A DNA stretch of 64,000 bases from a bacterium (lineage in GTDB: Bacteria; Patescibacteriota; Patescibacteriia; UBA1558; S5-K13). The DNA is taken from assembly GCA_029555085.1 (NCBI GenBank), contig JAKPTO010000026.1, positions 1 to 64,000 of the forward strand. Reading direction: 5' to 3'. The position numbers were made by a program, and so were the translations under genes. The number at the start of each line of letters is the position of its first letter. The stretch's first letter is position 1. The notes under the pieces were generated by a model that saw only the letters and a list, made by a program, of their open reading frames with translations, was not told the origin of the DNA and did no database searches. Positions 1-64,000 of this stretch are shown in pieces.

Positions 1-2262
1 GATAAACTAAAAGGAAATCATGAAAATTGGACAGATGAACAAAACATAATAACACCATTTGAATCTGGTTCTGAGATATTTGGCCATTCTAAGATGTTTA
101 AATATATTTTTAGAGAAGACATTACTAAACATGATGCTTTATATGACTTTTTAAGAATAATAGATTTGTATAATGCATCTGGATTATCTTCAAATGAATT
201 TTTTAATAACATACTACAACAAGTTAAAGATGATACCTCTAATTATGAATCTGGTGCTTCATATCATTTATTAAATAATATTGCTAGAAATGTAAATATT
301 AATTTTGAAGAAACATTACAGAAAGCAAAACAATATGAATTACCAACACTAAATCAACTATTAGAAAGCATATCTAGTTCACAAGACATCTTTTCATCTT
401 GGAAAATGTTAAAAAAATACAATGAATTATGTAGTATCTTAAACAAAAGTGAAGTATTAGAACAGTTAAAAGGATTAAAAGAAACTGGGGGAAGTATAGA
501 TCTGCATAACTACATAGAAACTTTAGCATTTCATCCAAACATTGCTATGGCTAAAGTTATACAATTCTGGAAAAATCCAGAAGAATTTTTAGAAATTAAT
601 GACACTCTCACACCAGATGATGTTCATAACAGAAAAAAACCATCCAACTATGTTGATATTCCAAACCTTGATTTATCAGCTAAAGAGCTAAGAGATGCGC
701 TTGTTGAGGGTTATTATGATCACTTACAAGTATTTGAACCGCTTGAAATTAATTACAAAATACTTACTGAAGGTAAATACAAAGATAAGGAATTAAATGA
801 ATTAATATCAATAGCAGTAGGAAAAAGAAGTGAAAGAATAAAAGGAGAAGCAAAGAATCCAGATAAACTATTTTCTGAATTTCAAAAACTATTTAAAAAA
901 AATGGAATAAATTTAACTGAATATCTTCGAGATACAGCAGTTGATAAAAAACAACAAGAAGATGTAGTAAATAGCATAAAAAAACAAATAATGGATTTGG
1001 TGTATGATAAAAATATTGGCCTTAAAGATGATAGAAAGTTTGAAGAATATCGTGCAGTAATAAATTTAAAATCAGATCCAAATGGTGTTGTTGCTGGTAA
1101 TGATACTGCTTGCTGTATGCCATTTGGAAGTGGAAAAAACAATATATATACATTTAATCCAATTTGTTCACTATTTACAGTTCGAAGACTTGTATCAGTA
1201 GATGAAAATGGAAAAAAACAATGGAAAACTGTTGCTCAAAGTGTTTTGACAGAAAACATAGACATAGAAAAAAATATATCAGGAGTAATAGACAAATTAA
1301 ATCAATCTGATGTACATATGCACGATATTGTAGATGATCAAGCTTTGTTAGATAAACCAGGCGTGATTACTTGCGACAACATAGAGGTTGAGCATAACTT
1401 TGAATCAAAAGCAGGTAGTTTTAACATATTAAAACATATATATTTAGATTATTTCAAAGAATATATTAAACGATTTGCAAAAACACATAACCTAGATGAA
1501 AACAGGGTAATAGTAGGATTAGGAAGCACAGATGCAAATATTTCATATGATAGAATAGAAAATACATATGCTCCAAAAGCACCTGTTGGTTACAGTGATA
1601 ATTTACATAATAAAGCTATGTTACTTGACTTAAGTAAATATCAAGGTAGTAATATGTTTGCATCAAGAGATGTAAGAATTCAAGAAAAGAAAGCAAAAAT
1701 AAAAGAACAAGAACAAATTGATTTACCTAAAGGTGTTACTGAACTTACATTTAAAGATTCAATTCCTGTTGCATACATAGAAGGAAAAGCATACAAAGAT
1801 AATCAAAAATTGATTGAATATTTACATAACATGGAAAATGCTTTAATTGCCAAAGATGTTTACAATACTTACAAAGGTAAACCTAATATGAGCTTTAAAT
1901 ACACTGGAAGTGATAGAAAAATGCATGGATATATTCTTGCATATGAAGGTAAGATGGATAAAGAAGATAAGGACTCAAAAGATATTGTTTATGTATCAGA
2001 TCTTGCTTCAGATGGTAATTTAAGAGCCGGAGGATCATTAATACTAGCTTTTGCAGAAGCATACAAAAAACACCATATTGATAAAAATAATATAATTCCA
2101 ATTCTTGCCCAATTTAGAGAAAAAACATCATATCAGATTATAGCTAAACAACTAGAAAAATTGACTAAAGATACTGGTATTGAATTTGAAACAGAAGAAT
2201 TAGATTCTTACAAAGTTGGAGATGATACAATGCATGAAGTGATTATACGGAAGAAGAAATAG
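1..2262 (+). CDS. Large hypothetical protein, 5'-truncated by window edge; C-terminal GNAT-like domain
   Basis: Frame is open from base 1 (DKLKGNHENW...) into the ATG at 94. Contains GNDTACCMPFG motif. C-terminal GYILAYE...VYVSDLASD...AGGSLILAF resembles a GNAT fold. Confidence 0.6.
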   Translation, partial: DKLKGNHENWTDEQNIITPFESGSEIFGHSKMFKYIFREDITKHDALYDFLRIIDLYNASGLSSNEFFNNILQQVKDDTSNYESGASYHLLNNIARNVNINFEETLQKAKQYELPTLNQLLESISSSQDIFSSWKMLKKYNELCSILNKSEVLEQLKGLKETGGSIDLHNYIETLAFHPNIAMAKVIQFWKNPEEFLEINDTLTPDDVHNRKKPSNYVDIPNLDLSAKELRDALVEGYYDHLQVFEPLEINYKILTEGKYKDKELNELISIAVGKRSERIKGEAKNPDKLFSEFQKLFKKNGINLTEYLRDTAVDKKQQEDVVNSIKKQIMDLVYDKNIGLKDDRKFEEYRAVINLKSDPNGVVAGNDTACCMPFGSGKNNIYTFNPICSLFTVRRLVSVDENGKKQWKTVAQSVLTENIDIEKNISGVIDKLNQSDVHMHDIVDDQALLDKPGVITCDNIEVEHNFESKAGSFNILKHIYLDYFKEYIKRFAKTHNLDENRVIVGLGSTDANISYDRIENTYAPKAPVGYSDNLHNKAMLLDLSKYQGSNMFASRDVRIQEKKAKIKEQEQIDLPKGVTELTFKDSIPVAYIEGKAYKDNQKLIEYLHNMENALIAKDVYNTYKGKPNMSFKYTGSDRKMHGYILAYEGKMDKEDKDSKDIVYVSDLASDGNLRAGGSLILAFAEAYKKHHIDKNNIIPILAQFREKTSYQIIAKQLEKLTKDTGIEFETEELDSYKVGDDTMHEVIIRKKK

Positions 2263-2303
2263 ATAGTTTTAGGTGTTGGTTGTAAAATTTATTTACGACA
2301 TTC

Positions 2304-2332
2304 AAAAATACACAACTAATCTGTGTATTTTT
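2304..2332 (+). terminator. Intrinsic terminator
   Basis: AAAAATACACA-N7-TGTGTATTTTT inverted repeat downstream of the CDS. Confidence 0.6.
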
Positions 2333-2390
2333 ATTTTATATTTATTCATAAATCTGTTATAATTACATTATAAAATTAACTACAACAAAT

Positions 2391-2882
2391 ATGTTATTTT
2401 TTCGTAAAAAAAAGAAATTATCCGATGCAATAATACTTACAATAGCGCTAGTAATCCCTCAAATAGCTGGACTAGTTGGTTCGCTTTATACAATACCAAA
2501 TATAAAATCATGGCACTCTTCTTTAAACAAACCATGGTTTAGTCCACCAAATTGGATCTTTGCTCCTGTATGGATAATACTTTTTTTATTAATGGGAATT
2601 GCATCATTTTTGGTTTATAAAAGCAATAGCAAGTTAAAAAATAAAGCACTACAATTATATTTCGCGCAACTTACATTAAATATAATGTGGTCTGTTGTTT
2701 TTTTTGGCGCACACAATCCATTAGGTGGTTTTCTCGTAATAGCTGCATTGTGGATTGAAATAGCATATACAATGGATGTCTTTTACAAGGTTAATAAAAC
2801 TGCTGGTTATTTATTTATCCCATATTTTTTATGGGTAACATTTGCATCAATATTAAATTTTTCAATTTATATTCTAAATTAA
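2391..2882 (+). CDS. tspO: TspO/MBR tryptophan-rich sensory protein
   Basis: WHSSLNKPWFSPPNWIFAPVW, QLTLNIMWSVVFFG and PYFLWVTFA motifs; about 5 TM segments. Confidence 0.92.
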   Translation: MLFFRKKKKLSDAIILTIALVIPQIAGLVGSLYTIPNIKSWHSSLNKPWFSPPNWIFAPVWIILFLLMGIASFLVYKSNSKLKNKALQLYFAQLTLNIMWSVVFFGAHNPLGGFLVIAALWIEIAYTMDVFYKVNKTAGYLFIPYFLWVTFASILNFSIYILN

Positions 2883-2899
2883 TCATTATATATAAATAA

Positions 2900-3160
2900 A
2901 TGAAATCTAAAAAACAAAACAACTGTAAAGCATTTTGTGCAAAAGGAAAAGAAATAATAAATAGTATCAAAAAAATCACAAAAGCAAAAAATGCAAGAAG
3001 AATAATAATAAAAAATTCAAAAGATAAAAAAATTATTGCAATTCCGCTTGCAGTAGGAATAATTATAGTGATATTAATACCTTTATTAATTGCGCTTGGA
3101 ATCCTCGTAGCTCTTATTACAAAATGTACAATTATATTTGAAAAGAACCAAGAAAAATAA
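2900..3160 (+). CDS. Small membrane protein, DUF4342-like
   Basis: NARRIIIKN...IPLAVG followed by a hydrophobic stretch and terminal CTIIFEK. Confidence 0.65.
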   Translation: MKSKKQNNCKAFCAKGKEIINSIKKITKAKNARRIIIKNSKDKKIIAIPLAVGIIIVILIPLLIALGILVALITKCTIIFEKNQEK

Positions 3161-4158
3161 TGACAAAAAAATTTAATATTCCCTTTGTGAATTGTCATAC
3201 TCATGCTTCAATGATTGCTTTCCGTGGTTTAGCAGAGGATATGACGCTAGACAAATGGTTAAATGATTGTATTTGGCCAAAAGAAGCAGAAAATGTAAAT
3301 CAAAAATTTGTATACAAAAATTCACTACTTGCTATAAAGGAAATGAAAAAAAATAACATATCAATTTTTGCTGATATGTATTTTTTTGAGATGGAAACCG
3401 CTCGTGCTTGTGAGAAATTAAAAATGCATGCAGTTTTAGGCGAAGGAATACTAGATTTCAAAACTCCCAGCGCAGAAAACTCCGAAAAAGCACTTAAAAT
3501 AACACGAAAATTACTTGAAAAATATAAAAATAATCAATATATAAAAATTTCCGTCTGTCCTCATTCAATTTATACAGTTTCAAAAAAAACCTTAATAAAA
3601 GCTAAAGAATTGGCAAAAAAATATAATTCGATTTATCATATTCATTTATCTGAAACAAAAAAAGAATTTGATGATTGTGTTAAAAAAAATAAATGCACTC
3701 CAGTTGAGTATTTGAATAATTTAAATATTTTGGACAACATGACGCTTTTAGCTCATTGTGTTTATTTAACTGATAATGATATAAAAATTTTAGCAGAAAA
3801 AAAAGTAAATGTTTGTCACTGCCCACTTAGTAACTTGAAATTAGGTTCTGGAATTGCGCCAATTTCAAAAATGATTGATGCTGGAATAAATGTATGTTTA
3901 GGAACAGATGGACCAGCTTCTTCAAATAGATTAGATATATTAGAAGCTGGAAAGTTTGCGGGATTATTACAGAAAGGAATTACAAATGACGCATCGGTTC
4001 TTCCCGGAAAATTAATTCTAGAAATGATGAGTGTAAACGGATTAAAAGCGCTTCACATAAATGAAATAAATGGAAAAACCATAAAACACATTCAAAGACA
4101 GATTGATGAAATGAAAGATTATAGTTTTATTTATAATTTAAATATAAACGAATTATAA
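3160..4158 (+). CDS. Metal-dependent amidohydrolase (MtaD/SAH deaminase-like)
   Basis: VNCHTH (HxH), PHSIY, HIHLSET, LAH, HCPLSNLKLGSG, GTDG motifs. Confidence 0.88.
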   Translation: MTKKFNIPFVNCHTHASMIAFRGLAEDMTLDKWLNDCIWPKEAENVNQKFVYKNSLLAIKEMKKNNISIFADMYFFEMETARACEKLKMHAVLGEGILDFKTPSAENSEKALKITRKLLEKYKNNQYIKISVCPHSIYTVSKKTLIKAKELAKKYNSIYHIHLSETKKEFDDCVKKNKCTPVEYLNNLNILDNMTLLAHCVYLTDNDIKILAEKKVNVCHCPLSNLKLGSGIAPISKMIDAGINVCLGTDGPASSNRLDILEAGKFAGLLQKGITNDASVLPGKLILEMMSVNGLKALHINEINGKTIKHIQRQIDEMKDYSFIYNLNINEL

Positions 4159-4224
4159 ATTTTAATAAATCTGGACTAATTTGATCTATTTTTTATTTAT
4201 CTTATATTTTGCTATAATTCCTAT

Positions 4225-5433
4225 ATGGAAACACATAAAGCACCACTTGCTGATCGCATGAGGCCTCAAAAATTTGAGGATTTTTTGGGTCAAGATGAAA
4301 TATTAGGAGAAGGAAAATTACTGCGTCGCGCAATTGAGCAGGATGTAATTCCGTCAATGATTTTCTGGGGACCGCCAGGAAGTGGGAAAACAACGCTTGC
4401 GTCAATTATTGCAAAAATTACAAAATCAGAATTCAAGGAATTAAGCGCAACTCAATCTGGCGTAAAAGAATTAAAAACTATAATTGACAAAGCAATCGAA
4501 GGAAAAAGATTAGGACTAAAAACAATTTTATTTATTGATGAAATTCATCGCTGGAACAAAAAACAACAAGATGCATTACTCCCACATGTAGAAAGGGGGA
4601 ATATAATTTTAATCGGGGCAACAACAGAAAATCCAAGTTTTGAAGTTATAAGCGCCCTACTTTCACGATGCCGAGTTTTTGTTTTGAAGCAACTAGAAGT
4701 AGAGCATTTGGAACAAATTATAAAAAACGCATTAAAAGATAAGGATAGGGGATTAGGCAATCTTAATTTAAAAATTGATAAACCAACAATAAAACTACTA
4801 GCTCAAATGTCAAATGGCGATGCAAGAACAGCGCTCAATGTAATTGAATATGCGTCTACATTTTCAAAAGACAATAAAATCACAAAAAATGAATTAAAAG
4901 AAGCATTTCAAAAATCATATTTAATGTACGATAAAAACGGCGAAGAGCATTATAATGTTATTTCAGCGCTTCATAAATCAATGCGTGGTGGAGATGCAAA
5001 TGCATCCATTTATTGGCTTGCGAGAATGATTGAGGCGGGCGAAGATCCACTTTACATTGCAAGACGAATTATAAGATTCGCATCAGAGGATATTGGACTC
5101 GCAAATTCTCGCGCACTAGAGCAAGCTGTCGCGTGTTATCAAGCATGTCATTTTATAGGATATCCGGAATGTAATGTAATTTTAGCTCAGGCAGTAGTAT
5201 ATATGGCAAAATGTAAAAAATCAAATGAACTATATACTGGATACAACAAAGTAAAAGATGATGTAATTAAATTTGGTAATTTACCCGTCCCACTTCATAT
5301 CAGAAACGCTCCCACAAAATTAATGAAAGAATTAGGATATGCAAAAAATTATAAGTATAGCCCTGATTATAATTACAAAGAAGAGCAAACTTATTTACCA
5401 GAAAAATTAAAAAATAAAAAATATATCAAGTGA
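4225..5433 (+). CDS. rarA: Replication-associated recombination protein A (AAA+ ATPase)
   Basis: PLADRMRP, GPPGSGKTT, DEIHR, GATTENP, ISALHKSMRG, FASEDIG. Confidence 0.96.
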   Translation: METHKAPLADRMRPQKFEDFLGQDEILGEGKLLRRAIEQDVIPSMIFWGPPGSGKTTLASIIAKITKSEFKELSATQSGVKELKTIIDKAIEGKRLGLKTILFIDEIHRWNKKQQDALLPHVERGNIILIGATTENPSFEVISALLSRCRVFVLKQLEVEHLEQIIKNALKDKDRGLGNLNLKIDKPTIKLLAQMSNGDARTALNVIEYASTFSKDNKITKNELKEAFQKSYLMYDKNGEEHYNVISALHKSMRGGDANASIYWLARMIEAGEDPLYIARRIIRFASEDIGLANSRALEQAVACYQACHFIGYPECNVILAQAVVYMAKCKKSNELYTGYNKVKDDVIKFGNLPVPLHIRNAPTKLMKELGYAKNYKYSPDYNYKEEQTYLPEKLKNKKYIK

Positions 5434-5499
5434 GGTTGAAATAATAATTTTTTCAAATTTCATATTTCGAAATTATTTTAAACTTAATAATCTAAAATT

Positions 5500-6165
5500 A
5501 TGTTGACACTAAAACAAGTCAAAGAAAACAAATTTGTTCAAGAATTCATAACTCAATCAGAAAAATATTTAGACGCAATTGGTTATACAGATCATGGTAG
5601 ACGTCATGTTAATATTGTTTCAGATCGCGCTAGATCGCTCGCAAAAGCGATTGGATTATCCGAACAAGAACAGGAAATGTGCGCAATTGTCGGCTATTGT
5701 CATGATATGGGAAACTTCATGGGCAGAACAAAGCATCATTATTGGTCTTCCATGCTATTTATGCAAACATTTCTAAGAGAAACTGATGATCCGCAAGAAC
5801 TAGCAACAATTATGCAAGCAATTGCGTCTCATGATAAAGATGAATTAAAAATTGTAAGCGCAGTTTCTGCAATTTTAATTCTTGCTGATAAATCAGATGT
5901 ACACCGCACCAGAGTAAAAACTAAAAAAACAATTGATAGAAATAGTGACATTCATGATAGGGTAAATTACGCTGCAATAAAAAATGATTTTTCTGTTAAT
6001 AAATTAAAAAAAGATATAAAATTAAAAATCCAAATTGACACAAAACTTACGAACGCAATGGATTATTTTGAAATATTTATAGCGCGTATGACATTTTGTA
6101 AATTAGCAGCTGACTATTTAGGTTATAATTTCACTCTTATAATAAATAATTTTAAATTATCTTAA
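5500..6165 (+). CDS. HD-domain phosphohydrolase
   Basis: GYTDHGRRH, HDMGN, HD, ADKSDVHR, DIHDRVNYA motifs. Confidence 0.85.
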   Translation: MLTLKQVKENKFVQEFITQSEKYLDAIGYTDHGRRHVNIVSDRARSLAKAIGLSEQEQEMCAIVGYCHDMGNFMGRTKHHYWSSMLFMQTFLRETDDPQELATIMQAIASHDKDELKIVSAVSAILILADKSDVHRTRVKTKKTIDRNSDIHDRVNYAAIKNDFSVNKLKKDIKLKIQIDTKLTNAMDYFEIFIARMTFCKLAADYLGYNFTLIINNFKLS

Positions 6166-6168
6166 AAA

Positions 6169-6804
6169 ATGAAAAATAAAACTCAAATACTTTTAATTCA
6201 CGGTGGATCAACTTTTAAAAATTATAAAGATTATTTAAAATTTTTAAAAACAAGAAAAATATCAATAAAAGAAAAAATTGACTGGCGAAATGAGTATCTT
6301 AGCAATGCGCTAGGTAAAAATTTTGAAATTATAAAACCAAAAATGCCATCAAAAGATAATGCAAAATACAATGAGTGGAAAATCCATTTTGAAAAATATT
6401 TTCAATTTATAAAAGATAATATAATCTTAATAGGAATTTCATTGGGGGGAATATTTCTAGCTAAATATTTATCTGAAAATAAATTTCCTAAAAAAATATT
6501 ATCTGTTTATTTGATTTGCCCTCCATTTGACAATACATTATCAAAAGAGAATTTAGTTGGAGGATTTAAATTAAAACCAGATTTATCAAAAATAGAAAAG
6601 AATTGTGATAATATAAAATTATTATTTTCAAAAAATGACGATATTGTACCGATATCGCACGCTTATAAATATAAAAAATTGCTAAAAAATGCAAAAATAA
6701 TAATATACAAAAATAAAAATGGGCATTTCAAAATATCAAAATTTCCCGAACTTATAAAGATGATAAAAAATGATCTAAAACATAAAATAAAAAATACTAA
6801 ATAA
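6169..6804 (+). CDS. Alpha/beta hydrolase (YdeN/RBBP9-like)
   Basis: IHGG, GISLGG nucleophile elbow, SKNDDIVP, GHF. Confidence 0.85.
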   Translation: MKNKTQILLIHGGSTFKNYKDYLKFLKTRKISIKEKIDWRNEYLSNALGKNFEIIKPKMPSKDNAKYNEWKIHFEKYFQFIKDNIILIGISLGGIFLAKYLSENKFPKKILSVYLICPPFDNTLSKENLVGGFKLKPDLSKIEKNCDNIKLLFSKNDDIVPISHAYKYKKLLKNAKIIIYKNKNGHFKISKFPELIKMIKNDLKHKIKNTK

Positions 6805-6949
6805 CAAATTAATCGAAAATTAAAAATAGTAAATTAAAAATATTTTCACATTTGACAAAATAAAAATATTCGTTCTCAGCGAATTTTTTTAAATTTCTAA
6901 AATACTAGACATTGTGGTAAAATATATATATTAAACACTAAATAAACAA

Positions 6950-7579
6950 ATGTACCTTTTCTTTGATACAGAAACAACCGGATTACCAATTAACTGGAAT
7001 GCTCCTATTTCAGATTTTTCTAACTGGCCAAGAATAGTTCAAATCGCATGGGCTCACTATGATGAAAATGGCAAAGAAATAAAATCTAAATCTTATATTA
7101 TAAAACCTGAAAATTTTTTTATTCCAATAGAGTCGGCTAGAGTGCATGGAATCACTACTGAAATAGCAAACGAAAAAGGCGTTGCTATAAAAGCTGTCCT
7201 AAACGAGCTAACTAGAGCATTAAAAGAAGCAGAATATTTAATAGCTCATAATATAAGTTTTGACGAAAAAATTGTTGGCGCAGAATACTTGAGAAAAAAT
7301 ATGCCCAATGCAGTTCAATTTAAAAACAAAATATGCACAATGGAATCATCGGTTGATTTTTGTAAAATTCCAGGGAATGATAAGTATAAATTTCCGAAAC
7401 TTGAAGAACTATATTATATATTATTCAAAAATCATTTTTCAAATGCTCATGATGCGCTTGTAGATGTAAAAGCTTGCGCAAAATGTTTTTTTGAACTTAA
7501 AAAATTAGGTGTTATAAAAATTCATGAGAAAAAACAAGAAATAAAATCTCTATTACAACAAAGTATTTTTAACTTTTAA
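6950..7579 (+). CDS. DEDDh 3'-5' exonuclease (DnaQ-like)
   Basis: FFDTETTG, AHNISFD, AHDALVD. Confidence 0.92.
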   Translation: MYLFFDTETTGLPINWNAPISDFSNWPRIVQIAWAHYDENGKEIKSKSYIIKPENFFIPIESARVHGITTEIANEKGVAIKAVLNELTRALKEAEYLIAHNISFDEKIVGAEYLRKNMPNAVQFKNKICTMESSVDFCKIPGNDKYKFPKLEELYYILFKNHFSNAHDALVDVKACAKCFFELKKLGVIKIHEKKQEIKSLLQQSIFNF

Positions 7580-7581
7580 TT

Positions 7582-8577
7582 ATGAATTTAGAAAAATTGG
7601 AACAATTATTAAAAGACGAAAAAAAATATCGTCTTTTTCAGATTAAAAAAGCAATTTTTGTTGATTTAATAGAAGACCCACATTTGATTTCATCTTTACC
7701 AAAAGAACTCCGTGAAAAATTAAACAAAGAGCTAGATTTAAAAATAAATGCTAAACTTTTTGAGTCGCAAAAAACAAACACAAAAAAAATTTTAATAACA
7801 TTAAATGACTCATCACAAATTGAATCAGTTTTAATGCAATATGAAAGCGGTAGAAATACGGTTTGTGTTTCTTGCCAAGTTGGTTGTCCGATGAATTGTT
7901 CATTTTGTCTTACGGGACAAATGGGATTTAAAAGAAATTTAACTGTATCTGAAATAATAGAACAAGTTTTGTACTTCCAAAGATTGTTAAAAAAACACAA
8001 TGATAGTGTTAAAAATATCGTATTTATGGGAATGGGAGAACCAATGTTAAATTACGAAAATGTAATTAGCGCTATAAAAATATTAAACGATAAAGATGCT
8101 TTTAATATTGGTGCAAGAAAAATTTCAATTTCAACCTGTGGAATAGTTAATGGTATTAATAAATTAGGAGATGAAAATATTCAATCAAATTTAGCAATTT
8201 CACTTCACGCGCCAAATGATAAAATAAGATCAAAAATCATGCCAATAAACAACAAAGACAATATTGAAAGCATACTAAAAGCTGTGAAAAATTATATTAA
8301 AACAACAAACAGAAAAGTAATGTTTGAATATGCTTTAATAGATGGAATCAATGATAGTGAAAAAAACGCTCTAGAATTAGCAAAATTAATGAAAAATAAA
8401 CTATTTATGGTAAATCTCATAAAGTACAACAAAACCGGCGTTTACAAATCGCCAAAAACTGAAGTTATAAAAAAATTTAAAGATATTTTAATAAAAAATG
8501 GCGTAAATGTAACTGAAAGATACAGATTTGGAGAGGAAATTAACGCTGCATGTGGACAATTAGCTGGAAAATCCTAA
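7582..8577 (+). CDS. rlmN: 23S rRNA m2A2503 radical-SAM methyltransferase
   Basis: CPMNCSFC, MGMGEP, AISLHA, INAACGQL. Confidence 0.95.
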   Translation: MNLEKLEQLLKDEKKYRLFQIKKAIFVDLIEDPHLISSLPKELREKLNKELDLKINAKLFESQKTNTKKILITLNDSSQIESVLMQYESGRNTVCVSCQVGCPMNCSFCLTGQMGFKRNLTVSEIIEQVLYFQRLLKKHNDSVKNIVFMGMGEPMLNYENVISAIKILNDKDAFNIGARKISISTCGIVNGINKLGDENIQSNLAISLHAPNDKIRSKIMPINNKDNIESILKAVKNYIKTTNRKVMFEYALIDGINDSEKNALELAKLMKNKLFMVNLIKYNKTGVYKSPKTEVIKKFKDILIKNGVNVTERYRFGEEINAACGQLAGKS

Positions 8578-8635
8578 AACTTTAATTTTAGACCTATTTA
8601 TGATAAAATACTGACATAATCAGTAATTTTTTATT

Positions 8636-9559
8636 ATGGAAAATACATATGATTTAGTAATTATTGGTACTGGGCCAGCTGGTTACACTGCTTCTATTTA
8701 TGCATCAAGATATAAGTTGAAAAATGTAATAATTGGGGAGATTTTTGGTGGCTATGTAACACAAGCTCATATCGTTGCTAATTTTCCTTCTGAGGAAGAA
8801 ATTGAAGGCACAAAACTCGCGGAAAAAATGCATAACCATGCAAAAAACCTTGGAGCAAAAATAATTCAACAAAAAGTAATTAATATCAAAAAAAACGATA
8901 ATAATTTTGAAATTACAACTGATGATAATAAAACCTTTACTGGGAAAGCAGTTATTATAGCAATCGGCACAAAACAAAGAAAATTAGGATTAAAAAACGA
9001 ATCAGAATTTGTTGGTCGTGGAGTTTCATATTGTACTACTTGTGACGCAATGTTTTTTAAAAATAAAACAGTCGCGGTTTTGGGCGGTTCAGACAGTGCA
9101 AACAAAGCATCTCTTTATTTAACAGATATTGCAAAAAATGTTTATCAAATTTATAGAGGCAAAGAACTCAGGGGCGACAAAAAGCAAATTGAAAGTATTC
9201 TTGAAAATAAAAAAATTCAAGTCATTTATGAAACAAATATAATTGAATTGCAAGGCGATAAAAAATTACAAAAAATAAAATTAGACAAAGAATTTAATGG
9301 AAATCTAGAATTGGAAATTGACGGATTATTTATAGAAATAGGATCTGAGCCAGAATACGGACTTATAGAAAAACTTAATTTAAAAACAGATGATTTGGGA
9401 TTTATAATTGTAGAAAAAGATCAAAAAACAAATGTTGAAGGAGTTTTTGCAGCAGGTGATATTACAAATGCTAGTGGTAATTTTCGACAAATTATAACAG
9501 CATGCGCTCAAGGAGCAATATCTGCAAACTCAGCTTATAATTATATAAAATCCAAATAA
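8636..9559 (+). CDS. trxB: Thioredoxin-disulfide reductase
   Basis: GTGPAG, GRGVSYCTTCD, GGSDSA, FAAGD. Confidence 0.9.
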   Translation: MENTYDLVIIGTGPAGYTASIYASRYKLKNVIIGEIFGGYVTQAHIVANFPSEEEIEGTKLAEKMHNHAKNLGAKIIQQKVINIKKNDNNFEITTDDNKTFTGKAVIIAIGTKQRKLGLKNESEFVGRGVSYCTTCDAMFFKNKTVAVLGGSDSANKASLYLTDIAKNVYQIYRGKELRGDKKQIESILENKKIQVIYETNIIELQGDKKLQKIKLDKEFNGNLELEIDGLFIEIGSEPEYGLIEKLNLKTDDLGFIIVEKDQKTNVEGVFAAGDITNASGNFRQIITACAQGAISANSAYNYIKSK

Positions 9560-10086
9560 TGAGATTATTTTTAGCAATTAAACCAGATTTAGAAGCACAA
9601 GAAAAATTGTATAAACAAATACAAACTCTCCCACAAAATTCAAATTTAAAACCAGTAAAATTACAAGATTTACACATAACATTACAATTTTTCGGAGAAG
9701 TAGAGGATAGTAGAATTAATGAGTTAATATGCCTTATAAATGACAATTTAGACACAAAAGATTTCAAAATAAAAACACAGAACTCAATATTTTTCCCAAA
9801 ATATGGAGACACAAAAATAATAGGAATCAAATGTTTTATTCCAGATAAAGAATTTCAAAGTATTTTAAAATTGAACAAAAAATGTGTTCAATTTAATTTC
9901 TCAAAAGAGGAGAGGAGATTCATACCACACATAACAATTTTTAGAGTAAATGGAGTTATAAACAAAGATAATTATAATATATCAACAAACATAGATTTTT
10001 GTGTAAAAAAACTTGACTTAATAAAAAGCGATTTAACGCCATCTGGACCAATTTATACAACAATAAAAGAATTTAAATTAAAATGA
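9559..10086 (+). CDS. thpR: RNA 2',3'-cyclic phosphodiesterase (2H family)
   Basis: MRLFLAI start, two HxT motifs (LHITL, PHITI), SDLTPSGPIY. Confidence 0.9.
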   Translation: MRLFLAIKPDLEAQEKLYKQIQTLPQNSNLKPVKLQDLHITLQFFGEVEDSRINELICLINDNLDTKDFKIKTQNSIFFPKYGDTKIIGIKCFIPDKEFQSILKLNKKCVQFNFSKEERRFIPHITIFRVNGVINKDNYNISTNIDFCVKKLDLIKSDLTPSGPIYTTIKEFKLK

Positions 10087-11288
10087 AAACTAATATTTTA
10101 ACAGTAAATATAGATAATATAAATTACGAAAAAACTCTTGAAAAAATACAAGAATTTATTAATGATGATAAACAACATTATATCGTAACTCCAAATCCTG
10201 AAATAATTTTAAAAGCAGCGAAGGATCTAAAATACAGAATGATTTTAAATAATGCTGATTTATCATTACCAGATGGATTTGGTATAATACTTGCTTCAAT
10301 ATTTTTAGGAAATCCAATATACACGAGAGTTACTGGATCTGATTTAAGTAATAGATTATTTAAGTTAGCAAACGATAAACAATATAAAATATTTTTACTT
10401 GGTGGTATGGGAGACTCAGCTCAGACTGCAAAAACTAAATTAGAGTTAAAATATAAAGATATAAAAGTTGTGGGCGCCACCAGTGGGTTTGAAAATATAA
10501 AAGACATAAAAGCAGAAGAAAATGAAAGTATTATAAACTCTATAAACAATAGTGGCGCCCAAATACTTTTCGTAGGATATGGCGCGCCATTTCAAGAACA
10601 ATGGATATTTGATAATTTATCAAAAATGCAAAATGTTAAAGTAGCTCTTGGAATTGGCGGGGTGATAGATTTTGCATCTGGATACGCCACAAGAGCGCCA
10701 AAAATATTTCGATGTATTGGTATGGAATGGTTCTGGAGATTAATAACAGAACCATATAGAATAGATAGAATTTTTAATGCGGTTGTAATTTTTTCATGGA
10801 ATGTTTTAAAATGGAAAATACATCTATTAAAACCTTTTAGAAAAAATATAGTCGCTGTAATTATAAATGATAATAATGAAATTCTCGCAATAAAAGAAAA
10901 ATTTGATAAATTTGGTTACAGATTTCCTCAAGGCGGTGTAGAAAAAAATGAAGATCAAAAACAAGCTTTATTAAGAGAAGTATATGAAGAAACTGGATTT
11001 TCAAAATTAAAAATTTTGGGAACAGCCAATAAAGTAATTTCATATTATTGGCCAATGGAATGGAAAGATATACCGAAAGACAAAAAAACATACAATAAAC
11101 AATTTTGTGGTCAAAAGCAAACTGTATATTTTTTAAAAATGACTGAAAATGAAAAATTCAATCCACAAGAAGAAGAAATTGAAGATCACAAATGGCTCAA
11201 AAAAGAAGAATTAGAAAATATAATAATGCCAATTAAAAAACAACTTATAGAAGTAATTTTAGATGAAATTGATAAATATTTAAAATAA
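10083..11288 (+). CDS. WecB/TagA/CpsF glycosyltransferase fused to an RppH-like NUDIX hydrolase
   Basis: N-terminal VTPNPE, PDGFG, RVTGSD, GAPFQE, RAP...EWFWRL. C-terminal NUDIX box GGVEKNEDQKQALLREVYEETG and GQKQ. Confidence 0.9.
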   Translation: MKTNILTVNIDNINYEKTLEKIQEFINDDKQHYIVTPNPEIILKAAKDLKYRMILNNADLSLPDGFGIILASIFLGNPIYTRVTGSDLSNRLFKLANDKQYKIFLLGGMGDSAQTAKTKLELKYKDIKVVGATSGFENIKDIKAEENESIINSINNSGAQILFVGYGAPFQEQWIFDNLSKMQNVKVALGIGGVIDFASGYATRAPKIFRCIGMEWFWRLITEPYRIDRIFNAVVIFSWNVLKWKIHLLKPFRKNIVAVIINDNNEILAIKEKFDKFGYRFPQGGVEKNEDQKQALLREVYEETGFSKLKILGTANKVISYYWPMEWKDIPKDKKTYNKQFCGQKQTVYFLKMTENEKFNPQEEEIEDHKWLKKEELENIIMPIKKQLIEVILDEIDKYLK

Positions 11289-11293
11289 ATAAC

Positions 11294-12727
11294 ATGAATA
11301 TAATAACTCGTTTTGCGCCATCTCCAACAGGATATTTACATATAGGCGGACTTCGTACAGCGCTTTATAATTATTTATTTACCAAAAGTAATAAAGGTAA
11401 ATTTATTTTAAGAATTGAAGATACTGACAGAACTCGTTATGTAAAAGACGCTGACAAACAATTAGTTAACACTATAAAAGCTTTTGGATTAAATTTCGAC
11501 GAAGGTCCAATTTACCAATCACAGAGATTAAAAATATATCAAAAATACGCAAAACAATTAATCAAAGAAAAAAAGGCATATTATTGTTTTTGCACAAAAG
11601 AAAGATTAGATAACTTAAGAAAAAATCAGGAAAAAAATAAACAAGTACCGAAATACGATAGACATTGCCTAAGTTTAACTGATTCAGAAATTCAAAAAAA
11701 ATTAAAAAACAAAGAGCCATATGTAATAAGAATGAAACTCCCAGACAATGAAATTATAAATTTCAATGATTTAGTTTATGGAGAAGTAAAAATAAACACA
11801 AATGATTTAGATGATCAGGTTTTAATAAAATCAGATAGCTTTCCAACATATCATTTAGCTGTTGTTGTTGACGATCATGAAATGAATATAACTCACATAA
11901 TTCGTGGCGAAGAATGGCTCCCATCAACACCAAAACATATTATTCTTTACAAAATGTTTAATTGGGAAATTCCAAATTTCGCGCACTTACCATTACTATT
12001 AAATCCTGATAGATCAAAACTTTCAAAAAGACAAGGAGATGTTTCTGCGGAAGATTTTATAAAAAAAGGATACTTGCCACAAGCGCTAATAAATTATGTT
12101 GCTTTCTTGGGTTGGAATCCAAAAACAGAAAAGGAAATTTATTCAATACAAGAATTAATAAATGATTTTGCAATTGAAAAAGTTAATAAAGCCGGCGCTG
12201 TTTTTGATATAAATAAATTAAATTGGATAAACGCAACTTATATTAGAAATATTGTAGAAAATAAAACAAAACTTGAAAAAGATTACAAATATATTTTAAA
12301 TTTTATAAAAAATATTTTACCAAACACAAATAGGGCAGAGGACATATTAAAAGTATTTTCGCCGAGATTAAATAATATTCAGGAAATAAAAGAATTATCT
12401 AGCTTTATATTTGAACTCCCAAATTATGACAAGAATTTATTAATATTTAAAAAAAGTAATAAAGATTTAACATTAAAAGGATTAGAGGTTGGGCTTCAAA
12501 TTTTAAGCTCAGTAGAGGAGAGTCGCTGGGATCAGGAAAATCTCAATAATGTCCTAAATAATGCCTTAAAACCATCAAATTTGGCCCCAGGAGACTTATT
12601 TTGGCCTATTAGAACCGCTCTTTCAGGACTTGATAAAAGTCCGAGTCCAGCTGAAATACTTTGGGTATTAGGAAAAACTGAAAGTTTAAATAGAATAAAA
12701 ATTGCCATAGAAAAATTAAATACTTAA
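11294..12727 (+). CDS. gltX: Glutamate--tRNA ligase
   Basis: RFAPSPTGYLHIGG, KLSKR. Confidence 0.97.
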   Translation: MNIITRFAPSPTGYLHIGGLRTALYNYLFTKSNKGKFILRIEDTDRTRYVKDADKQLVNTIKAFGLNFDEGPIYQSQRLKIYQKYAKQLIKEKKAYYCFCTKERLDNLRKNQEKNKQVPKYDRHCLSLTDSEIQKKLKNKEPYVIRMKLPDNEIINFNDLVYGEVKINTNDLDDQVLIKSDSFPTYHLAVVVDDHEMNITHIIRGEEWLPSTPKHIILYKMFNWEIPNFAHLPLLLNPDRSKLSKRQGDVSAEDFIKKGYLPQALINYVAFLGWNPKTEKEIYSIQELINDFAIEKVNKAGAVFDINKLNWINATYIRNIVENKTKLEKDYKYILNFIKNILPNTNRAEDILKVFSPRLNNIQEIKELSSFIFELPNYDKNLLIFKKSNKDLTLKGLEVGLQILSSVEESRWDQENLNNVLNNALKPSNLAPGDLFWPIRTALSGLDKSPSPAEILWVLGKTESLNRIKIAIEKLNT

Positions 12728-12770
12728 ATTGTTTCTCGACTAGAATCAATAAAAATATTATAATTATATT

Positions 12771-13979
12771 ATGAATATAAAAATAAAACAGAATAAAAAA
12801 ATTCTAGTAATTTTATTAATTGCTTTTGTTTTTTTTCCTGTTATAAAAATAAAATCAGAAACTATTGATGAATTAAATCAAAAAATTACTGAACAAAAAA
12901 GAGCAATAGAAGAATTAAACAGTCAACAACAAACATACAAAGTAAAGATTAGACAAAAACAACAAGAAGCAAAAAGTTTAAATAATGAAATTTCAATACT
13001 TGATAATCAGATAGCTGCTAGAACCCTAGGAGTTCAGACAACAAAGCTCCAAATAGACAACATGGATATGGAAATGAAAGCAATTCAACTTGAAATAGAA
13101 AAAAAAGAAAAAGAAATTGAAGTAAATAAAGAAAGTTTAAAAAATTCAATTCAAGAATTATACAAAAAAGAAGCGAAAAATGACGCATTAAAAATCTTAT
13201 TACTAAACGACAATATAAGTGATTTTTTTGATGAAATAAATCAGTTAAAATCTCTTCAATCAAATCTACAACAAAAAGTAAATGAATTAAATAATTCAAA
13301 AACTTGGCTTGAAGAAAAAAACAAAACTTTAGAAAATTCAAAAGCAGAGTTAGTAAGATTGGAGCAACAATTAGAAGGAGAGCAATTGCGATTAAAAGGC
13401 GATCAAGATGTAAAATTTATGTATTTATCTCGTGCGCAAAACGACGAGAAGAAATTCCAAAATCTACTTGTTGAACTTAGAAAAGAACAACAGCAAGCCA
13501 ATGCCATGATTTCTCAATATGAGACAAAGGCAAGGACATTATTAGCATCAAAAAAAGGACAAATTCAAGATACTGGCGATTTCATTTGGCCAGTTCCATC
13601 AAAACATGTAACCGCGTATTTTCATGATCCAGATTATCCATTTAGAACAGTATTTGAACATCCTGCTATAGATATAAGAGCATCTCAAGGTACTCCTGTT
13701 AAGGCCTCGGCTTCTGGCTATGTAGCAATAGCAAAAGACAATGGAATGGGATATAATTATATATTATTAGTTCATAATAATGGTATTTCTACGGTTTATG
13801 GTCATATTTCAAAAATATATGTAAAAACTGGGGACTTTGTAATGCAAGGTGATACAATAGGACTATCTGGCGGTATGCCAGGAACTCCTGGTGCAGGACG
13901 ACTTACAACAGGACCACATTTACACTTTGAGGTAAGAGTTAATGGTGTTGCTGTAAATCCTTTAAATTATTTAAAATAA
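12771..13979 (+). CDS. Coiled-coil M23 peptidase (murein hydrolase/EnvC-like)
   Basis: Signal/TM segment, long coiled coil, HPAIDI, YGH, TGPHLHFEVR. Confidence 0.9.
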   Translation: MNIKIKQNKKILVILLIAFVFFPVIKIKSETIDELNQKITEQKRAIEELNSQQQTYKVKIRQKQQEAKSLNNEISILDNQIAARTLGVQTTKLQIDNMDMEMKAIQLEIEKKEKEIEVNKESLKNSIQELYKKEAKNDALKILLLNDNISDFFDEINQLKSLQSNLQQKVNELNNSKTWLEEKNKTLENSKAELVRLEQQLEGEQLRLKGDQDVKFMYLSRAQNDEKKFQNLLVELRKEQQQANAMISQYETKARTLLASKKGQIQDTGDFIWPVPSKHVTAYFHDPDYPFRTVFEHPAIDIRASQGTPVKASASGYVAIAKDNGMGYNYILLVHNNGISTVYGHISKIYVKTGDFVMQGDTIGLSGGMPGTPGAGRLTTGPHLHFEVRVNGVAVNPLNYLK

Positions 13980-13994
13980 AAAATAAATAAAATG

Positions 13995-14022
13995 AAAAAT
14001 AGATCGCGTATGATCTATTTTT
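13995..14022. terminator. Bidirectional intrinsic terminator between convergent genes
   Basis: AAAAATAGATC-N6-GATCTATTTTT. Confidence 0.75.
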
Positions 14023-14034
14023 TATTATAAAAAA

Positions 14035-15009
14035 TTATTGTAGTGGGTGAAATTTATGATGGACACTTTCTGCAAACTTGTCAGATGCATGAACATATCT
14101 AGTTGTTGTATCTAGCGATTCGTGACCTAAAAGTATTTGTATGGCCGCAGGACTCGCTCCGTTTTCCGCTAAATAAGTCGCAAATCCATGTCGAAGCGAA
14201 TGTGCTGATATTGGAATGTTTATATCTAACATTTCTCTGTATTGTTTTATTTTAGCTTGCAAATAATTAGTTGAAATACATGCGTCTCTTTTAGATGAAT
14301 TTCTCCCACGCAATGGCGCAAACAATCTTTTTTGATTATCTTTGCGCATTGATAAATAAGTATTTAAATATTTTTTTGATCTTTCTGTTAAATAAACAAA
14401 TCTTTCTTTCTTTCCCTTTCCTAAAACAAAAACCCTGCCTTGTTTATCAATTGCATCAATATTTAAAGAAACAAGTTCTGAAATTCTCATTCCAGTTGAA
14501 AACAAAACTTCAAGCATTGCGCGATTACGAGCAGCTACGATTTTATTCGTTTCTATTTGCGATGGAAATTCAATCAATTTTATAAGCGCTTCAAGTTCTG
14601 GAACTTTTGGATGCTTTTTTATATTTTTAACGAGTTTAATATATTCAGGAAGAATTGAAGTTTTTTGATCATGTTCGATTAAGTATCTTAGATAAGCGCG
14701 AAGAGATGATAACATTCTATTTACAGAATACGATGATAATTTAGATTGTGCCTTTTTCTGATTACTTGTTGATCTGTCAATAGAGTAGAGGTATGCTTTA
14801 TATCTATCAATGTGTAATTTATCCAATTTATTAAAGTCCAAATTCTCTGAATCTAAAAAATTTATAAAACAATTTACATCTCGTTCATAATTATAAATTG
14901 TTTCAGGGGAATAATTATTAACTTTTAAAGAAAGCAAAAAATCATCAAAAAGAGGGAGTACAGGTCTTTTTTTTGATGTTTTGTTTGATTGTGACTTATT
15001 TTGGCTCAT
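14035..15009 (-). CDS. Xer-family tyrosine recombinase
   Basis: N-terminal SAM-like domain (YSPETIYNY). Catalytic TGMRISEL (R), GKGKKER (K), HSLRH, LGH, TTTRY (Y). Confidence 0.93.
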   Translation of the reverse strand: MSQNKSQSNKTSKKRPVLPLFDDFLLSLKVNNYSPETIYNYERDVNCFINFLDSENLDFNKLDKLHIDRYKAYLYSIDRSTSNQKKAQSKLSSYSVNRMLSSLRAYLRYLIEHDQKTSILPEYIKLVKNIKKHPKVPELEALIKLIEFPSQIETNKIVAARNRAMLEVLFSTGMRISELVSLNIDAIDKQGRVFVLGKGKKERFVYLTERSKKYLNTYLSMRKDNQKRLFAPLRGRNSSKRDACISTNYLQAKIKQYREMLDINIPISAHSLRHGFATYLAENGASPAAIQILLGHESLDTTTRYVHASDKFAESVHHKFHPLQ

Positions 15010-15016
15010 ATATTTA

Positions 15017-15044
15017 ACTGAGTATAATATCCCTTACACTCAGT
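15017..15044. other. Candidate dif-like Xer recombination site
   Basis: ACTGAGTATAA-TATCCC-TTACACTCAGT: 11-6-11 layout, arms 10/11 symmetric, with the TAA-N6-TTA core of dif sites; 7 bp upstream of the xer start codon. Confidence 0.7.
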
Positions 15045-15047
15045 TAT

Positions 15048-15076
15048 ATTATAGCATATGCTCAATTTTTATCAAA
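15048..15076 (-). promoter_or_regulatory. Sigma70-type promoter of xer (extended -10)
   Basis: Minus strand TTGATA/TTTGAT, 16-17 bp spacer ending TGC, then TATAAT. Predicted start site falls inside the dif-like site. Confidence 0.55.
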
Positions 15077-15394
15077 TCAATAAAGAAGTATGTATCTTCT
15101 TTTATCTTCTTTATAATTATATAAGTGATAAATATTTTTTGTGATTTTTTATAGTTTTTTACTTATAAAAATTACTTTTTTAATATGTTTTATGAACAGA
15201 TTTTATTTTGACTAGGACTTGTATCACAAATTTTTTAAATTTATCAACTTTTATATAAATTTTTTAAAATACCCTATATTACTCTATTTATAAAAAAATT
15301 TTAATTACGAAGAATAATTTACTAAACCTAGACATTGTTTAAATAAATACTTCTCTACCCCGGAATCTTTCTATTCTCTACACTACTCTTTTAT

Positions 15395-15423
15395 TTGACA
15401 ATATTATATAAAAATGTTATAAT
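15395..15423 (+). promoter_or_regulatory. Perfect-consensus sigma70 promoter facing antisense into the ftsQ-like gene
   Basis: TTGACA-17bp(...TGT)-TATAAT. Confidence 0.5.
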
Positions 15424-15424
15424 A

Positions 15425-16465
15425 TTATTTAATAATTATTTGATCTTTGTATCTCAAATCAATGTATTCAATATTTTGAATATCATAATTTTTTTCTTCT
15501 ACTACATACTTATATAAATTTGTAATTTGAGTATCTATATCTGAATTAAATTCAAAAAATATTTTAAAATTATTTTGAGTTATTGCAATCATTGTATTTG
15601 GTTTTAACTTTTCGTATTCATAATTTACAATTTGCATCTGTGAAAATTTTTTCTCATAACTATCATTTAGATAAATCAATTTACCTAAAAAATCTTTGTC
15701 TAAAAATTCTTTTCCTATTTCTGGAATGCTTTCAAATTTTTCTTCATAAAGTTCCTGAACTCTCGAAACTTCTTTTATAATTTTTTCCCCATCTACATCT
15801 TCCAATATATAAACACTTGAAGAGCTTTGTTTATATTGGGGATCGTTTACTAATAATTCATTTTGTTCATCAATTTCTTTTTGATTAACTAAAACTTTTT
15901 GAGGAATTTCATTTATTTTTATCACTTCGCTTGTAATCAATTTTCCACTTGCATCAGACAGGGCGACTCCATCTCTGTCAATTAAAAATTCACTATCTTT
16001 TTGTTTATACAAAACAACTCCGGTCTTTTCTTTCAAAACAATCGAAAGTCCATGAATTCCTCGTCTTTTTATCTTTAAATAATCTAAAAAATATTTTGAC
16101 GAAAGTTGTTTTTCTAATTTTTTTGTAGAAAAAAAGAAATAATTATCATTGGCAAATATTAACAAATTATTTTTACTTAAATAATTCATGGTTTCATTCT
16201 CTATTTCTTGAGTTGGTATTTCATTATTGCCTTCAATTATAATAGATTTAATTTGAAAATAAGGGGAAAAAAAGAAAAAATAAATGCAGTACATCCCAAC
16301 AAAAATAAAAAAAAGCTGCAATACTCTTTTTTGCCAAGATACAGAGCTTGAAAAATATTCATTCACTCTATGTTTAACGCATTTTCTTTTTGGTTTTCTA
16401 AAAAAACCTCTTTTGTTATTGAAGTTATTTACTCTCCTTGGTTTTAATGCGTAATTATTATACAT
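15425..16465 (-). CDS. FtsQ/DivIB-like POTRA-domain protein
   Basis: Basic N-terminus, single TM, FFSPYFQIKSIIIEGN POTRA start, C-terminal EYIDLRY. Confidence 0.8.
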   Translation of the reverse strand: MYNNYALKPRRVNNFNNKRGFFRKPKRKCVKHRVNEYFSSSVSWQKRVLQLFFIFVGMYCIYFFFFSPYFQIKSIIIEGNNEIPTQEIENETMNYLSKNNLLIFANDNYFFFSTKKLEKQLSSKYFLDYLKIKRRGIHGLSIVLKEKTGVVLYKQKDSEFLIDRDGVALSDASGKLITSEVIKINEIPQKVLVNQKEIDEQNELLVNDPQYKQSSSSVYILEDVDGEKIIKEVSRVQELYEEKFESIPEIGKEFLDKDFLGKLIYLNDSYEKKFSQMQIVNYEYEKLKPNTMIAITQNNFKIFFEFNSDIDTQITNLYKYVVEEKNYDIQNIEYIDLRYKDQIIIK

Positions 16466-16508
16466 ATCAAAAAAAATTTCAAAAACACAAATTAAAATAC
16501 AAATTTAA

Positions 16509-17753
16509 TTATTTTTCTAAGCTAATTTTTTTAAATGGTAAATATGCTTGTAAAACTTTTGGAATTTTTATTGAACCGTCTTTTTGCTGAAATTGTTCTA
16601 CTATCGCTGGAAACAAACGGCTAGTTGCAAGCCCTGATGCATTAAGTGTGTGCACAAATTCATTTTTATCTGTCTTTTTATCTTTAAACCTGATATTTCC
16701 TCTTCTCGCCTGATAATCAAGCGCATTTGAGATACTGCTTACTTCTTTATAGTTATTCATACTTGGAATCCAAACCTCTATATCTACTGTCTTGCTCATT
16801 GCCGCACTAGCATCTTCAGCTGCAAGCTGAACTGTTCTAAAATGCAATTCCAATCCTTCCATTAATTTTTCTGCATTGTCTTTTAATTCTTCAAATGATT
16901 TCCATGAATCTTTTGGCTTTGTAAATTGAAACATTTCTATTTTATTGAATTGATGGCCTCTTATCATACCTCTCTCCTCTGTTCTGTATGATCCAGCTTC
17001 GCGCCTAAAACACGGAGAATATGCAAAATATTTAATTGGTAATTTTTTTTCATCGAGTACTTCATCTCTATGATAATTATCAAGCATCATTTCGCTTGTC
17101 GCATTTAAACATAGCCCATCCTCTACCCAAAATAAATCTTCTCTGAATTTTGGTAAATGTCCAGAAGCATAAGCAGATGCTTCGTTTAACATAAATGGCG
17201 GAATTATAAATGTATATTTATTAGCTTTATGAAAATCAATAAAATAATTAAGCAATGCCCACTCTAAAAGCGCTCCATTTCCAGTATAAGCCCAAAAACC
17301 GCTTCCTGATATTTTTACAGCTCTTTCATAATCAATAAGTCCGCATAATTTACAAAGCTCAACATGGTCTTTTATCGGAAAATCAAATTTAGGCTTATCT
17401 TTGTATGTATTTATAACTTTATTATTTTCTTTTCCACCTGGCAGAACATCATCAGCTGGAATATTTGGAAGTTCTGATAATTTCTCCTTAAATTCTTTTT
17501 CTACATTTTCTAAATCTTCATCGAATTTTTTAATTTTTTCACCAAGCTCTCTCATTTTCTTAATGATTTCTTCAGATGGTTTTGTTTTTGAATATTTATT
17601 TCTTTCTGATTTTAACTCATCAGTTTCTTGAATTAATTTTTTTCTTTTGTCGTCTAAACTTATAATAATATCCAAATCAACACTTTCCATTCTTTTTAAA
17701 AGCGCTTTTTTTACTTCCTCTTTTTGTTCTCGTATTTTATTTATATCAAGCAT
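16509..17753 (-). CDS. serS: Serine--tRNA ligase
   Basis: MLDI start, ATSE, FRREAG, RGHQFNKIE, HTLNASGLA. Confidence 0.97.
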   Translation of the reverse strand: MLDINKIREQKEEVKKALLKRMESVDLDIIISLDDKRKKLIQETDELKSERNKYSKTKPSEEIIKKMRELGEKIKKFDEDLENVEKEFKEKLSELPNIPADDVLPGGKENNKVINTYKDKPKFDFPIKDHVELCKLCGLIDYERAVKISGSGFWAYTGNGALLEWALLNYFIDFHKANKYTFIIPPFMLNEASAYASGHLPKFREDLFWVEDGLCLNATSEMMLDNYHRDEVLDEKKLPIKYFAYSPCFRREAGSYRTEERGMIRGHQFNKIEMFQFTKPKDSWKSFEELKDNAEKLMEGLELHFRTVQLAAEDASAAMSKTVDIEVWIPSMNNYKEVSSISNALDYQARRGNIRFKDKKTDKNEFVHTLNASGLATSRLFPAIVEQFQQKDGSIKIPKVLQAYLPFKKISLEK

Positions 17754-17766
17754 ATAATTTTAATTA

Positions 17767-18453
17767 TTATTTTTCAATTATAATATCTTTTATTTCATCA
17801 CCTTGCTTAATAGAGTTTACAATATTTTGTCCTGATACAACTCGACCAAAAATTGTATGTTTTCCATTTAGCCATGGCGTTTCTAAATGTGTTATAAAAA
17901 TTTGAGATCCGTTTGTATTTGCGCCTGAATTTGCCATAGCAAGAACTCCAGGTTTATCAAATTTTAAATCACCATTAAATTCATCTTCAAATTTATATCC
18001 AGGACCACCGGTTCCTGCAATTGGTAAATTATTTGGATTTTTTTGTGGATCATAAACAAAATCTTTATCTACTGTTCCTTTTGTGTTTGGATCTCCGGTC
18101 TGAATCATAAAATCCTCTATAACTCTATGAAATTTTATTCCTTTATAGAATCCTCTATTTATAAGATAAACAAAATTCCCTACTGTAATAGGGGCTTTGC
18201 TTCCATAAACATCTAGTTTTATGTCGCCTCTATTTGTCTTTATTGTAACATTTATATCTTTATCAAATTTTTCAAATGGATATTGCATTTTATTTTCTAC
18301 CTCGCTCTGTCGAGATGAATTATTTGTTAAATTATTCTTTGCGATATTTTGATTTTGAGTGTTGTCTGTATTATTAATTTCCTGATTGGTATTTTTTATA
18401 GAACACGCAGTCAAGATTAATAAAAGAAAAACAACGACAAATATTTTTTTCAT
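17767..18453 (-). CDS. Cyclophilin-type peptidyl-prolyl isomerase, lipoprotein
   Basis: Lipobox LTAC; FHRVIEDFMIQTGDP, AMANSG, NGSQIFIT, WLNGKHTIFG. Confidence 0.93.
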   Translation of the reverse strand: MKKIFVVVFLLLILTACSIKNTNQEINNTDNTQNQNIAKNNLTNNSSRQSEVENKMQYPFEKFDKDINVTIKTNRGDIKLDVYGSKAPITVGNFVYLINRGFYKGIKFHRVIEDFMIQTGDPNTKGTVDKDFVYDPQKNPNNLPIAGTGGPGYKFEDEFNGDLKFDKPGVLAMANSGANTNGSQIFITHLETPWLNGKHTIFGRVVSGQNIVNSIKQGDEIKDIIIEK

Positions 18454-18492
18454 AAATTTATTGAGAAAACTTTTACTTGTTTCTACTCCTCT

Positions 18493-18570
18493 TTGTAATC
18501 CTGAATTTATTTCAGAATCTCAAAAATCACCTTTCTATTTTGAGATCCCGGATCAAGTCCGGAATGACAA
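18493..18570. repeat. REP-like composite palindromic element
   Basis: TTGTAATCCTGAATTTATTTCAGAATCTCAAAA-N12-TTTTGAGATCCCGGATCAAGTCCGGAATGACAA. Two inverted units, each an internal hairpin. Confidence 0.7.
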
Positions 18571-18602
18571 ATGGGTAAAAATTTTCTTTTTAATGTATTA
18601 AA

Positions 18603-20087
18603 CTAATCCCTAGGTTTCATAAGTGGGAATATCTGACACTCTCTTGCTGATTTATTCATTAAAAATGAAAAAACTCTTTCACTTAATCCAAATCCACAAG
18701 TTGGTGGCATTCCATGTTCAAGCGCTTCTACGAATTCATGATCGTACATTTGCGCTTCATCATCTCCTTCTTTTCTTAACTGTTCTTGTCTCTGAAATCT
18801 TTGCGCTTGATCAATCGGATCATTTAATTCGCTATAACCATTTCCAAGCTCAGACCCAGCTATAATTGGTTGAAATCTCTGAGTTAATCTTCCATCTGTT
18901 TCCAATTTTTTAGCGAGCGGTGAGACAATTTCAGGAACATTTATTAAAAATCCCGGTCCAGACATTTGCTTTCTGCAATATTTTAATAAATTATCAATTG
19001 CCCTTGTAATGTTAAATCCTTTCGTATCATATTCAATTTTCAATTCTTGTAATTTTGATATTATTTGTTTTTCATCAGTTTTTAAAATATCAACCCCTGT
19101 GTATTTCATGATTGTTTCTCTATAATCATATCTTTCCCATTTTTTCCCTAAATCAATATCAAAATTTTTAATCTTAAATTTTAAAGTTCCAAATGTTTCA
19201 TTCGCAACATATTTATACATTTCTTCAACTAATTCCATTCCCATTTCATAATCAGCATAAGCCCAATAAAATTCCATTTGTGTATAATCCTGTAAATGTT
19301 CCGCATCCATTCCTTCGTTTCTAAATTGCCTTCCTATTTCAAAAGTTTTATCATATCCTGCAACCATAAGCTTTTTTTGCCATAATTCTCCGGTAGAAAT
19401 TCTCAAATACACATCAACATCAAGTGCGTTGTGGTGAGTTATAAATGGTCTTGCATCAGCACCTCCGGTTGTTATTTCAAGTGCTGGTGTTTCTACTTCT
19501 AAAAATCCACGATCTAATAAAAATTTTCTTAATGCATTCCAAAACTTTGATCTTTTTATAAACATGTCTTTTATTTCTGGATTGCACAATATATCTAAAT
19601 ATCTTTTTCTTAATCTTTCTTCCTCATCTTTAAATCCGTGCCATTTTTCCGGAAGCGGTCTTAAAGTTTTTGTAAGAAGCTTCCAGTCAGAAACCATTAC
19701 GCTTTTTTCACCTTTGTGAGTTACAAAACAATTTCCATTAATTTCTAAAAAATCTCCGATATCAATCAAATCTACAAATTGTTTATATTTTTCATCTCCA
19801 ATTTCTTTTTTTGAGAACGCTATTTGAATCGCGCTTGTCCCATCTTGAATTTGAGCAAATGTTAAATTTCCATGACTTCTTATACTTCTAATACGCCCCA
19901 CAATAAAAAATTTCTTATTACTTTTTTCTAATTCTTCAAAGTCGGATAAAACAGACGAAATTTCAAAATCTCTCCTTGCTTTTGCTGGATATGGATCAAT
20001 TCCCAATTCTCTTATTTTATTAAGCCTTTGTACTCTAATATCATATTCATCGCTTGGATTTATTTCTTTTTTGATGTCTTGTTTCAT
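18603..20087 (-). CDS. lysS: Lysine--tRNA ligase (class II)
   Basis: OB fold, GGADARPFITHHN, RQFRNEG, YSELNDP, GMPPTCGFG. Confidence 0.97.
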   Translation of the reverse strand: MKQDIKKEINPSDEYDIRVQRLNKIRELGIDPYPAKARRDFEISSVLSDFEELEKSNKKFFIVGRIRSIRSHGNLTFAQIQDGTSAIQIAFSKKEIGDEKYKQFVDLIDIGDFLEINGNCFVTHKGEKSVMVSDWKLLTKTLRPLPEKWHGFKDEEERLRKRYLDILCNPEIKDMFIKRSKFWNALRKFLLDRGFLEVETPALEITTGGADARPFITHHNALDVDVYLRISTGELWQKKLMVAGYDKTFEIGRQFRNEGMDAEHLQDYTQMEFYWAYADYEMGMELVEEMYKYVANETFGTLKFKIKNFDIDLGKKWERYDYRETIMKYTGVDILKTDEKQIISKLQELKIEYDTKGFNITRAIDNLLKYCRKQMSGPGFLINVPEIVSPLAKKLETDGRLTQRFQPIIAGSELGNGYSELNDPIDQAQRFQRQEQLRKEGDDEAQMYDHEFVEALEHGMPPTCGFGLSERVFSFLMNKSARECQIFPLMKPRD

Positions 20088-20234
20088 AAATAATATTTAA
20101 TAATGTTAATAAAACTAAAAATTGCTGTTTATAACAGATTTTAATATAATTATACCCACTAAAATGATTAAAATCAACCTCGAAGGTTGTTTTCTATACT
20201 TCACACTTCTTCCTTTATAATCTATACTTAAATT

Positions 20235-22082
20235 ATGAAGTATGCACTCGTAAAACCCCTTATAAAACTCAAAAAAGGTCTAAATTTACTTGATTATAGT
20301 ATTCCTGGGGCATTATCCGAAAACTTAAAAATAGGCCAATTAGTTGAAATTCCGTTTAGAAATTCGTCTAAATTTGGAATTATTTTTGATATAAAAAACG
20401 AAACACAAGAAAACATAAAAATAAAAGATATTTTAAAAATTTCAAACCAAAATCCCATCATATCAGAAAACCAGATAAAATTTTATAAATGGTTTTGTGA
20501 TTATAATTTTTCTTCTTTAAACTTTTTAAACAACATCATTCCTCTACCGATGAAGAATAAAATAAAAGAGAAAGACGAAAAATTTTTTATTTATAAAACC
20601 CCCTTTAAATTAAAAAACATAAACTCTTCTATTTTAGAAAATAAACAGTTTATTTTTAAACATAATTTTTTCGATGAAAAACTAACGCTTATAAAAAATA
20701 CTATTGATAAAAATTTTAAAAATAAAAAGATAACTTTAATAATTTGTCCTACAAAAATTCACATTGAAAAAATCCTCTCCTCTCTTTTAAATTTTTACAC
20801 GGAAAAAGATTATAGAATTATCACAGGATTAACACATTTATCAAAATTAAAACACAACGAGATTTGGAATTCTATAAAAAATAATAAATTAAGATTTATA
20901 ATTGGAACAAAAATATCGATTTTTTATCCGATGGAAAACACTAAAACAATAATAATTGACGAATCAGAAAATGAAAATTTAAATCAAATTGATATAAATC
21001 CAAGATTTGAATTTTTACCAAATGTTTTAGAGCTTTCAAAAATAAATAATTCACAAATAATTTTTACCACATACTCACCAAACGCTTATTTATACAATTT
21101 AGCAAAAGAAAAACAATTGAAATTATTAGAAACAAAAGAAAAAGTTAATACTGAAATTTCTGTGCTCGATATGAGTACAAAATACTTTGAAAATTATTTA
21201 CATTTTTTTACAGAGGAAGAGGTTAAAAATAATCAAAAAATATTATTTTTATTAAATAAAAAAGGTTATAGTAAAAATTTAAAATGTCGTGATTGTAATT
21301 TTGTTTTTAGATGTGAAAAATGTAATTCTGTATTATCTATAAAAAATGAAAAACTACATTGTTACAATTGTGAAAAATCATTTGATGCGCCAATTACTTG
21401 CCCAAATTGTAATGGCGCAAAATTTAATAATTATGGAGTTGGAACAGAACAATTTACAAAAATTATAAAAAACAATTTTCAAAACAAAAAAGTAATAACA
21501 ATAGATAAAGATAATTATAAAAATTTAAAATTAACCAATCAGAGCGATATTGTCGTTGCGACAAGAATAATTATTGATTATATAAAAGAAAATGAATATG
21601 ATCTTATTGTAATTCCGTTTTCACATCAATTTTTAAATAATAACTTTGATTCAAATGAAGATTTTTTTGAACTCATCGCAAAATTAATCTCCCTAAAGCC
21701 AAAAAAAATTATCGTACAATGTATTGGTGAGCAAAAAATTCATGAATACATTAGAAATAATAATTATAAATCCATGATTGAGGATGAACTGAATATGAGA
21801 AAACTTTTAAAATATCCTCCATTCGAAAATATATTAAAAATTACAATAAAAGATAAAGATAAATCAATGCTTGATAAAAAAACAAATGAATTGTATGATA
21901 AAATTAAATTAAATATTGGAAATAATGTAGATTTATTAGAGATTGTTGATAAAAACACAAAAGTCCGCTCTTTTTACATGAAATACATATTATTAAAATA
22001 TAAAGATGAAAGCGATATTTCAAGTATAAAAAAATTATTAAATGAATTTGATATAATAGAAAAAAATTATTTTAAACTATGA
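20235..22082 (+). CDS. priA: Primosomal protein N' (divergent, helicase motifs degenerate)
   Basis: LDYSIP...GQLVEIPF 3'-binding domain, four CxxC pairs (CRDC, CEKC, CYNC, CPNC), GVGTE, YPPF; located next to def-fmt. Confidence 0.85.
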   Translation: MKYALVKPLIKLKKGLNLLDYSIPGALSENLKIGQLVEIPFRNSSKFGIIFDIKNETQENIKIKDILKISNQNPIISENQIKFYKWFCDYNFSSLNFLNNIIPLPMKNKIKEKDEKFFIYKTPFKLKNINSSILENKQFIFKHNFFDEKLTLIKNTIDKNFKNKKITLIICPTKIHIEKILSSLLNFYTEKDYRIITGLTHLSKLKHNEIWNSIKNNKLRFIIGTKISIFYPMENTKTIIIDESENENLNQIDINPRFEFLPNVLELSKINNSQIIFTTYSPNAYLYNLAKEKQLKLLETKEKVNTEISVLDMSTKYFENYLHFFTEEEVKNNQKILFLLNKKGYSKNLKCRDCNFVFRCEKCNSVLSIKNEKLHCYNCEKSFDAPITCPNCNGAKFNNYGVGTEQFTKIIKNNFQNKKVITIDKDNYKNLKLTNQSDIVVATRIIIDYIKENEYDLIVIPFSHQFLNNNFDSNEDFFELIAKLISLKPKKIIVQCIGEQKIHEYIRNNNYKSMIEDELNMRKLLKYPPFENILKITIKDKDKSMLDKKTNELYDKIKLNIGNNVDLLEIVDKNTKVRSFYMKYILLKYKDESDISSIKKLLNEFDIIEKNYFKL

Positions 22083-22573
22083 TAGTAAAATATCCAAATA
22101 AAATTCTCAGGACAAAACTCAATGAAGTTTCTGATTTTTCATCTCCAAACTTAAGATCAATAATTAGAAAAATGAAAAATAATATGATTAAATATGATGG
22201 AATCGGAATCGCCGCGAATCAAATTGGAATAAACATGAAAATTATTGTAATTAACTCTAAAGAAGGTCCTAAAGAATTTATAAATCCAAAAATTATAAAA
22301 AGATCTTTTGTAAAATCAAAATCTATTGAGGGTTGTTTATCATTCCCCGGAATAAGTGGCAAAGCAAAAAGACACAAAACAATAACAGTAGAATATCAAA
22401 CTCTAAACGGTGAGAAAAAAAATATTTGCGTATCTGGACTTTACTCGTTTGTATTTCAACATGAAATAGATCACATAAATGGAATAATTTTTACAGATAG
22501 ATTGTATAAATTTACAGAAGGTAAAAAATTATTTAAAGAATTACAAAAGCAAGCAAAATTAGATGAAAAATAA
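22079..22573 (+). CDS. def: Peptide deformylase
   Basis: GIGIAANQIG, EGCLS, QHEIDH. Confidence 0.96.
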   Translation: MIVKYPNKILRTKLNEVSDFSSPNLRSIIRKMKNNMIKYDGIGIAANQIGINMKIIVINSKEGPKEFINPKIIKRSFVKSKSIEGCLSFPGISGKAKRHKTITVEYQTLNGEKKNICVSGLYSFVFQHEIDHINGIIFTDRLYKFTEGKKLFKELQKQAKLDEK

Positions 22574-23483
22574 TATAATATTTTTTGGTTCAGATATAAA
22601 TGCAAAAAATTTATTAGAAAAATTAGTAAATTCTAATTTTAATATTTGTCTTACAATTACAAAATCAGAGAAAAAAACAGGGCGTGAAAAAAAACAAAAT
22701 CCCGTTAAATTATTTTGCGTAGAAAAAAATATAAACTTTCTGGAAATTGATAAAATTGAAAAAAATCATATTAAAATAATAAAATCGCATAATCCTGATG
22801 TTGGAATTTTACTTGCTTATGGAGTTCTTATTCCACAAAATGTTATAGATTTATTTACTTATGGCATTATAAATATCCATCCATCAATGCTTCCAAAGTA
22901 TCGCGGATCTTCTCCCATACAAAGCGCGCTTTTAAATGGAGATTCGGAAACCGGTGTAAGTGTAATGCTTTTATCAAAAAAAATGGATGCTGGTCCAATA
23001 ATAGCTCAACAAAAATTAAAAATAGAAAAATCTGATAACTATTCTGATCTATCAAAAAAATTATTTAATTTGGGAATTGAATTATTACTACAAAATCTAG
23101 AAAAATATTTAAAACAAGAAATAATCCCAACTCCACAAAATGAAGAACAAAAAACAATTACAAAAATGATTGAGAAATCCGATGGACTTATAAACTGGGA
23201 AACAAATGCTAAAGATATATTTAACAAAATTCGCGCTTTTGAATTGTGGCCAGGAGCATACACAAAATTTAATGGAAAGATATTAAAGATAATTGAAGCT
23301 GATTTTGAGGAAAAAATTACTGAAAATAAAATCGGAAAAGTATTTATTGAAAGTGATAAAGTTTTCATACAGTGCAAAAACTCAGTTCTTGAATTAAAAA
23401 AAGTACAACTTGAAGGTAAATCAAGTTGTGATATAAAATCTTTTATAAATGGTTATAGAAATTTTGTTGGAAGTATATTATAA
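22563..23483 (+). CDS. fmt: Methionyl-tRNA formyltransferase
   Basis: NIHPSMLPKYRGSSP, MDAGPI; follows def. Confidence 0.95.
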   Translation: MKNNIIFFGSDINAKNLLEKLVNSNFNICLTITKSEKKTGREKKQNPVKLFCVEKNINFLEIDKIEKNHIKIIKSHNPDVGILLAYGVLIPQNVIDLFTYGIINIHPSMLPKYRGSSPIQSALLNGDSETGVSVMLLSKKMDAGPIIAQQKLKIEKSDNYSDLSKKLFNLGIELLLQNLEKYLKQEIIPTPQNEEQKTITKMIEKSDGLINWETNAKDIFNKIRAFELWPGAYTKFNGKILKIIEADFEEKITENKIGKVFIESDKVFIQCKNSVLELKKVQLEGKSSCDIKSFINGYRNFVGSIL

Positions 23484-23511
23484 AAATATATTTAAAATTA
23501 TAAGACATTAT

Positions 23512-25023
23512 TTATGTCTTTTTTGTTACCTGAAATCCTAATCTATATTTTCCACCAAGCATAAGCCTTGTCTGTGCCTCAAGTGCTGGAATAGAGCCAA
23601 AAAATATCATTGTAAATGGAAATAAAATCCATTGTATGGCCATAATAGGATAAACAAGCCAAGAAACATTTTTTGGCTTTTTAGGTAAAAAGAAAAAATT
23701 TAAAGAAGCGATTGCAAAAATTCCAGTCATTCCAAATTGCATTATATATTTTAATAAAATAGGAGCATTGTGAATTATCACATCATAATGAATTTTCATA
23801 TCTGCAACAAAAATTGGCAATTTTCCCATTGTAAGAATTAATATTGGTAATGTTGCCCAACTGTAAGTTCCCTCTGCTTGATTAAATAAATATTTAAATT
23901 TTTGCGCAAAAGGAATTTTTTTATTTGGTATAAGTTTAGTCATCATCCACGGAAAATGCTCGACTCCCCAACCCCATCGTCTAATTTGAATGTATTGATT
24001 TTTCAATGATTCAAAAAAATTTCCAAGATCAACTGTTTGCATTGAAACAGGTGTGTACATAGGACAAACTCTATAATTACCATTAAAATGATTTAGCGCG
24101 TGCAAAAATATACGAGTATCCTCTGTTACAATATCTCTTGGATGAAATCCAACCTCAACAAGCGCCTTAAAACTCATACTATGAGAAGAAAAAGTAAATA
24201 ATCTTTCAGGTCTTGATAAATCAGTTAACAGCCAATATGTTGTTGAATGCGCTACAACTCTAATAATTGGATTTGACTTCCAAACATTGTTGTTAAATAA
24301 TACTAATGGTTGATAGCTGAATCTCTCTGGATTATCCATTGTTAAATATTTATAAGTCAAACAATTAAAATATTGTTTATCTGGCCAGGTCTCTATATCA
24401 AACATTGAAATTATAACTTTTGAAATATCAATATTTTTTTCTAAAAAATACTTATACATTTCTGTTCCTATGTGATACATATTCGAACCTTTTCCTGGAA
24501 TTTCTCCAGGGATGCCTCTTGGATGAACTGTTACTACTATATCTTTAAATTTCCCGTCAAATTCAGATTTAATTTTTTCAGCAATTTTTAGAAAATTGTC
24601 CTTATCGCCTTCTTCACCGCCTAATGTTATAATCATCTTATCTTTATCATAATCAGACTCTATTAATTTATCAAAAGTGTCTTTCACTACACTATATGGC
24701 TCCTTGTATGTAGGAAGCGCTACCAAATGAATATAATTTTCCCAATTTTTACAAGCCAATCTTTTTGCTCTCCAGTCAATTCTCTTAGCTTTCATATACT
24801 TAAACCAAGAACTTAAAAGAAAAATAAACATATAATAAATCCTTACAACCCAATAAACATCAAGTACTATTATAAAATAAATTCCCCAAATTGGTTTCGC
24901 TATAGCAATTACAATGCAAAAAATTAAAGTAAACCAAGCTGCAAAACCGGGCATAATTTCGTATATTCTAAGTTGCACATAATCGCGTTTATCCTCCTTA
25001 ACTCTCAATATTTTTAGTAGCAT
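23512..25023 (-). CDS. Membrane GT2 glycosyltransferase
   Basis: PTYKEP, GKGSN, TED and QIRRW (QxxRW) motifs with flanking TMs. Start moved to the ATG at 25023 (or 25032) to avoid overlap with the divergent gene. Confidence 0.85.
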   Translation of the reverse strand: MLLKILRVKEDKRDYVQLRIYEIMPGFAAWFTLIFCIVIAIAKPIWGIYFIIVLDVYWVVRIYYMFIFLLSSWFKYMKAKRIDWRAKRLACKNWENYIHLVALPTYKEPYSVVKDTFDKLIESDYDKDKMIITLGGEEGDKDNFLKIAEKIKSEFDGKFKDIVVTVHPRGIPGEIPGKGSNMYHIGTEMYKYFLEKNIDISKVIISMFDIETWPDKQYFNCLTYKYLTMDNPERFSYQPLVLFNNNVWKSNPIIRVVAHSTTYWLLTDLSRPERLFTFSSHSMSFKALVEVGFHPRDIVTEDTRIFLHALNHFNGNYRVCPMYTPVSMQTVDLGNFFESLKNQYIQIRRWGWGVEHFPWMMTKLIPNKKIPFAQKFKYLFNQAEGTYSWATLPILILTMGKLPIFVADMKIHYDVIIHNAPILLKYIMQFGMTGIFAIASLNFFFLPKKPKNVSWLVYPIMAIQWILFPFTMIFFGSIPALEAQTRLMLGGKYRLGFQVTKKT

Positions 25024-25105
25024 TTTTATCATAAAAAGTGTAATATTAATAATATTAATCAATATATCAATACTATCTATTTTACAACAAAAAATCAACC
25101 CTAGT

Positions 25106-26665
25106 ATGAAAAAATTTATTCCAATAATAATACTTTCAATATTTCTCATTATATTAAGGATTCCTTTTGTGAGTCACTATTTATTTGATTGGGATGCTGT
25201 TCAACTTGCCATGGGAATGGATCATTTCGATATATCTCTTCACCAACCACATCCACCGGGATATTTTCTTTATATATATTTTGCAAAATTCATAAATATA
25301 TTTTTGAATAATCCTAACTTGGCAATGATAGTTGAAAATATCATATTATCAATTATTGGATTAATAATTTTCTATAAAATTTCAAAAAAAATATTTAAAG
25401 ATGAATTTTTAAGTATTTTATCCTCGCTGATATTTATTACAAATCCATTTATATGGTTTCACAGCGAATTTCCAAATGTTTACATGATAGACTTTTGCTT
25501 TTCTTTAATTTATTTCTATTTATCATATTTAATAATAATTGAAAATAAAAATTTGCTATGGTTATTTTCAACGCTACTTGCTCTTGGGATTGGTTTTAGA
25601 CAAAGTTTAATAATATTCTTTTTGCCAATTTATATTTACACTTGCTTTTTTAATTTTAATTTTTCCAAGAAGAAAATTTTAAAATTATTATTCAATATTT
25701 TAATTTTTGCTTTTGTGCTTTTATTGTGGCTTATTCCAAATTGTCTTGTAATGGGTGGTCTTGATAAATTTATAAATATTTCTAAAAATCAATTTCTATC
25801 AGCTTCAAAACCAACATCAATATTTTCTTTTGCAAAAATAGAAGCACTGTTAAAACAATTTTTCAACACAACAAAAATATTATTATATTCCGCTAGTCTA
25901 TTATCAATATTTTCATTAATTGCAATTTTTTCTAAAAAAATAAAAATATCCAAAAAAAATTCAATTATTTTTTTACTATGCCTACTTCCATCTTTTTTAT
26001 TTTACTCATTTGTTCATTTAGGAAAAATTGGATACATAATGACAATAAGTGGAATTTTTATGACTCTTGGAATTTTTGCTATAAATAAATTATTTAAAGA
26101 AAGATCTCAGATTACAATAATGTTTTTTATATTCGTTCTACAAATTCCTCTTTTTATATATGGAATAGATGGTTTTATTAAAAATAAAATTTTTCTTATA
26201 AATGTATCCCCCTACGATGTGTCTTATTTAAATTTAAGAAATAGTGACTCGAGAATTAAAAGAACCTTATATGAAATTAAAAAATATAACCCAGACGATA
26301 CAATTTTAATAACTGAAGCAGATAGCCCATATATAATCCCAAAATCAAATTTCATAAAAAATATGAGACTTGGCGGATATTATTTACCGGAATATAATTT
26401 ATATAATATTTTTAATGATGGGGTAAAGAAAAAATATTATTATATAAACAACAAAAACACACGATTAATACATGATTTTCAAATACAAATTCCTCAAAAC
26501 ACTAAAAATGTTCTTCTTGTTACAGATAATTTTAATTACGATATCTATGATTTTAAAAAATATCCGAAATTTGAAGAAGTGTTTTATATGAACATTGAAA
26601 ATCAAAATGAGTTTGAATATATTGGTTATAAGTTTATAAAAAATCAAAACAATAACCACTATTGA
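25106..26665 (+). CDS. Multi-TM GT-C type glycosyltransferase (PMT/DUF2723-like)
   Basis: WDAVQ...HQPHPPGYFLY loop, GFRQ, about 11 TM segments. Confidence 0.75.
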   Translation: MKKFIPIIILSIFLIILRIPFVSHYLFDWDAVQLAMGMDHFDISLHQPHPPGYFLYIYFAKFINIFLNNPNLAMIVENIILSIIGLIIFYKISKKIFKDEFLSILSSLIFITNPFIWFHSEFPNVYMIDFCFSLIYFYLSYLIIIENKNLLWLFSTLLALGIGFRQSLIIFFLPIYIYTCFFNFNFSKKKILKLLFNILIFAFVLLLWLIPNCLVMGGLDKFINISKNQFLSASKPTSIFSFAKIEALLKQFFNTTKILLYSASLLSIFSLIAIFSKKIKISKKNSIIFLLCLLPSFLFYSFVHLGKIGYIMTISGIFMTLGIFAINKLFKERSQITIMFFIFVLQIPLFIYGIDGFIKNKIFLINVSPYDVSYLNLRNSDSRIKRTLYEIKKYNPDDTILITEADSPYIIPKSNFIKNMRLGGYYLPEYNLYNIFNDGVKKKYYYINNKNTRLIHDFQIQIPQNTKNVLLVTDNFNYDIYDFKKYPKFEEVFYMNIENQNEFEYIGYKFIKNQNNNHY

Positions 26666-26690
26666 CAAATTTATAATAATAACCTATACT
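26662..26690 (+). promoter_or_regulatory. Sigma70 promoter
   Basis: TTGACA-17bp-TATACT. Confidence 0.7.
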
Positions 26691-26696
26691 AACCTC

Positions 26697-26885
26697 ACTA
26701 TTCAACAGGAGGATTATGGTAAATTTTTTAGCAGGGGCGCGAAACCCCAATTTCAAATTCTCATTGGAGCAAATGAAGATTGATATTTATAGGGCACACA
26801 GAGAGACCTCCCATAATACTACCTCCTCCGAAAAAATGGTCCTGCTCAGACCAACCTGATGGGAGTGCCCACCATCAGGTTTTTA
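26697..26885 (+). ncRNA. Candidate structured small RNA (alternatively an mRNA for a 47-aa ORF at 26716-26859)
   Basis: GC-richer island between a promoter and a terminator, with several complementary segments (see findings). Confidence 0.5.
26854..26885 (+). terminator. Intrinsic terminator
   Basis: ACCTGATGG-N9-CCATCAGGT followed by a T run. Confidence 0.75.
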
Positions 26886-26922
26886 AAAAAGAAAAAGGAC
26901 AATAATGTCCTTAAATAAATTA

Positions 26923-26952
26923 ACCCCACACATTCTTGTGTTGGGGATTTTT
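26923..26952. terminator. Hairpin, probable mltG terminator
   Basis: CCCCACACA-TTCT-TGTGTTGGGG just past the mltG stop. Confidence 0.55.
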
Positions 26953-26969
26953 ATTATAATAAATATAAA

Positions 26970-27971
26970 TCAATCCAAATATTTGGCTTTATTTATTTTG
27001 TGCTCATCAAAGGTTCTACTAAATATGGTATTTCCTGTTTTTGGATCGGTTAAAAAATAATTATAATCCGACGCTAAAGGATATATTGAGGATGTTATTG
27101 AATTAAGCCCTGGATTATTTATTGGCGATGGTGGAAGATCTTTATTTATATAAGTATTATATGGGGATTGAATTTTAGTATCCTCATAAGAATACTGGGG
27201 TTTATTTTCGCCTAATATATATGCTAATGTAGCGCATGATTCTAAAGCTTGCCCATATTTAATTCTATTCCAAAATATACCAGAAACTATTTTCATATCA
27301 TCCTGACTTCTAACTTCTTTTTCTATAATTGAAGCCATTGTAATAATTTCATCTATTGATTTTCCTTGATTTTTAATATCTCTTCTCATTTGTTCTGTTA
27401 ATTTATCATCAAAATTGCTTAATAATTTATTTATTACATCATAACAAGTTGAATTTTTATAAACTCTATAAGTATCTGGAAATAAATAACCCTCTAAATC
27501 TGTATTTTTTGGTTTTTGTTTTATAAAATCATAATCATAATCATTTGATTTACTTAAACTGCTCCACTCTTCTTCACTGCAAAATCCCTCTGCGTTTAAA
27601 TAATCACCTATTTGTTGAAGGTTCCAACCCTCGATGATTTTGATTTGCTTTTCATTAAAACTCACGCCTCTTGATTTTTTTATTATTAAATTCGAGATCT
27701 CAATTGAATTCATTGAATCAGATATTTGAAAAGTTCCGGGCATTATATTTCTATATTTTCCCGAGAGTTTCATATATAAATCAAAGAAAAAAGCATTTTT
27801 TATTAAACTGTGCAACTCTAAATTTTGAGCTACTTGATATGATGACTCTCCTTCTTTTATTGTAAATTCTGTTTTTATATTATTATTTATTGGAAAAAAC
27901 AAAGCATTAAAAAATAAATAGCCACCAATTGCTATAATTAAAAATATAATCAAGTAAATAATCTTTCTCAT
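26970..27971 (-). CDS. mltG: Endolytic transglycosylase
   Basis: LEGYLFPDTY, MASIIEKE, SPYNTY, LPPSPINNPG. Confidence 0.95.
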   Translation of the reverse strand: MRKIIYLIIFLIIAIGGYLFFNALFFPINNNIKTEFTIKEGESSYQVAQNLELHSLIKNAFFFDLYMKLSGKYRNIMPGTFQISDSMNSIEISNLIIKKSRGVSFNEKQIKIIEGWNLQQIGDYLNAEGFCSEEEWSSLSKSNDYDYDFIKQKPKNTDLEGYLFPDTYRVYKNSTCYDVINKLLSNFDDKLTEQMRRDIKNQGKSIDEIITMASIIEKEVRSQDDMKIVSGIFWNRIKYGQALESCATLAYILGENKPQYSYEDTKIQSPYNTYINKDLPPSPINNPGLNSITSSIYPLASDYNYFLTDPKTGNTIFSRTFDEHKINKAKYLD

Positions 27972-29038
27972 AAATATTTTTTATATTTATTGTTTTTTTT
28001 CAAAATAGATATAATACTTTTTACCTCTTGTGATCTATTTTTTGGGCAAACGAATAGAGCATCTTTCGTATCAACTATTACCATATCATCCACCCCAACA
28101 AGAGAGATGATTTTTGACTTATCTTTATTTACAATCAAATTATTTCTTGAATCAACAGATACTACATTTGCATCAACAAGATTTTCTCCCTGTTTTCCAA
28201 AACAATCAGCTATAGCGCCCCATGTTCCTATATCGCGCCATACAATACGAGATGGCAAAATTAACATATTTTTTATTTTTTCTATAATACCATAGTCAAT
28301 AGAAATATTATCTACTTTTCTGAATTCTTTAATTATTGTATTTGAACAAAAATTGTGTTCAATATTGTCTAGTGATTTAAAATGATTTGGTAGATGTTTT
28401 TTAAAAAGTGAAATCATTGTATCTGCTCTAAAAACAAACCACGCTGGATTCCACAAAAATCTGCCACTCTTTAAATATTTGCGAGCGGTATTTAAATCTG
28501 GCTTTTCTTTAAATTTAATAACCTTGAAAAATTTATTTGAATTATAGTTTTTAAAAAATTTCCCAATCTCTATATAACCATATCCGGTTTCCGGATATGT
28601 AGGACTAATTCCTATCAAAGAAACACCTTGTGGATTATCTTCAATTGAGGCAAGACACGATTTGATTTCTTTTTTATAAGTTTGTAAATCATCAATATAA
28701 TGATCTGAATTTACCATTACAATTTTTGCATTTTTGTCACGACGCAAAATACTAATACAAGCAAAACCAATCGCCATTGCAGTTCCCCTTGCTTCTGGTT
28801 CTATTATAAAATTTTCTTTTTTTATACCCTTTAATTGTTTCTTAAAAATTGGATATTGAGAAACGCCACATGATATAAAAATATTTTGTTTTGGAAAAAT
28901 TGAACAAGTTCTTTCGTATGTAATTTGCAAAAGCGTTTTATTATTAAAAAAACGCTCTGTCTGTTTTGGACTATTTTTCCTAGAAATCGGCCACAGTCTA
29001 GTGCCATGACCTCCGGCTAATATGACTGCGTAATTCAT
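27968..29038 (-). CDS. manC: Mannose-1-phosphate guanylyltransferase
   Basis: ILAGGHGTRLWPISR, EP, SDH, PETGYGYI, FKEKP, SIDY. Confidence 0.92.
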   Translation of the reverse strand: MNYAVILAGGHGTRLWPISRKNSPKQTERFFNNKTLLQITYERTCSIFPKQNIFISCGVSQYPIFKKQLKGIKKENFIIEPEARGTAMAIGFACISILRRDKNAKIVMVNSDHYIDDLQTYKKEIKSCLASIEDNPQGVSLIGISPTYPETGYGYIEIGKFFKNYNSNKFFKVIKFKEKPDLNTARKYLKSGRFLWNPAWFVFRADTMISLFKKHLPNHFKSLDNIEHNFCSNTIIKEFRKVDNISIDYGIIEKIKNMLILPSRIVWRDIGTWGAIADCFGKQGENLVDANVVSVDSRNNLIVNKDKSKIISLVGVDDMVIVDTKDALFVCPKNRSQEVKSIISILKKNNKYKKYL

Positions 29039-29117
29039 AATTATAAAAATTTAAATTCCTTATATGTTTTATTATAACATGATTATTAATTTTTCTAAAA
29101 CTTAAAAATTTTTCAAC

Positions 29118-29146
29118 TTGACACAAAGAAAAATATATGATATACT
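29118..29146 (+). promoter_or_regulatory. Sigma70 promoter with extended -10 for the CAP-domain gene
   Basis: TTGACA-17bp(...TGA)-TATACT, about 140 nt before the ATG. Confidence 0.65.
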
Positions 29147-29293
29147 TATATTATATGGAGTAAAATCCACTAAAATCAAAATCAAAAGGATTAGCCTTAT
29201 TAAAAATGATAGAGCTAAACCAAAAACCAAAAACAGAATATTTGCATTATTAGGGTACCTTGATTTTGATTAGGGTATTTTTTATTTAAATAC

Positions 29294-29881
29294 ATGACAA
29301 CAGTTTCACAAAAAAACACCATTAAATTCACTGCTCTATTTCTTATCGTAAATATGATGTTTTTGTTTCTTCACACTGATGTTGCTATGGCTTATAGCAA
29401 TATACACCCTGAAAAAATTATAGAACTTGTAAATAAAGAAAGAATAAATAACAACTCCCAATCACTACGTATAAACAAACAATTAATGGAAGCTGCAAAT
29501 AATAAAGCAAAGTATTTAATAGATAATAATATTTTTGAACATAATTCTAATAATAAAAAATTCTCTGATTGGGTAAAAGAAGTTGATTATGATTATTCTT
29601 TTATTGGAGAAAATCTAGCTGAGAATTTTAAAAATAGCGAGACAGCTGTAAATGCCTGGTTAAACTCTCCGTCGCATAAAGAAAATATGCTAAACAATAA
29701 TTTTACTGAAACTGGAGTTGCTGTCATTCAAAAAAATAACAGAATTATTGTGGTACAAATTTTCGGTAGACCTATTTCTAAACAATTACCAATAGAAAAA
29801 ACAATAAAAAATCACATATCTGAAAATATTTTAAAAATAGACGCTAAATACAAAATTCAAATAGTTTCAAATCTTTCCTAG
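29294..29881 (+). CDS. CAP/SCP-domain secreted protein
   Basis: Signal peptide, LVNKER, FEH, GENLA, WLNSPSHKENML, VQIFG. Confidence 0.9.
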   Translation: MTTVSQKNTIKFTALFLIVNMMFLFLHTDVAMAYSNIHPEKIIELVNKERINNNSQSLRINKQLMEAANNKAKYLIDNNIFEHNSNNKKFSDWVKEVDYDYSFIGENLAENFKNSETAVNAWLNSPSHKENMLNNNFTETGVAVIQKNNRIIVVQIFGRPISKQLPIEKTIKNHISENILKIDAKYKIQIVSNLS

Positions 29882-30649
29882 TTTTAAAAGAATAAAAATT
29901 ATAATAGCAAGTAAAATTCTATAATAAGCAAAGATATGTAGTTTAAATCTTTTTAAGAGGTTCATAAAAATATAAATAGATACGAGACTTAAAACAAAAG
30001 AACAAAAAATTCCAAAAACAACTAAATTAATATTTCCAACTGACCCGATGTCAGTTATTTTTTTTATGAAGGCGCCAAATATAAGTGGAATTGCCATGAA
30101 AAAAGAAAATTTTGCAGCATTGGTTCTGTTTAAACCACTTATCATACCAGCTGAAACAGTTACTCCACTTCTTGAAAATCCTGGAATAAGAGATAAGCAT
30201 TGCATAATTCCTATAAATATAGAATTTTTAAAATTTATATTAGTTAAATCTTTTTTGTTCTTCGCAATTTTTTCCGCAAAGATAAACAGTATTGCTCCCA
30301 ATACTAATGTTACTAAAACAATATAAATAGATCTTAGATTTTCTATAAATGAATCTAAAAAGTACCCACAAATCCCCGCTGGTATTATTCCCACAAGCAC
30401 ATATAACAATAAATTATTTTTCCTATCTTTTGAAAAAAAATCTAATATTAATTTTTTTATATCTCGCCAAAAATAAATAATTACAGCAAAAACACTTCCT
30501 AAATGAAGTGAAACATCAAATGAAATATTATTGATAATAGAAGAATCTTTTAATATATTATGTAATAATATTAAGTGTCCGGAACTTGAAACAGGTAAAA
30601 ATTCCGTTAAAGATTGAACTATTGATAAAAGAAATGCTTGTAAATACAT
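29867..30649 (-). CDS. uppP: Undecaprenyl-diphosphate phosphatase
   Basis: TEFLPVSSSGH, PGFSRSG, FAYYR. Confidence 0.95.
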   Translation of the reverse strand: MYLQAFLLSIVQSLTEFLPVSSSGHLILLHNILKDSSIINNISFDVSLHLGSVFAVIIYFWRDIKKLILDFFSKDRKNNLLLYVLVGIIPAGICGYFLDSFIENLRSIYIVLVTLVLGAILFIFAEKIAKNKKDLTNINFKNSIFIGIMQCLSLIPGFSRSGVTVSAGMISGLNRTNAAKFSFFMAIPLIFGAFIKKITDIGSVGNINLVVFGIFCSFVLSLVSIYIFMNLLKRFKLHIFAYYRILLAIIIFILLKLGKI

Positions 30650-30694
30650 ATTTTTGTTGTTGAATATTTTTTATAATACTATTATAATTATAGT

Positions 30695-31123
30695 ATGAAA
30701 TTCGCATTTATAACAATCCCAGCAATTACTGTTATTTTATCTCAGTTTGTATTAAAACCACTTATGTCTACAATAAGAGGCCGTTTTTCTATAAAAAATA
30801 TCTTTGCCTATGGTGGAATGCCATCTTCTCATAGCGCGCTTGTGTCCTCTCTTGCAACAACTGTTGGCATTTTAAAAGGTTTTAATTCTTCGGAATTTGC
30901 AATAAGTTTATTTTTTGCTCTAATAGTGATAAGTGATGCGGTTGGACTTCGTGGATTTATGACAAAACAGGGAATAGCTATAAATAAATTAATAAAAGAC
31001 CTACCAGATGAATTAGAATACAAATATGAAATAATGAACGAGAGTATTGCGCACACAATATCACAGGTAATAATTGGAACATTGATTGGAGTACTAATTC
31101 CTAGTCTAATTCTATTATTATAA
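30695..31123 (+). CDS. Divergent PAP2 family protein (DUF212)
   Basis: GGMPSSHSA, DAVGLR, HT. Confidence 0.88.
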   Translation: MKFAFITIPAITVILSQFVLKPLMSTIRGRFSIKNIFAYGGMPSSHSALVSSLATTVGILKGFNSSEFAISLFFALIVISDAVGLRGFMTKQGIAINKLIKDLPDELEYKYEIMNESIAHTISQVIIGTLIGVLIPSLILLL

Positions 31124-31145
31124 TTATAAATACACAATATAAATA

Positions 31146-31174
31146 AAAAATGAACACAAAATTTGTTCATTTTT
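31146..31174. terminator. Bidirectional terminator
   Basis: AAAAATGAACA-N7-TGTTCATTTTT between convergent genes. Confidence 0.65.
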
Positions 31175-31186
31175 ATTTTTTAAATT

Positions 31187-31978
31187 TTATATTAAAGAAT
31201 TGCCTCTCATCTCATTTGGTTTTGATATGCCCATAACTTTCAATATTGTTGGAGCCATATCATAAGTATTACCGGCTAATATTTGCTGATTTAATTGTTT
31301 TGAATGATTGTGATTTACAAAACTTTTATCTTTCCAAATTTTCGAAATCATAAAAAGGGGAACAAAATTATTGTCCTTGTTTGTGGAAGTATTTGATGTT
31401 ATAAAAATAGCCCCATTAAAAGTTAAAATCGTATCAACTATAGTCTTAACTTTTGAAGAAAGTATTTGAGACACCCTGTCAATATTATTATTCATAAAAT
31501 TTGGATATGCAATAACGGCAAAGTCATATATTTTTTTCTCTATTTCCTTTAAAAACTTTAAAGTTATATTACTTGCCATCATATCTGTATCGTTTATATA
31601 ATTATCAGATTTTGTTTCACTTATAAGTATTTTATTTACTTTTTGATCGCTTATTTTTTTATTATTGTTAAAAAAATAAGAAATGTTTGGGTATAATTCA
31701 GATTCAGCAACATAAAGCTGTTTTAATCCTGCATCACTTATAACATCCTGCAATGATACGCGCACTAATTCATCTTTTATATAAGAACCAGTCCCGAGTT
31801 CTATATAAGAATTCCACGGATAATCAATATTTGTATCAGTGGATCTTAGCATAAAAAATGGAAAAATATTTGCTAAGGTTTTAAAATATAAAAAATTATT
31901 TGTATCACTTGACAAATAATTTATATCAAAAGAATCTATAATTATAAGACATATTGGTTTTAATCTAGATTTATCCAT
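31187..31978 (-). CDS. Degenerate iPGM paralogue (phosphatase-domain scaffold only)
   Basis: Aligns by eye with the adjacent GpmI N- and C-terminal parts (QLYVAESE...YFFN; DMAPTIL...GNSLI). Lacks the central domain and the metal ligands. Confidence 0.7.
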   Translation of the reverse strand: MDKSRLKPICLIIIDSFDINYLSSDTNNFLYFKTLANIFPFFMLRSTDTNIDYPWNSYIELGTGSYIKDELVRVSLQDVISDAGLKQLYVAESELYPNISYFFNNNKKISDQKVNKILISETKSDNYINDTDMMASNITLKFLKEIEKKIYDFAVIAYPNFMNNNIDRVSQILSSKVKTIVDTILTFNGAIFITSNTSTNKDNNFVPLFMISKIWKDKSFVNHNHSKQLNQQILAGNTYDMAPTILKVMGISKPNEMRGNSLI

Positions 31979-31983
31979 AATAA

Positions 31984-33540
31984 CTATTTTATAATTAAAC
32001 TATTTCTCGTCATTTGAGATGGCTTTTTAATATCCATTACATCTAATATTGTTGGCGCTATGTCTCCTAAAATTCCATTTCCTCTTAATTTTTTGTTTTT
32101 ATATTTTTTATTCACCAATATAAAAGGAACCGGATTTGTTGAATGCGATGTGTTTACTTCCCCAGTGTCTAAATCTATCATTTCTTCAATATTCCCATGA
32201 TCAGCTGTTATAAACATTGTGACATCCATTCCCTTAAAAGACTCTTTCATATTGTTTAAACATTTATCCACGGCCTCAACAGCCCTAATTCCTGACTTTA
32301 AAACACCGGTATGCGCAACCATATCAGGATTCGCAAAATTTACTGTAATAAAATCATATTTATCTGCCTTTGTATAATCTATCACCTTTTTTACTAATTG
32401 AAAACAACTCATTTCTGGTTTTTGCGCATAAGAATCAACACTTGGAGATGGAATCATTTCTCTATGCTCGTTAGCTACGGGATCTTTATATCCTCCATTA
32501 AAAAAATAAGTAACATGTGAAAATTTTTCACTTTCAGATATATACAATTGTCGTAAATTAGAAAGTTGCATTGGTAATGTTTGCTTCACATCTCTCGATG
32601 GAAATGCAGTTAATATACTATCTAAATCTGGCCCAAAGTCTGTCATCGAAACAAATTTAATATTTTTCAAGTGCTCGCTTCTTTTAATTGAACATTTATT
32701 TTTTTCACAAACATCGACCTGTACAAATAATTTTGTAAGTTGTCTTGCTCTATCAGATCTAAGATTAAAAAATATTATTGAATCATTGTCTTTTATTTGA
32801 CCAACTGGCTTTCCATTTTTACAAATCACACTTGGCTTGATAAATTCATCTGTCTCTCCTCTATTATATGCCTGACTTATCGCTTCTTCCGCTGAATTAA
32901 CTTTTATACCAACTCCATTTACAATGGCATCATAAGCCATTTCTGTTCTTTGCCATACTTTATTTCTATCCATTGCATAAAACCTACCCACAATTGTTGC
33001 AATAACCTCTCCATTTCTAAAACCAGATCTTAAATCTTTTAAAAATCTAATACTACTATATTGTGAGGAGTCGCGACCATCTGTAAATAAATGTAAAAAA
33101 ACCTTTTTTAGACCTCTTGATTCAACAAGTTTTAAAATTGCTTTTACATGCTCTGGATTAACATGTGGACTCTGATCTCCACTTAAAACACCCATTAAGT
33201 GAACATTAGATTTATTTTGCCTTGCGTGATTTAATGCTTCTAAAAAAGCTGGATTTCTAAAAAATGTCCCATTTTCAATAGCTTTTGTAATGAAAATATC
33301 ATCCTGCAAAACAATTCTTCCCGCGCCAATATTCATATGACCTGCCTCAGAGTTTCCGTCTTGATGCTTCGGCAAACCAACACTAACTCCATGAGCAGAT
33401 AATTGTGTATTTGGATAATTTTTAATAAAAAAATCATATGTAGGGGTTTTAGCAAGCGTCACAGCATTTCCAATTGATGGTTTTGCAATACCCCAACCAT
33501 CTAAAATTATTAAAATATATTTTTCCTTGCGAGTTTTCAT
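31984..33540 (-). CDS. gpmI: 2,3-bisphosphoglycerate-independent phosphoglycerate mutase
   Basis: ILDGWG, GNSEAGH, DGRD, GRFYAMDR, NPDMVAH, TADHGN. Confidence 0.96.
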   Translation of the reverse strand: MKTRKEKYILIILDGWGIAKPSIGNAVTLAKTPTYDFFIKNYPNTQLSAHGVSVGLPKHQDGNSEAGHMNIGAGRIVLQDDIFITKAIENGTFFRNPAFLEALNHARQNKSNVHLMGVLSGDQSPHVNPEHVKAILKLVESRGLKKVFLHLFTDGRDSSQYSSIRFLKDLRSGFRNGEVIATIVGRFYAMDRNKVWQRTEMAYDAIVNGVGIKVNSAEEAISQAYNRGETDEFIKPSVICKNGKPVGQIKDNDSIIFFNLRSDRARQLTKLFVQVDVCEKNKCSIKRSEHLKNIKFVSMTDFGPDLDSILTAFPSRDVKQTLPMQLSNLRQLYISESEKFSHVTYFFNGGYKDPVANEHREMIPSPSVDSYAQKPEMSCFQLVKKVIDYTKADKYDFITVNFANPDMVAHTGVLKSGIRAVEAVDKCLNNMKESFKGMDVTMFITADHGNIEEMIDLDTGEVNTSHSTNPVPFILVNKKYKNKKLRGNGILGDIAPTILDVMDIKKPSQMTRNSLIIK

Positions 33541-33559
33541 TTTATTAAAATTTTTTAAA

Positions 33560-34816
33560 CTATATTAGTTCTTCTATTTCAAGTAATCTGTTATATTTAC
33601 AAATTCTCTCACCTCTTGAAATAGCTCCTGCTTTTATATATTCAGCGCCAACTCCAACTGATAAATCAGCTATAAAATCATCACATGTTTCACAACTTCT
33701 ATTTGCTATAATTATTTTATATGAATTTTCTTGAGCCATTTTGATACAATTTATCGTTTCGGAAACACTTCCTATTTGACTTGGTTTGATAGTAATAGAA
33801 TTCGCGCAATCTTTTTCTATTCCAATCTTTAATCTTTTTGTATTTGTGACAAATAAATTATCACCTATTAATTTTGCATCTTTATTTATTTTATTTAAAA
33901 TATTCTTAAATTGGGTCCAGCTTTCTAAATCATCAGAATCAAATGGGTCCTCAAAATAATCAATTTTATATTTATTAATCCAATCAGAATAATAATTTAT
34001 TAATTCAGTTTTAGATAATTCTAATTTATCTAATTTTATAGAATACTTATTTTTATGTTGATTAAAAAAATTTGAAGCATTAGAATCAATACCGAGTTTT
34101 ATCTTATCCTTATATCCAGATCTTTTTATAGCTTCTAATATGAATAACCACACCTCTTCTGTTTTTGAAAAACTTGGAGCATAAGCACCAACGCTACACA
34201 TTTTTGAATCTTTTCCATTTTCAGACAAAACATTTCCGAGTATATGAAATATTTCAGAACCAGCTCTTAATCTATCATTAAAATTATTAAAATCTTCTGG
34301 AATTACCCAAAATTCCTGAAAATCTAAAACAGAATCACAATGTCTTGCTCCGTTTATAACACTAATAATCGGAGTTGGCATACTAACTTTATTTGAAAAA
34401 TTATAATAACTATTTATAAAATTATACAATTGTTTATTTTCCGAAATAGCGCATAATTTATGTAAAGCTGTTGATACTGACAAAATTGTATTTGCTCCCA
34501 AATTTTCCTTATTTTCTGTTCCGTCAAACTCTATCATTTTCTTATCAAGTTCTATTGGATCGTCAATATTAAAATTTCTTAAAAGACTATTTATTTTCGT
34601 GTTGACATTATCAACCGCTTTTAAAACTCCCATTCCCTTGTATCTATTATTGTCTCTATCTCGAAGTTCGTGTGCTTCATTTTTCCCCACTACAACGCCA
34701 AAAGGCACTGAAGCAAAAGCATATTTATCATTATCTAAAAATACAGTAGTGCTAATTGTAGGCACGCCATAACTATCTAAAATTTCCCTAGCAAATATTT
34801 TTTCTATTTTTGGCAT
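33560..34816 (-). CDS. eno: Enolase homologue with substituted catalytic residues
   Basis: REILDS, ELRD, GAN, QEF, LFVTN, QIGS, KYNRLLEIE give a clear full-length enolase fold; key motifs are altered (see findings). Confidence 0.85.
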   Translation of the reverse strand: MPKIEKIFAREILDSYGVPTISTTVFLDNDKYAFASVPFGVVVGKNEAHELRDRDNNRYKGMGVLKAVDNVNTKINSLLRNFNIDDPIELDKKMIEFDGTENKENLGANTILSVSTALHKLCAISENKQLYNFINSYYNFSNKVSMPTPIISVINGARHCDSVLDFQEFWVIPEDFNNFNDRLRAGSEIFHILGNVLSENGKDSKMCSVGAYAPSFSKTEEVWLFILEAIKRSGYKDKIKLGIDSNASNFFNQHKNKYSIKLDKLELSKTELINYYSDWINKYKIDYFEDPFDSDDLESWTQFKNILNKINKDAKLIGDNLFVTNTKRLKIGIEKDCANSITIKPSQIGSVSETINCIKMAQENSYKIIIANRSCETCDDFIADLSVGVGAEYIKAGAISRGERICKYNRLLEIEELI

Positions 34817-34821
34817 ATTTG

Positions 34822-36003
34822 TTATTTTAATTTATTTTTTTCTAAATATGTAATTGCTGGCAATTTTTTACCTGATAAAAACTCTAGCATTGCTCCTCCA
34901 CCTGTAGATATAAAATCAAATGTATTTTTCATTTTTAACTCATTTAAAAGTCCAACTGTTTCTCCCCCACCTGAATATCTCAATGATTTAGATTTTTTAA
35001 TTTCCTTTATCATTGTTTCTGTAGCATGTCTATATTTTTTAATTTCAAAATATCCCATTGGTCCGTTCCATAAAATAAACTTAGCTCTCTTAATATAATC
35101 TGAATAAATTTTCATTGTTTTTGGACCTATATCTAAAATTATATCATCGTTCTGTAATTTTTGCATATCTTTAATTTCTGATCTCGATTTTTCATTAATA
35201 TTTTTTGAAACAACAACATCAATGGGAGCAATAATTTTTTTTGAGTCCATTTTTCTTGTCGCATCTATCAATTTCACTTCAAATATAGATTTTCCTATAT
35301 TTACACCCCTTGAATATAAAAAATTATTAGCGATTACTCCACCCAGCAAAACTCTATCAAATTTATTAATCAGTTTAGAAATAACTGGGAGTTTTGTATC
35401 TGCTTTTGCTCCCCCCATTATGAGTATAGCATTTTTAAATTTACTATTTAAAACTTTATTTAATTCTTTTATTTCATAGTCAAACCTAAATCCCATATAA
35501 CTTGGTAAATATTTTGTTATTGCGCACGCTGACATGTGTTCTCTATGCGCATTTGAAAAAGCATCATTTACATACAAATCAAATAACTTTGCTAAATCGC
35601 TCGCCATTTTATTATCATTTGTCATTTCTTCCTTATAAAATCTTATATTTTCCAATAGAATAACCTCTCCTTCTTTCATTTTTTCTATATCTTTTGAAAT
35701 ATCCTTTGGCATAGCACTGTCTAATTTTTTTACTTTTTTATTTAAATATTTTGACAAAACATTTGCCACTTTATCCATTTTGTATTTAGCATCATATTTT
35801 CCATCGGGTCGTCCTATATAGGAAATTATTACGGTTTTAGATTTTTTAGAAATTAAATATTTTATTGTTTTCAACGATGATTCTATTCTAAATGTATTTT
35901 CAGGATCAACTTGACCATTTTTTAAAAACGATAAATTTAAATCAAGCTTTAAAAGAACTTTTTTTGATTTTAAATTCACGATACTTTCTAATTTTTTATA
36001 CAT
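34822..36003 (-). CDS. pgk: Phosphoglycerate kinase
   Basis: DLN, GRP, LLENIRF, NDAFSNAHR, GGAK, DIGPKT, WNGPMG, STGGGA. Confidence 0.95.
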   Translation of the reverse strand: MYKKLESIVNLKSKKVLLKLDLNLSFLKNGQVDPENTFRIESSLKTIKYLISKKSKTVIISYIGRPDGKYDAKYKMDKVANVLSKYLNKKVKKLDSAMPKDISKDIEKMKEGEVILLENIRFYKEEMTNDNKMASDLAKLFDLYVNDAFSNAHREHMSACAITKYLPSYMGFRFDYEIKELNKVLNSKFKNAILIMGGAKADTKLPVISKLINKFDRVLLGGVIANNFLYSRGVNIGKSIFEVKLIDATRKMDSKKIIAPIDVVVSKNINEKSRSEIKDMQKLQNDDIILDIGPKTMKIYSDYIKRAKFILWNGPMGYFEIKKYRHATETMIKEIKKSKSLRYSGGGETVGLLNELKMKNTFDFISTGGGAMLEFLSGKKLPAITYLEKNKLK

Positions 36004-36430
36004 ACTTTTCTTTTTTAATTATATTTAAAATATTTTCTGCTTCATCAGAGCTAACGAAAAAAGTAACACCATCTTTTAATTTAATTGAAAGACCGTCCCC
36101 TCTCTTCGCAATAAAAGCAAATTTTTTAACTCTTGAAATAATTCCTAATCCAAAAAAATTCCCCACTGAATTATCTATATAAACCGAATCAATATATTCT
36201 TTTTTTATAAGCCTTTTAAAAATACCAAAACCAAACTCCAGTCCCACGCTAGTAACTTTAAAAGTTAAATAAAAAAAATTAATTACAACAAAAATATCTA
36301 AAACCAATATAGCGAGCCACAAATAATTAAAATTGTTTTTTAAAAAAAACAAAGACACAATAAATACTAAAAAATATATAGATAAAAAAGCAATACTCAT
36401 TCTTTGTTTACTTTTATAAATTATATACAT
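35996..36430 (-). CDS. Small 2-TM membrane protein, bacterial PH-like domain
   Basis: Two TMs followed by a beta-rich soluble part; overlaps the pgk start. Confidence 0.55.
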   Translation of the reverse strand: MYIIYKSKQRMSIAFLSIYFLVFIVSLFFLKNNFNYLWLAILVLDIFVVINFFYLTFKVTSVGLEFGFGIFKRLIKKEYIDSVYIDNSVGNFFGLGIISRVKKFAFIAKRGDGLSIKLKDGVTFFVSSDEAENILNIIKKEKYV

Positions 36431-36431
36431 A

Positions 36432-39200
36432 TTATTTTAAATTGTTTGGAATTGTAAATTGGAAAACTGAACCCTTCCCAAGACCCTCACTTTCAACCCA
36501 AATTTTACCTCCATGAATTTCTACCATTTTTCTAGCTATATAAAGACCGAGTCCAGAGCCATCAGTATTAATCTTTGCGCTGTCATTTCCTCTGGAAAAT
36601 TTAGAAAACAATCTATCTATTTCTTCTTCGCTAAGACCTACTCCGGTATCTTTAATTTTCACAATTATATTTTTATCATCACAATTTAATTCAATATTCA
36701 CAGCACCTTTTGGAGTGTATTTAATAGAATTATCTATTAAATTTAAAAATACGTCTTTTATTTTATCTACATCTAATTTAATTTTTGTTTGATCTTGTTT
36801 CTTCCTTAAATCTTTAAATAACAATGTAATACCTTTTGATTCTGCATTTGGTTTCAAATTTTCAACAGATTCTTTTATAATTTCGGAAATTTCTACTTCT
36901 TGTAAGTCTAATTTCAATCTCCCGGATTCAATTCTTGAAACATTTAAAAACACATTAACAAGTTTTGACATTCTATCGCTCGCAAGAAATATATCTTTTA
37001 AAACTGAATTTTGCTTTGAAGAGAATTTTCCAAAGTCCCCCTCTAACATCATTGACAAATAACCTTTTATTCCAGTAAGCGGTGTTCTAAGTTGGTGAGA
37101 CGCAATTGACAAAAATTCTGATTTTGCTCGATCCAGTTGTTTTAAGTGTTCATTTGCGTCTTCAAGTTCTTCATTTTTTCCCCTTAATTCTTTATATAAA
37201 TTAATATTTTTTATAACAAGTCCTGTTTGATCTGTTAATGCCTTCATAATCTCAATGTCAATTTTTTTAAGTTTATCAATTGGCGCGTATGAGAAAAAAT
37301 CAATTGAACCGATTATTTTATTTTCAGAATACATTGGAACAGCTATAGCTGATTTAGCATTTAATTCTTTTTGCATTTTATCAGCTTGATCTTTTGTTAT
37401 TGCTGGTTTAAACACATCAAATACTGAACTACTTTTTTCTATATTACCAGAAGTCATTGCTTTTATAGCTAAATTATCTTTATTACTAAAGGATACACTA
37501 TATTCATGGGGTTTTTTTGGTAAAAATCCTACAACTTTTTTTATATCTTCATCAATTGTCATTGCTCCTATATACATAGCTTTTCCATCCTCGTCTATAA
37601 AATTAATTACACCAGCCACAAATCCCATTTCTTTTTTTATACTGGTTGCTATAAATGAAGCAACCTCTTGAAAGTCTAAACTTCTTGTAATAACATTGCT
37701 AATTTTTTGTAGCGCTGTTAAGTATTTATTTTTAGTTTCTAAATCTATATTTACTTGTCTCAAACTAAGAGTTGCTCGTTCAACTCTTTCTTGTAAATGA
37801 AGGTTAAGGTCTTGAATTTCATTATATAATTTTGCTTTTTCAAGTGCCATAGCAACTTGTGGTGTTAGAACTGATAATAAACCAATATCTTCTTCAGAAA
37901 AAGTATCTCCTGATAATTTCTTATCAATACAAAGCAATGCTGTTATTTGATTTTCAGAAACAATAGGAGCAATTAATCCTATTTTCATCTTATCTAATCT
38001 ATCTACAATGGATAATAATCTTTGTTTTTCAAGGTCATTTTTTTGTTCTCTTGCTAATCTATCTAACTCTTCCACAACTATAATTTGTTTTTTTTCTTGT
38101 AAATAATTTATTATCTCATCGTTTTTTGTAAAAAATATATCTCCTGATTCAAAACCCTTATACATTCCTGTTACAGTATTTTGATATAAAAAATTGACAT
38201 CTCTACATTTTATAGATTTTTCAAGCTCCTCGGACAAATCAATAAATAATTTTTTAAGTTCAATTTCTTTTGCTATTATAAATCCTAATTTTTTCAAAAC
38301 ATCCTGATAGTCAATTTTATCCTTAAAAAATATTTTATCAGTGATTCGCGCAAGAAAACGCTTTAATGGGTCGAATCCCAAAACTATAGCAAAAGAAACA
38401 AATACTGAAACAAATATTTTAGAAAAACCCTCTGCTTCAAAAAATTGACCAGTAATAAATGTTATTGATGTAAAAGCAAAAGTCACGATACCAACAAGAA
38501 GAAAATATAGAATGCTTTTTGAAACAACAACGCGTATGTCCATAAGACGATACCTAGCTATAGCGTAACCAATTCCCAATATATAAAACATTGTACAAAA
38601 AGATCCAAAAGGGTAGATATTTATTAATTGTGGAAAAAAATTAGTAACTCCGCCACCAAAACTAATTAATGCCGTTACTAAAACATATATTGCTTGTTGT
38701 TTTTTTAACCCACTTAATTTTTTATAATTCCTTAAAAGGATATATATCGATAAAAAAACTAAAACACTAAAAAATAATGGAAAAATCGGATAAATAATTC
38801 CTGGATCTATCCAATGTCTAAAACCAAATTTGGGAGAAATCCCCAATTTAAATAACTTTGTAAAACTTAACAAAGATAATACGCACCCGAATGATAAAAA
38901 AATCCTAAAAACGATTTTATTAACTCCTTTATAAATATCTAATAAAACCAGCACAAACAAAAAGAAAAAAATCGGTATATATATAGCACTAAAATCTAAA
39001 AGATACTGACAAAATAATGCAATATTATATTTTTCAAAAAAAACAACACCAAATAAACCAAAAGACCATACCGATGTTGAGAAACTAACACAGGACCAAG
39101 ACACATTCAAAAGAGATCTCTTGTTTTTTGAAATTACAAAAATACCAATAAATAAACCAAGTATAGATGTAATTAAAGACGATAATCCAAAAAATGACAT
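36432..39200 (-). CDS. Sensor histidine kinase (7TM-type N-terminus, 2 GAF, HisKA, HATPase)
   Basis: Multi-TM N-terminus ending YAIARYRLMDI; GAF-like FSEEDIGLL; H box ASHQLRTPL; NLIDNSIKYT, DTGVG, GSGLGL. Confidence 0.93.
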   Translation of the reverse strand: MSFFGLSSLITSILGLFIGIFVISKNKRSLLNVSWSCVSFSTSVWSFGLFGVVFFEKYNIALFCQYLLDFSAIYIPIFFFLFVLVLLDIYKGVNKIVFRIFLSFGCVLSLLSFTKLFKLGISPKFGFRHWIDPGIIYPIFPLFFSVLVFLSIYILLRNYKKLSGLKKQQAIYVLVTALISFGGGVTNFFPQLINIYPFGSFCTMFYILGIGYAIARYRLMDIRVVVSKSILYFLLVGIVTFAFTSITFITGQFFEAEGFSKIFVSVFVSFAIVLGFDPLKRFLARITDKIFFKDKIDYQDVLKKLGFIIAKEIELKKLFIDLSEELEKSIKCRDVNFLYQNTVTGMYKGFESGDIFFTKNDEIINYLQEKKQIIVVEELDRLAREQKNDLEKQRLLSIVDRLDKMKIGLIAPIVSENQITALLCIDKKLSGDTFSEEDIGLLSVLTPQVAMALEKAKLYNEIQDLNLHLQERVERATLSLRQVNIDLETKNKYLTALQKISNVITRSLDFQEVASFIATSIKKEMGFVAGVINFIDEDGKAMYIGAMTIDEDIKKVVGFLPKKPHEYSVSFSNKDNLAIKAMTSGNIEKSSSVFDVFKPAITKDQADKMQKELNAKSAIAVPMYSENKIIGSIDFFSYAPIDKLKKIDIEIMKALTDQTGLVIKNINLYKELRGKNEELEDANEHLKQLDRAKSEFLSIASHQLRTPLTGIKGYLSMMLEGDFGKFSSKQNSVLKDIFLASDRMSKLVNVFLNVSRIESGRLKLDLQEVEISEIIKESVENLKPNAESKGITLLFKDLRKKQDQTKIKLDVDKIKDVFLNLIDNSIKYTPKGAVNIELNCDDKNIIVKIKDTGVGLSEEEIDRLFSKFSRGNDSAKINTDGSGLGLYIARKMVEIHGGKIWVESEGLGKGSVFQFTIPNNLK

Positions 39201-39204
39201 ATTT

Positions 39205-39861
39205 TTAATTTAATAAAATTTTATTCAAATTTTTTTGACTAATAATTTTTTCCATATATTTATCTGGATTAACAATGAATGGATTTTCAACAATCGACAA
39301 CAAATGTAAATCTGATAAATGATCGCCATATGCATAGCTCCCACTTAAAGAAAGATTTTTTTCTTTTAAAAATTCAAGTACAGCTTGTTTTTTTTGAACC
39401 CCATAAATAACATTTCCTTCTATTGTTCCAGAATAAAATCCATTATTTTTTTGTAATTTTGTAGCTATGCAAAAATCCATTTCCAAAAAATCTGATATAA
39501 TTTTAACAAGTGGATAGATAGATGCTGAAAGTAGAATAGTTATTGCGCCCCTTTCTTTGTGATAATTCAGTATATCAAAAATTTTTTTATAAATTCTTTT
39601 CTTAATTTCGGAATTAAAAAAATCTGTCAATATTTTTTCTAAAGCCACCTCGCTCCAGCCATTAAAAAATTTAAAAACTTTTTCTCTTATTTTTATAACA
39701 TTTTGCACTAATCCTAATTTATAAAAAATAAACCAAATTAATACATAACTATAAAGAAAAAACCCTATTTTCTTGTTTTTAAAAAGGTATTTAATTAAAA
39801 ATTTTTGAGACTGTCCCTTTATAACAGTATCATCTAAATCAAAAAACACTACATAGCCCAT
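39205..39861 (-). CDS. HAD-IB family phosphatase (SerB-like)
   Basis: FFDLDDT, LSAS, K, AYGDHLSD motifs I-IV. Confidence 0.9.
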   Translation of the reverse strand: MGYVVFFDLDDTVIKGQSQKFLIKYLFKNKKIGFFLYSYVLIWFIFYKLGLVQNVIKIREKVFKFFNGWSEVALEKILTDFFNSEIKKRIYKKIFDILNYHKERGAITILLSASIYPLVKIISDFLEMDFCIATKLQKNNGFYSGTIEGNVIYGVQKKQAVLEFLKEKNLSLSGSYAYGDHLSDLHLLSIVENPFIVNPDKYMEKIISQKNLNKILLN

Positions 39862-39868
39862 AAATTAT

Positions 39869-40453
39869 TTAAATTACTAAATTTAATATTTCACTCCTCA
39901 ATCTCTCAGTTAAATCATTTTCATCTAGATCGTTTAAAACAATTTTTTTTCCTATATTAATATCACATTTCTTTAACTTCGGATATTTATCAAATCTAGA
40001 CATTATTTCAAACGCCCCTTTTATACCAACTGGTATTATTGGAACATTTACATTTTTAGCAATTCTAACAGCGCCATTATAAAACTTTCCGAGTTTACCA
40101 TCACTAGATCTAGTGCCTTCAGGAAATATTCCAATTGCTCTACCTTGCTTTAAATATTCGATTGCTTTATTAAGTGATTCTGATTTATCCTTTGAATTTC
40201 TGTCAACTTTTATCTGCTTTGTAGATTTAACAAGCCAACTCCACTGCCATTTTTGAAAAAATACCTCCCCTGCTAAAAAATATATTCTTCTTGGGCAAAC
40301 AGCTATAAGAGTAAGAAAATCAAAATAGCTTGAATGATTTGCACATATTACAAATGGTCCTTTTTTGGGAATATTTTCAATTCCCTTAACACTTCTTACC
40401 CAAACCAACCTAATTAATGTTCCAATTGTATATTTTAAAATCCAGTAAATCAT
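39869..40453 (-). CDS. plsC: Lysophospholipid acyltransferase (PlsC family)
   Basis: NHSSYFD (HxxxxD), FPEGTRS, PIIPV. Confidence 0.9.
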   Translation of the reverse strand: MIYWILKYTIGTLIRLVWVRSVKGIENIPKKGPFVICANHSSYFDFLTLIAVCPRRIYFLAGEVFFQKWQWSWLVKSTKQIKVDRNSKDKSESLNKAIEYLKQGRAIGIFPEGTRSSDGKLGKFYNGAVRIAKNVNVPIIPVGIKGAFEIMSRFDKYPKLKKCDINIGKKIVLNDLDENDLTERLRSEILNLVI

Positions 40454-42211
40454 TTAATTATAAAAACTTCTTATTATTTTATTAAAATGCTCTATTATGG
40501 TTTCTCTTTTTATTTTTAAAGTTGGTGTAAGCTCATCATGTTTTTCATCAAATTGGCGTGACACAAGATAAAAATGAACAATCTGCTCGTACCTAGAAAA
40601 ACCTTTTAATAAATTATTAATCCTATCCCTATAAAAAATTTGTATTTTATCCAAATTTAAATAACTTTTTTCATTATCAACTGCTATATTATTCAAAGAG
40701 CAATATTTTTCTATTTCCTCAAAGTCCGGAACAATTAATGCTATTAGAAATTTTTCATTATTACCGATAACAATGGATTGATTTATATACTTATCATAAT
40801 TCAACACTAATTCAATATTTCCAGGCACAACATTTTTCCCAGTTGATAAAACTATTACTTCTTTTTTTCTTCCGATTATATTTAAAAACCCATCTTTATC
40901 CAAAAATCCCAAATCCCCAGTATAAAACCATCCGTCAGTATCTATTACTTTTTCAGTTGATTCTTTATCATTATAATATTCCTTCATTACAGAGCTACCG
41001 CGAACTAAAATTTCTTTATCATTGTTTATTTTTACTTCTAAATTTTCCAACACAAATCCAACTGTTCCAAGTTTGTATTCATTCGTTTTATTTACAGAAA
41101 TAATTGGCGAAGTTTCTGTGACCCCATATCCTTCTATTATTTTTATACCGACATCTTCAAAAAATCTAGCAATTCTTTTATCCAAACTTGATCCCCCTGA
41201 TATTGCTAATCTTAAATTCCCTCCAAATATATTTCTAATTTTTCTAAAAACAATCTTGTCTAAAATACCACATAAAATTAGTAAAAAAAAATTTATTTTT
41301 TTATTGTGTCTTTTAAGTGAGTTTAATTTGCTTTGATTTTTTATTGCAAAATAAAATAAATTATTTTTAAACTTTGAGTCACTTCTTAAATTATCATGAA
41401 TTTTATCAAAAATTTTCTCAAAAATTCTAGGCACAGAAATAATTACCGTTGGCTTAGCTAGTTTTATATCATCAATAAGTGTTTTTGGGCTTCTGCTATA
41501 ATATATTGAAACACCTGAAACTAACGGAAGAAATTGTCCCGCTACCCTCTCTAGTACATGTGACAGTGGTAAAAATGAAAAAAATATATCATTACTACAT
41601 GTAGGCGTGTATTTTAAAACATTTTCTATATTGCTCAATATATTATAATTAGTAAGTACGGCGCCTTTTGGCATGTCAGTTGTTCCAGATGTGTATATTA
41701 TTGTTGTAACAAGATTTTTATCGTTTATTGGTTCTATCTTTTTATTATTTTCAACTTTTAAAATATCATCAAAATATTTAACATTTTCTTTCTCAACTTT
41801 GTCAAAGGATATTATTTGTAAATCATCTATTAAATGCTCATCAATTCCATAAAAAACATTTAATAATTTGTCGTTTGATATAAAAATTATTTTGGGTTTT
41901 GTTTGTGAAATAATGTAGTCAATATATTTAGTTCCATAAGTTGTATGAATTGGAACTAAAATTAATCCCAAATAATTACAAGCTAAGTCAACAGTAGGCC
42001 ACTCCCATCTGTTTTCAGAAAAAATTACAACCTTATCTCCTTTTTGTAATTTATTCTCAACGAAATAAGAAACTAATTTTAGAATATTTTCATTTAAACT
42101 TTTATAACTAATTTTTCTATAATTACCATTTTCTATGTATGCTAAAGCAGTATTACTTGGATATGTAATAACATTTTTTTTAAAATTAAGATATATGGTA
42201 TTTTGATCCAT
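40454..42211 (-). CDS. fadD: Long-chain fatty acid--CoA ligase
   Basis: IIYTSGTTDMPKG, LPLSHVLER, EGYGVTE, TGDLG, GRKKE, LTPTLKIKR. ATG at 42211 preferred over the upstream TTG. Confidence 0.9.
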   Translation of the reverse strand: MDQNTIYLNFKKNVITYPSNTALAYIENGNYRKISYKSLNENILKLVSYFVENKLQKGDKVVIFSENRWEWPTVDLACNYLGLILVPIHTTYGTKYIDYIISQTKPKIIFISNDKLLNVFYGIDEHLIDDLQIISFDKVEKENVKYFDDILKVENNKKIEPINDKNLVTTIIYTSGTTDMPKGAVLTNYNILSNIENVLKYTPTCSNDIFFSFLPLSHVLERVAGQFLPLVSGVSIYYSRSPKTLIDDIKLAKPTVIISVPRIFEKIFDKIHDNLRSDSKFKNNLFYFAIKNQSKLNSLKRHNKKINFFLLILCGILDKIVFRKIRNIFGGNLRLAISGGSSLDKRIARFFEDVGIKIIEGYGVTETSPIISVNKTNEYKLGTVGFVLENLEVKINNDKEILVRGSSVMKEYYNDKESTEKVIDTDGWFYTGDLGFLDKDGFLNIIGRKKEVIVLSTGKNVVPGNIELVLNYDKYINQSIVIGNNEKFLIALIVPDFEEIEKYCSLNNIAVDNEKSYLNLDKIQIFYRDRINNLLKGFSRYEQIVHFYLVSRQFDEKHDELTPTLKIKRETIIEHFNKIIRSFYN

Positions 42212-42307
42212 TAATTTAGGTGATTTATATTTTAATTGTACCATAATTGGCCTAAAATAAAAAGAAAAAAACGAAGTCAAAATAATGTCCCATTTTTATA
42301 AAAAATA

Positions 42308-42805
42308 TTATTCAAACCATTGTATTGTATAGCCATTTGGCGCCTCTTTTGTAAAATCTCTATGAGGACAAACACCAAAACCAGTATTATCAAATTTCCT
42401 TTCAAATGAAACAATTTGAAATATTGCAAAAGATTTTTTACATCCGTATTCTCCTTCTTGGAATTTATGATATCTGTAATGAAAATTTTGATTATTTAAG
42501 GGATCCGACACATCGGATAAAAAAAATTTCTCAATTAAATTTCTAAATAATGTTTTCCTGGCATCTATTGTTTCATAACTAACATCCCACTCATTTTGTG
42601 TTTGATTGTCTGGTAACTGATCAAACTCTAACTTATATAATTCAATTGCTGTTCTTATTTGTTGCGCATTCTCCATTCTTATCGTGTCTCTAATTTTTTT
42701 TTGTTGACTTTTTGTATACAATCCAATAATTATTGTTGAACAAAGAATAATTGAAACTAAAATTAAAATATTTAAAATAGATTTTGTGCCTTTCTCTGTT
42801 TCCAT
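42308..42805 (-). CDS. Pilin/GspG-like protein
   Basis: N-terminal hydrophobic helix, RDTIR...QIRTAIELY, DP motif, Cys pair; atypical prepilin cleavage site. Confidence 0.6.
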   Translation of the reverse strand: METEKGTKSILNILILVSIILCSTIIIGLYTKSQQKKIRDTIRMENAQQIRTAIELYKLEFDQLPDNQTQNEWDVSYETIDARKTLFRNLIEKFFLSDVSDPLNNQNFHYRYHKFQEGEYGCKKSFAIFQIVSFERKFDNTGFGVCPHRDFTKEAPNGYTIQWFE

Positions 42806-42894
42806 TAAATTTCCAAATAAATACTTATATATAAATTATATAATTTTTTCAATAAAAAAACCACCCTAAACTAAGTAGAGTGATTTTTATAAAA

Positions 42895-43542
42895 TTATTT
42901 TTGTGATTCTTCTTTTGTTTCCTCTGGTTCTTTGGTTTTTTCAGTTGTCTCTGGTGTTTCTGATTTTTCTTCTTCTACTGTCTCTGCCTTAGCTGGTTTC
43001 GCTATTACTATTGGTTGGTCTCCGTCAGTTAAAATTTCAACTCCGGACGGAACTTCTAAATCTGAAACTAAAATCATATCATTATAATTTTCAAGTTTAG
43101 ATATATCTACTTCAATTGATGAAATAATTTGACTTGCGAGACATTCAATTTCAATACGATCCATTGCTTTCACAAGAATCGCTCCTAGTTCTTTTACGGC
43201 TTTTGATTCGCCTGAAAAATTAATTGGGATTTCAACTGTCAATTTATTTTTTGCATCAAATCTATACAAATCAGCATGAATTATTGATCCAGTGATATGA
43301 TCTTTGGCTATATCATGTATAATTACTGGGATTTTTTTGTCTTCAAATTCTAAATTTAAAACCTGTGACTCACCCGTGGTATTAAAAATTTTCATAAACT
43401 CAGAATAAGAAACCTGCAAATTTAAATTTTCATGCTTTGGACCATAAACAACAACAGGTAAATACCCAGACGCTATGAGATTTTTCGCGCTTAAGCCACC
43501 AAAATTTTCTCTTTTTTGCGCTTTTAAGATTAATTCTGTCAT
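42895..43542 (-). CDS. rplY: 50S ribosomal protein L25/Ctc
   Basis: LPVVVYG, HADLY, VEIPINFSGES, acidic tail. Confidence 0.93.
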   Translation of the reverse strand: MTELILKAQKRENFGGLSAKNLIASGYLPVVVYGPKHENLNLQVSYSEFMKIFNTTGESQVLNLEFEDKKIPVIIHDIAKDHITGSIIHADLYRFDAKNKLTVEIPINFSGESKAVKELGAILVKAMDRIEIECLASQIISSIEVDISKLENYNDMILVSDLEVPSGVEILTDGDQPIVIAKPAKAETVEEEKSETPETTEKTKEPEETKEESQK

Positions 43543-43675
43543 TTTTTTAGCTTTCAAGGTTTCGACTTTCAGCTTTCAATTAGCTAAAAACAAAACTCTA
43601 ACTTAATTATTATAATTATCTCATTATAAAACAAGACAAAATTTATGTCAATAATAAATTGTAAGTTAAAAAATT

Positions 43676-44776
43676 TTACAATACACCTTTTTCTATATTT
43701 TTCCTTATAATTCTCATTAATTCCAAATAAAATTCTATATTATTTAAAGTTCCAAGTCTCATGGCTAAAGCATCTTCCACTTTAAACAAGTGATGTAAGT
43801 AAGATTTAGAATATAATTTCAACTCATCAATATTTGAATTTTTATTTATAGCGGATTTATCTTTTTTGAATTCAGCATTTGTTATGTTTATAGTTTTATA
43901 AAATTTTCCTCTCAAATTCTTATTTGTAAAATAATACAATCTTCCATGACGCGCTTCGCGTGTTGGAATTACACAATCAAACATATCTACTCCATTTTTA
44001 ACAGCAGTTAAAATATTATCAGGATAACCAACTCCCATTAAATATCTAGGACTTTTTTCTGGGAGCTTGTCTTTTAAAAATTTTAAAATTCCATACATTT
44101 CTTTATTTGTTTCACCAACAGCGAGTCCACCTATTGCATATCCATCAAATCCTATTTTCATAAGATCGTCTAAACTTTTTTTTCTTAAATCTTTATTTAG
44201 TGCTCCCTGAACAATGCCAAATAATAAATTTTTATTTTTAGGATCAAACTTTTTCTTGGACTCTTTACACTTTTTAGCCCAAATATTTGTTATATTAAGC
44301 GCTTTTTCTGTTGTTTGATAATCTGATTTTGAATCAATACACACATCTAATACCATTTGAATATCTGAATCCAAAACACTTTGAATTTTCATAACTTTTT
44401 CTGGAGTAAATAAATGATTTGACCCGTCATAGGTTGATTTAAAATTAACACCTTCATTAGTAATTTTTCTAATTTTAGAAAGTGAAAAAACTTGAAAACC
44501 GCCAGAATCAGTAAGTATTGGTTTTTTGTAATTTATAAAATTATTTAGAGATCCAAACTTTTTTATAACTTCTAATCCTGGTTTTAAATATAAATGATAT
44601 GTATTTGCTAAAATTATATCTGGATTTAATTTTTCTATGTCAGAAAAACTGAGCGACTTTATAACTCCACGAGTTGCTATTGGCATAAAAAATGGGGTAT
44701 CTATTCTACCCAATTTTGTTTTTAAAATTCCAATTCTCGCACTGGATATTTTTGATTTTTTTAGTATTTTAAACAT
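43676..44776 (-). CDS. tgt: tRNA-guanine transglycosylase
   Basis: TPFFMP, NTYHL, TDSGGFQVFSL, GGLAVGE, DMFDCV. Confidence 0.96.
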   Translation of the reverse strand: MFKILKKSKISSARIGILKTKLGRIDTPFFMPIATRGVIKSLSFSDIEKLNPDIILANTYHLYLKPGLEVIKKFGSLNNFINYKKPILTDSGGFQVFSLSKIRKITNEGVNFKSTYDGSNHLFTPEKVMKIQSVLDSDIQMVLDVCIDSKSDYQTTEKALNITNIWAKKCKESKKKFDPKNKNLLFGIVQGALNKDLRKKSLDDLMKIGFDGYAIGGLAVGETNKEMYGILKFLKDKLPEKSPRYLMGVGYPDNILTAVKNGVDMFDCVIPTREARHGRLYYFTNKNLRGKFYKTINITNAEFKKDKSAINKNSNIDELKLYSKSYLHHLFKVEDALAMRLGTLNNIEFYLELMRIIRKNIEKGVL

Positions 44777-46771
44777 TTATAAATCAATTACTCTTTCTTT
44801 TCCGCTAGCTTTTTTATCTCCTACTAATTCTGATGTTAAATAAGGAAAATCTTTACTAATTTTAGCTCCAGAAAATGAATCCATTCCGGAAATATTAGTT
44901 TGATTAATTAATGTAACTATTTTATCTTTATGATTTTTTTCTGGTGTTAACAATATATTAAATTTCCCTGTATAATCTTTTGACTTTTCTAATGTTTTAA
45001 TTTGCCAAACAACTTCTCGTGTTTCAGAATTATAAACCATATTTCCTTTTCCATAAACATTGGCCTCTCCCCAATCGACATTTGGAGGTAAAATTGTTTT
45101 CACATAAACATCATTTAAATCATTAGTTGGGGACTTTATCTGCCAAACAACTTCGTATGTTGTAGTTTCTCCGACAACTGGTGGAAGTGGACCAGAACCA
45201 ACAGCAAGTCCGTTTTCATCGTAATATCTAACTTTTGATGACGCTTCTATTGGACTATTTAATTTATTAATTATTGTATTGGATAATACTTCTTTTTCCT
45301 CTGAAGATGCATTTTTATATTTTAATTTTGCTTCTGATTTAACTAAATAATCTGTACTTCCTATATATTCATCATCAAATTGATGTAATTTAATTGAAAT
45401 ATTTATTTTTCCCTCTTGATTTTTTGCTAATTTTGCTAAAGATGGTATAGAATTTTTATCCCAAGTTATTGATAAATTATCTTCATTAAAATCTCCATTA
45501 AAATTATCTTGTAATGTTTCTTTGTCTAAATATTTTGAATCCAATTTTAAATTAATTACAATATTAGTTATTGCATCTTCTGAATTATTCTTATAATGTA
45601 ATTCATATTTTAATTCATCTCCCCAGTTCACAACTGCGTCAATTGGATTATTGTTTATGGAAATTTGCAAAGGAACATCAGAAGGAACAGACAATGTATC
45701 TTTTGAAACTTTTATATATGGAATCCATTCTAAAACTAAATCGTTCTCTAAATTATGCTCAATACTATATAGAGATTTTATTTCAATTATGGCATTAAAT
45801 GTTGATGTCGTATTATTTGCTAAATCTAAAAATCCTGAGACCTTTATTTCACCGGAAGATTTTTTTTGCAAATCTCCCAAATTCCAAGTATTTTCTGATA
45901 TTTGCTCTAGAGAATCGGCATTTACTTCGGATACAGAAAAACCACTTGGATATTCAAATCTAATTCTCGCATTTAATAAATTATTATCAGAAATATTTTT
46001 ATATAAAATCTTATAAGCAACTCTATTGTTATTTCCAATCTCAGATGGCGAATCAATGCTCAATTCCATTAATGTTTTTTCTATTTTTATTGTGTGACTA
46101 ACTTTTGTTTCAAAATTTGAACTAAAATTTACGGGCTCATAAGCAATCGCGGATTCTATATTAAGCTCATCGTTGGTGTTTCCAATTACCTGAATATCTA
46201 AATTAATCTTTCCGTCTTCACCTGGATCCAAATCTCCTATTTTCCACAAATTAGCTCCTAAATTATCTGGTTCCTTACTTGAAGATACATAATAAACTCC
46301 TTCGGGATAATTTATGCGAAGTTCAACATTTTTCACTTTTACTTGTTCTTTATTTTCATATTTTATTGTGAGTCCAACTTTATGCCCAGAAATTACAGAA
46401 TCTTCTCCGGAAATTTCTAACACCACGCCATTTCCACTTAGTGGCTTAAAATTATTAAAAAAATTCCAACCCAAATAACTTACAATAGCAACTGCTAAAA
46501 GAATAAAAATAATAATCCATAATGATCTCATGCCTTTGTTTTTACCTTTATCAAATGTGGAAATGTTTTTTCTTCTACCCCAAATATTATAAATATCATC
46601 AGTGGAACCAACTTTATCGTGATTGGGATTTTTTATACCTTTTAATTGCCTTTTAACAGGCATTCTTGGTTCCGCATAACTTTTACGGTTTCTTTTCTCT
46701 GAAGAAATTTTTTTTATATTTACTCCATCGCCTAAATTTGGTTTTGATTTTGGATTCAATGTTTTTGACAT
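44777..46771 (-). CDS. Membrane-anchored Ig-like (DUF11-like) repeat protein
   Basis: Single TM, repeated Y.N...W..GDL beta modules, GSGPLPP.VGE.TTY motif. Confidence 0.65.
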   Translation of the reverse strand: MSKTLNPKSKPNLGDGVNIKKISSEKRNRKSYAEPRMPVKRQLKGIKNPNHDKVGSTDDIYNIWGRRKNISTFDKGKNKGMRSLWIIIFILLAVAIVSYLGWNFFNNFKPLSGNGVVLEISGEDSVISGHKVGLTIKYENKEQVKVKNVELRINYPEGVYYVSSSKEPDNLGANLWKIGDLDPGEDGKINLDIQVIGNTNDELNIESAIAYEPVNFSSNFETKVSHTIKIEKTLMELSIDSPSEIGNNNRVAYKILYKNISDNNLLNARIRFEYPSGFSVSEVNADSLEQISENTWNLGDLQKKSSGEIKVSGFLDLANNTTSTFNAIIEIKSLYSIEHNLENDLVLEWIPYIKVSKDTLSVPSDVPLQISINNNPIDAVVNWGDELKYELHYKNNSEDAITNIVINLKLDSKYLDKETLQDNFNGDFNEDNLSITWDKNSIPSLAKLAKNQEGKINISIKLHQFDDEYIGSTDYLVKSEAKLKYKNASSEEKEVLSNTIINKLNSPIEASSKVRYYDENGLAVGSGPLPPVVGETTTYEVVWQIKSPTNDLNDVYVKTILPPNVDWGEANVYGKGNMVYNSETREVVWQIKTLEKSKDYTGKFNILLTPEKNHKDKIVTLINQTNISGMDSFSGAKISKDFPYLTSELVGDKKASGKERVIDL

Positions 46772-46774
46772 TTT

Positions 46775-47398
46775 TTAAAAAGAATTTAATTTTTTTTCTA
46801 AAACTTTTTCAAAATATGTTTTTATATAATTTAAAATTATCAATTTATCATAGTTTAATTTTAACACTAATTGTCTATTTTTTAAATATGTATTTTCAGT
46901 AAAAATATCAATAATTCTCATTTCTTTCTTATTTAAAGAGATTTTGTTTTTTTCATAAAATCCAAATTTCTTCATAATACACAATAAATAACATATTTCT
47001 AAATCTGACTCATTGTATAAATTAGAATTTACATCTTTTAAAAACTCAACTGTATTTTTGTAAATATATTTTTCCTGCATATTTTCTGGCAAAAAATTAA
47101 GTAAAATTTCTGACATTTTATTAAAAGACAAAAATGCTCTAAAATTTTTATTTACATCAAAAGAATTTATAACGCTAACCTGCGCTATTTTATTAATTGT
47201 CTTTCCTTGTGATAACATAAAAAGACATAAATTACCGGGCATTAAAAATCCAGATAACTTACTTTTTGGAGATGAAACTGATTTTGCAACAGCACTAATA
47301 AGTCCATTTTCAAAAGTAAAAATACGATAAAATTTATCTTCATCTTTAAAATTTTTCGCATACAGGATTATTCCTTGCGTTATATATTCACTATTCAT
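46775..47398 (-). CDS. recO: DNA repair protein RecO
   Basis: TQGIIL...FKDEDK...FTFENG.I.AVAKS...SKLSG. Confidence 0.8.
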   Translation of the reverse strand: MNSEYITQGIILYAKNFKDEDKFYRIFTFENGLISAVAKSVSSPKSKLSGFLMPGNLCLFMLSQGKTINKIAQVSVINSFDVNKNFRAFLSFNKMSEILLNFLPENMQEKYIYKNTVEFLKDVNSNLYNESDLEICYLLCIMKKFGFYEKNKISLNKKEMRIIDIFTENTYLKNRQLVLKLNYDKLIILNYIKTYFEKVLEKKLNSF

Positions 47399-47408
47399 TT
47401 AGGCCCTA

Positions 47409-50288
47409 TTATTTTAAACTTATTTCAACTTCAAATTCATTTACCTTTACTTTTTTTTCAATAATTGGAGTATCAATTGATTCAAAAATAATATCTTTTG
47501 CTAAAACATCTTTCTTTAAAGATTGAATATTTTTCTTTATAGATTGAACAAAATTATTGTTCAATATTTTTAAACTAACTATAGCAGTATCTTTGATTGT
47601 CAAATTCGCTTGTTTTCTCAAGGCATTTATGTTTCTCACTAATTCTCGCAAATCTCCCTCGTTCTTTAATTCTTGTGTAATTTCAGTATTTAAATAAACC
47701 TCACCAATAGCTAAATTTTTATCAAATTTGACCTCTTTTACATTTACTTCTTCTGATATTATATCTAAATACGCCTCTTGTAGTTCTCCGCCTTCTATAT
47801 TATAAGAAGCAGAAGAAAGCACTTGCCTAACTTTTATTTGATTCTGGTCTCTCAAATTATGTAATTTCTCAACTATTTTACGAACCTTTTGCATTTCTGA
47901 TAAAATTTTTAAATCGTCCTTGCTAAATTTATGTGTATCTCTCCAATTTAATAAATGCACGGATTCTTGATCTCCATAAACCTCTTTATAAATATGCTCC
48001 GCTGTGAAAGGAATAAATGGAGAAATTGAAACAGCAAATTCCCTAAGAACAAAATTCAAAATTTTTGGAGCGAACTTGTCTTGGTTTTTAAATCTATCTC
48101 TCGATCTTCTTATGTACCAAGTTGATAATTCCAAAATAAAATCTGAAATATGATCAATACATTTTTTAATATCATAAACCTCCAAACTTTCTGTAATATT
48201 ATTTTGCAATTGCTTTATTTCTAAAATAATCCATTTATCTAATAAATTGTCGCTTTCAATAAACTCTAAATCTGATTCGCTTTTATACATATTATAAAAA
48301 GATAAAATATTTGCTAATGTTATAAAATATCTTCCATATATACTAGATAAATCTTTTTCAGAAAAACACAAATCGCCAGATTTTACAGCCTGAGATCCCA
48401 ACAAATAAAAACGCAATACATCAGCAGAATATTTCTGTATTATTTCAGTGGGCTCTGGATAATTTTTTAATCTTTTAGACATTTTCTTCCCGTCTTCTGC
48501 CAATACCATCCCATTTACAACAACATTTTTAAATGCTGGTTTTTTGAATAATGCTGTCGCAAGCACCATAAGTGTATAAAACCAGCCCCTTGTTTGATCC
48601 TGACCCTCAGCTATAAAATCTGCTGGAAAATTTTTATCAAACCATTCTTTATTCTCAAATGGGTAATGTATTCCAGCGTATGGCATAGATCCGGATTCAA
48701 ACCAACAATCTAAAACATCTGGGATTCTTTTTATTTTTTTAGAACATTTTTTACAATCAATTTCTATATCATCAATAAAATGCTTATGCAAATCATCTAT
48801 TTTTTTACCACTTGCTTGTTCTAATTCCTCTTTTGAACCAAATACTACAATTTCTCCACAATCACATTTCCAAACAGGAATTGGTGCTCCCCAATACCTT
48901 TGACGAGATATTGACCAATCTCTTGCCCCTTCTAACCATTTGCCAAATCTTCCATCTTTAAAAGATTCTGGAATCCAATTTGTTTGTTTATTTGCATGAA
49001 TTAAGTCTTTTTTAATTTTTGTAACTTCGACAAACCATGATTTAGTTGCATAATTTAAAAGTGGACTATCGCATCTCCAACAATGAGGATAACTATGTTC
49101 ATATTTTTCTTTAGAAAAAGCCAAATTTTTTGAATCAAGAAATTTTAAAATTTCTACATCCACTTTTTGATGATTGTCTTTTGGTTTTACATATTGACCA
49201 GCAAAATCTTTTACATCACTTGTAAACTTTCCTTGAGAATCAACATGTTGTATAAATGGAAGTTTCATCTCTTTTCCCAAATTCATATCATCTTCACCAT
49301 ATGCTGGCGCAATATGAACAATTCCAGTTCCATCTTCAATTGTTACGAAATCCGCATTATAAATTTTATAAATATTTTCTTTATTTTTTAAATTTTTATC
49401 CACAAAATAATCAAATAATGGTTTGTATGATTTACCAACAAGTTCCGCGCCTTTAAACTCCTTTATAATAGAAGGATTTACAAATTGATCTTTAAATACT
49501 TCATATCTGTCTTTTGCCAAAATATAAACATCATCTCCTGAGCTAATTTTTAAATAATGAATATGTTTCCCAACTGCCAAGGCAACATTACCTGGCAATG
49601 TCCATGGAGTTGTTGTCCACGCCAACACAAAAGTATTTGGCGAATCAACAAGTTCAAACTTAGCAGTTACTGAAATATCTTTTATGTCTTTATATCCCTG
49701 AGCTACTTCAAAATTTGATAATGTGGTTCCACAATGAGGACAAATATGCATGGATTTATAACCCTCATATATAAGTCCCTTTTTCCATAGTTCTTTAAAA
49801 ACCCACCAAACAGATTCCATGTAGTTTACATCCATTGTTTTATAATCATCTTGCATATCAACCCACCTACCAATCATTGGAATAAACTTTCTCCACTCCC
49901 CAGCGTATTTCATAACACTTTTTCTACAATATTCATTAAAATCATGAACAGAATACTTTTCTTCTATTTCTTTTTTACCATTTAATCCCAATTCTGATTC
50001 AACTTCATTTTCAACTGGAAGTCCGTGACAATCCCAACCCCATTTTCTCCTAACATAATATCCCTGCATTGTTTTAAATCTAGGAATTACATCTTTTATA
50101 ATAGACGCAACTATATGACCATAATGAGGCAACCCATTTGCAAATGGCGGACCATCGTAAAAAGAAAAATCACCTTTTGTAGATTTTTTCAAAGATTTTT
50201 CGAAAATTTTATTTTCTTCCCAAAAATTTAAAATATCACGCTCTTTTTCGTATAAAGTAGATATTTTCTGATTATTATTTTTTTCCAT
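47409..50288 (-). CDS. ileS: Isoleucine--tRNA ligase (IleRS2 type)
   Basis: DGPPFANGLPHYGH, GWDCHGLP, WTTTPWTLP, DQTRGWF, KMSKR. Confidence 0.96.
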   Translation of the reverse strand: MEKNNNQKISTLYEKERDILNFWEENKIFEKSLKKSTKGDFSFYDGPPFANGLPHYGHIVASIIKDVIPRFKTMQGYYVRRKWGWDCHGLPVENEVESELGLNGKKEIEEKYSVHDFNEYCRKSVMKYAGEWRKFIPMIGRWVDMQDDYKTMDVNYMESVWWVFKELWKKGLIYEGYKSMHICPHCGTTLSNFEVAQGYKDIKDISVTAKFELVDSPNTFVLAWTTTPWTLPGNVALAVGKHIHYLKISSGDDVYILAKDRYEVFKDQFVNPSIIKEFKGAELVGKSYKPLFDYFVDKNLKNKENIYKIYNADFVTIEDGTGIVHIAPAYGEDDMNLGKEMKLPFIQHVDSQGKFTSDVKDFAGQYVKPKDNHQKVDVEILKFLDSKNLAFSKEKYEHSYPHCWRCDSPLLNYATKSWFVEVTKIKKDLIHANKQTNWIPESFKDGRFGKWLEGARDWSISRQRYWGAPIPVWKCDCGEIVVFGSKEELEQASGKKIDDLHKHFIDDIEIDCKKCSKKIKRIPDVLDCWFESGSMPYAGIHYPFENKEWFDKNFPADFIAEGQDQTRGWFYTLMVLATALFKKPAFKNVVVNGMVLAEDGKKMSKRLKNYPEPTEIIQKYSADVLRFYLLGSQAVKSGDLCFSEKDLSSIYGRYFITLANILSFYNMYKSESDLEFIESDNLLDKWIILEIKQLQNNITESLEVYDIKKCIDHISDFILELSTWYIRRSRDRFKNQDKFAPKILNFVLREFAVSISPFIPFTAEHIYKEVYGDQESVHLLNWRDTHKFSKDDLKILSEMQKVRKIVEKLHNLRDQNQIKVRQVLSSASYNIEGGELQEAYLDIISEEVNVKEVKFDKNLAIGEVYLNTEITQELKNEGDLRELVRNINALRKQANLTIKDTAIVSLKILNNNFVQSIKKNIQSLKKDVLAKDIIFESIDTPIIEKKVKVNEFEVEISLK

Positions 50289-50364
50289 ATATTTTTATTC
50301 TATTCTAATAAAAAATTAAATTTATACTTGTTTAATTTAACAACAAAATCACAATAAATCAAGA

Positions 50365-50502
50365 CTAAAAAAACAACATTTTTATTAACTCCAGCGCTTT
50401 ATTTTTTTTATTATGACGACTTTTTCTGATAACTTTTGACTTATTATTTGTTTCAAAACCAAAACTTGATGATATTATTGTTTTTTTTCTTTTTGATTTC
50501 AT
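50365..50502 (-). CDS. Possible 45-aa basic small protein
   Basis: ATG-initiated ORF MKSKRKKTIISSSFGF...MLFF fills the gap 17 bp after the MerR-like gene; no homology recognised. Confidence 0.3.
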   Translation of the reverse strand: MKSKRKKTIISSSFGFETNNKSKVIRKSRHNKKNKALELIKMLFF

Positions 50503-50519
50503 AATATTTTAATTAAAAA

Positions 50520-50747
50520 TTATTGTTTATTTTTCAAATATGATTTTATTTCGGCAATTGTAAAACGTTTATTGGTTTGGAGCCGTTCTATTTCTTTTAT
50601 TGTTTTTAATGCTTTACTTTTTTCATATAAACGATACCCGCCTCTTGTAAAAGAATCGGGTTTTAATAAACCCTCCTTGGTATAAAAATGTATTGCCGAT
50701 GGCAATCTATTTATATGAGACGCGAGTTCTCCAATTTTTAGTAACAT
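50520..50747 (-). CDS. Minimal MerR-family HTH protein
   Basis: LKIGELA...AIHFYTKEGLL...GGYRLY; no effector domain. Confidence 0.88.
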   Translation of the reverse strand: MLLKIGELASHINRLPSAIHFYTKEGLLKPDSFTRGGYRLYEKSKALKTIKEIERLQTNKRFTIAEIKSYLKNKQ

Positions 50748-50801
50748 TGTTATTTATTATTTTCATTAAGGTAGAATTAATCTTTGCTCTGCTCTACTAC
50801 A

Positions 50802-50854
50802 ATTATATATTAAAAAATTAAAAGTGTAAAGTATGTATTATCACTTTATACTTT
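50802..50854 (-). promoter_or_regulatory. Promoter of the MerR-like gene with overlapping palindromic operator
   Basis: Minus strand TTTACA-17-TATAAT (50830-50802). Inverted repeat AAAGTGTAAAGT-N10-ACTTTATACTTT at 50821-50854. Confidence 0.5.
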
Positions 50855-50901
50855 ATGGTTATAAAAATAAAAAAACTTCTAAATTAAAAGTTAAAAATAA
50901 A

Positions 50902-50931
50902 AAAATCTCCCTATTGAGCTAGGGAGATTTT
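50902..50931 (-). terminator. Intrinsic terminator
   Basis: AAAATCTCCCTA-N6-TAGGGAGATTTT with an A run on the left. Confidence 0.8.
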
Positions 50932-50943
50932 GAAAAGCTAGTA

Positions 50944-51423
50944 TTATTTGTTTTGCTCTGCGATATACTGATTAATTGCTGTTACTACTTTTCCGTCTGT
51001 CTTTAATTCTTCTATAAAAATAACATGAGCTTTATTTATAGACATTTCATCTTTTGGTCCATGTAATTCATTTCCTAATTTTACTAAAGATAGTCCTTGT
51101 TGTTGCTGTGTTGAATCAGCTGGTTGTAATGCTGTTGTTACTTGTAAGTAGTATATATTCCTTAAAGTAACTTCTTCGTTGGTATTTTTTACAACATTGC
51201 CAAAGTAAACCTGACCGTTTGATAAAAATACTGCTTGCCATTTACCATTAGATCCATCTTTATCAATACCTAGAATATTAAATTTTGTAAATCTAGATAC
51301 TCCATAAAGACATACTAGTATAACAGCAATAACAATTACTACTGTCATTATCCATCTAAAAATGGATTTCTTTTCTACTGGTTCTGTTACTTTTGTTGTA
51401 ACATTTTCCGTTTTTTTGTCCAT
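50944..51423 (-). CDS. Conserved CPR-type single-TM hypothetical protein
   Basis: WQAVFLSNGQVYFG, YYLQ, LVKLGNELHGP. Confidence 0.75.
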   Translation of the reverse strand: MDKKTENVTTKVTEPVEKKSIFRWIMTVVIVIAVILVCLYGVSRFTKFNILGIDKDGSNGKWQAVFLSNGQVYFGNVVKNTNEEVTLRNIYYLQVTTALQPADSTQQQQGLSLVKLGNELHGPKDEMSINKAHVIFIEELKTDGKVVTAINQYIAEQNK

Positions 51424-51566
51424 ATTTTTGACCTTTCTTTATGATTATATTTAATTATTTTATAGAGATATTATAACACCTTTAAATAATTTTTTAAAGA
51501 TGCTTTAACTACTATATTTTTGGCTTATTTAAGCCATTTTATATATAAAATAATGTATAAATAAAT

Positions 51567-51989
51567 TTATTTGGTTTTTTCTACATACAAAGGAGCCACT
51601 CCTATTATCTTATCTGTGCTTGGTCTATATAAAATTACTTTCATGGATTTTGTATATATAAGCAAATTATCGCCATTTTCTGCATTCTCAAAAAAAGGAT
51701 AATCTTTTAATTTTTCTTCATTTAAAACATTTGCAACCTGAGGAATTTCATCAGATGGCAATTCTATTAATCTTGAAACTCGTTTTATTATTTTTTCTGA
51801 TCGTCCTCTATCTCCCATATTTAGTTTGTAAGAATTTGATTTGATTTTTTTGTAAACAACTACAACGCCAAAACATATTCCAACAATTAAAATAATTATA
51901 ATTATTATTTTAAATAATTTTTTAAAATTAAAACTTTTCTTCTTTTTCTTTGAAAGTATTCTTAGATCTAGAACTCTATTTTTACTCAT
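51567..51989 (-). CDS. Conserved CPR-type single-TM hypothetical protein
   Basis: LIELPSDEIPQVA, FFENAENGDNLLIY, LYRPS. Confidence 0.7.
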   Translation of the reverse strand: MSKNRVLDLRILSKKKKKSFNFKKLFKIIIIIILIVGICFGVVVVYKKIKSNSYKLNMGDRGRSEKIIKRVSRLIELPSDEIPQVANVLNEEKLKDYPFFENAENGDNLLIYTKSMKVILYRPSTDKIIGVAPLYVEKTK

Positions 51990-52028
51990 GATGTTTATTT
52001 TCTAATTGGATTAGATGTTTAATATAAT

Positions 52029-55000
52029 TTATTCTTCTATTGTCTCTATTGTGACTTCTGTTTCTGTTATTGTTGTTTCTGTTGTTTCCTCTGCCGAAGT
52101 TTCCTGTTCTGTGGTTGTATCTGTTTGAGTTGTGTCTATTGAGGTTTCCGTGGTTTGATTACCTGATGAGATATCATCCTCTATTGTAGTTTCTGTTGTG
52201 TCTTCTATTGGAGTTTCTTGTTCTGTGGTTGTTTCTGTTTGAGTTGTGTCTATTGAGGTTTCTGTGGTTTGATTACCTGATGAGATATTGTCCTCTGTTG
52301 TTGTTTCTGTTGTGTCTTCTATTGGAGTTTCTTCTATTAAACCCTGCTCTGTTGAAGATGAAATCAATTCTGATGTTCCATCGCTACTAAATATCATTCC
52401 CTTGTATGCTCCGAATGAATGCCAGTCAAATATCACATCAGTTTCTTGAGTATTTTCTATCTTTATCACAAAACCATTCTTTGTAACTTCGTCTATATAA
52501 TAACCGCCATTGATTAATGCGCGTGGAGAAATCGTTATAACTGGATCATTTCTATATTCATGCTCAAACATGACTGCTGTACTTGTTGCGCCTGTTAAAA
52601 TCTTTGCTTGACCAACCGTATCACGACCTAAATCAACTAATCCCTCAACTTGCAATGCGCCAGACAATACCAAATCTTCTAATGCGTCAAGCGACATTCC
52701 AAATTGCGCTCTAATTTCATTAATTTGTTGCTGTTGTTCTTGTATTGCTGAAACCATTACTGGCGTAAATGATTCATAGTCAATTGATTTGTTTCCACTT
52801 TCATCAATATTTAAAAGTTCTGGCGCAATTTCTTCTACTTGAGTTGTTATAAATCCTAATTTATTAATTTGTGTTTCATTTTCTATCCATACGAAATTTA
52901 CTGCTTCAATGTCTGTTAATTTATTAAGCGAAATTATTCCATCTAATTGATCTATTGTTGCATTTTCTACAATTTGTTCTGAAGATGGGACAGAATTATT
53001 TAATTGATTTCTTAAATTAGTAATTTCATTATTCAATGAATCAAATCTTTGTTCTATGTTATATGAATCTATAATGCTTTGTATTTCTGAAATATTTTCA
53101 TCTTTTGCTTCTAAGACCTTAGTTGTCACCTCTTTTTCAATTTCATTCACTGTTACACTCTTATTGTTTCTTGAAATTAATACATTTATAGTTCCAAAAT
53201 CTCCACTAAATGATTCAAGCGCAACTCCGACTGTTGAGTCGCCCTGATTTGCTTTCATTAAATATCCTTGTCTTGATGCACTTGTCAAAGAATCACCCGG
53301 ATTAATATCTCCATTTTCATTTGAGACAAATGCTGGAATCTGACCTAAAAGCGCTACTAATTTATAATTTGGATTATTTTTGTATTCTTCTTTTGAATTT
53401 CCTATAAATCCAGGCTTGGTTGAAATAATTCCAATAATATTTGAATCACTTGATGTGGCGCACCTTGATATAGCATTGTTATTTGCAAAGTCAATACATA
53501 CAACCTCTCCTGATGAAATATTTGTATTATTAGTATAAAAATATTCTGCATAGTCAGCTGCTGGTGTGTCATAACCAGTATCAGCTAAAACTAAGCCATC
53601 GGAGCTAACCGTAAAGACATTATCCCCTTCCGAATTCTGCAAAACAAATCCCAATACTTTTTCCTTTCCAAGATTTTTTATCGTGGTTCGACCAATATAA
53701 TCTACTGAAAAAAGAGTTTCTTCGTATTCCACCCTACTTTGTATCTCAAATAAATTAGCGGAAGGGTGAGCTGATGTATTTACTACTTTTAACACCGGAA
53801 CATGCCCCAAGTCACTAACTATTGTAGCTGATTTAATTAATTCTATAGGTACATCCGCGATTATTTTAGATTGCGATAGTGTTAAAGGGGAAACATTATT
53901 GGTTTCATCTCTAAATTCTAATGTCCCATATGCATATGAAGAAGAATGTGGTCTTATTGCCCAAGTAGATGTTCCTACGTGAATTTCTTCTGCCCAAAGA
54001 TCAGTCCATCTATAATCTGATGAACCAAGAGTATAGGTTAAATTTGACTCAGGAACAATATCTCGCATAGTTGATGTTCCTGTTACATTGAGTGTTCCAG
54101 CACCTGTATTTATTACTAAATCTGTTCCGTTCCATAAAATATTTGCATCTTGATCTTCTCCGAGATAGAGAGCAGCATTATCTTCGTCTATATAAACATT
54201 ACCTGTAGCAAAAGCTCGAAAATTAGCAAGATCTGCACGTGAATGACCTAACCATATCTTAGACGACGGTTGAGTGGCAAAAAAACTAGAGAGAGTATAT
54301 ATAAGACCATTAACTCTAAGAGCGCTACCAAAATATGAATGACCTTTTACATCTAAAGTTCCTTCTACATATAAATCATTATCATCAAGTTCAAGGGTAC
54401 TAACTCCGCTATTTGATATTGCATTATATGGTAACGCGCTTACTCCACCTATATTAAATACATTATTATTAGCAAATACTATATGACCACCTGTAGTATT
54501 TATTGTTAAATCTCCTGAAGAATCAGTTCCAAATGTTGTTGAAGTTGCAGAATTGTATCCTAGTGTCAATTGTGGTGAAGTTGAGTTTACTACATGAAGC
54601 GCGGATGACGGCGCTGTAATACCGATACCGACATTACCACCATTAAAATATGATGCACCCCTAGAATGCAGTAAAATAGTCGAGTCATTAGATGAATTTC
54701 TCATGGTAAGGGATGTATTAGATCCGCTACGCAACAAAACTCCTCCTGAACTAGGCACAATATTTAACTGGCCAGACGCTCTAATTTCCTGATTTCCAGA
54801 TGATGGGAAAAATGATATAGATCTAGTTTTAGTAGAATCATAAAAATAAACATCTCCAGTAACATCTAGAGTTGCTTGCGGATCATTTGTCCCAATTCCG
54901 ACCCTTCCTGAATTATAATAAATACCATTACCATATGCGTTTGGGGTCCACCGGGATGACACAATTGGCGATCCGTTTATAGAAAATCCGGCTGCATCTA

Positions 55001-57572
55001 CTATTCCAGTTGAAGCAGTGATAGTTGCACGACCGCCGACTGATAAGTTATTCGTTAGTGTAGTGGCACCGTTTAAAGTTATAGTATCGTCACTATTTGC
55101 ATATAAAATTCTTCCCCAATCACCATCACTGGCTCCATATTTTACAAACGCAGTTCCTCCACCCACGCCATAAGAACCCATTGGTGCGGTATAACCAGCA
55201 GCAAGATGTTCATCTGATATAACAATATTCATTTCTCCTCCATAACCATCTACAACAAAACTTGCTATTGTATTAACATTACTATCAACTACTGTTAGCG
55301 CATACTGTGGTGTTGTGGTACCGATTCCGACGTTGCCTGATCCGACATTAACTGCTATGTTATTATAATGCATTATATCGTTGTAACCGCTAATATCTAC
55401 AGCCTCATAAACTACCATTGGTGCATCTCCCGCTAAATCATATATACCAAACTCATCGTTGCTAAACATTCCACCATTACCAATATAAAAACCTCCTTTG
55501 CTATAATCGCCACTTTCAAAACTAGCAATCATATCTGTACTTGAAACATGTAAACCGCTCAGAGGATCTGTCGTCCCTATCCCAACATTTCCTGAGTTAT
55601 AGTAAATATCAGATCCATTTGTAATCCACTGAGATGATACAATTGGCGAGCCATTTATAGAAAATCCGGCTGCATCTACTATTCCGGTTGAAGCGGTGAT
55701 AGTTGCGCGACCGCCGACTGATAGATCGCCTATAAACGAAGAAGCGCCTGATTGTAATATTTTTAATACTGTACCACCATAATAATAAGCATTCTCACTA
55801 GTATCATACACGGCTATATAAGTATCATCACCCTTATTAATTAAACCTATTTCATCAGTTATGGCGCCAGAAACCAATGCTACTGGACCATATAAACCAT
55901 TAGCAATTATCTCTGATCCAAAATCAGCAATTCCCGTTAAAGCAGTAATAGTTACCTTGCCTCCTATTGATATATCTCCGGTAAAATTAGCTCCTGATAA
56001 AAGTGCATAAGAAGTTGAAGCAGCAGTCCACACAGGATCTAATTCTGTAATTAAACTTCCAAGTGGTGAACCATTCCAATAAAGATCTCCACCTAGATTA
56101 TATAATGTATCTACTGTTACAGCTGGAGTTGAAGATGCGATATTCAAACCATTATTTGTTACTACTAATCCCATTGCGGTTGTTGTTGCAAACGAAGAAC
56201 TTCCAGTTACTATTAAACTAGCAGATGAATATAAATCTGATGATAAATTTACAGGACCGTCAAAAGTATTTATTCCCGTCCATGTATTATTATCAGATAA
56301 AGACACCCCTCCCCCATTTTGAACTATCGTAGTTCCACCACCAATAAAATTATATACGCCCCCAGTAAAAGACCCGTCCTCCCCTTTATCTCCTTTGTCT
56401 CCTTTTTCGCCAGTATCTCCTTTTGGTCCAGCATCTCCCTTGTCTCCTTTTTCACCTTTTACCAAAATTGTTTTTTGGATAACCTGCGTATCACCATTTG
56501 CTGTATGATAATTTTGAATTATTTGGGGTTGAACTTTGTCGGTAGCCCCGAGATAAATATTTTTTATCTCCTGCGTTTCAGCTGCATCTCTTATAAATCG
56601 AACAACGCTATCCCTAAGAACTAAATTTATTGATAAAACTTTATTCGCAAATTTTTTTGATATATTCTCAGAATAATCTCTATATTTATTTAAAGAAACA
56701 AGAGAATTAATTATTTTCTGTAAAAATGTTAGCTTAGATGAAATATTGACAGACACCTCGCTTGCGCCAAGTACTCTATGAGATGGGTTATTTTCTGTAT
56801 AATAATTATCTTTTTTATTTAAAAACGCTCTTGGGTTAAAATATGAAATCCTATCAACAACAGAATGAGCTAATTCTTTATAATTATTTTTATAGCGTTT
56901 TAATAAATTAAAATTATTAAGTTGTGAATTTCTTAAAAATTTACCAAAATTTGTTAATTTATTTTTTATGTTTGAAAATTGATATTTGTAAGCATTGGAA
57001 AATTTCTCAGAAGAAAGTGATAAAATTCTTTCTACTTTATTTTGATTTTCTCCATAAGTACCGAGAGCAGAAGGAATAAAAAATCTCATTGTCAAAATTA
57101 ATAAAAAACTTATAGCTAAAAAATTTGCCAATCCAATTAATTGATTCGGAGAATGTGGTTTTGGGGATCTAAACTTTGAAGATTTTAAATTAGAATATTT
57201 TTTAGACTTATCAAATTTAAAAAATGTAAAAACTGACAATAAAAAATTTCTAAAAATGTTTACTATATGATAAAAAGTTTTTTTAAATTTTTCTTTATTA
57301 AAAAAATGAATTTCTGCTAAAAGTATGTCTGGTAAATTTGGTTTTCTATTAAGTGAAACATCTTCATACTGAATTTGAAAATTCATCTCACTATTCTTCT
57401 CTTCATACTCTTTCAAGTAGCTTTTTTTCGTAAACCATATTCCATCAATTTTCTCTGCTTTTAATTTTCCCTGCCTCGCGCGAAGAGATAAATATTCTTG
57501 TGAATATGAACAATACTTTGTCGCCTGTGACAAAGTAATGTATGGTTCTATTTGTTGATTTTGTTCGTCCAT
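52029..57572 (-). CDS. Giant surface fibre protein: N-terminal HTH, TM, collagen repeat, tail-fibre-like repeats, G2-like and S74-like chaperone domains, T/E-rich tail
   Basis: YITLSQA...YSQEYLSLRARQGKLKAEKIDGIW; (GxK/D)n; repeated GNVGIGTT.P; ADYAEYF; LGFITTQVEEIAPEL...IDY...AIQEQQ. Confidence 0.8.
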   Translation of the reverse strand: MDEQNQQIEPYITLSQATKYCSYSQEYLSLRARQGKLKAEKIDGIWFTKKSYLKEYEEKNSEMNFQIQYEDVSLNRKPNLPDILLAEIHFFNKEKFKKTFYHIVNIFRNFLLSVFTFFKFDKSKKYSNLKSSKFRSPKPHSPNQLIGLANFLAISFLLILTMRFFIPSALGTYGENQNKVERILSLSSEKFSNAYKYQFSNIKNKLTNFGKFLRNSQLNNFNLLKRYKNNYKELAHSVVDRISYFNPRAFLNKKDNYYTENNPSHRVLGASEVSVNISSKLTFLQKIINSLVSLNKYRDYSENISKKFANKVLSINLVLRDSVVRFIRDAAETQEIKNIYLGATDKVQPQIIQNYHTANGDTQVIQKTILVKGEKGDKGDAGPKGDTGEKGDKGDKGEDGSFTGGVYNFIGGGTTIVQNGGGVSLSDNNTWTGINTFDGPVNLSSDLYSSASLIVTGSSSFATTTAMGLVVTNNGLNIASSTPAVTVDTLYNLGGDLYWNGSPLGSLITELDPVWTAASTSYALLSGANFTGDISIGGKVTITALTGIADFGSEIIANGLYGPVALVSGAITDEIGLINKGDDTYIAVYDTSENAYYYGGTVLKILQSGASSFIGDLSVGGRATITASTGIVDAAGFSINGSPIVSSQWITNGSDIYYNSGNVGIGTTDPLSGLHVSSTDMIASFESGDYSKGGFYIGNGGMFSNDEFGIYDLAGDAPMVVYEAVDISGYNDIMHYNNIAVNVGSGNVGIGTTTPQYALTVVDSNVNTIASFVVDGYGGEMNIVISDEHLAAGYTAPMGSYGVGGGTAFVKYGASDGDWGRILYANSDDTITLNGATTLTNNLSVGGRATITASTGIVDAAGFSINGSPIVSSRWTPNAYGNGIYYNSGRVGIGTNDPQATLDVTGDVYFYDSTKTRSISFFPSSGNQEIRASGQLNIVPSSGGVLLRSGSNTSLTMRNSSNDSTILLHSRGASYFNGGNVGIGITAPSSALHVVNSTSPQLTLGYNSATSTTFGTDSSGDLTINTTGGHIVFANNNVFNIGGVSALPYNAISNSGVSTLELDDNDLYVEGTLDVKGHSYFGSALRVNGLIYTLSSFFATQPSSKIWLGHSRADLANFRAFATGNVYIDEDNAALYLGEDQDANILWNGTDLVINTGAGTLNVTGTSTMRDIVPESNLTYTLGSSDYRWTDLWAEEIHVGTSTWAIRPHSSSYAYGTLEFRDETNNVSPLTLSQSKIIADVPIELIKSATIVSDLGHVPVLKVVNTSAHPSANLFEIQSRVEYEETLFSVDYIGRTTIKNLGKEKVLGFVLQNSEGDNVFTVSSDGLVLADTGYDTPAADYAEYFYTNNTNISSGEVVCIDFANNNAISRCATSSDSNIIGIISTKPGFIGNSKEEYKNNPNYKLVALLGQIPAFVSNENGDINPGDSLTSASRQGYLMKANQGDSTVGVALESFSGDFGTINVLISRNNKSVTVNEIEKEVTTKVLEAKDENISEIQSIIDSYNIEQRFDSLNNEITNLRNQLNNSVPSSEQIVENATIDQLDGIISLNKLTDIEAVNFVWIENETQINKLGFITTQVEEIAPELLNIDESGNKSIDYESFTPVMVSAIQEQQQQINEIRAQFGMSLDALEDLVLSGALQVEGLVDLGRDTVGQAKILTGATSTAVMFEHEYRNDPVITISPRALINGGYYIDEVTKNGFVIKIENTQETDVIFDWHSFGAYKGMIFSSDGTSELISSSTEQGLIEETPIEDTTETTTEDNISSGNQTTETSIDTTQTETTTEQETPIEDTTETTIEDDISSGNQTTETSIDTTQTDTTTEQETSAEETTETTITETEVTIETIEE
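52100..52333 (-). repeat. Intragenic tandem repeat, 2 x 114 bp
   Basis: Encodes ETPIEDTTETT.ED.ISSGNQTTETSIDTTQT.TTTEQ twice. Confidence 0.85.
54955..55723 (-). repeat. Intragenic 91-bp direct repeat (54955-55045 and 55633-55723)
   Basis: Both copies encode LSVGGRATITASTGIVDAAGFSINGSPIVSS; 6 nucleotide differences, none changing the peptide. Confidence 0.85.
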
Positions 57573-57636
57573 ATTGACAAGCTTGTATGAAATTTTATTT
57601 TTGTTTTAGATTTCATATCTTCTATTATTATATATA

Positions 57637-57748
57637 ATTATATATAATTTACCCGATATATTCAATACTTTTTATCCGATATATTATTTTTTATACCCGA
57701 TACGGTTTTTATCCCTTTATTTAAAGGACAAAAATCATATGGGATAAA
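57637..57748 (-). promoter_or_regulatory. Promoter of the giant gene overlapped by phased direct repeats
   Basis: Minus strand TTGAAT-17-TATAAT (57665-57637). Repeats TTTACCCGATA (57648), TTTATCCGATA (57671), TATACCCGATA (57692), plus the TTTATCCC/GGGATAAA inverted pair (57708/57741). Confidence 0.55.
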
Positions 57749-57975
57749 TTTTTATAAAATAAGACAAAGCATATAAATTTGACAAATTTTCAATAAAAAA
57801 ATAATATTTTTCAAAACCCAAATAAATTACCTATACAAATATTTATAGAAGTGGAAAACTATATAACCAATTTAGTTTAAAAATTAAATAAAATTACCTG
57901 AAAGTTAGAGTGCTTACTTTATTATTTTTAACAAAGGCGCTATACTAAAATTATAAATATATCAAAAAATAATAT

Positions 57976-58434
57976 ATGGAAAAATTAATAATTTTGAATA
58001 AAAAAATTGACTACGAATATGAAATCAAAGAAAAATTTGTAGCTGGATTAGTTTTGTTTGGCGATGAAGTTAAGTCAATAAAAAATTCTTCATTTGACAT
58101 GAAAGATTCGTATATAAAAATTTCATCTGAGTCCGAAGTTCTTCTTCTCAATTTTAAAATTTCTCCATACAAAAAATCAAATTTAAACTTATTGAAACAC
58201 AAACCCAATAGATCCATAAAATTACTACTCAAAAAATCTGAAATTAAAAAATTAAATTCTCTTTTAAAAGAAAAATCCTACACTGCCATTCCTAAAAAAA
58301 TTTTTGTAAAAAACAATTTTATAAAAGTTGAAATTGCTGTTGTAAGGGGAAAGAAAAAATATGAAAAAAGAGAATTTATAAAAAATAAAGAAATTAAAAA
58401 AGATCTACAAAAAAATTATAAACTTCATAGTTAA
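57976..58434 (+). CDS. smpB: SsrA-binding protein
   Basis: AGLVLFGDEVKS, R.IKLLL.K.EI, GKKKYEKRE; adjacent to tmRNA. Confidence 0.93.
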   Translation: MEKLIILNKKIDYEYEIKEKFVAGLVLFGDEVKSIKNSSFDMKDSYIKISSESEVLLLNFKISPYKKSNLNLLKHKPNRSIKLLLKKSEIKKLNSLLKEKSYTAIPKKIFVKNNFIKVEIAVVRGKKKYEKREFIKNKEIKKDLQKNYKLHS

Positions 58435-58666
58435 ATTTTTTAATAAAAAATTTTTAAAAACCATCTTGTACAAATTTTGTGTTCAATTTAAAATGTCTAA
58501 AATTATCAAAATTACACCCTTAAAATTATCAAATTTCACATAAACAATCTTCTTTAAAATTTCTAAAATACTAAAAAATTATATAAATTAAAAATAAAAT
58601 TTTTTATATTTTTATAAAAAATATCCACTCCTAAATAGTACATATAAAATTTATTACATTTGGCGA

Positions 58667-58695
58667 TTGACAGATGATAAAAATTGCTGTATACT
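58667..58695 (+). promoter_or_regulatory. tmRNA promoter
   Basis: TTGACA-17bp-TATACT. Confidence 0.7.
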
Positions 58696-58737
58696 AATCC
58701 TATAAATTATACGCATAAAATTGTATAATTTTTTTAT

Positions 58738-59128
58738 GGGGATGTATCAATTTGATGCATAAAAAATTTGTTCTTTGGCAAGTCAAGTTTTGCGAAACTT
58801 GTAAAAAACGCTAAATCATAAATGTCAAATCATTTATAGAAAAAGTTAAAGTTGCATTTAGTAATCCAGCTTTCAACTTTTCAATTGCTTAATCTTTTTT
58901 AAAAATTAAGCCATCCTCTATCTTCATACTCGATGGGGATTTACGAGGGTGTTATATTTTCGAGTTATACTATGGTAATTTCCATGTGCCATAGTGAAAA
59001 CTTATGGAATATATAAATAATATTTTTCTTATTTATAGTTATTTATAGAATTTTAAAAATAAGATAAACTTGTAGATAAAGAATGAATTGTTAGGCAGAC
59101 AGGGGTTCAAATCCCCTCATCTCCACCA
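58738..59128 (+). ncRNA. ssrA: tmRNA
   Basis: 5' GGGGATG pairs with 3' CATCTCC-ACCA (G3:U wobble); T arm AGGGGTTCAAATCCCCT; tag ORF 58824-58892 (VKSFIEKVKVAFSNPAFNFSIA*); downstream of smpB. Confidence 0.93.
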
Positions 59129-59191
59129 TAATTTATTATTACCCAAATCTTTGATATAATAAATATGGTTTAATAATTAACCAAAAAACAT

Positions 59192-59725
59192 ATAAACAAA
59201 TTTTTAAACAATAGAAATACTAATAATTCTAAAAAATATAGAATTAATAACCAAATAAGTATAGACAAGGTGTTTGTGATAGGTTCTAATGGTGAAAAAT
59301 TGGGAATCATGGACACGCATTCCGCTATTACAAAAGCAAAAGAATCAGGACTTGATCTAGTTGAAGTTTCTCCAAATGCTAATCCTCCGGTATGTAAAAT
59401 AGTTGATTTCGGACAATTTCAATACAGTAGATCAAAAAAACAAAAAACCAACAAGCCAAAAAAGGTTGAAATAAAAGGAATAAGATTGTCTCTAACCATA
59501 GGAAAACATGATTTAGAGGTAAAAAGAAATCAGGCAAAAAAATTTCTATCACAAAAAGATAAGGTTCGTATAGAATTAATGTTAAGAGGTAGAGAAAGGC
59601 AGCATGTAAATAAAGCAAAAGATGTAGTAAATGAATTTTTATCGGAAATAATAGATGATATATCCATAGAACAAGATATGCGCTATATGTCTGGAAAACT
59701 ATCAATGATTATAAAATCTAAATAA
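59192..59725 (+). CDS. infC: Translation initiation factor IF-3 (probable non-ATG start)
   Basis: RINNQI lies upstream of the GTG at 59270; LDLVEVSP...PPVCKI, RGRE. Frame is open back to a stop at 59174, with ATA at 59192 as candidate start. Confidence 0.9.
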   Translation: MNKFLNNRNTNNSKKYRINNQISIDKVFVIGSNGEKLGIMDTHSAITKAKESGLDLVEVSPNANPPVCKIVDFGQFQYSRSKKQKTNKPKKVEIKGIRLSLTIGKHDLEVKRNQAKKFLSQKDKVRIELMLRGRERQHVNKAKDVVNEFLSEIIDDISIEQDMRYMSGKLSMIIKSK

Positions 59726-59811
59726 GTAAATTGAAAAAATATAAAGTTAAATACCTACAATAGAACAGGAAAATTATAAATATTGACATAAGCATTTTAA
59801 AACTAAAATAT

Positions 59812-59997
59812 ATGCCAAAATTAAAGACATACAAAACATTATCAAAACGAATAAGAATTACAAAAAACGGTAAAGTCATAAGAAGGAGTAAATCACAGGA
59901 TCATTTTAATACTAGAGAAACTGGAAAGACAAAAAGAAATAAAAGGAAAGATGTAAAAGTCTCGGATGTTTATTCAAAAAACATAAGTAAATTATAA
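59812..59997 (+). CDS. rpmI: 50S ribosomal protein L35
   Basis: MPKLKT...KR.RITKNGK; position between infC and rplT. Confidence 0.93.
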   Translation: MPKLKTYKTLSKRIRITKNGKVIRRSKSQDHFNTRETGKTKRNKRKDVKVSDVYSKNISKL

Positions 59998-60039
59998 TAC
60001 TTAAGCATTGTTTTAGTGCTTAATTAGGAAATAAATTAT

Positions 60040-60387
60040 ATGCCAAGAGTAAAAAGAGGTGTTACACATCTTAAAAAAAGAAAAAAAATATTGAAAAAAG
60101 CTAAGGGTTATAAATGGGGAAGAAAATCCACAATAAGAGCAGCAAAAACAGCTGTTAAAAAGGCCGGGCAACATGCGCTTCATGATAGAAGAAAGAAAAA
60201 GGGCGTTATGAGATCCTTGTGGACAACAAAACTCAACGCAGCGCTTAGAAAATATGAAATATCATATAGCAAATTTATAGACATGCTAAAAAAGCAGAAC
60301 ATAGAATTAGATAGAAAAATACTTGCTGAAATAGCAGAAAAAAATCCAGAAATATTTGAAAAAATAGTAAAATCTATTCAGAAATAA
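60040..60387 (+). CDS. rplT: 50S ribosomal protein L20
   Basis: MPRVKRG, DRRKKK...RSLW, LDRKILAE. Confidence 0.97.
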   Translation: MPRVKRGVTHLKKRKKILKKAKGYKWGRKSTIRAAKTAVKKAGQHALHDRRKKKGVMRSLWTTKLNAALRKYEISYSKFIDMLKKQNIELDRKILAEIAEKNPEIFEKIVKSIQK

Positions 60388-60408
60388 GAAAAACCTTTGG
60401 GTTTTTCT
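60387..60408 (+). terminator. Hairpin/terminator after rplT
   Basis: AGAAAAACC-TTTG-GGTTTTTCT. Confidence 0.5.
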
Positions 60409-60411
60409 GTT

Positions 60412-60488
60412 GGAGCGGTAGTTCAGTTGGTTAGAACGCCTGCCTGTCACGCAGGAGGTCGAGGGTTCGAGTCCCTTCCGTTCCGCCA
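60412..60488 (+). tRNA. tRNA-Asp(GTC)
   Basis: GGAGCGG acceptor pairs with CCGTTCC-GCCA; anticodon loop CTGTCAC; GGTTCGAGTCC T arm; CCA encoded. Confidence 0.96.
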
Positions 60489-60658
60489 GAAAAATCTAAA
60501 TATATAAAATAAATACTCTATCAAATGTAGGGTTTTTATTTTTTACAAAAAGGGACGAGAAGTTTATCCCGCCGTATGGCGGGAAGTCCCTTCCGTTCCG
60601 CCAGAAGAATCTAAATATATAAAATAAATACTCTATCAAATGTAGGGTTTTTATTTTT
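60470..60658 (+). repeat. 74-bp direct duplication of the tRNA-Asp 3' end and downstream sequence
   Basis: 60470-60543 vs 60585-60658, one mismatch, separated by 41 bp containing the hairpin TCCCGCC-GTAT-GGCGGGA. Confidence 0.9.
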
Positions 60659-60865
60659 ATACAGATATTGCAAAACACATACCTTTATTTGACTCAAAGC
60701 GTTAATATGTTAAAATAAACAATTAAATATTAAATGTTATATTATTTATTGTGAGAATAAACCAATAACAAATACAAATATCTTTAAAATAAAAAAACCT
60801 GTTAAAAAAGCAATAGAATTGATATAATTTATAAATAAAATAATAAAATACTAAATAAAAACTAT

Positions 60866-62551
60866 ATGACAAAAAAGAAGAAAACAATATTTATAATATT
60901 CTCTATTATTATACTTATAATAGTATCTAGTTTTATTTTTAAAAAACCAAACACGACTTATACTACTGAAAAAGTACAAAGAAAAGACCTAAAACAAACT
61001 GTTAGTGAAACTGGGACTATTAAATCCTCTGACGAAATAGAACTAAATTTTCAAAATACTGGAAAAATAACAAAAATCCTTGTAAATGTTAATGATAAAG
61101 TAAAAGAAAATCAAATCTTAGCAGAATTAGATCATAGAAGCTTAGATATATCTGCAAAAAATGCAATCGCAAGCTTAGATATAGCAAAAGCTAATTTAAA
61201 TAAACTAGTATCTGGCGCAACCCAACATGAAATAAATACACAACAAATTGCTGTTAATAAAGCTGAAACAGAATACAAATCTGCTTTAAATGAATTAGAA
61301 GAAGCCAAGGCAAGTATAATAAAAACCTCTAAACAAGCAGAAACAGATGCTCTAATTTCAATTGATACAAATATTTCAAAAGCGCAAATAGCTGTCGATA
61401 ATATCAACACAATTTTAAATGATAATGATGCTCAATATCTCTTGGGTGTTAAAAATTCATCAATACTTTATCAGACAAAAAATTCCTACAATGATGCAAA
61501 ACTACTAATTTCAAATGCTAAATCCTCTATCAATACAGCAAAAAATACTAAAACTAGAAATGATATAAAGCTAGCCATAAATAAAACAATCGAAGCTTTG
61601 GATTCAACATTTAGCGCATTAACAAATTCTTATCAAATGCTTGAAGATTCAATTATTTCCTATCAATTCACACAAGCAAAGTTGGATTCCTATAAATCTA
61701 TAATTAGCACTCAACAAATAACCATATCCAATGCTCTATCCTCTGTTAAAAATTCGTTAAATATATTAAACAACACAGAACTAAGTAGCGACGGACTAAC
61801 TATTTCAGGAAGTCAAACAATTGCAACAGCTCAATCGAGAGTTGATTCTTCTTACCAAGCTTTTCAATTAATAAAAGCTCAACTTGATGAATTAAAAGCT
61901 CCTGCAAGAAGTCAAGATGTTATTTTATATCAAGCACAGGTAAGGCAAGCTGAGGCCAATCTAGAATCCATACAAAATCAAATTGAATACAATATAATAA
62001 GAGCGCCAATTAATGGAACAATAACTCAAATTGAATATAAAAAAGGAGAACAATTTTTAGCTACAAAACCAGCAATAAAAATGCTATCTGAAAATAAATT
62101 AGAAATAGAAGTCGATATTTCAGAGTCAGATATTACAAAAATAAAAATTAATGATCCAACTGAAATAACCCTAGACGCTCTAACATCTGAAGAAAAACTA
62201 TACGGAAAAGTTTATAATATAGACCCAGCTGAAACAACAATTCAAGATGTAATTTACTATAAAACCAAAATCAGCTTTGATATTCCAGAAGAATTAGTGG
62301 AGAATATAAAACCTGGAATGACAGCAAATGTAATAATTACAACAAAAAATAAAGCAAATGTGCTAGTTATTCCATCTCGCGCTGTTATAGAGAAAAATGG
62401 GGATGGAAAATTTGTAAAAATATTAGAAAATAAAAAAGAAAAGGAAGTATCTGTAAAAACAGGAATATATGGCGATGATGGAATGGTAGAAATTTTATCA
62501 GGACTAAAAGAAGGACAAGGAATAATAACTTCAACAAACACAAAAAAATAA
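60866..62551 (+). CDS. Efflux membrane-fusion (MacA/HlyD-like) adaptor protein
   Basis: N-terminal TM, lipoyl-like halves (GKITKILV; IRAPINGTI), long coiled coil, IKPGMTA, GLKEGQ. Confidence 0.88.
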   Translation: MTKKKKTIFIIFSIIILIIVSSFIFKKPNTTYTTEKVQRKDLKQTVSETGTIKSSDEIELNFQNTGKITKILVNVNDKVKENQILAELDHRSLDISAKNAIASLDIAKANLNKLVSGATQHEINTQQIAVNKAETEYKSALNELEEAKASIIKTSKQAETDALISIDTNISKAQIAVDNINTILNDNDAQYLLGVKNSSILYQTKNSYNDAKLLISNAKSSINTAKNTKTRNDIKLAINKTIEALDSTFSALTNSYQMLEDSIISYQFTQAKLDSYKSIISTQQITISNALSSVKNSLNILNNTELSSDGLTISGSQTIATAQSRVDSSYQAFQLIKAQLDELKAPARSQDVILYQAQVRQAEANLESIQNQIEYNIIRAPINGTITQIEYKKGEQFLATKPAIKMLSENKLEIEVDISESDITKIKINDPTEITLDALTSEEKLYGKVYNIDPAETTIQDVIYYKTKISFDIPEELVENIKPGMTANVIITTKNKANVLVIPSRAVIEKNGDGKFVKILENKKEKEVSVKTGIYGDDGMVEILSGLKEGQGIITSTNTKK

Positions 62552-63264
62552 TGCTTATACAAATCAAAGATATAAAAAAAGAATATTCTAATGATGAAGT
62601 AGTAACTGAGATACTTCACGGATTATCTTTTGAAATTAAAAAAGGTGAATTTGTTTCCATTATGGGTCCATCTGGATCTGGTAAATCAACACTCATGCAT
62701 ATTTTAGGACTTCTGGATAGACCTACAACTGGAACATATTTTTTTGAAAATCAAGATGTTTTAAAATTAACTGATGATGAATTGGCAAATTTGAGAAACA
62801 AAAAAATAGGATTTGTTTTTCAAGCTTTTCATTTACTACCAAAAACACAAGTAATAGATAATGTGATGCTTCCACTCATATACTCTGAAGAAAAAACAAA
62901 TCACAATGAAAAAGCAAAACAAGTACTAGAAAGTGTTGGACTATCACACAGAATGTATCACTACACGAATCAAATTTCTGGTGGAGAAAAGCAAAGAGTC
63001 GCTATCGCAAGAGCTCTTGTAAACAATCCCGATGTTATTTTTGCTGATGAACCAACTGGAAACTTGGACTCAAAATCAGGAAAGCAAATTATGGAAATTC
63101 TACAAGATTTAAATGACAAGGGCCATACCATTATTCTCGTAACTCATGAAACATACACCGCGGAACACGCTCATAGAATTATAAAAATTGTAGATGGACT
63201 CATAACTGAAGATTATAAAGTTTCCAATAGGCGCTTAGCAAAAAACGAAAACGGCATAAAATAA
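62551..63264 (+). CDS. ABC transporter ATP-binding protein (MacB/LolD family)
   Basis: GPSGSGKST, ISGGEKQRVAIARAL, ADEPTGNLD, VTHE. Confidence 0.95.
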   Translation: MLIQIKDIKKEYSNDEVVTEILHGLSFEIKKGEFVSIMGPSGSGKSTLMHILGLLDRPTTGTYFFENQDVLKLTDDELANLRNKKIGFVFQAFHLLPKTQVIDNVMLPLIYSEEKTNHNEKAKQVLESVGLSHRMYHYTNQISGGEKQRVAIARALVNNPDVIFADEPTGNLDSKSGKQIMEILQDLNDKGHTIILVTHETYTAEHAHRIIKIVDGLITEDYKVSNRRLAKNENGIK

Positions 63265-63265
63265 T

Positions 63266-64000
63266 ATGTTTAATTTTCTAAAACAATGCGCCAAACTAGC
63301 TATTAATTCACTTCTAGCTAATAAGACAAGAAGTTTTTTGACTATGCTTGGAATTATAATTGGGGTGTCTGCCGTTATAATTATTACTTCAATTGGAAGC
63401 GGTGCTCAAGATTTAATTCTCTCTGAAATTAAAATACTTGGAACTGATACTATAAGCATTATGCCTGGCAAAGCAGAAGAAAATGGACCACCAGCTTCTG
63501 TCATGGGGATAATAATTACAACCCTAACATACGAAGATGCAAAGGCGCTTCTCGAGAAAAAAAATTCTCAGCACATTATTAATGTTGCTGCTTACTCAAA
63601 CACAAATGCGAATGTTTCCTGGGGTTCCCAGAGTTCAAACTTTGATATAATAGGAACAAATGTAGGTCACTTAACAATGAATAATTTTAATGTCGAAAGT
63701 GGGAGATTTTTTACAATCGACGAGGAGAGTAATTTGGCAAAAATAGCAGTTTTGGGTAGTCAAGCGAAAGAAGATTTATTTGGGGATTCTGATGCTATAG
63801 GAGAAAAAATAAAAATTAAAAAACAGGTCTTTGAGGTAATAGGGATACTAGAAGAAAAAGGAACAGTTGCTTTTCAAAATTATGATGACAAAATTTTTAT
63901 TCCTATAAAAACAATGCAAAAATTAATTGTTTCCTCAGATGCTGTTGGGATTATAAGAGCAAAAGTAGACAACGAGAAAAATCTTCCTCTTGCTATAAAA
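63266..64000 (+). CDS. MacB-like ABC permease, 3'-truncated by window edge
   Basis: Not in the ORF track; reads MFNFLKQCAKLAINSLLANKTRSFLTMLGIIIGVSAVI...GRFF...AVLG and stays open to the window end. Confidence 0.9.
   Translation, partial: MFNFLKQCAKLAINSLLANKTRSFLTMLGIIIGVSAVIIITSIGSGAQDLILSEIKILGTDTISIMPGKAEENGPPASVMGIIITTLTYEDAKALLEKKNSQHIINVAAYSNTNANVSWGSQSSNFDIIGTNVGHLTMNNFNVESGRFFTIDEESNLAKIAVLGSQAKEDLFGDSDAIGEKIKIKKQVFEVIGILEEKGTVAFQNYDDKIFIPIKTMQKLIVSSDAVGIIRAKVDNEKNLPLAIK

Follow-up and report, generated by a model that had tools for sequence, protein, structure and literature searches.

A HAD-IB phosphatase and HisKA_7TM kinase cassette of Patescibacteriota that may couple lipid acylation and dephosphorylation to intramembrane sensing

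Do lipid enzymes and a sensor kinase encoded in immediate succession in a Patescibacterial genome form a functional unit, and if so, what might the kinase sense? The window analysed here is a 64,000-nt stretch (positions 1 to 64,000 of contig JAKPTO010000026.1, assembly GCA_029555085.1) from a member of the Patescibacteriota (UBA1558; S5-K13). Its minus strand encodes, in order of reading, a FadD-like acyl-activating enzyme of the ANL family (40454..42211; 585 aa from the ATG), a PlsC-type (LPLAT/AGPAT) acyltransferase (39869..40453; 194 aa, beginning with a hydrophobic helix), a HAD-IB (TIGR01490) phosphatase (39205..39861; 218 aa, whose cap helix at residues 34-52 is very hydrophobic) and a 922-aa sensor histidine kinase (36432..39200). 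The ORF coordinates confirm the gene order and the gaps of 0, 7 and 4 bp reported in a first-pass annotation of this DNA. The four genes are one case of a conserved Patescibacterial HAD-IB/HisKA_7TM cassette in which, at what we would call an even chance, lipid acylation and dephosphorylation would be coupled to an intramembrane sensor of lipid or membrane state. The order within the cassette is FadD or a second PlsC, then usually PlsC, then HAD-IB directly before the HisKA_7TM kinase.

Tight spacing by itself says little about the four genes, since the five that follow are just as closely packed. The kinase is followed after 1 bp by a gene for a membrane protein of 144 aa that belongs to no known family (35996..36430, minus strand; no match in Pfam or NCBIfam), which overlaps pgk by 8 bp; pgk, eno and gpmI are spaced by 5 and 19 bp, and all genes from 31187 to 50288 are co-directional. 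No terminator-like sites were found between the genes of this string, which looks like one transcription unit. Contigs from RNA libraries cover pieces of all four genes at at least 99% identity, two of them spanning the FadD/PlsC junction, and lend weak support, as DNA carry-over is possible. The 144-aa protein is kept after the kinase in genomes of the window's family and at one further locus (L182), and is absent from that position in other lineages; it is therefore regarded as context outside the conserved cassette. What raises the finding above chance is adjacency conserved in other genomes, not spacing.

The recurrence of HisKA_7TM kinases beside fadD/plsC/HAD-IB genes across Patescibacteria, which the first-pass annotation had put forward as a check on its proposal, was strongly upheld. 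Among 19 Patescibacteria genomes in which PlsC has an orthologue, a 7TM kinase was adjacent to it in 18 and the HAD was present in 16; the cassette genomes come from five or more families and at least two classes, with differing flanks. The kinase lies downstream in all nine relatives with an orthologous PlsC, two of which come from a different family in which the flanks are unrelated, and the kinase orthologues adjoining PlsC in relatives are 42-73% identical. A genome scan yielded seven further Patescibacteria PlsC loci, all with the HAD and six with the kinase, whereas neither was present at any of 71 non-Patescibacteria PlsC loci. When the search was anchored on the HAD in a 401-genome sample of the phylum (orthologues defined by 150 bits or more), the trio was present in four of the five genomes with an orthologous HAD, one genome having this HAD alone, and no 7TM kinase was found at 51 paralogous HAD loci. 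Only one of the 20 next-best 7TM kinase loci was linked (G102, with the order PlsC-DUF362-kinase), the other 19 being without HAD or orthologous PlsC. A metagenome set of 65 de-replicated loci or clusters was found through the kinase 7TM domain alone; the HAD lay directly upstream of the kinase in 56 of 61 (most commonly with a 4-bp overlap, n=14) and PlsC upstream in 38 of 46, the remaining 8 being without an orthologous PlsC within 3.5 kb, in a search whose profiles and pattern were built from cassette members and favour the retrieval of like cases. The cassette is rare (5/401 sampled genomes); the 7TM domain is common, with 146 of the 401 matching a profile built from the cassette 7TM domains (E 1e-8 or better). 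No published description of a HAD/PlsC/7TM-kinase cassette was found in the literature.

Such adjacency might be no more than the inherited packing of very compact genomes, with no functional link between the genes. The tight, co-directional string would agree with this, as would the conservation of the flanks tgt, L25, pgk, eno and gpmI within the window's family. In a tree of 47 7TM domains, 17 of the 18 linked kinases also fall into one clade (SH-aLRT 92), so that the association arose about once and its instances are kin rather than independent events. However, the adjacency persists where every flank has changed, across those families and classes and in the metagenome clusters, and the other 7TM kinases, paralogous HADs and other PlsC loci used as controls were uniformly negative, which makes packing alone a highly improbable explanation.

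The metagenome counts define the invariant core as the HAD and the 7TM kinase, usually with PlsC. The HAD is most tightly paired with the 7TM domain, even where that domain stands in a protein without a kinase (L205); some cassette kinases are short forms with the 7TM as sole sensor. The four-gene module first proposed thus stands for the HAD and kinase, usually with PlsC, but not for FadD as a core member: of the 28 metagenome loci whose upstream DNA reached far enough, 5 had FadD, and many lineages have a second PlsC in that position instead.

The FadD-like protein matches the Pfam AMP-binding (231.9 bits) and AMP-binding_C_3 families and falls far below every NCBIfam equivalog cut-off, the best being FadD11 (264.6 bits against a cut-off of 950). 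An upstream TTG at 42280 is a possible start that would add 23 aa; 586-aa orthologues align from the ATG instead. The gene is single-copy by tblastn and has orthologues in nine relatives (44-77% identity). PlsC, also single-copy, matches PF01553 (Acyltransferase) with 117 bits, TIGR00530 with 108.4 bits (cut-off 102.95) and Thermotoga maritima PlsC (5kym) at E 2e-18, and its H40-x4-D45 and FPEGTRS motifs are invariant in eight orthologues. The earlier assumption that such bacteria do not synthesise fatty acids holds for this genome, where ketoacyl synthase (PF00109), PlsY (PF02660) and ACP (PF00550) gave no match; PF00109 and PF02660 were likewise unmatched in all five cassette-bearing genomes, this one included. 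One contig of the genome (C37) carries a pair of genes for a CDP-alcohol phosphatidyltransferase and a CdsA-like protein. FadD would activate fatty acid from outside, since the organism cannot make its own, and PlsC, judged by its family and intact motifs, would add the acyl chain to a glycerophosphate-type or lysolipid acceptor.

Escherichia coli Aas is an acyl-activating/acyltransferase system of this general kind, and the window PlsC can be aligned to the acyltransferase region of two Aas models, NF006386 and NF005291. In Chlamydia trachomatis, the lysophospholipid acyltransferase CT775 and the acyl-ACP synthetase CT776 are described in PMC5693948. These Aas-type systems resemble the window in placing an ANL enzyme beside, or fused to, a PlsC-family acyltransferase and in routing exogenous fatty acid into lipids in a host-dependent bacterium. 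They differ in using ACP, for which the window genome has no PF00550 match, and are not known to comprise a HAD phosphatase or a sensor kinase, whereas FadD is the optional member of the window's cassette.

The HAD matches PF12710 (96.3 bits) and TIGR01490 (146.4 bits, cut-off 98.3) and is the only such HAD in the genome. Residues D8, T12, K157, D180 and D184 do not vary, and 12 of 14 orthologues retain D10; the predicted structure (pLDDT 93) is closest in fold to 3fvv (TM 0.9), then SerB. The solved structures nearest to it thus come from phosphoserine phosphatases and from a protein of unknown function, so that a soluble substrate is possible. The cap helix, with a Kyte-Doolittle 19-residue hydropathy of 1.78 at residue 34, is in the window's clade as hydrophobic as a membrane segment, and the HAD may accordingly face the membrane and dephosphorylate a lipid phosphate such as lysophosphatidate, phosphatidate or phosphatidylglycerophosphate. 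A sequence of activation, acylation and dephosphorylation to mono- or diacylglycerol is plausible from the gene content; for the HAD itself, a PgpC-like or other lipid-phosphate role is equally open. The HAD is absent at four metagenome loci, and in two genomes of the same genus, as well as at G102 and L182, a DUF362 protein stands in its place, so that the phosphatase step can be dispensed with.

The HAD could instead be a signalling accessory that dephosphorylates the kinase, a receiver or a small phospho-donor, with PlsC a frequent but secondary neighbour. The HAD-kinase pair is indeed the closer one, often overlapping, and persists in the eight loci lacking a nearby orthologous PlsC, and at two loci paralogous HAD-IB genes lie directly 3' of ordinary two-TM kinases. 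Yet this role is unlikely, given the membrane-like cap helix, the pairing at L205 with 7TM proteins that have neither kinase nor receiver, and the substitution by proteins of the DUF362 family, which are not phosphatases. Moreover, in Actinobacteria the HAD family is fused to lipid enzymes with no kinase involved: the HAD-PlsC fusions cited in the first-pass annotation were verified directly in Cryptosporangium (TIGR01490 with PF01553), and a Propionibacteriaceae genome has TIGR01490 fused to a fatty acyl-CoA reductase. The plant sn-2 acyltransferases GPAT4/6 reportedly have phosphatase activity, in work attributed to Yang in 2010. Both they and the actinobacterial fusions pair a HAD-IB-type phosphatase with a PlsC-type acyltransferase, each with its motif set intact, as does the window; the window differs from the fusions in having separate genes with PlsC before HAD rather than HAD before PlsC, and in tying them to a histidine kinase. 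Rv2483c is named as a PlsC homologue in PMC10593935.

The kinase combines, from its N-terminus, a HisKA_7TM sensor domain (38535..39176, minus strand, as all its domains; residues 9-222; PF16927, 42.4 bits, cut-off 28.6), two more predicted helices, a first GAF domain (37842..38111; residues 364-453 as the best Pfam stretch of two; PF01590, 44.7 bits), a second (37212..37679; residues 508-663; PF13185, GAF_2, 41.7 bits) and a kinase core (36444..37127) of HisKA (residues 692-760; PF00512, 60.9 bits) and HATPase_c (residues 810-919; PF02518, 97.9 bits). Its H box reads SHQLRTPL, with Gln at His+1, which counts against the proposed signalling, as HisKA kinases generally need an acidic residue at this position for autophosphorylation. 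The modelled sensor domain has seven helices and a beta hairpin at 118-133 (pLDDT 83), and no solved structural relative was found by Foldseek (best E 2e-3). The cassette-clade kinases form a distinct HisKA_7TM subgroup with the motif GGGxTNFFPQ, in which the invariant 7TM residues are aromatic, Gly, Pro or Gln and none is ionisable. Having no conserved catalytic residues, the 7TM domain may, as its linkage suggests, read a lipid or membrane state set by the enzymes.

No response regulator had been noticed in the window, and indeed no receiver domain occurs anywhere on the contig. A genome-wide PF00072 search gave matches on three other contigs and, weakly, a fourth; they lie in open frames with lengths of 155, 132 and 140 aa and in a 901-aa hybrid kinase. 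No response regulator that joins a receiver to an output domain was seen in the genome, all receivers being receiver-only. This, together with the receiver-only character (122-145 aa) of the genes directly 3' of the cassette kinase in some lineages (a receiver lies downstream in 6 of 34 metagenome kinase loci), tells against an autoregulated operon in which the kinase would sense an unrelated signal and control the adjoining lipid genes through a DNA-binding regulator. Kinases are often encoded beside genes under their control, and the string is apparently one transcription unit; however, the sensor domain itself, not the kinase alone, tracks the HAD, and such an arrangement is very unlikely. 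The kinase would more probably signal to receiver-only response regulators than to a transcription factor. Since two orphan receivers lie respectively between PilB-like and PilT-like pilus ATPase genes and beside a ComEC-like gene, the output may, speculatively, be pilus or uptake machinery.

The same adjacency of enzymes and receptor would also be expected if the enzymes were dedicated to making a signal resembling mono- or diacylglycerol, diffusible or delivered by contact, with the 7TM kinase as its receptor; the pair would then serve to sense the host or population density and not to maintain the membrane. Output through receiver-only proteins, one within a pilus ATPase gene pair, fits such a scheme, and among the recurrent accessory genes (FAR-like SDR, alpha/beta hydrolase, DAGK_cat lipid kinase and methyltransferase), which also count towards a lipid role for the module, the SDR, methyltransferase and lipid kinase, with DUF362, resemble a small-molecule pathway. 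This lipid autoinducer is nevertheless quite unlikely: apart from FadD and PlsC the genome has no recognisable gene for acyl activation or for a glycerolipid acyltransferase, and these two thus more likely serve bulk membrane lipid, the cassette includes no export gene and gives no sign of product release, and it is confined to the few sampled genomes noted above.

Sensing of a lipid or of membrane state by the kinase, the preferred reading, has parallels among intramembrane-sensing kinases that read lipid state, such as DesK with the Des desaturase and SaeS, which is modulated by the fatty acid kinase FakA. Like the window kinase, these are membrane-embedded, have no real extracytoplasmic domain and are tied to acyl-lipid enzymes; they differ in sensor fold, with 4-5 TM helices rather than HisKA_7TM, and in using DNA-binding regulators, whereas the window genome shows receiver-only proteins. 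Neither DesK nor SaeS is known to form a conserved gene pair with its enzyme in which the reading frames overlap. HisKA_7TM (PF16927) is listed among archaeal and bacterial sensor domains, with no ligand, function or gene context named in the relevant passages of PMC5847659 and PMC6944256; the window kinase passes the Pfam cut-off as such kinases do, its cassette clade being a separate subgroup. A survey of the Lipocone superfamily describes VanZ-RDD-histidine kinase fusions from protein families unrelated to those of the window, its relevant passages containing no mention of HisKA_7TM and its text no occurrence of PlsC (PMC12419801). Those fusions are nonetheless like the window in coupling a lipid-modifying activity to a cytoplasmic signalling event, and a kinase beside lipid enzymes in distant relatives of a tiny symbiotic-type bacterium hints at membrane-lipid monitoring.

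Four co-directional genes on the minus strand make up the locus in the window: an acyl-activating enzyme of the ANL family ("FadD", 40454-42211; AMP-binding, PF00501, 231.9 bits, plus AMP-binding_C_3), a PlsC-type acyltransferase of 194 aa (39869-40453; PF01553 117 bits, TIGR00530 108.4), a HAD-IB hydrolase of 218 aa (39205-39861; TIGR01490 146.4) and a histidine kinase of 922 aa (36432-39200) with the domain order HisKA_7TM, GAF, GAF, HisKA and HATPase_c. They are separated by 0, 7 and 4 bp, and an ORF check upheld both the coordinates and the spacing reported in the first-pass annotation. Tight spacing as a sign of coupling was dropped, since the adjoining glycolysis genes are spaced likewise: the kinase lies 1 bp from the next gene, that one shares 8 bp with pgk, and gaps of 5 and 19 bp precede eno and gpmI. 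A scan for promoters and terminators was at chance overall (89 promoter-like sites vs 83 expected; 3 terminator-like sites vs 3.1 expected); it includes a perfect TTGACA-17-TATAAT at 43623-43651 (minus strand), upstream of the L25 gene, which could mark the start of a long transcription unit. RNA-library contigs (at least 99% identity, three studies) cover pieces of all four genes, and two of them, both from one study, span the FadD/PlsC junction, DNA carry-over being possible in each case. The DNA runs that contain the stretch could all be sources of the assembly itself and were left out of any statement on habitat.

The adjacency of the HAD, PlsC and 7TM kinase genes is real and deep, as seen from three independent anchors (PlsC, HAD and the kinase). 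Starting from PlsC, an orthologue (at least 41% identity) was found in 9 of 41 relatives, and a 7TM kinase lies downstream in all nine; seven belong to the window's family and also keep the flanking tgt, L25, pgk, eno and gpmI genes, and the other two (genomes G029 and G033, from another family) show the same PlsC-kinase linkage among unrelated flanks. When the PlsC alignment was run against about 186,000 species genomes, at least 80 loci came up. Among the matches listed were nine Patescibacteria-type loci, with seven new genomes, in which the HAD is present in 7/7 and the 7TM kinase directly follows it in 6/7; neither gene was detected by phmmer at any of the 71 other loci listed (Bacillota, Actinomycetota, archaea and others), 19 of which have a FadD homologue nearby, 13 as PlsC-FadD-PlsC. 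From the HAD side, the profile hits 56 of 401 genomes sampled from the phylum at E 1e-10 or lower (a tally that counts one unpublished genome left out of further use). Only five genomes reach 150 bits or more, four with the trio (G000, G005, G346 and G408) and one with the HAD alone (G112), and neither PlsC nor a 7TM kinase was found beside any of the 51 lower-scoring HAD paralogues. The 7TM domain is itself common, as a profile built from the cassette domains hits 146 of the 401 genomes (E 1e-8 or lower); among the 20 next-best 7TM kinase loci only that of G102 is linked (PlsC-DUF362-kinase), and the remaining 19 have neither a HAD nor an orthologous PlsC.

Metagenomes give the same picture. 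A scan with the 7TM motif GGGxTNFFPQ yielded 80 loci, or 65 clusters at 90% identity, and in 56 of 61 clusters with sufficient DNA the gene directly upstream of the kinase is the orthologous HAD, with a 4-bp overlap as the most frequent spacing (14 clusters); PlsC is upstream in 38/46 and FadD in 5/28. In all, 19 distinct genomes, including the scan matches listed and drawn from five or more GTDB families and at least two classes, carry PlsC and the kinase in 18 cases and the HAD in 16, the profiles and search pattern behind these counts having been built from cassette members and so favouring like cases. In a tree of 47 7TM domains, 17 of 18 linked kinases fall in one clade (SH-aLRT 92), so the association arose about once and was then retained or moved as a unit, the instances being kin. 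The first-pass annotation had described a FadD-PlsC-HAD module coupled to a 7TM kinase and had asked whether such kinases recur beside these genes across Patescibacteria. The linkage is confirmed, and the interpretation given there is supported in part, its chemistry and ligand being putative. The core consists of the HAD and the 7TM kinase, with FadD peripheral. No description of a conserved HAD-HisKA_7TM-PlsC cassette was found in the literature searched, the main texts of papers outside subscription journals.

Around this core the cassette varies. PlsC is preceded by FadD where the kinase is long and GAF-bearing, and by a second PlsC where it is short (about 520-550 aa) and free of GAF domains; at locus L022 the second PlsC is fused, giving two PF01553 stretches. 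The slot between PlsC and kinase may hold just the HAD, which is joined by a methyltransferase in G006 and by a FAR-like SDR in G012 and at L257. The HAD is replaced by DUF362 in G001 and G003, both of the window's own genus, in G102 and at L182; this Cys-rich protein of about 380 aa sits between PlsC and the kinase at L006:9624-10784 (G003), L005, L158:3254-4393 and L182, and a sequence search of the PDB with it returned nothing meaningful. At L017:3367-4503 a DUF362 protein follows the HAD, at the kinase's position. An alpha/beta hydrolase (Hydrolase_4) precedes FadD in G033, G408, L193 and L201. A metagenomic lipid-gene island (L205:1577-10403) contains, in order, PlsC, HAD, a P-loop kinase, a DAGK_cat lipid kinase, an SDR, 7TM, HAD, 7TM, a methyltransferase, 7TM and a fatty acyl-CoA reductase. 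All three of its HisKA_7TM proteins lack a kinase domain, and the HAD is paired with them nonetheless; it therefore tracks the 7TM domain itself, in a lipid-enzyme setting. A further recurring trio comprises a kinase-less HisKA_7TM protein, an Asparaginase_N-like protein (about 325 aa) and another protein of about 200 aa with no assigned identity (L007:4821-7075; L021:3534-6477); it lies just upstream of FadD in G006, G033, L179 and L201 and on a separate contig in the window's genome (C23:20345-22639).

The HAD scores above the TIGR01490 cut-off (146.4 vs 98.3), has complete motifs I-IV (D8-x-D10-x-T12, S112, K157 and D180/D184), with D10 retained in 12 of 14 orthologues, and stays below the SerB equivalog cut-off (TIGR00338 39 bits vs 144.15). 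Its model (pLDDT 93) shares with phosphoserine phosphatase a Rossmann-like core and a helical C1 cap; the nearest entry is 3fvv, a Bordetella protein of unknown function (TM 0.9), followed by SerB entries at about 0.7, a fold that does not tell the substrate. The cap helix (residues 34-52) is as hydrophobic as a membrane segment in the window's clade, with a hydropathy of 1.78 in the window and 1.5-2.3 in relatives of the window's family and of one other (f1 and f5), against a median of 1.14 for 51 HAD paralogues; this is suggestive of a tie to lipid, not decisive. An actinobacterial HAD-PlsC fusion of the sort cited in the first-pass annotation was located in Cryptosporangium, where the TIGR01490 family is fused to PF01553 (574 aa), and in a Propionibacteriaceae genome (L153:1411-3588) a TIGR01490-type HAD shares one polypeptide of 725 aa with a fatty acyl-CoA reductase (NAD_binding_4 plus Sterile). 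A word-based search, a weak test, returned no longer, fused relatives of the window's HAD. Such fusions, like the plant sn-2 GPATs (GPAT4/6), parallel the PlsC-HAD pair, although here the two are separate genes, PlsC then HAD, 7 bp apart. The main rival to the reading as lipid module plus lipid sensor, in which the HAD is a signalling accessory, is judged quite improbable; the HAD's place directly before the kinase at most loci speaks for this rival, its hydrophobic cap and lipid-enzyme fusions against it. A second, reversed kinase-HAD pairing also occurs: at L115:5557-7683 and L135:6971-9072 a HAD-IB paralogue, scoring 74-81 bits on the cassette HAD profile, directly follows an ordinary two-TM sensor kinase.

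The PlsC passes both of its cut-offs (PF01553 117 vs 23; TIGR00530 108.4 vs 102.95), fits the NCBIfam models of PlsC and of the Aas acyltransferase domain about equally well, with 1-acyl-glycerol-3-phosphate a candidate acyl acceptor, and has NHSSYFD (H40-x4-D45) and FPEGTRS blocks that are invariant in eight orthologues and correspond to the catalytic HX4D block and the FPEGTR block of PlsC/LPLAT enzymes. "FadD" is a family-level name, with membership only in the wider ANL family, because every NCBIfam equivalog model is far below its cut-off (best NF038343, 264.6 vs 950; E. coli-type NF006523, 141.4 vs 884). By tblastn, FadD, PlsC and a HAD of this kind each occur once in the genome (1.02 Mb, 53 contigs, 99% complete; a genome of the same family is labelled Candidatus Komeilibacteria at NCBI), and a CDP-alcohol phosphatidyltransferase gene lies together with a short CdsA-like gene on contig C37. 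Profile searches found neither ketoacyl synthase (PF00109) nor PlsY (PF02660) in five cassette-bearing genomes including this one, in agreement with the general lack of fatty-acid synthesis in CPR bacteria that the first-pass annotation had taken as background, and no ACP (PF00550) in the window's genome at its 99% completeness. Because these three families are unmatched and FadD and PlsC are single-copy, the pair is the only recognisable route for acyl chains onto glycerolipid in this cell. It may work like CT775/CT776 of Chlamydia, a split Aas, although no match to ACP, the acyl acceptor of Aas-type systems, was found here. This gene content fits a passage of PMC7242380 in which CPR bacteria are considered dependent on outside lipid.

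The kinase domains all score above their Pfam cut-offs, and the phospho-acceptor His lies in the H box SHQLRTPL (region 36921-37127). In HisKA kinases an acidic residue at His+1 is generally needed for autophosphorylation; here the position is Gln, not Glu or Asp, as it is in all 11 genomic cassette kinases with a detectable H box, in 33 of 34 metagenomic ones and in 9 of 13 non-cassette 7TM kinases (loci L005-L022, L094-L095 and L158-L257). The short kinase forms have no sensor besides the 7TM domain. The model of this domain (pLDDT 83) comprises seven helices with a beta hairpin at 118-133 and, in the long form, two further helices; Foldseek returned no significant solved relative in the PDB (E 2e-3 or worse, TM about 0.45-0.5), and lipid-GPCR entries among the matches were not used as a clue, the seven-helix (GPCR) similarity being generic and weak. 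An Atlas look-up re-identified HisKA_7TM and nothing beyond, and in the literature searched the domain turned up only in PMC5847659 and PMC6944256, whose passages on it give no ligand or gene context. At its invariant positions the cassette clade has Trp, Tyr, Phe, Gly, Pro and Gln; as none is ionisable, the notion that the 7TM domain is itself an enzyme was set aside, and a binding domain fits better, as far as residue conservation can tell. A complex prediction for PlsC, HAD and the 7TM domain scored 0.00, which counts neither for nor against binding.

No receiver domain was found by PF00072 search anywhere on the window's contig, as the first-pass annotation had noted for the window, so that the cognate response regulator of a classical two-component operon is lacking there. 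Some relatives have a receiver beside the cassette kinase (downstream in 6/34 metagenome clusters, and at L015 and L016). Of the two kinases in the window's genome, each has a 7TM domain, and the one outside the cassette is a hybrid kinase on contig C30. The only stand-alone response regulators of this genome consist of a receiver alone: one is found between PilB-like and PilT-like T2SSE ATPases in a type IV pilus cluster (C41:18777-23815, L002), another between NDK and an MBL-fold, ComEC-like gene (C40:441-3795, L001). Receivers beside cassette kinases elsewhere are likewise receiver-only, and transcriptional output is therefore unlikely; output through protein-protein contact, possibly to pilus or uptake machinery, fits the gene positions and is speculation.

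Whether the cassette is a lipid module with a lipid sensor, its chemistry and ligand being those we infer, is about an even call. Membrane kinases tied to lipid enzymes have precedents in DesK and SaeS/FakA. A bolder scheme, which we consider unlikely, would make HisKA_7TM a lipid receptor whose ligand, perhaps a lysolipid, phosphatidate or diacylglycerol-type molecule in the same membrane patch, is made or consumed by the HAD and PlsC, the kinase relaying host-lipid supply via receiver-only proteins to the type IV pilus and DNA uptake; an episymbiont would thereby couple host attachment to lipid need. If true, this would provide the first ligand class for an orphan domain present in about a third of sampled Patescibacteria and the first signalling circuit assigned in that radiation, and a kinase that reads lipid supply and talks to pilus proteins would link host attachment and nutrient status mechanistically. 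The cassette bears on how Patescibacteria acquire and handle membrane lipids while lacking fatty-acid synthesis, and on their signalling, which has received hardly any study. It brings the genome's only recognisable acyl-lipid enzymes together with one sensor kinase out of two, in an arrangement that distant lineages have preserved, and it places HisKA_7TM, a domain with no ligand on record, in a functional setting that is open to test. Its enzymes, small and soluble or monotopic, and its kinase lend themselves to expression and assay with no need to grow the organism.

Related PlsC genes also occur in other settings. Two Woesearchaeota-labelled MAGs (L023:8355-9633 and L024:8361-9636) have tandem bacterial-type PlsC genes 39-41% identical to the window's PlsC, nearer than most bacterial matches listed. 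The PlsC-FadD-PlsC triplets (L033, L041, L053, L055, L060, L062, L067, L077, L082, L084, L085, L089 and L090) resemble a fatty-acid scavenging module in its own right, with neither HAD nor kinase; these 13 loci are labelled as uncultured Bacilli, Mycoplasmatota, Erysipelotrichaceae and other MAGs, many of them from animal gut.
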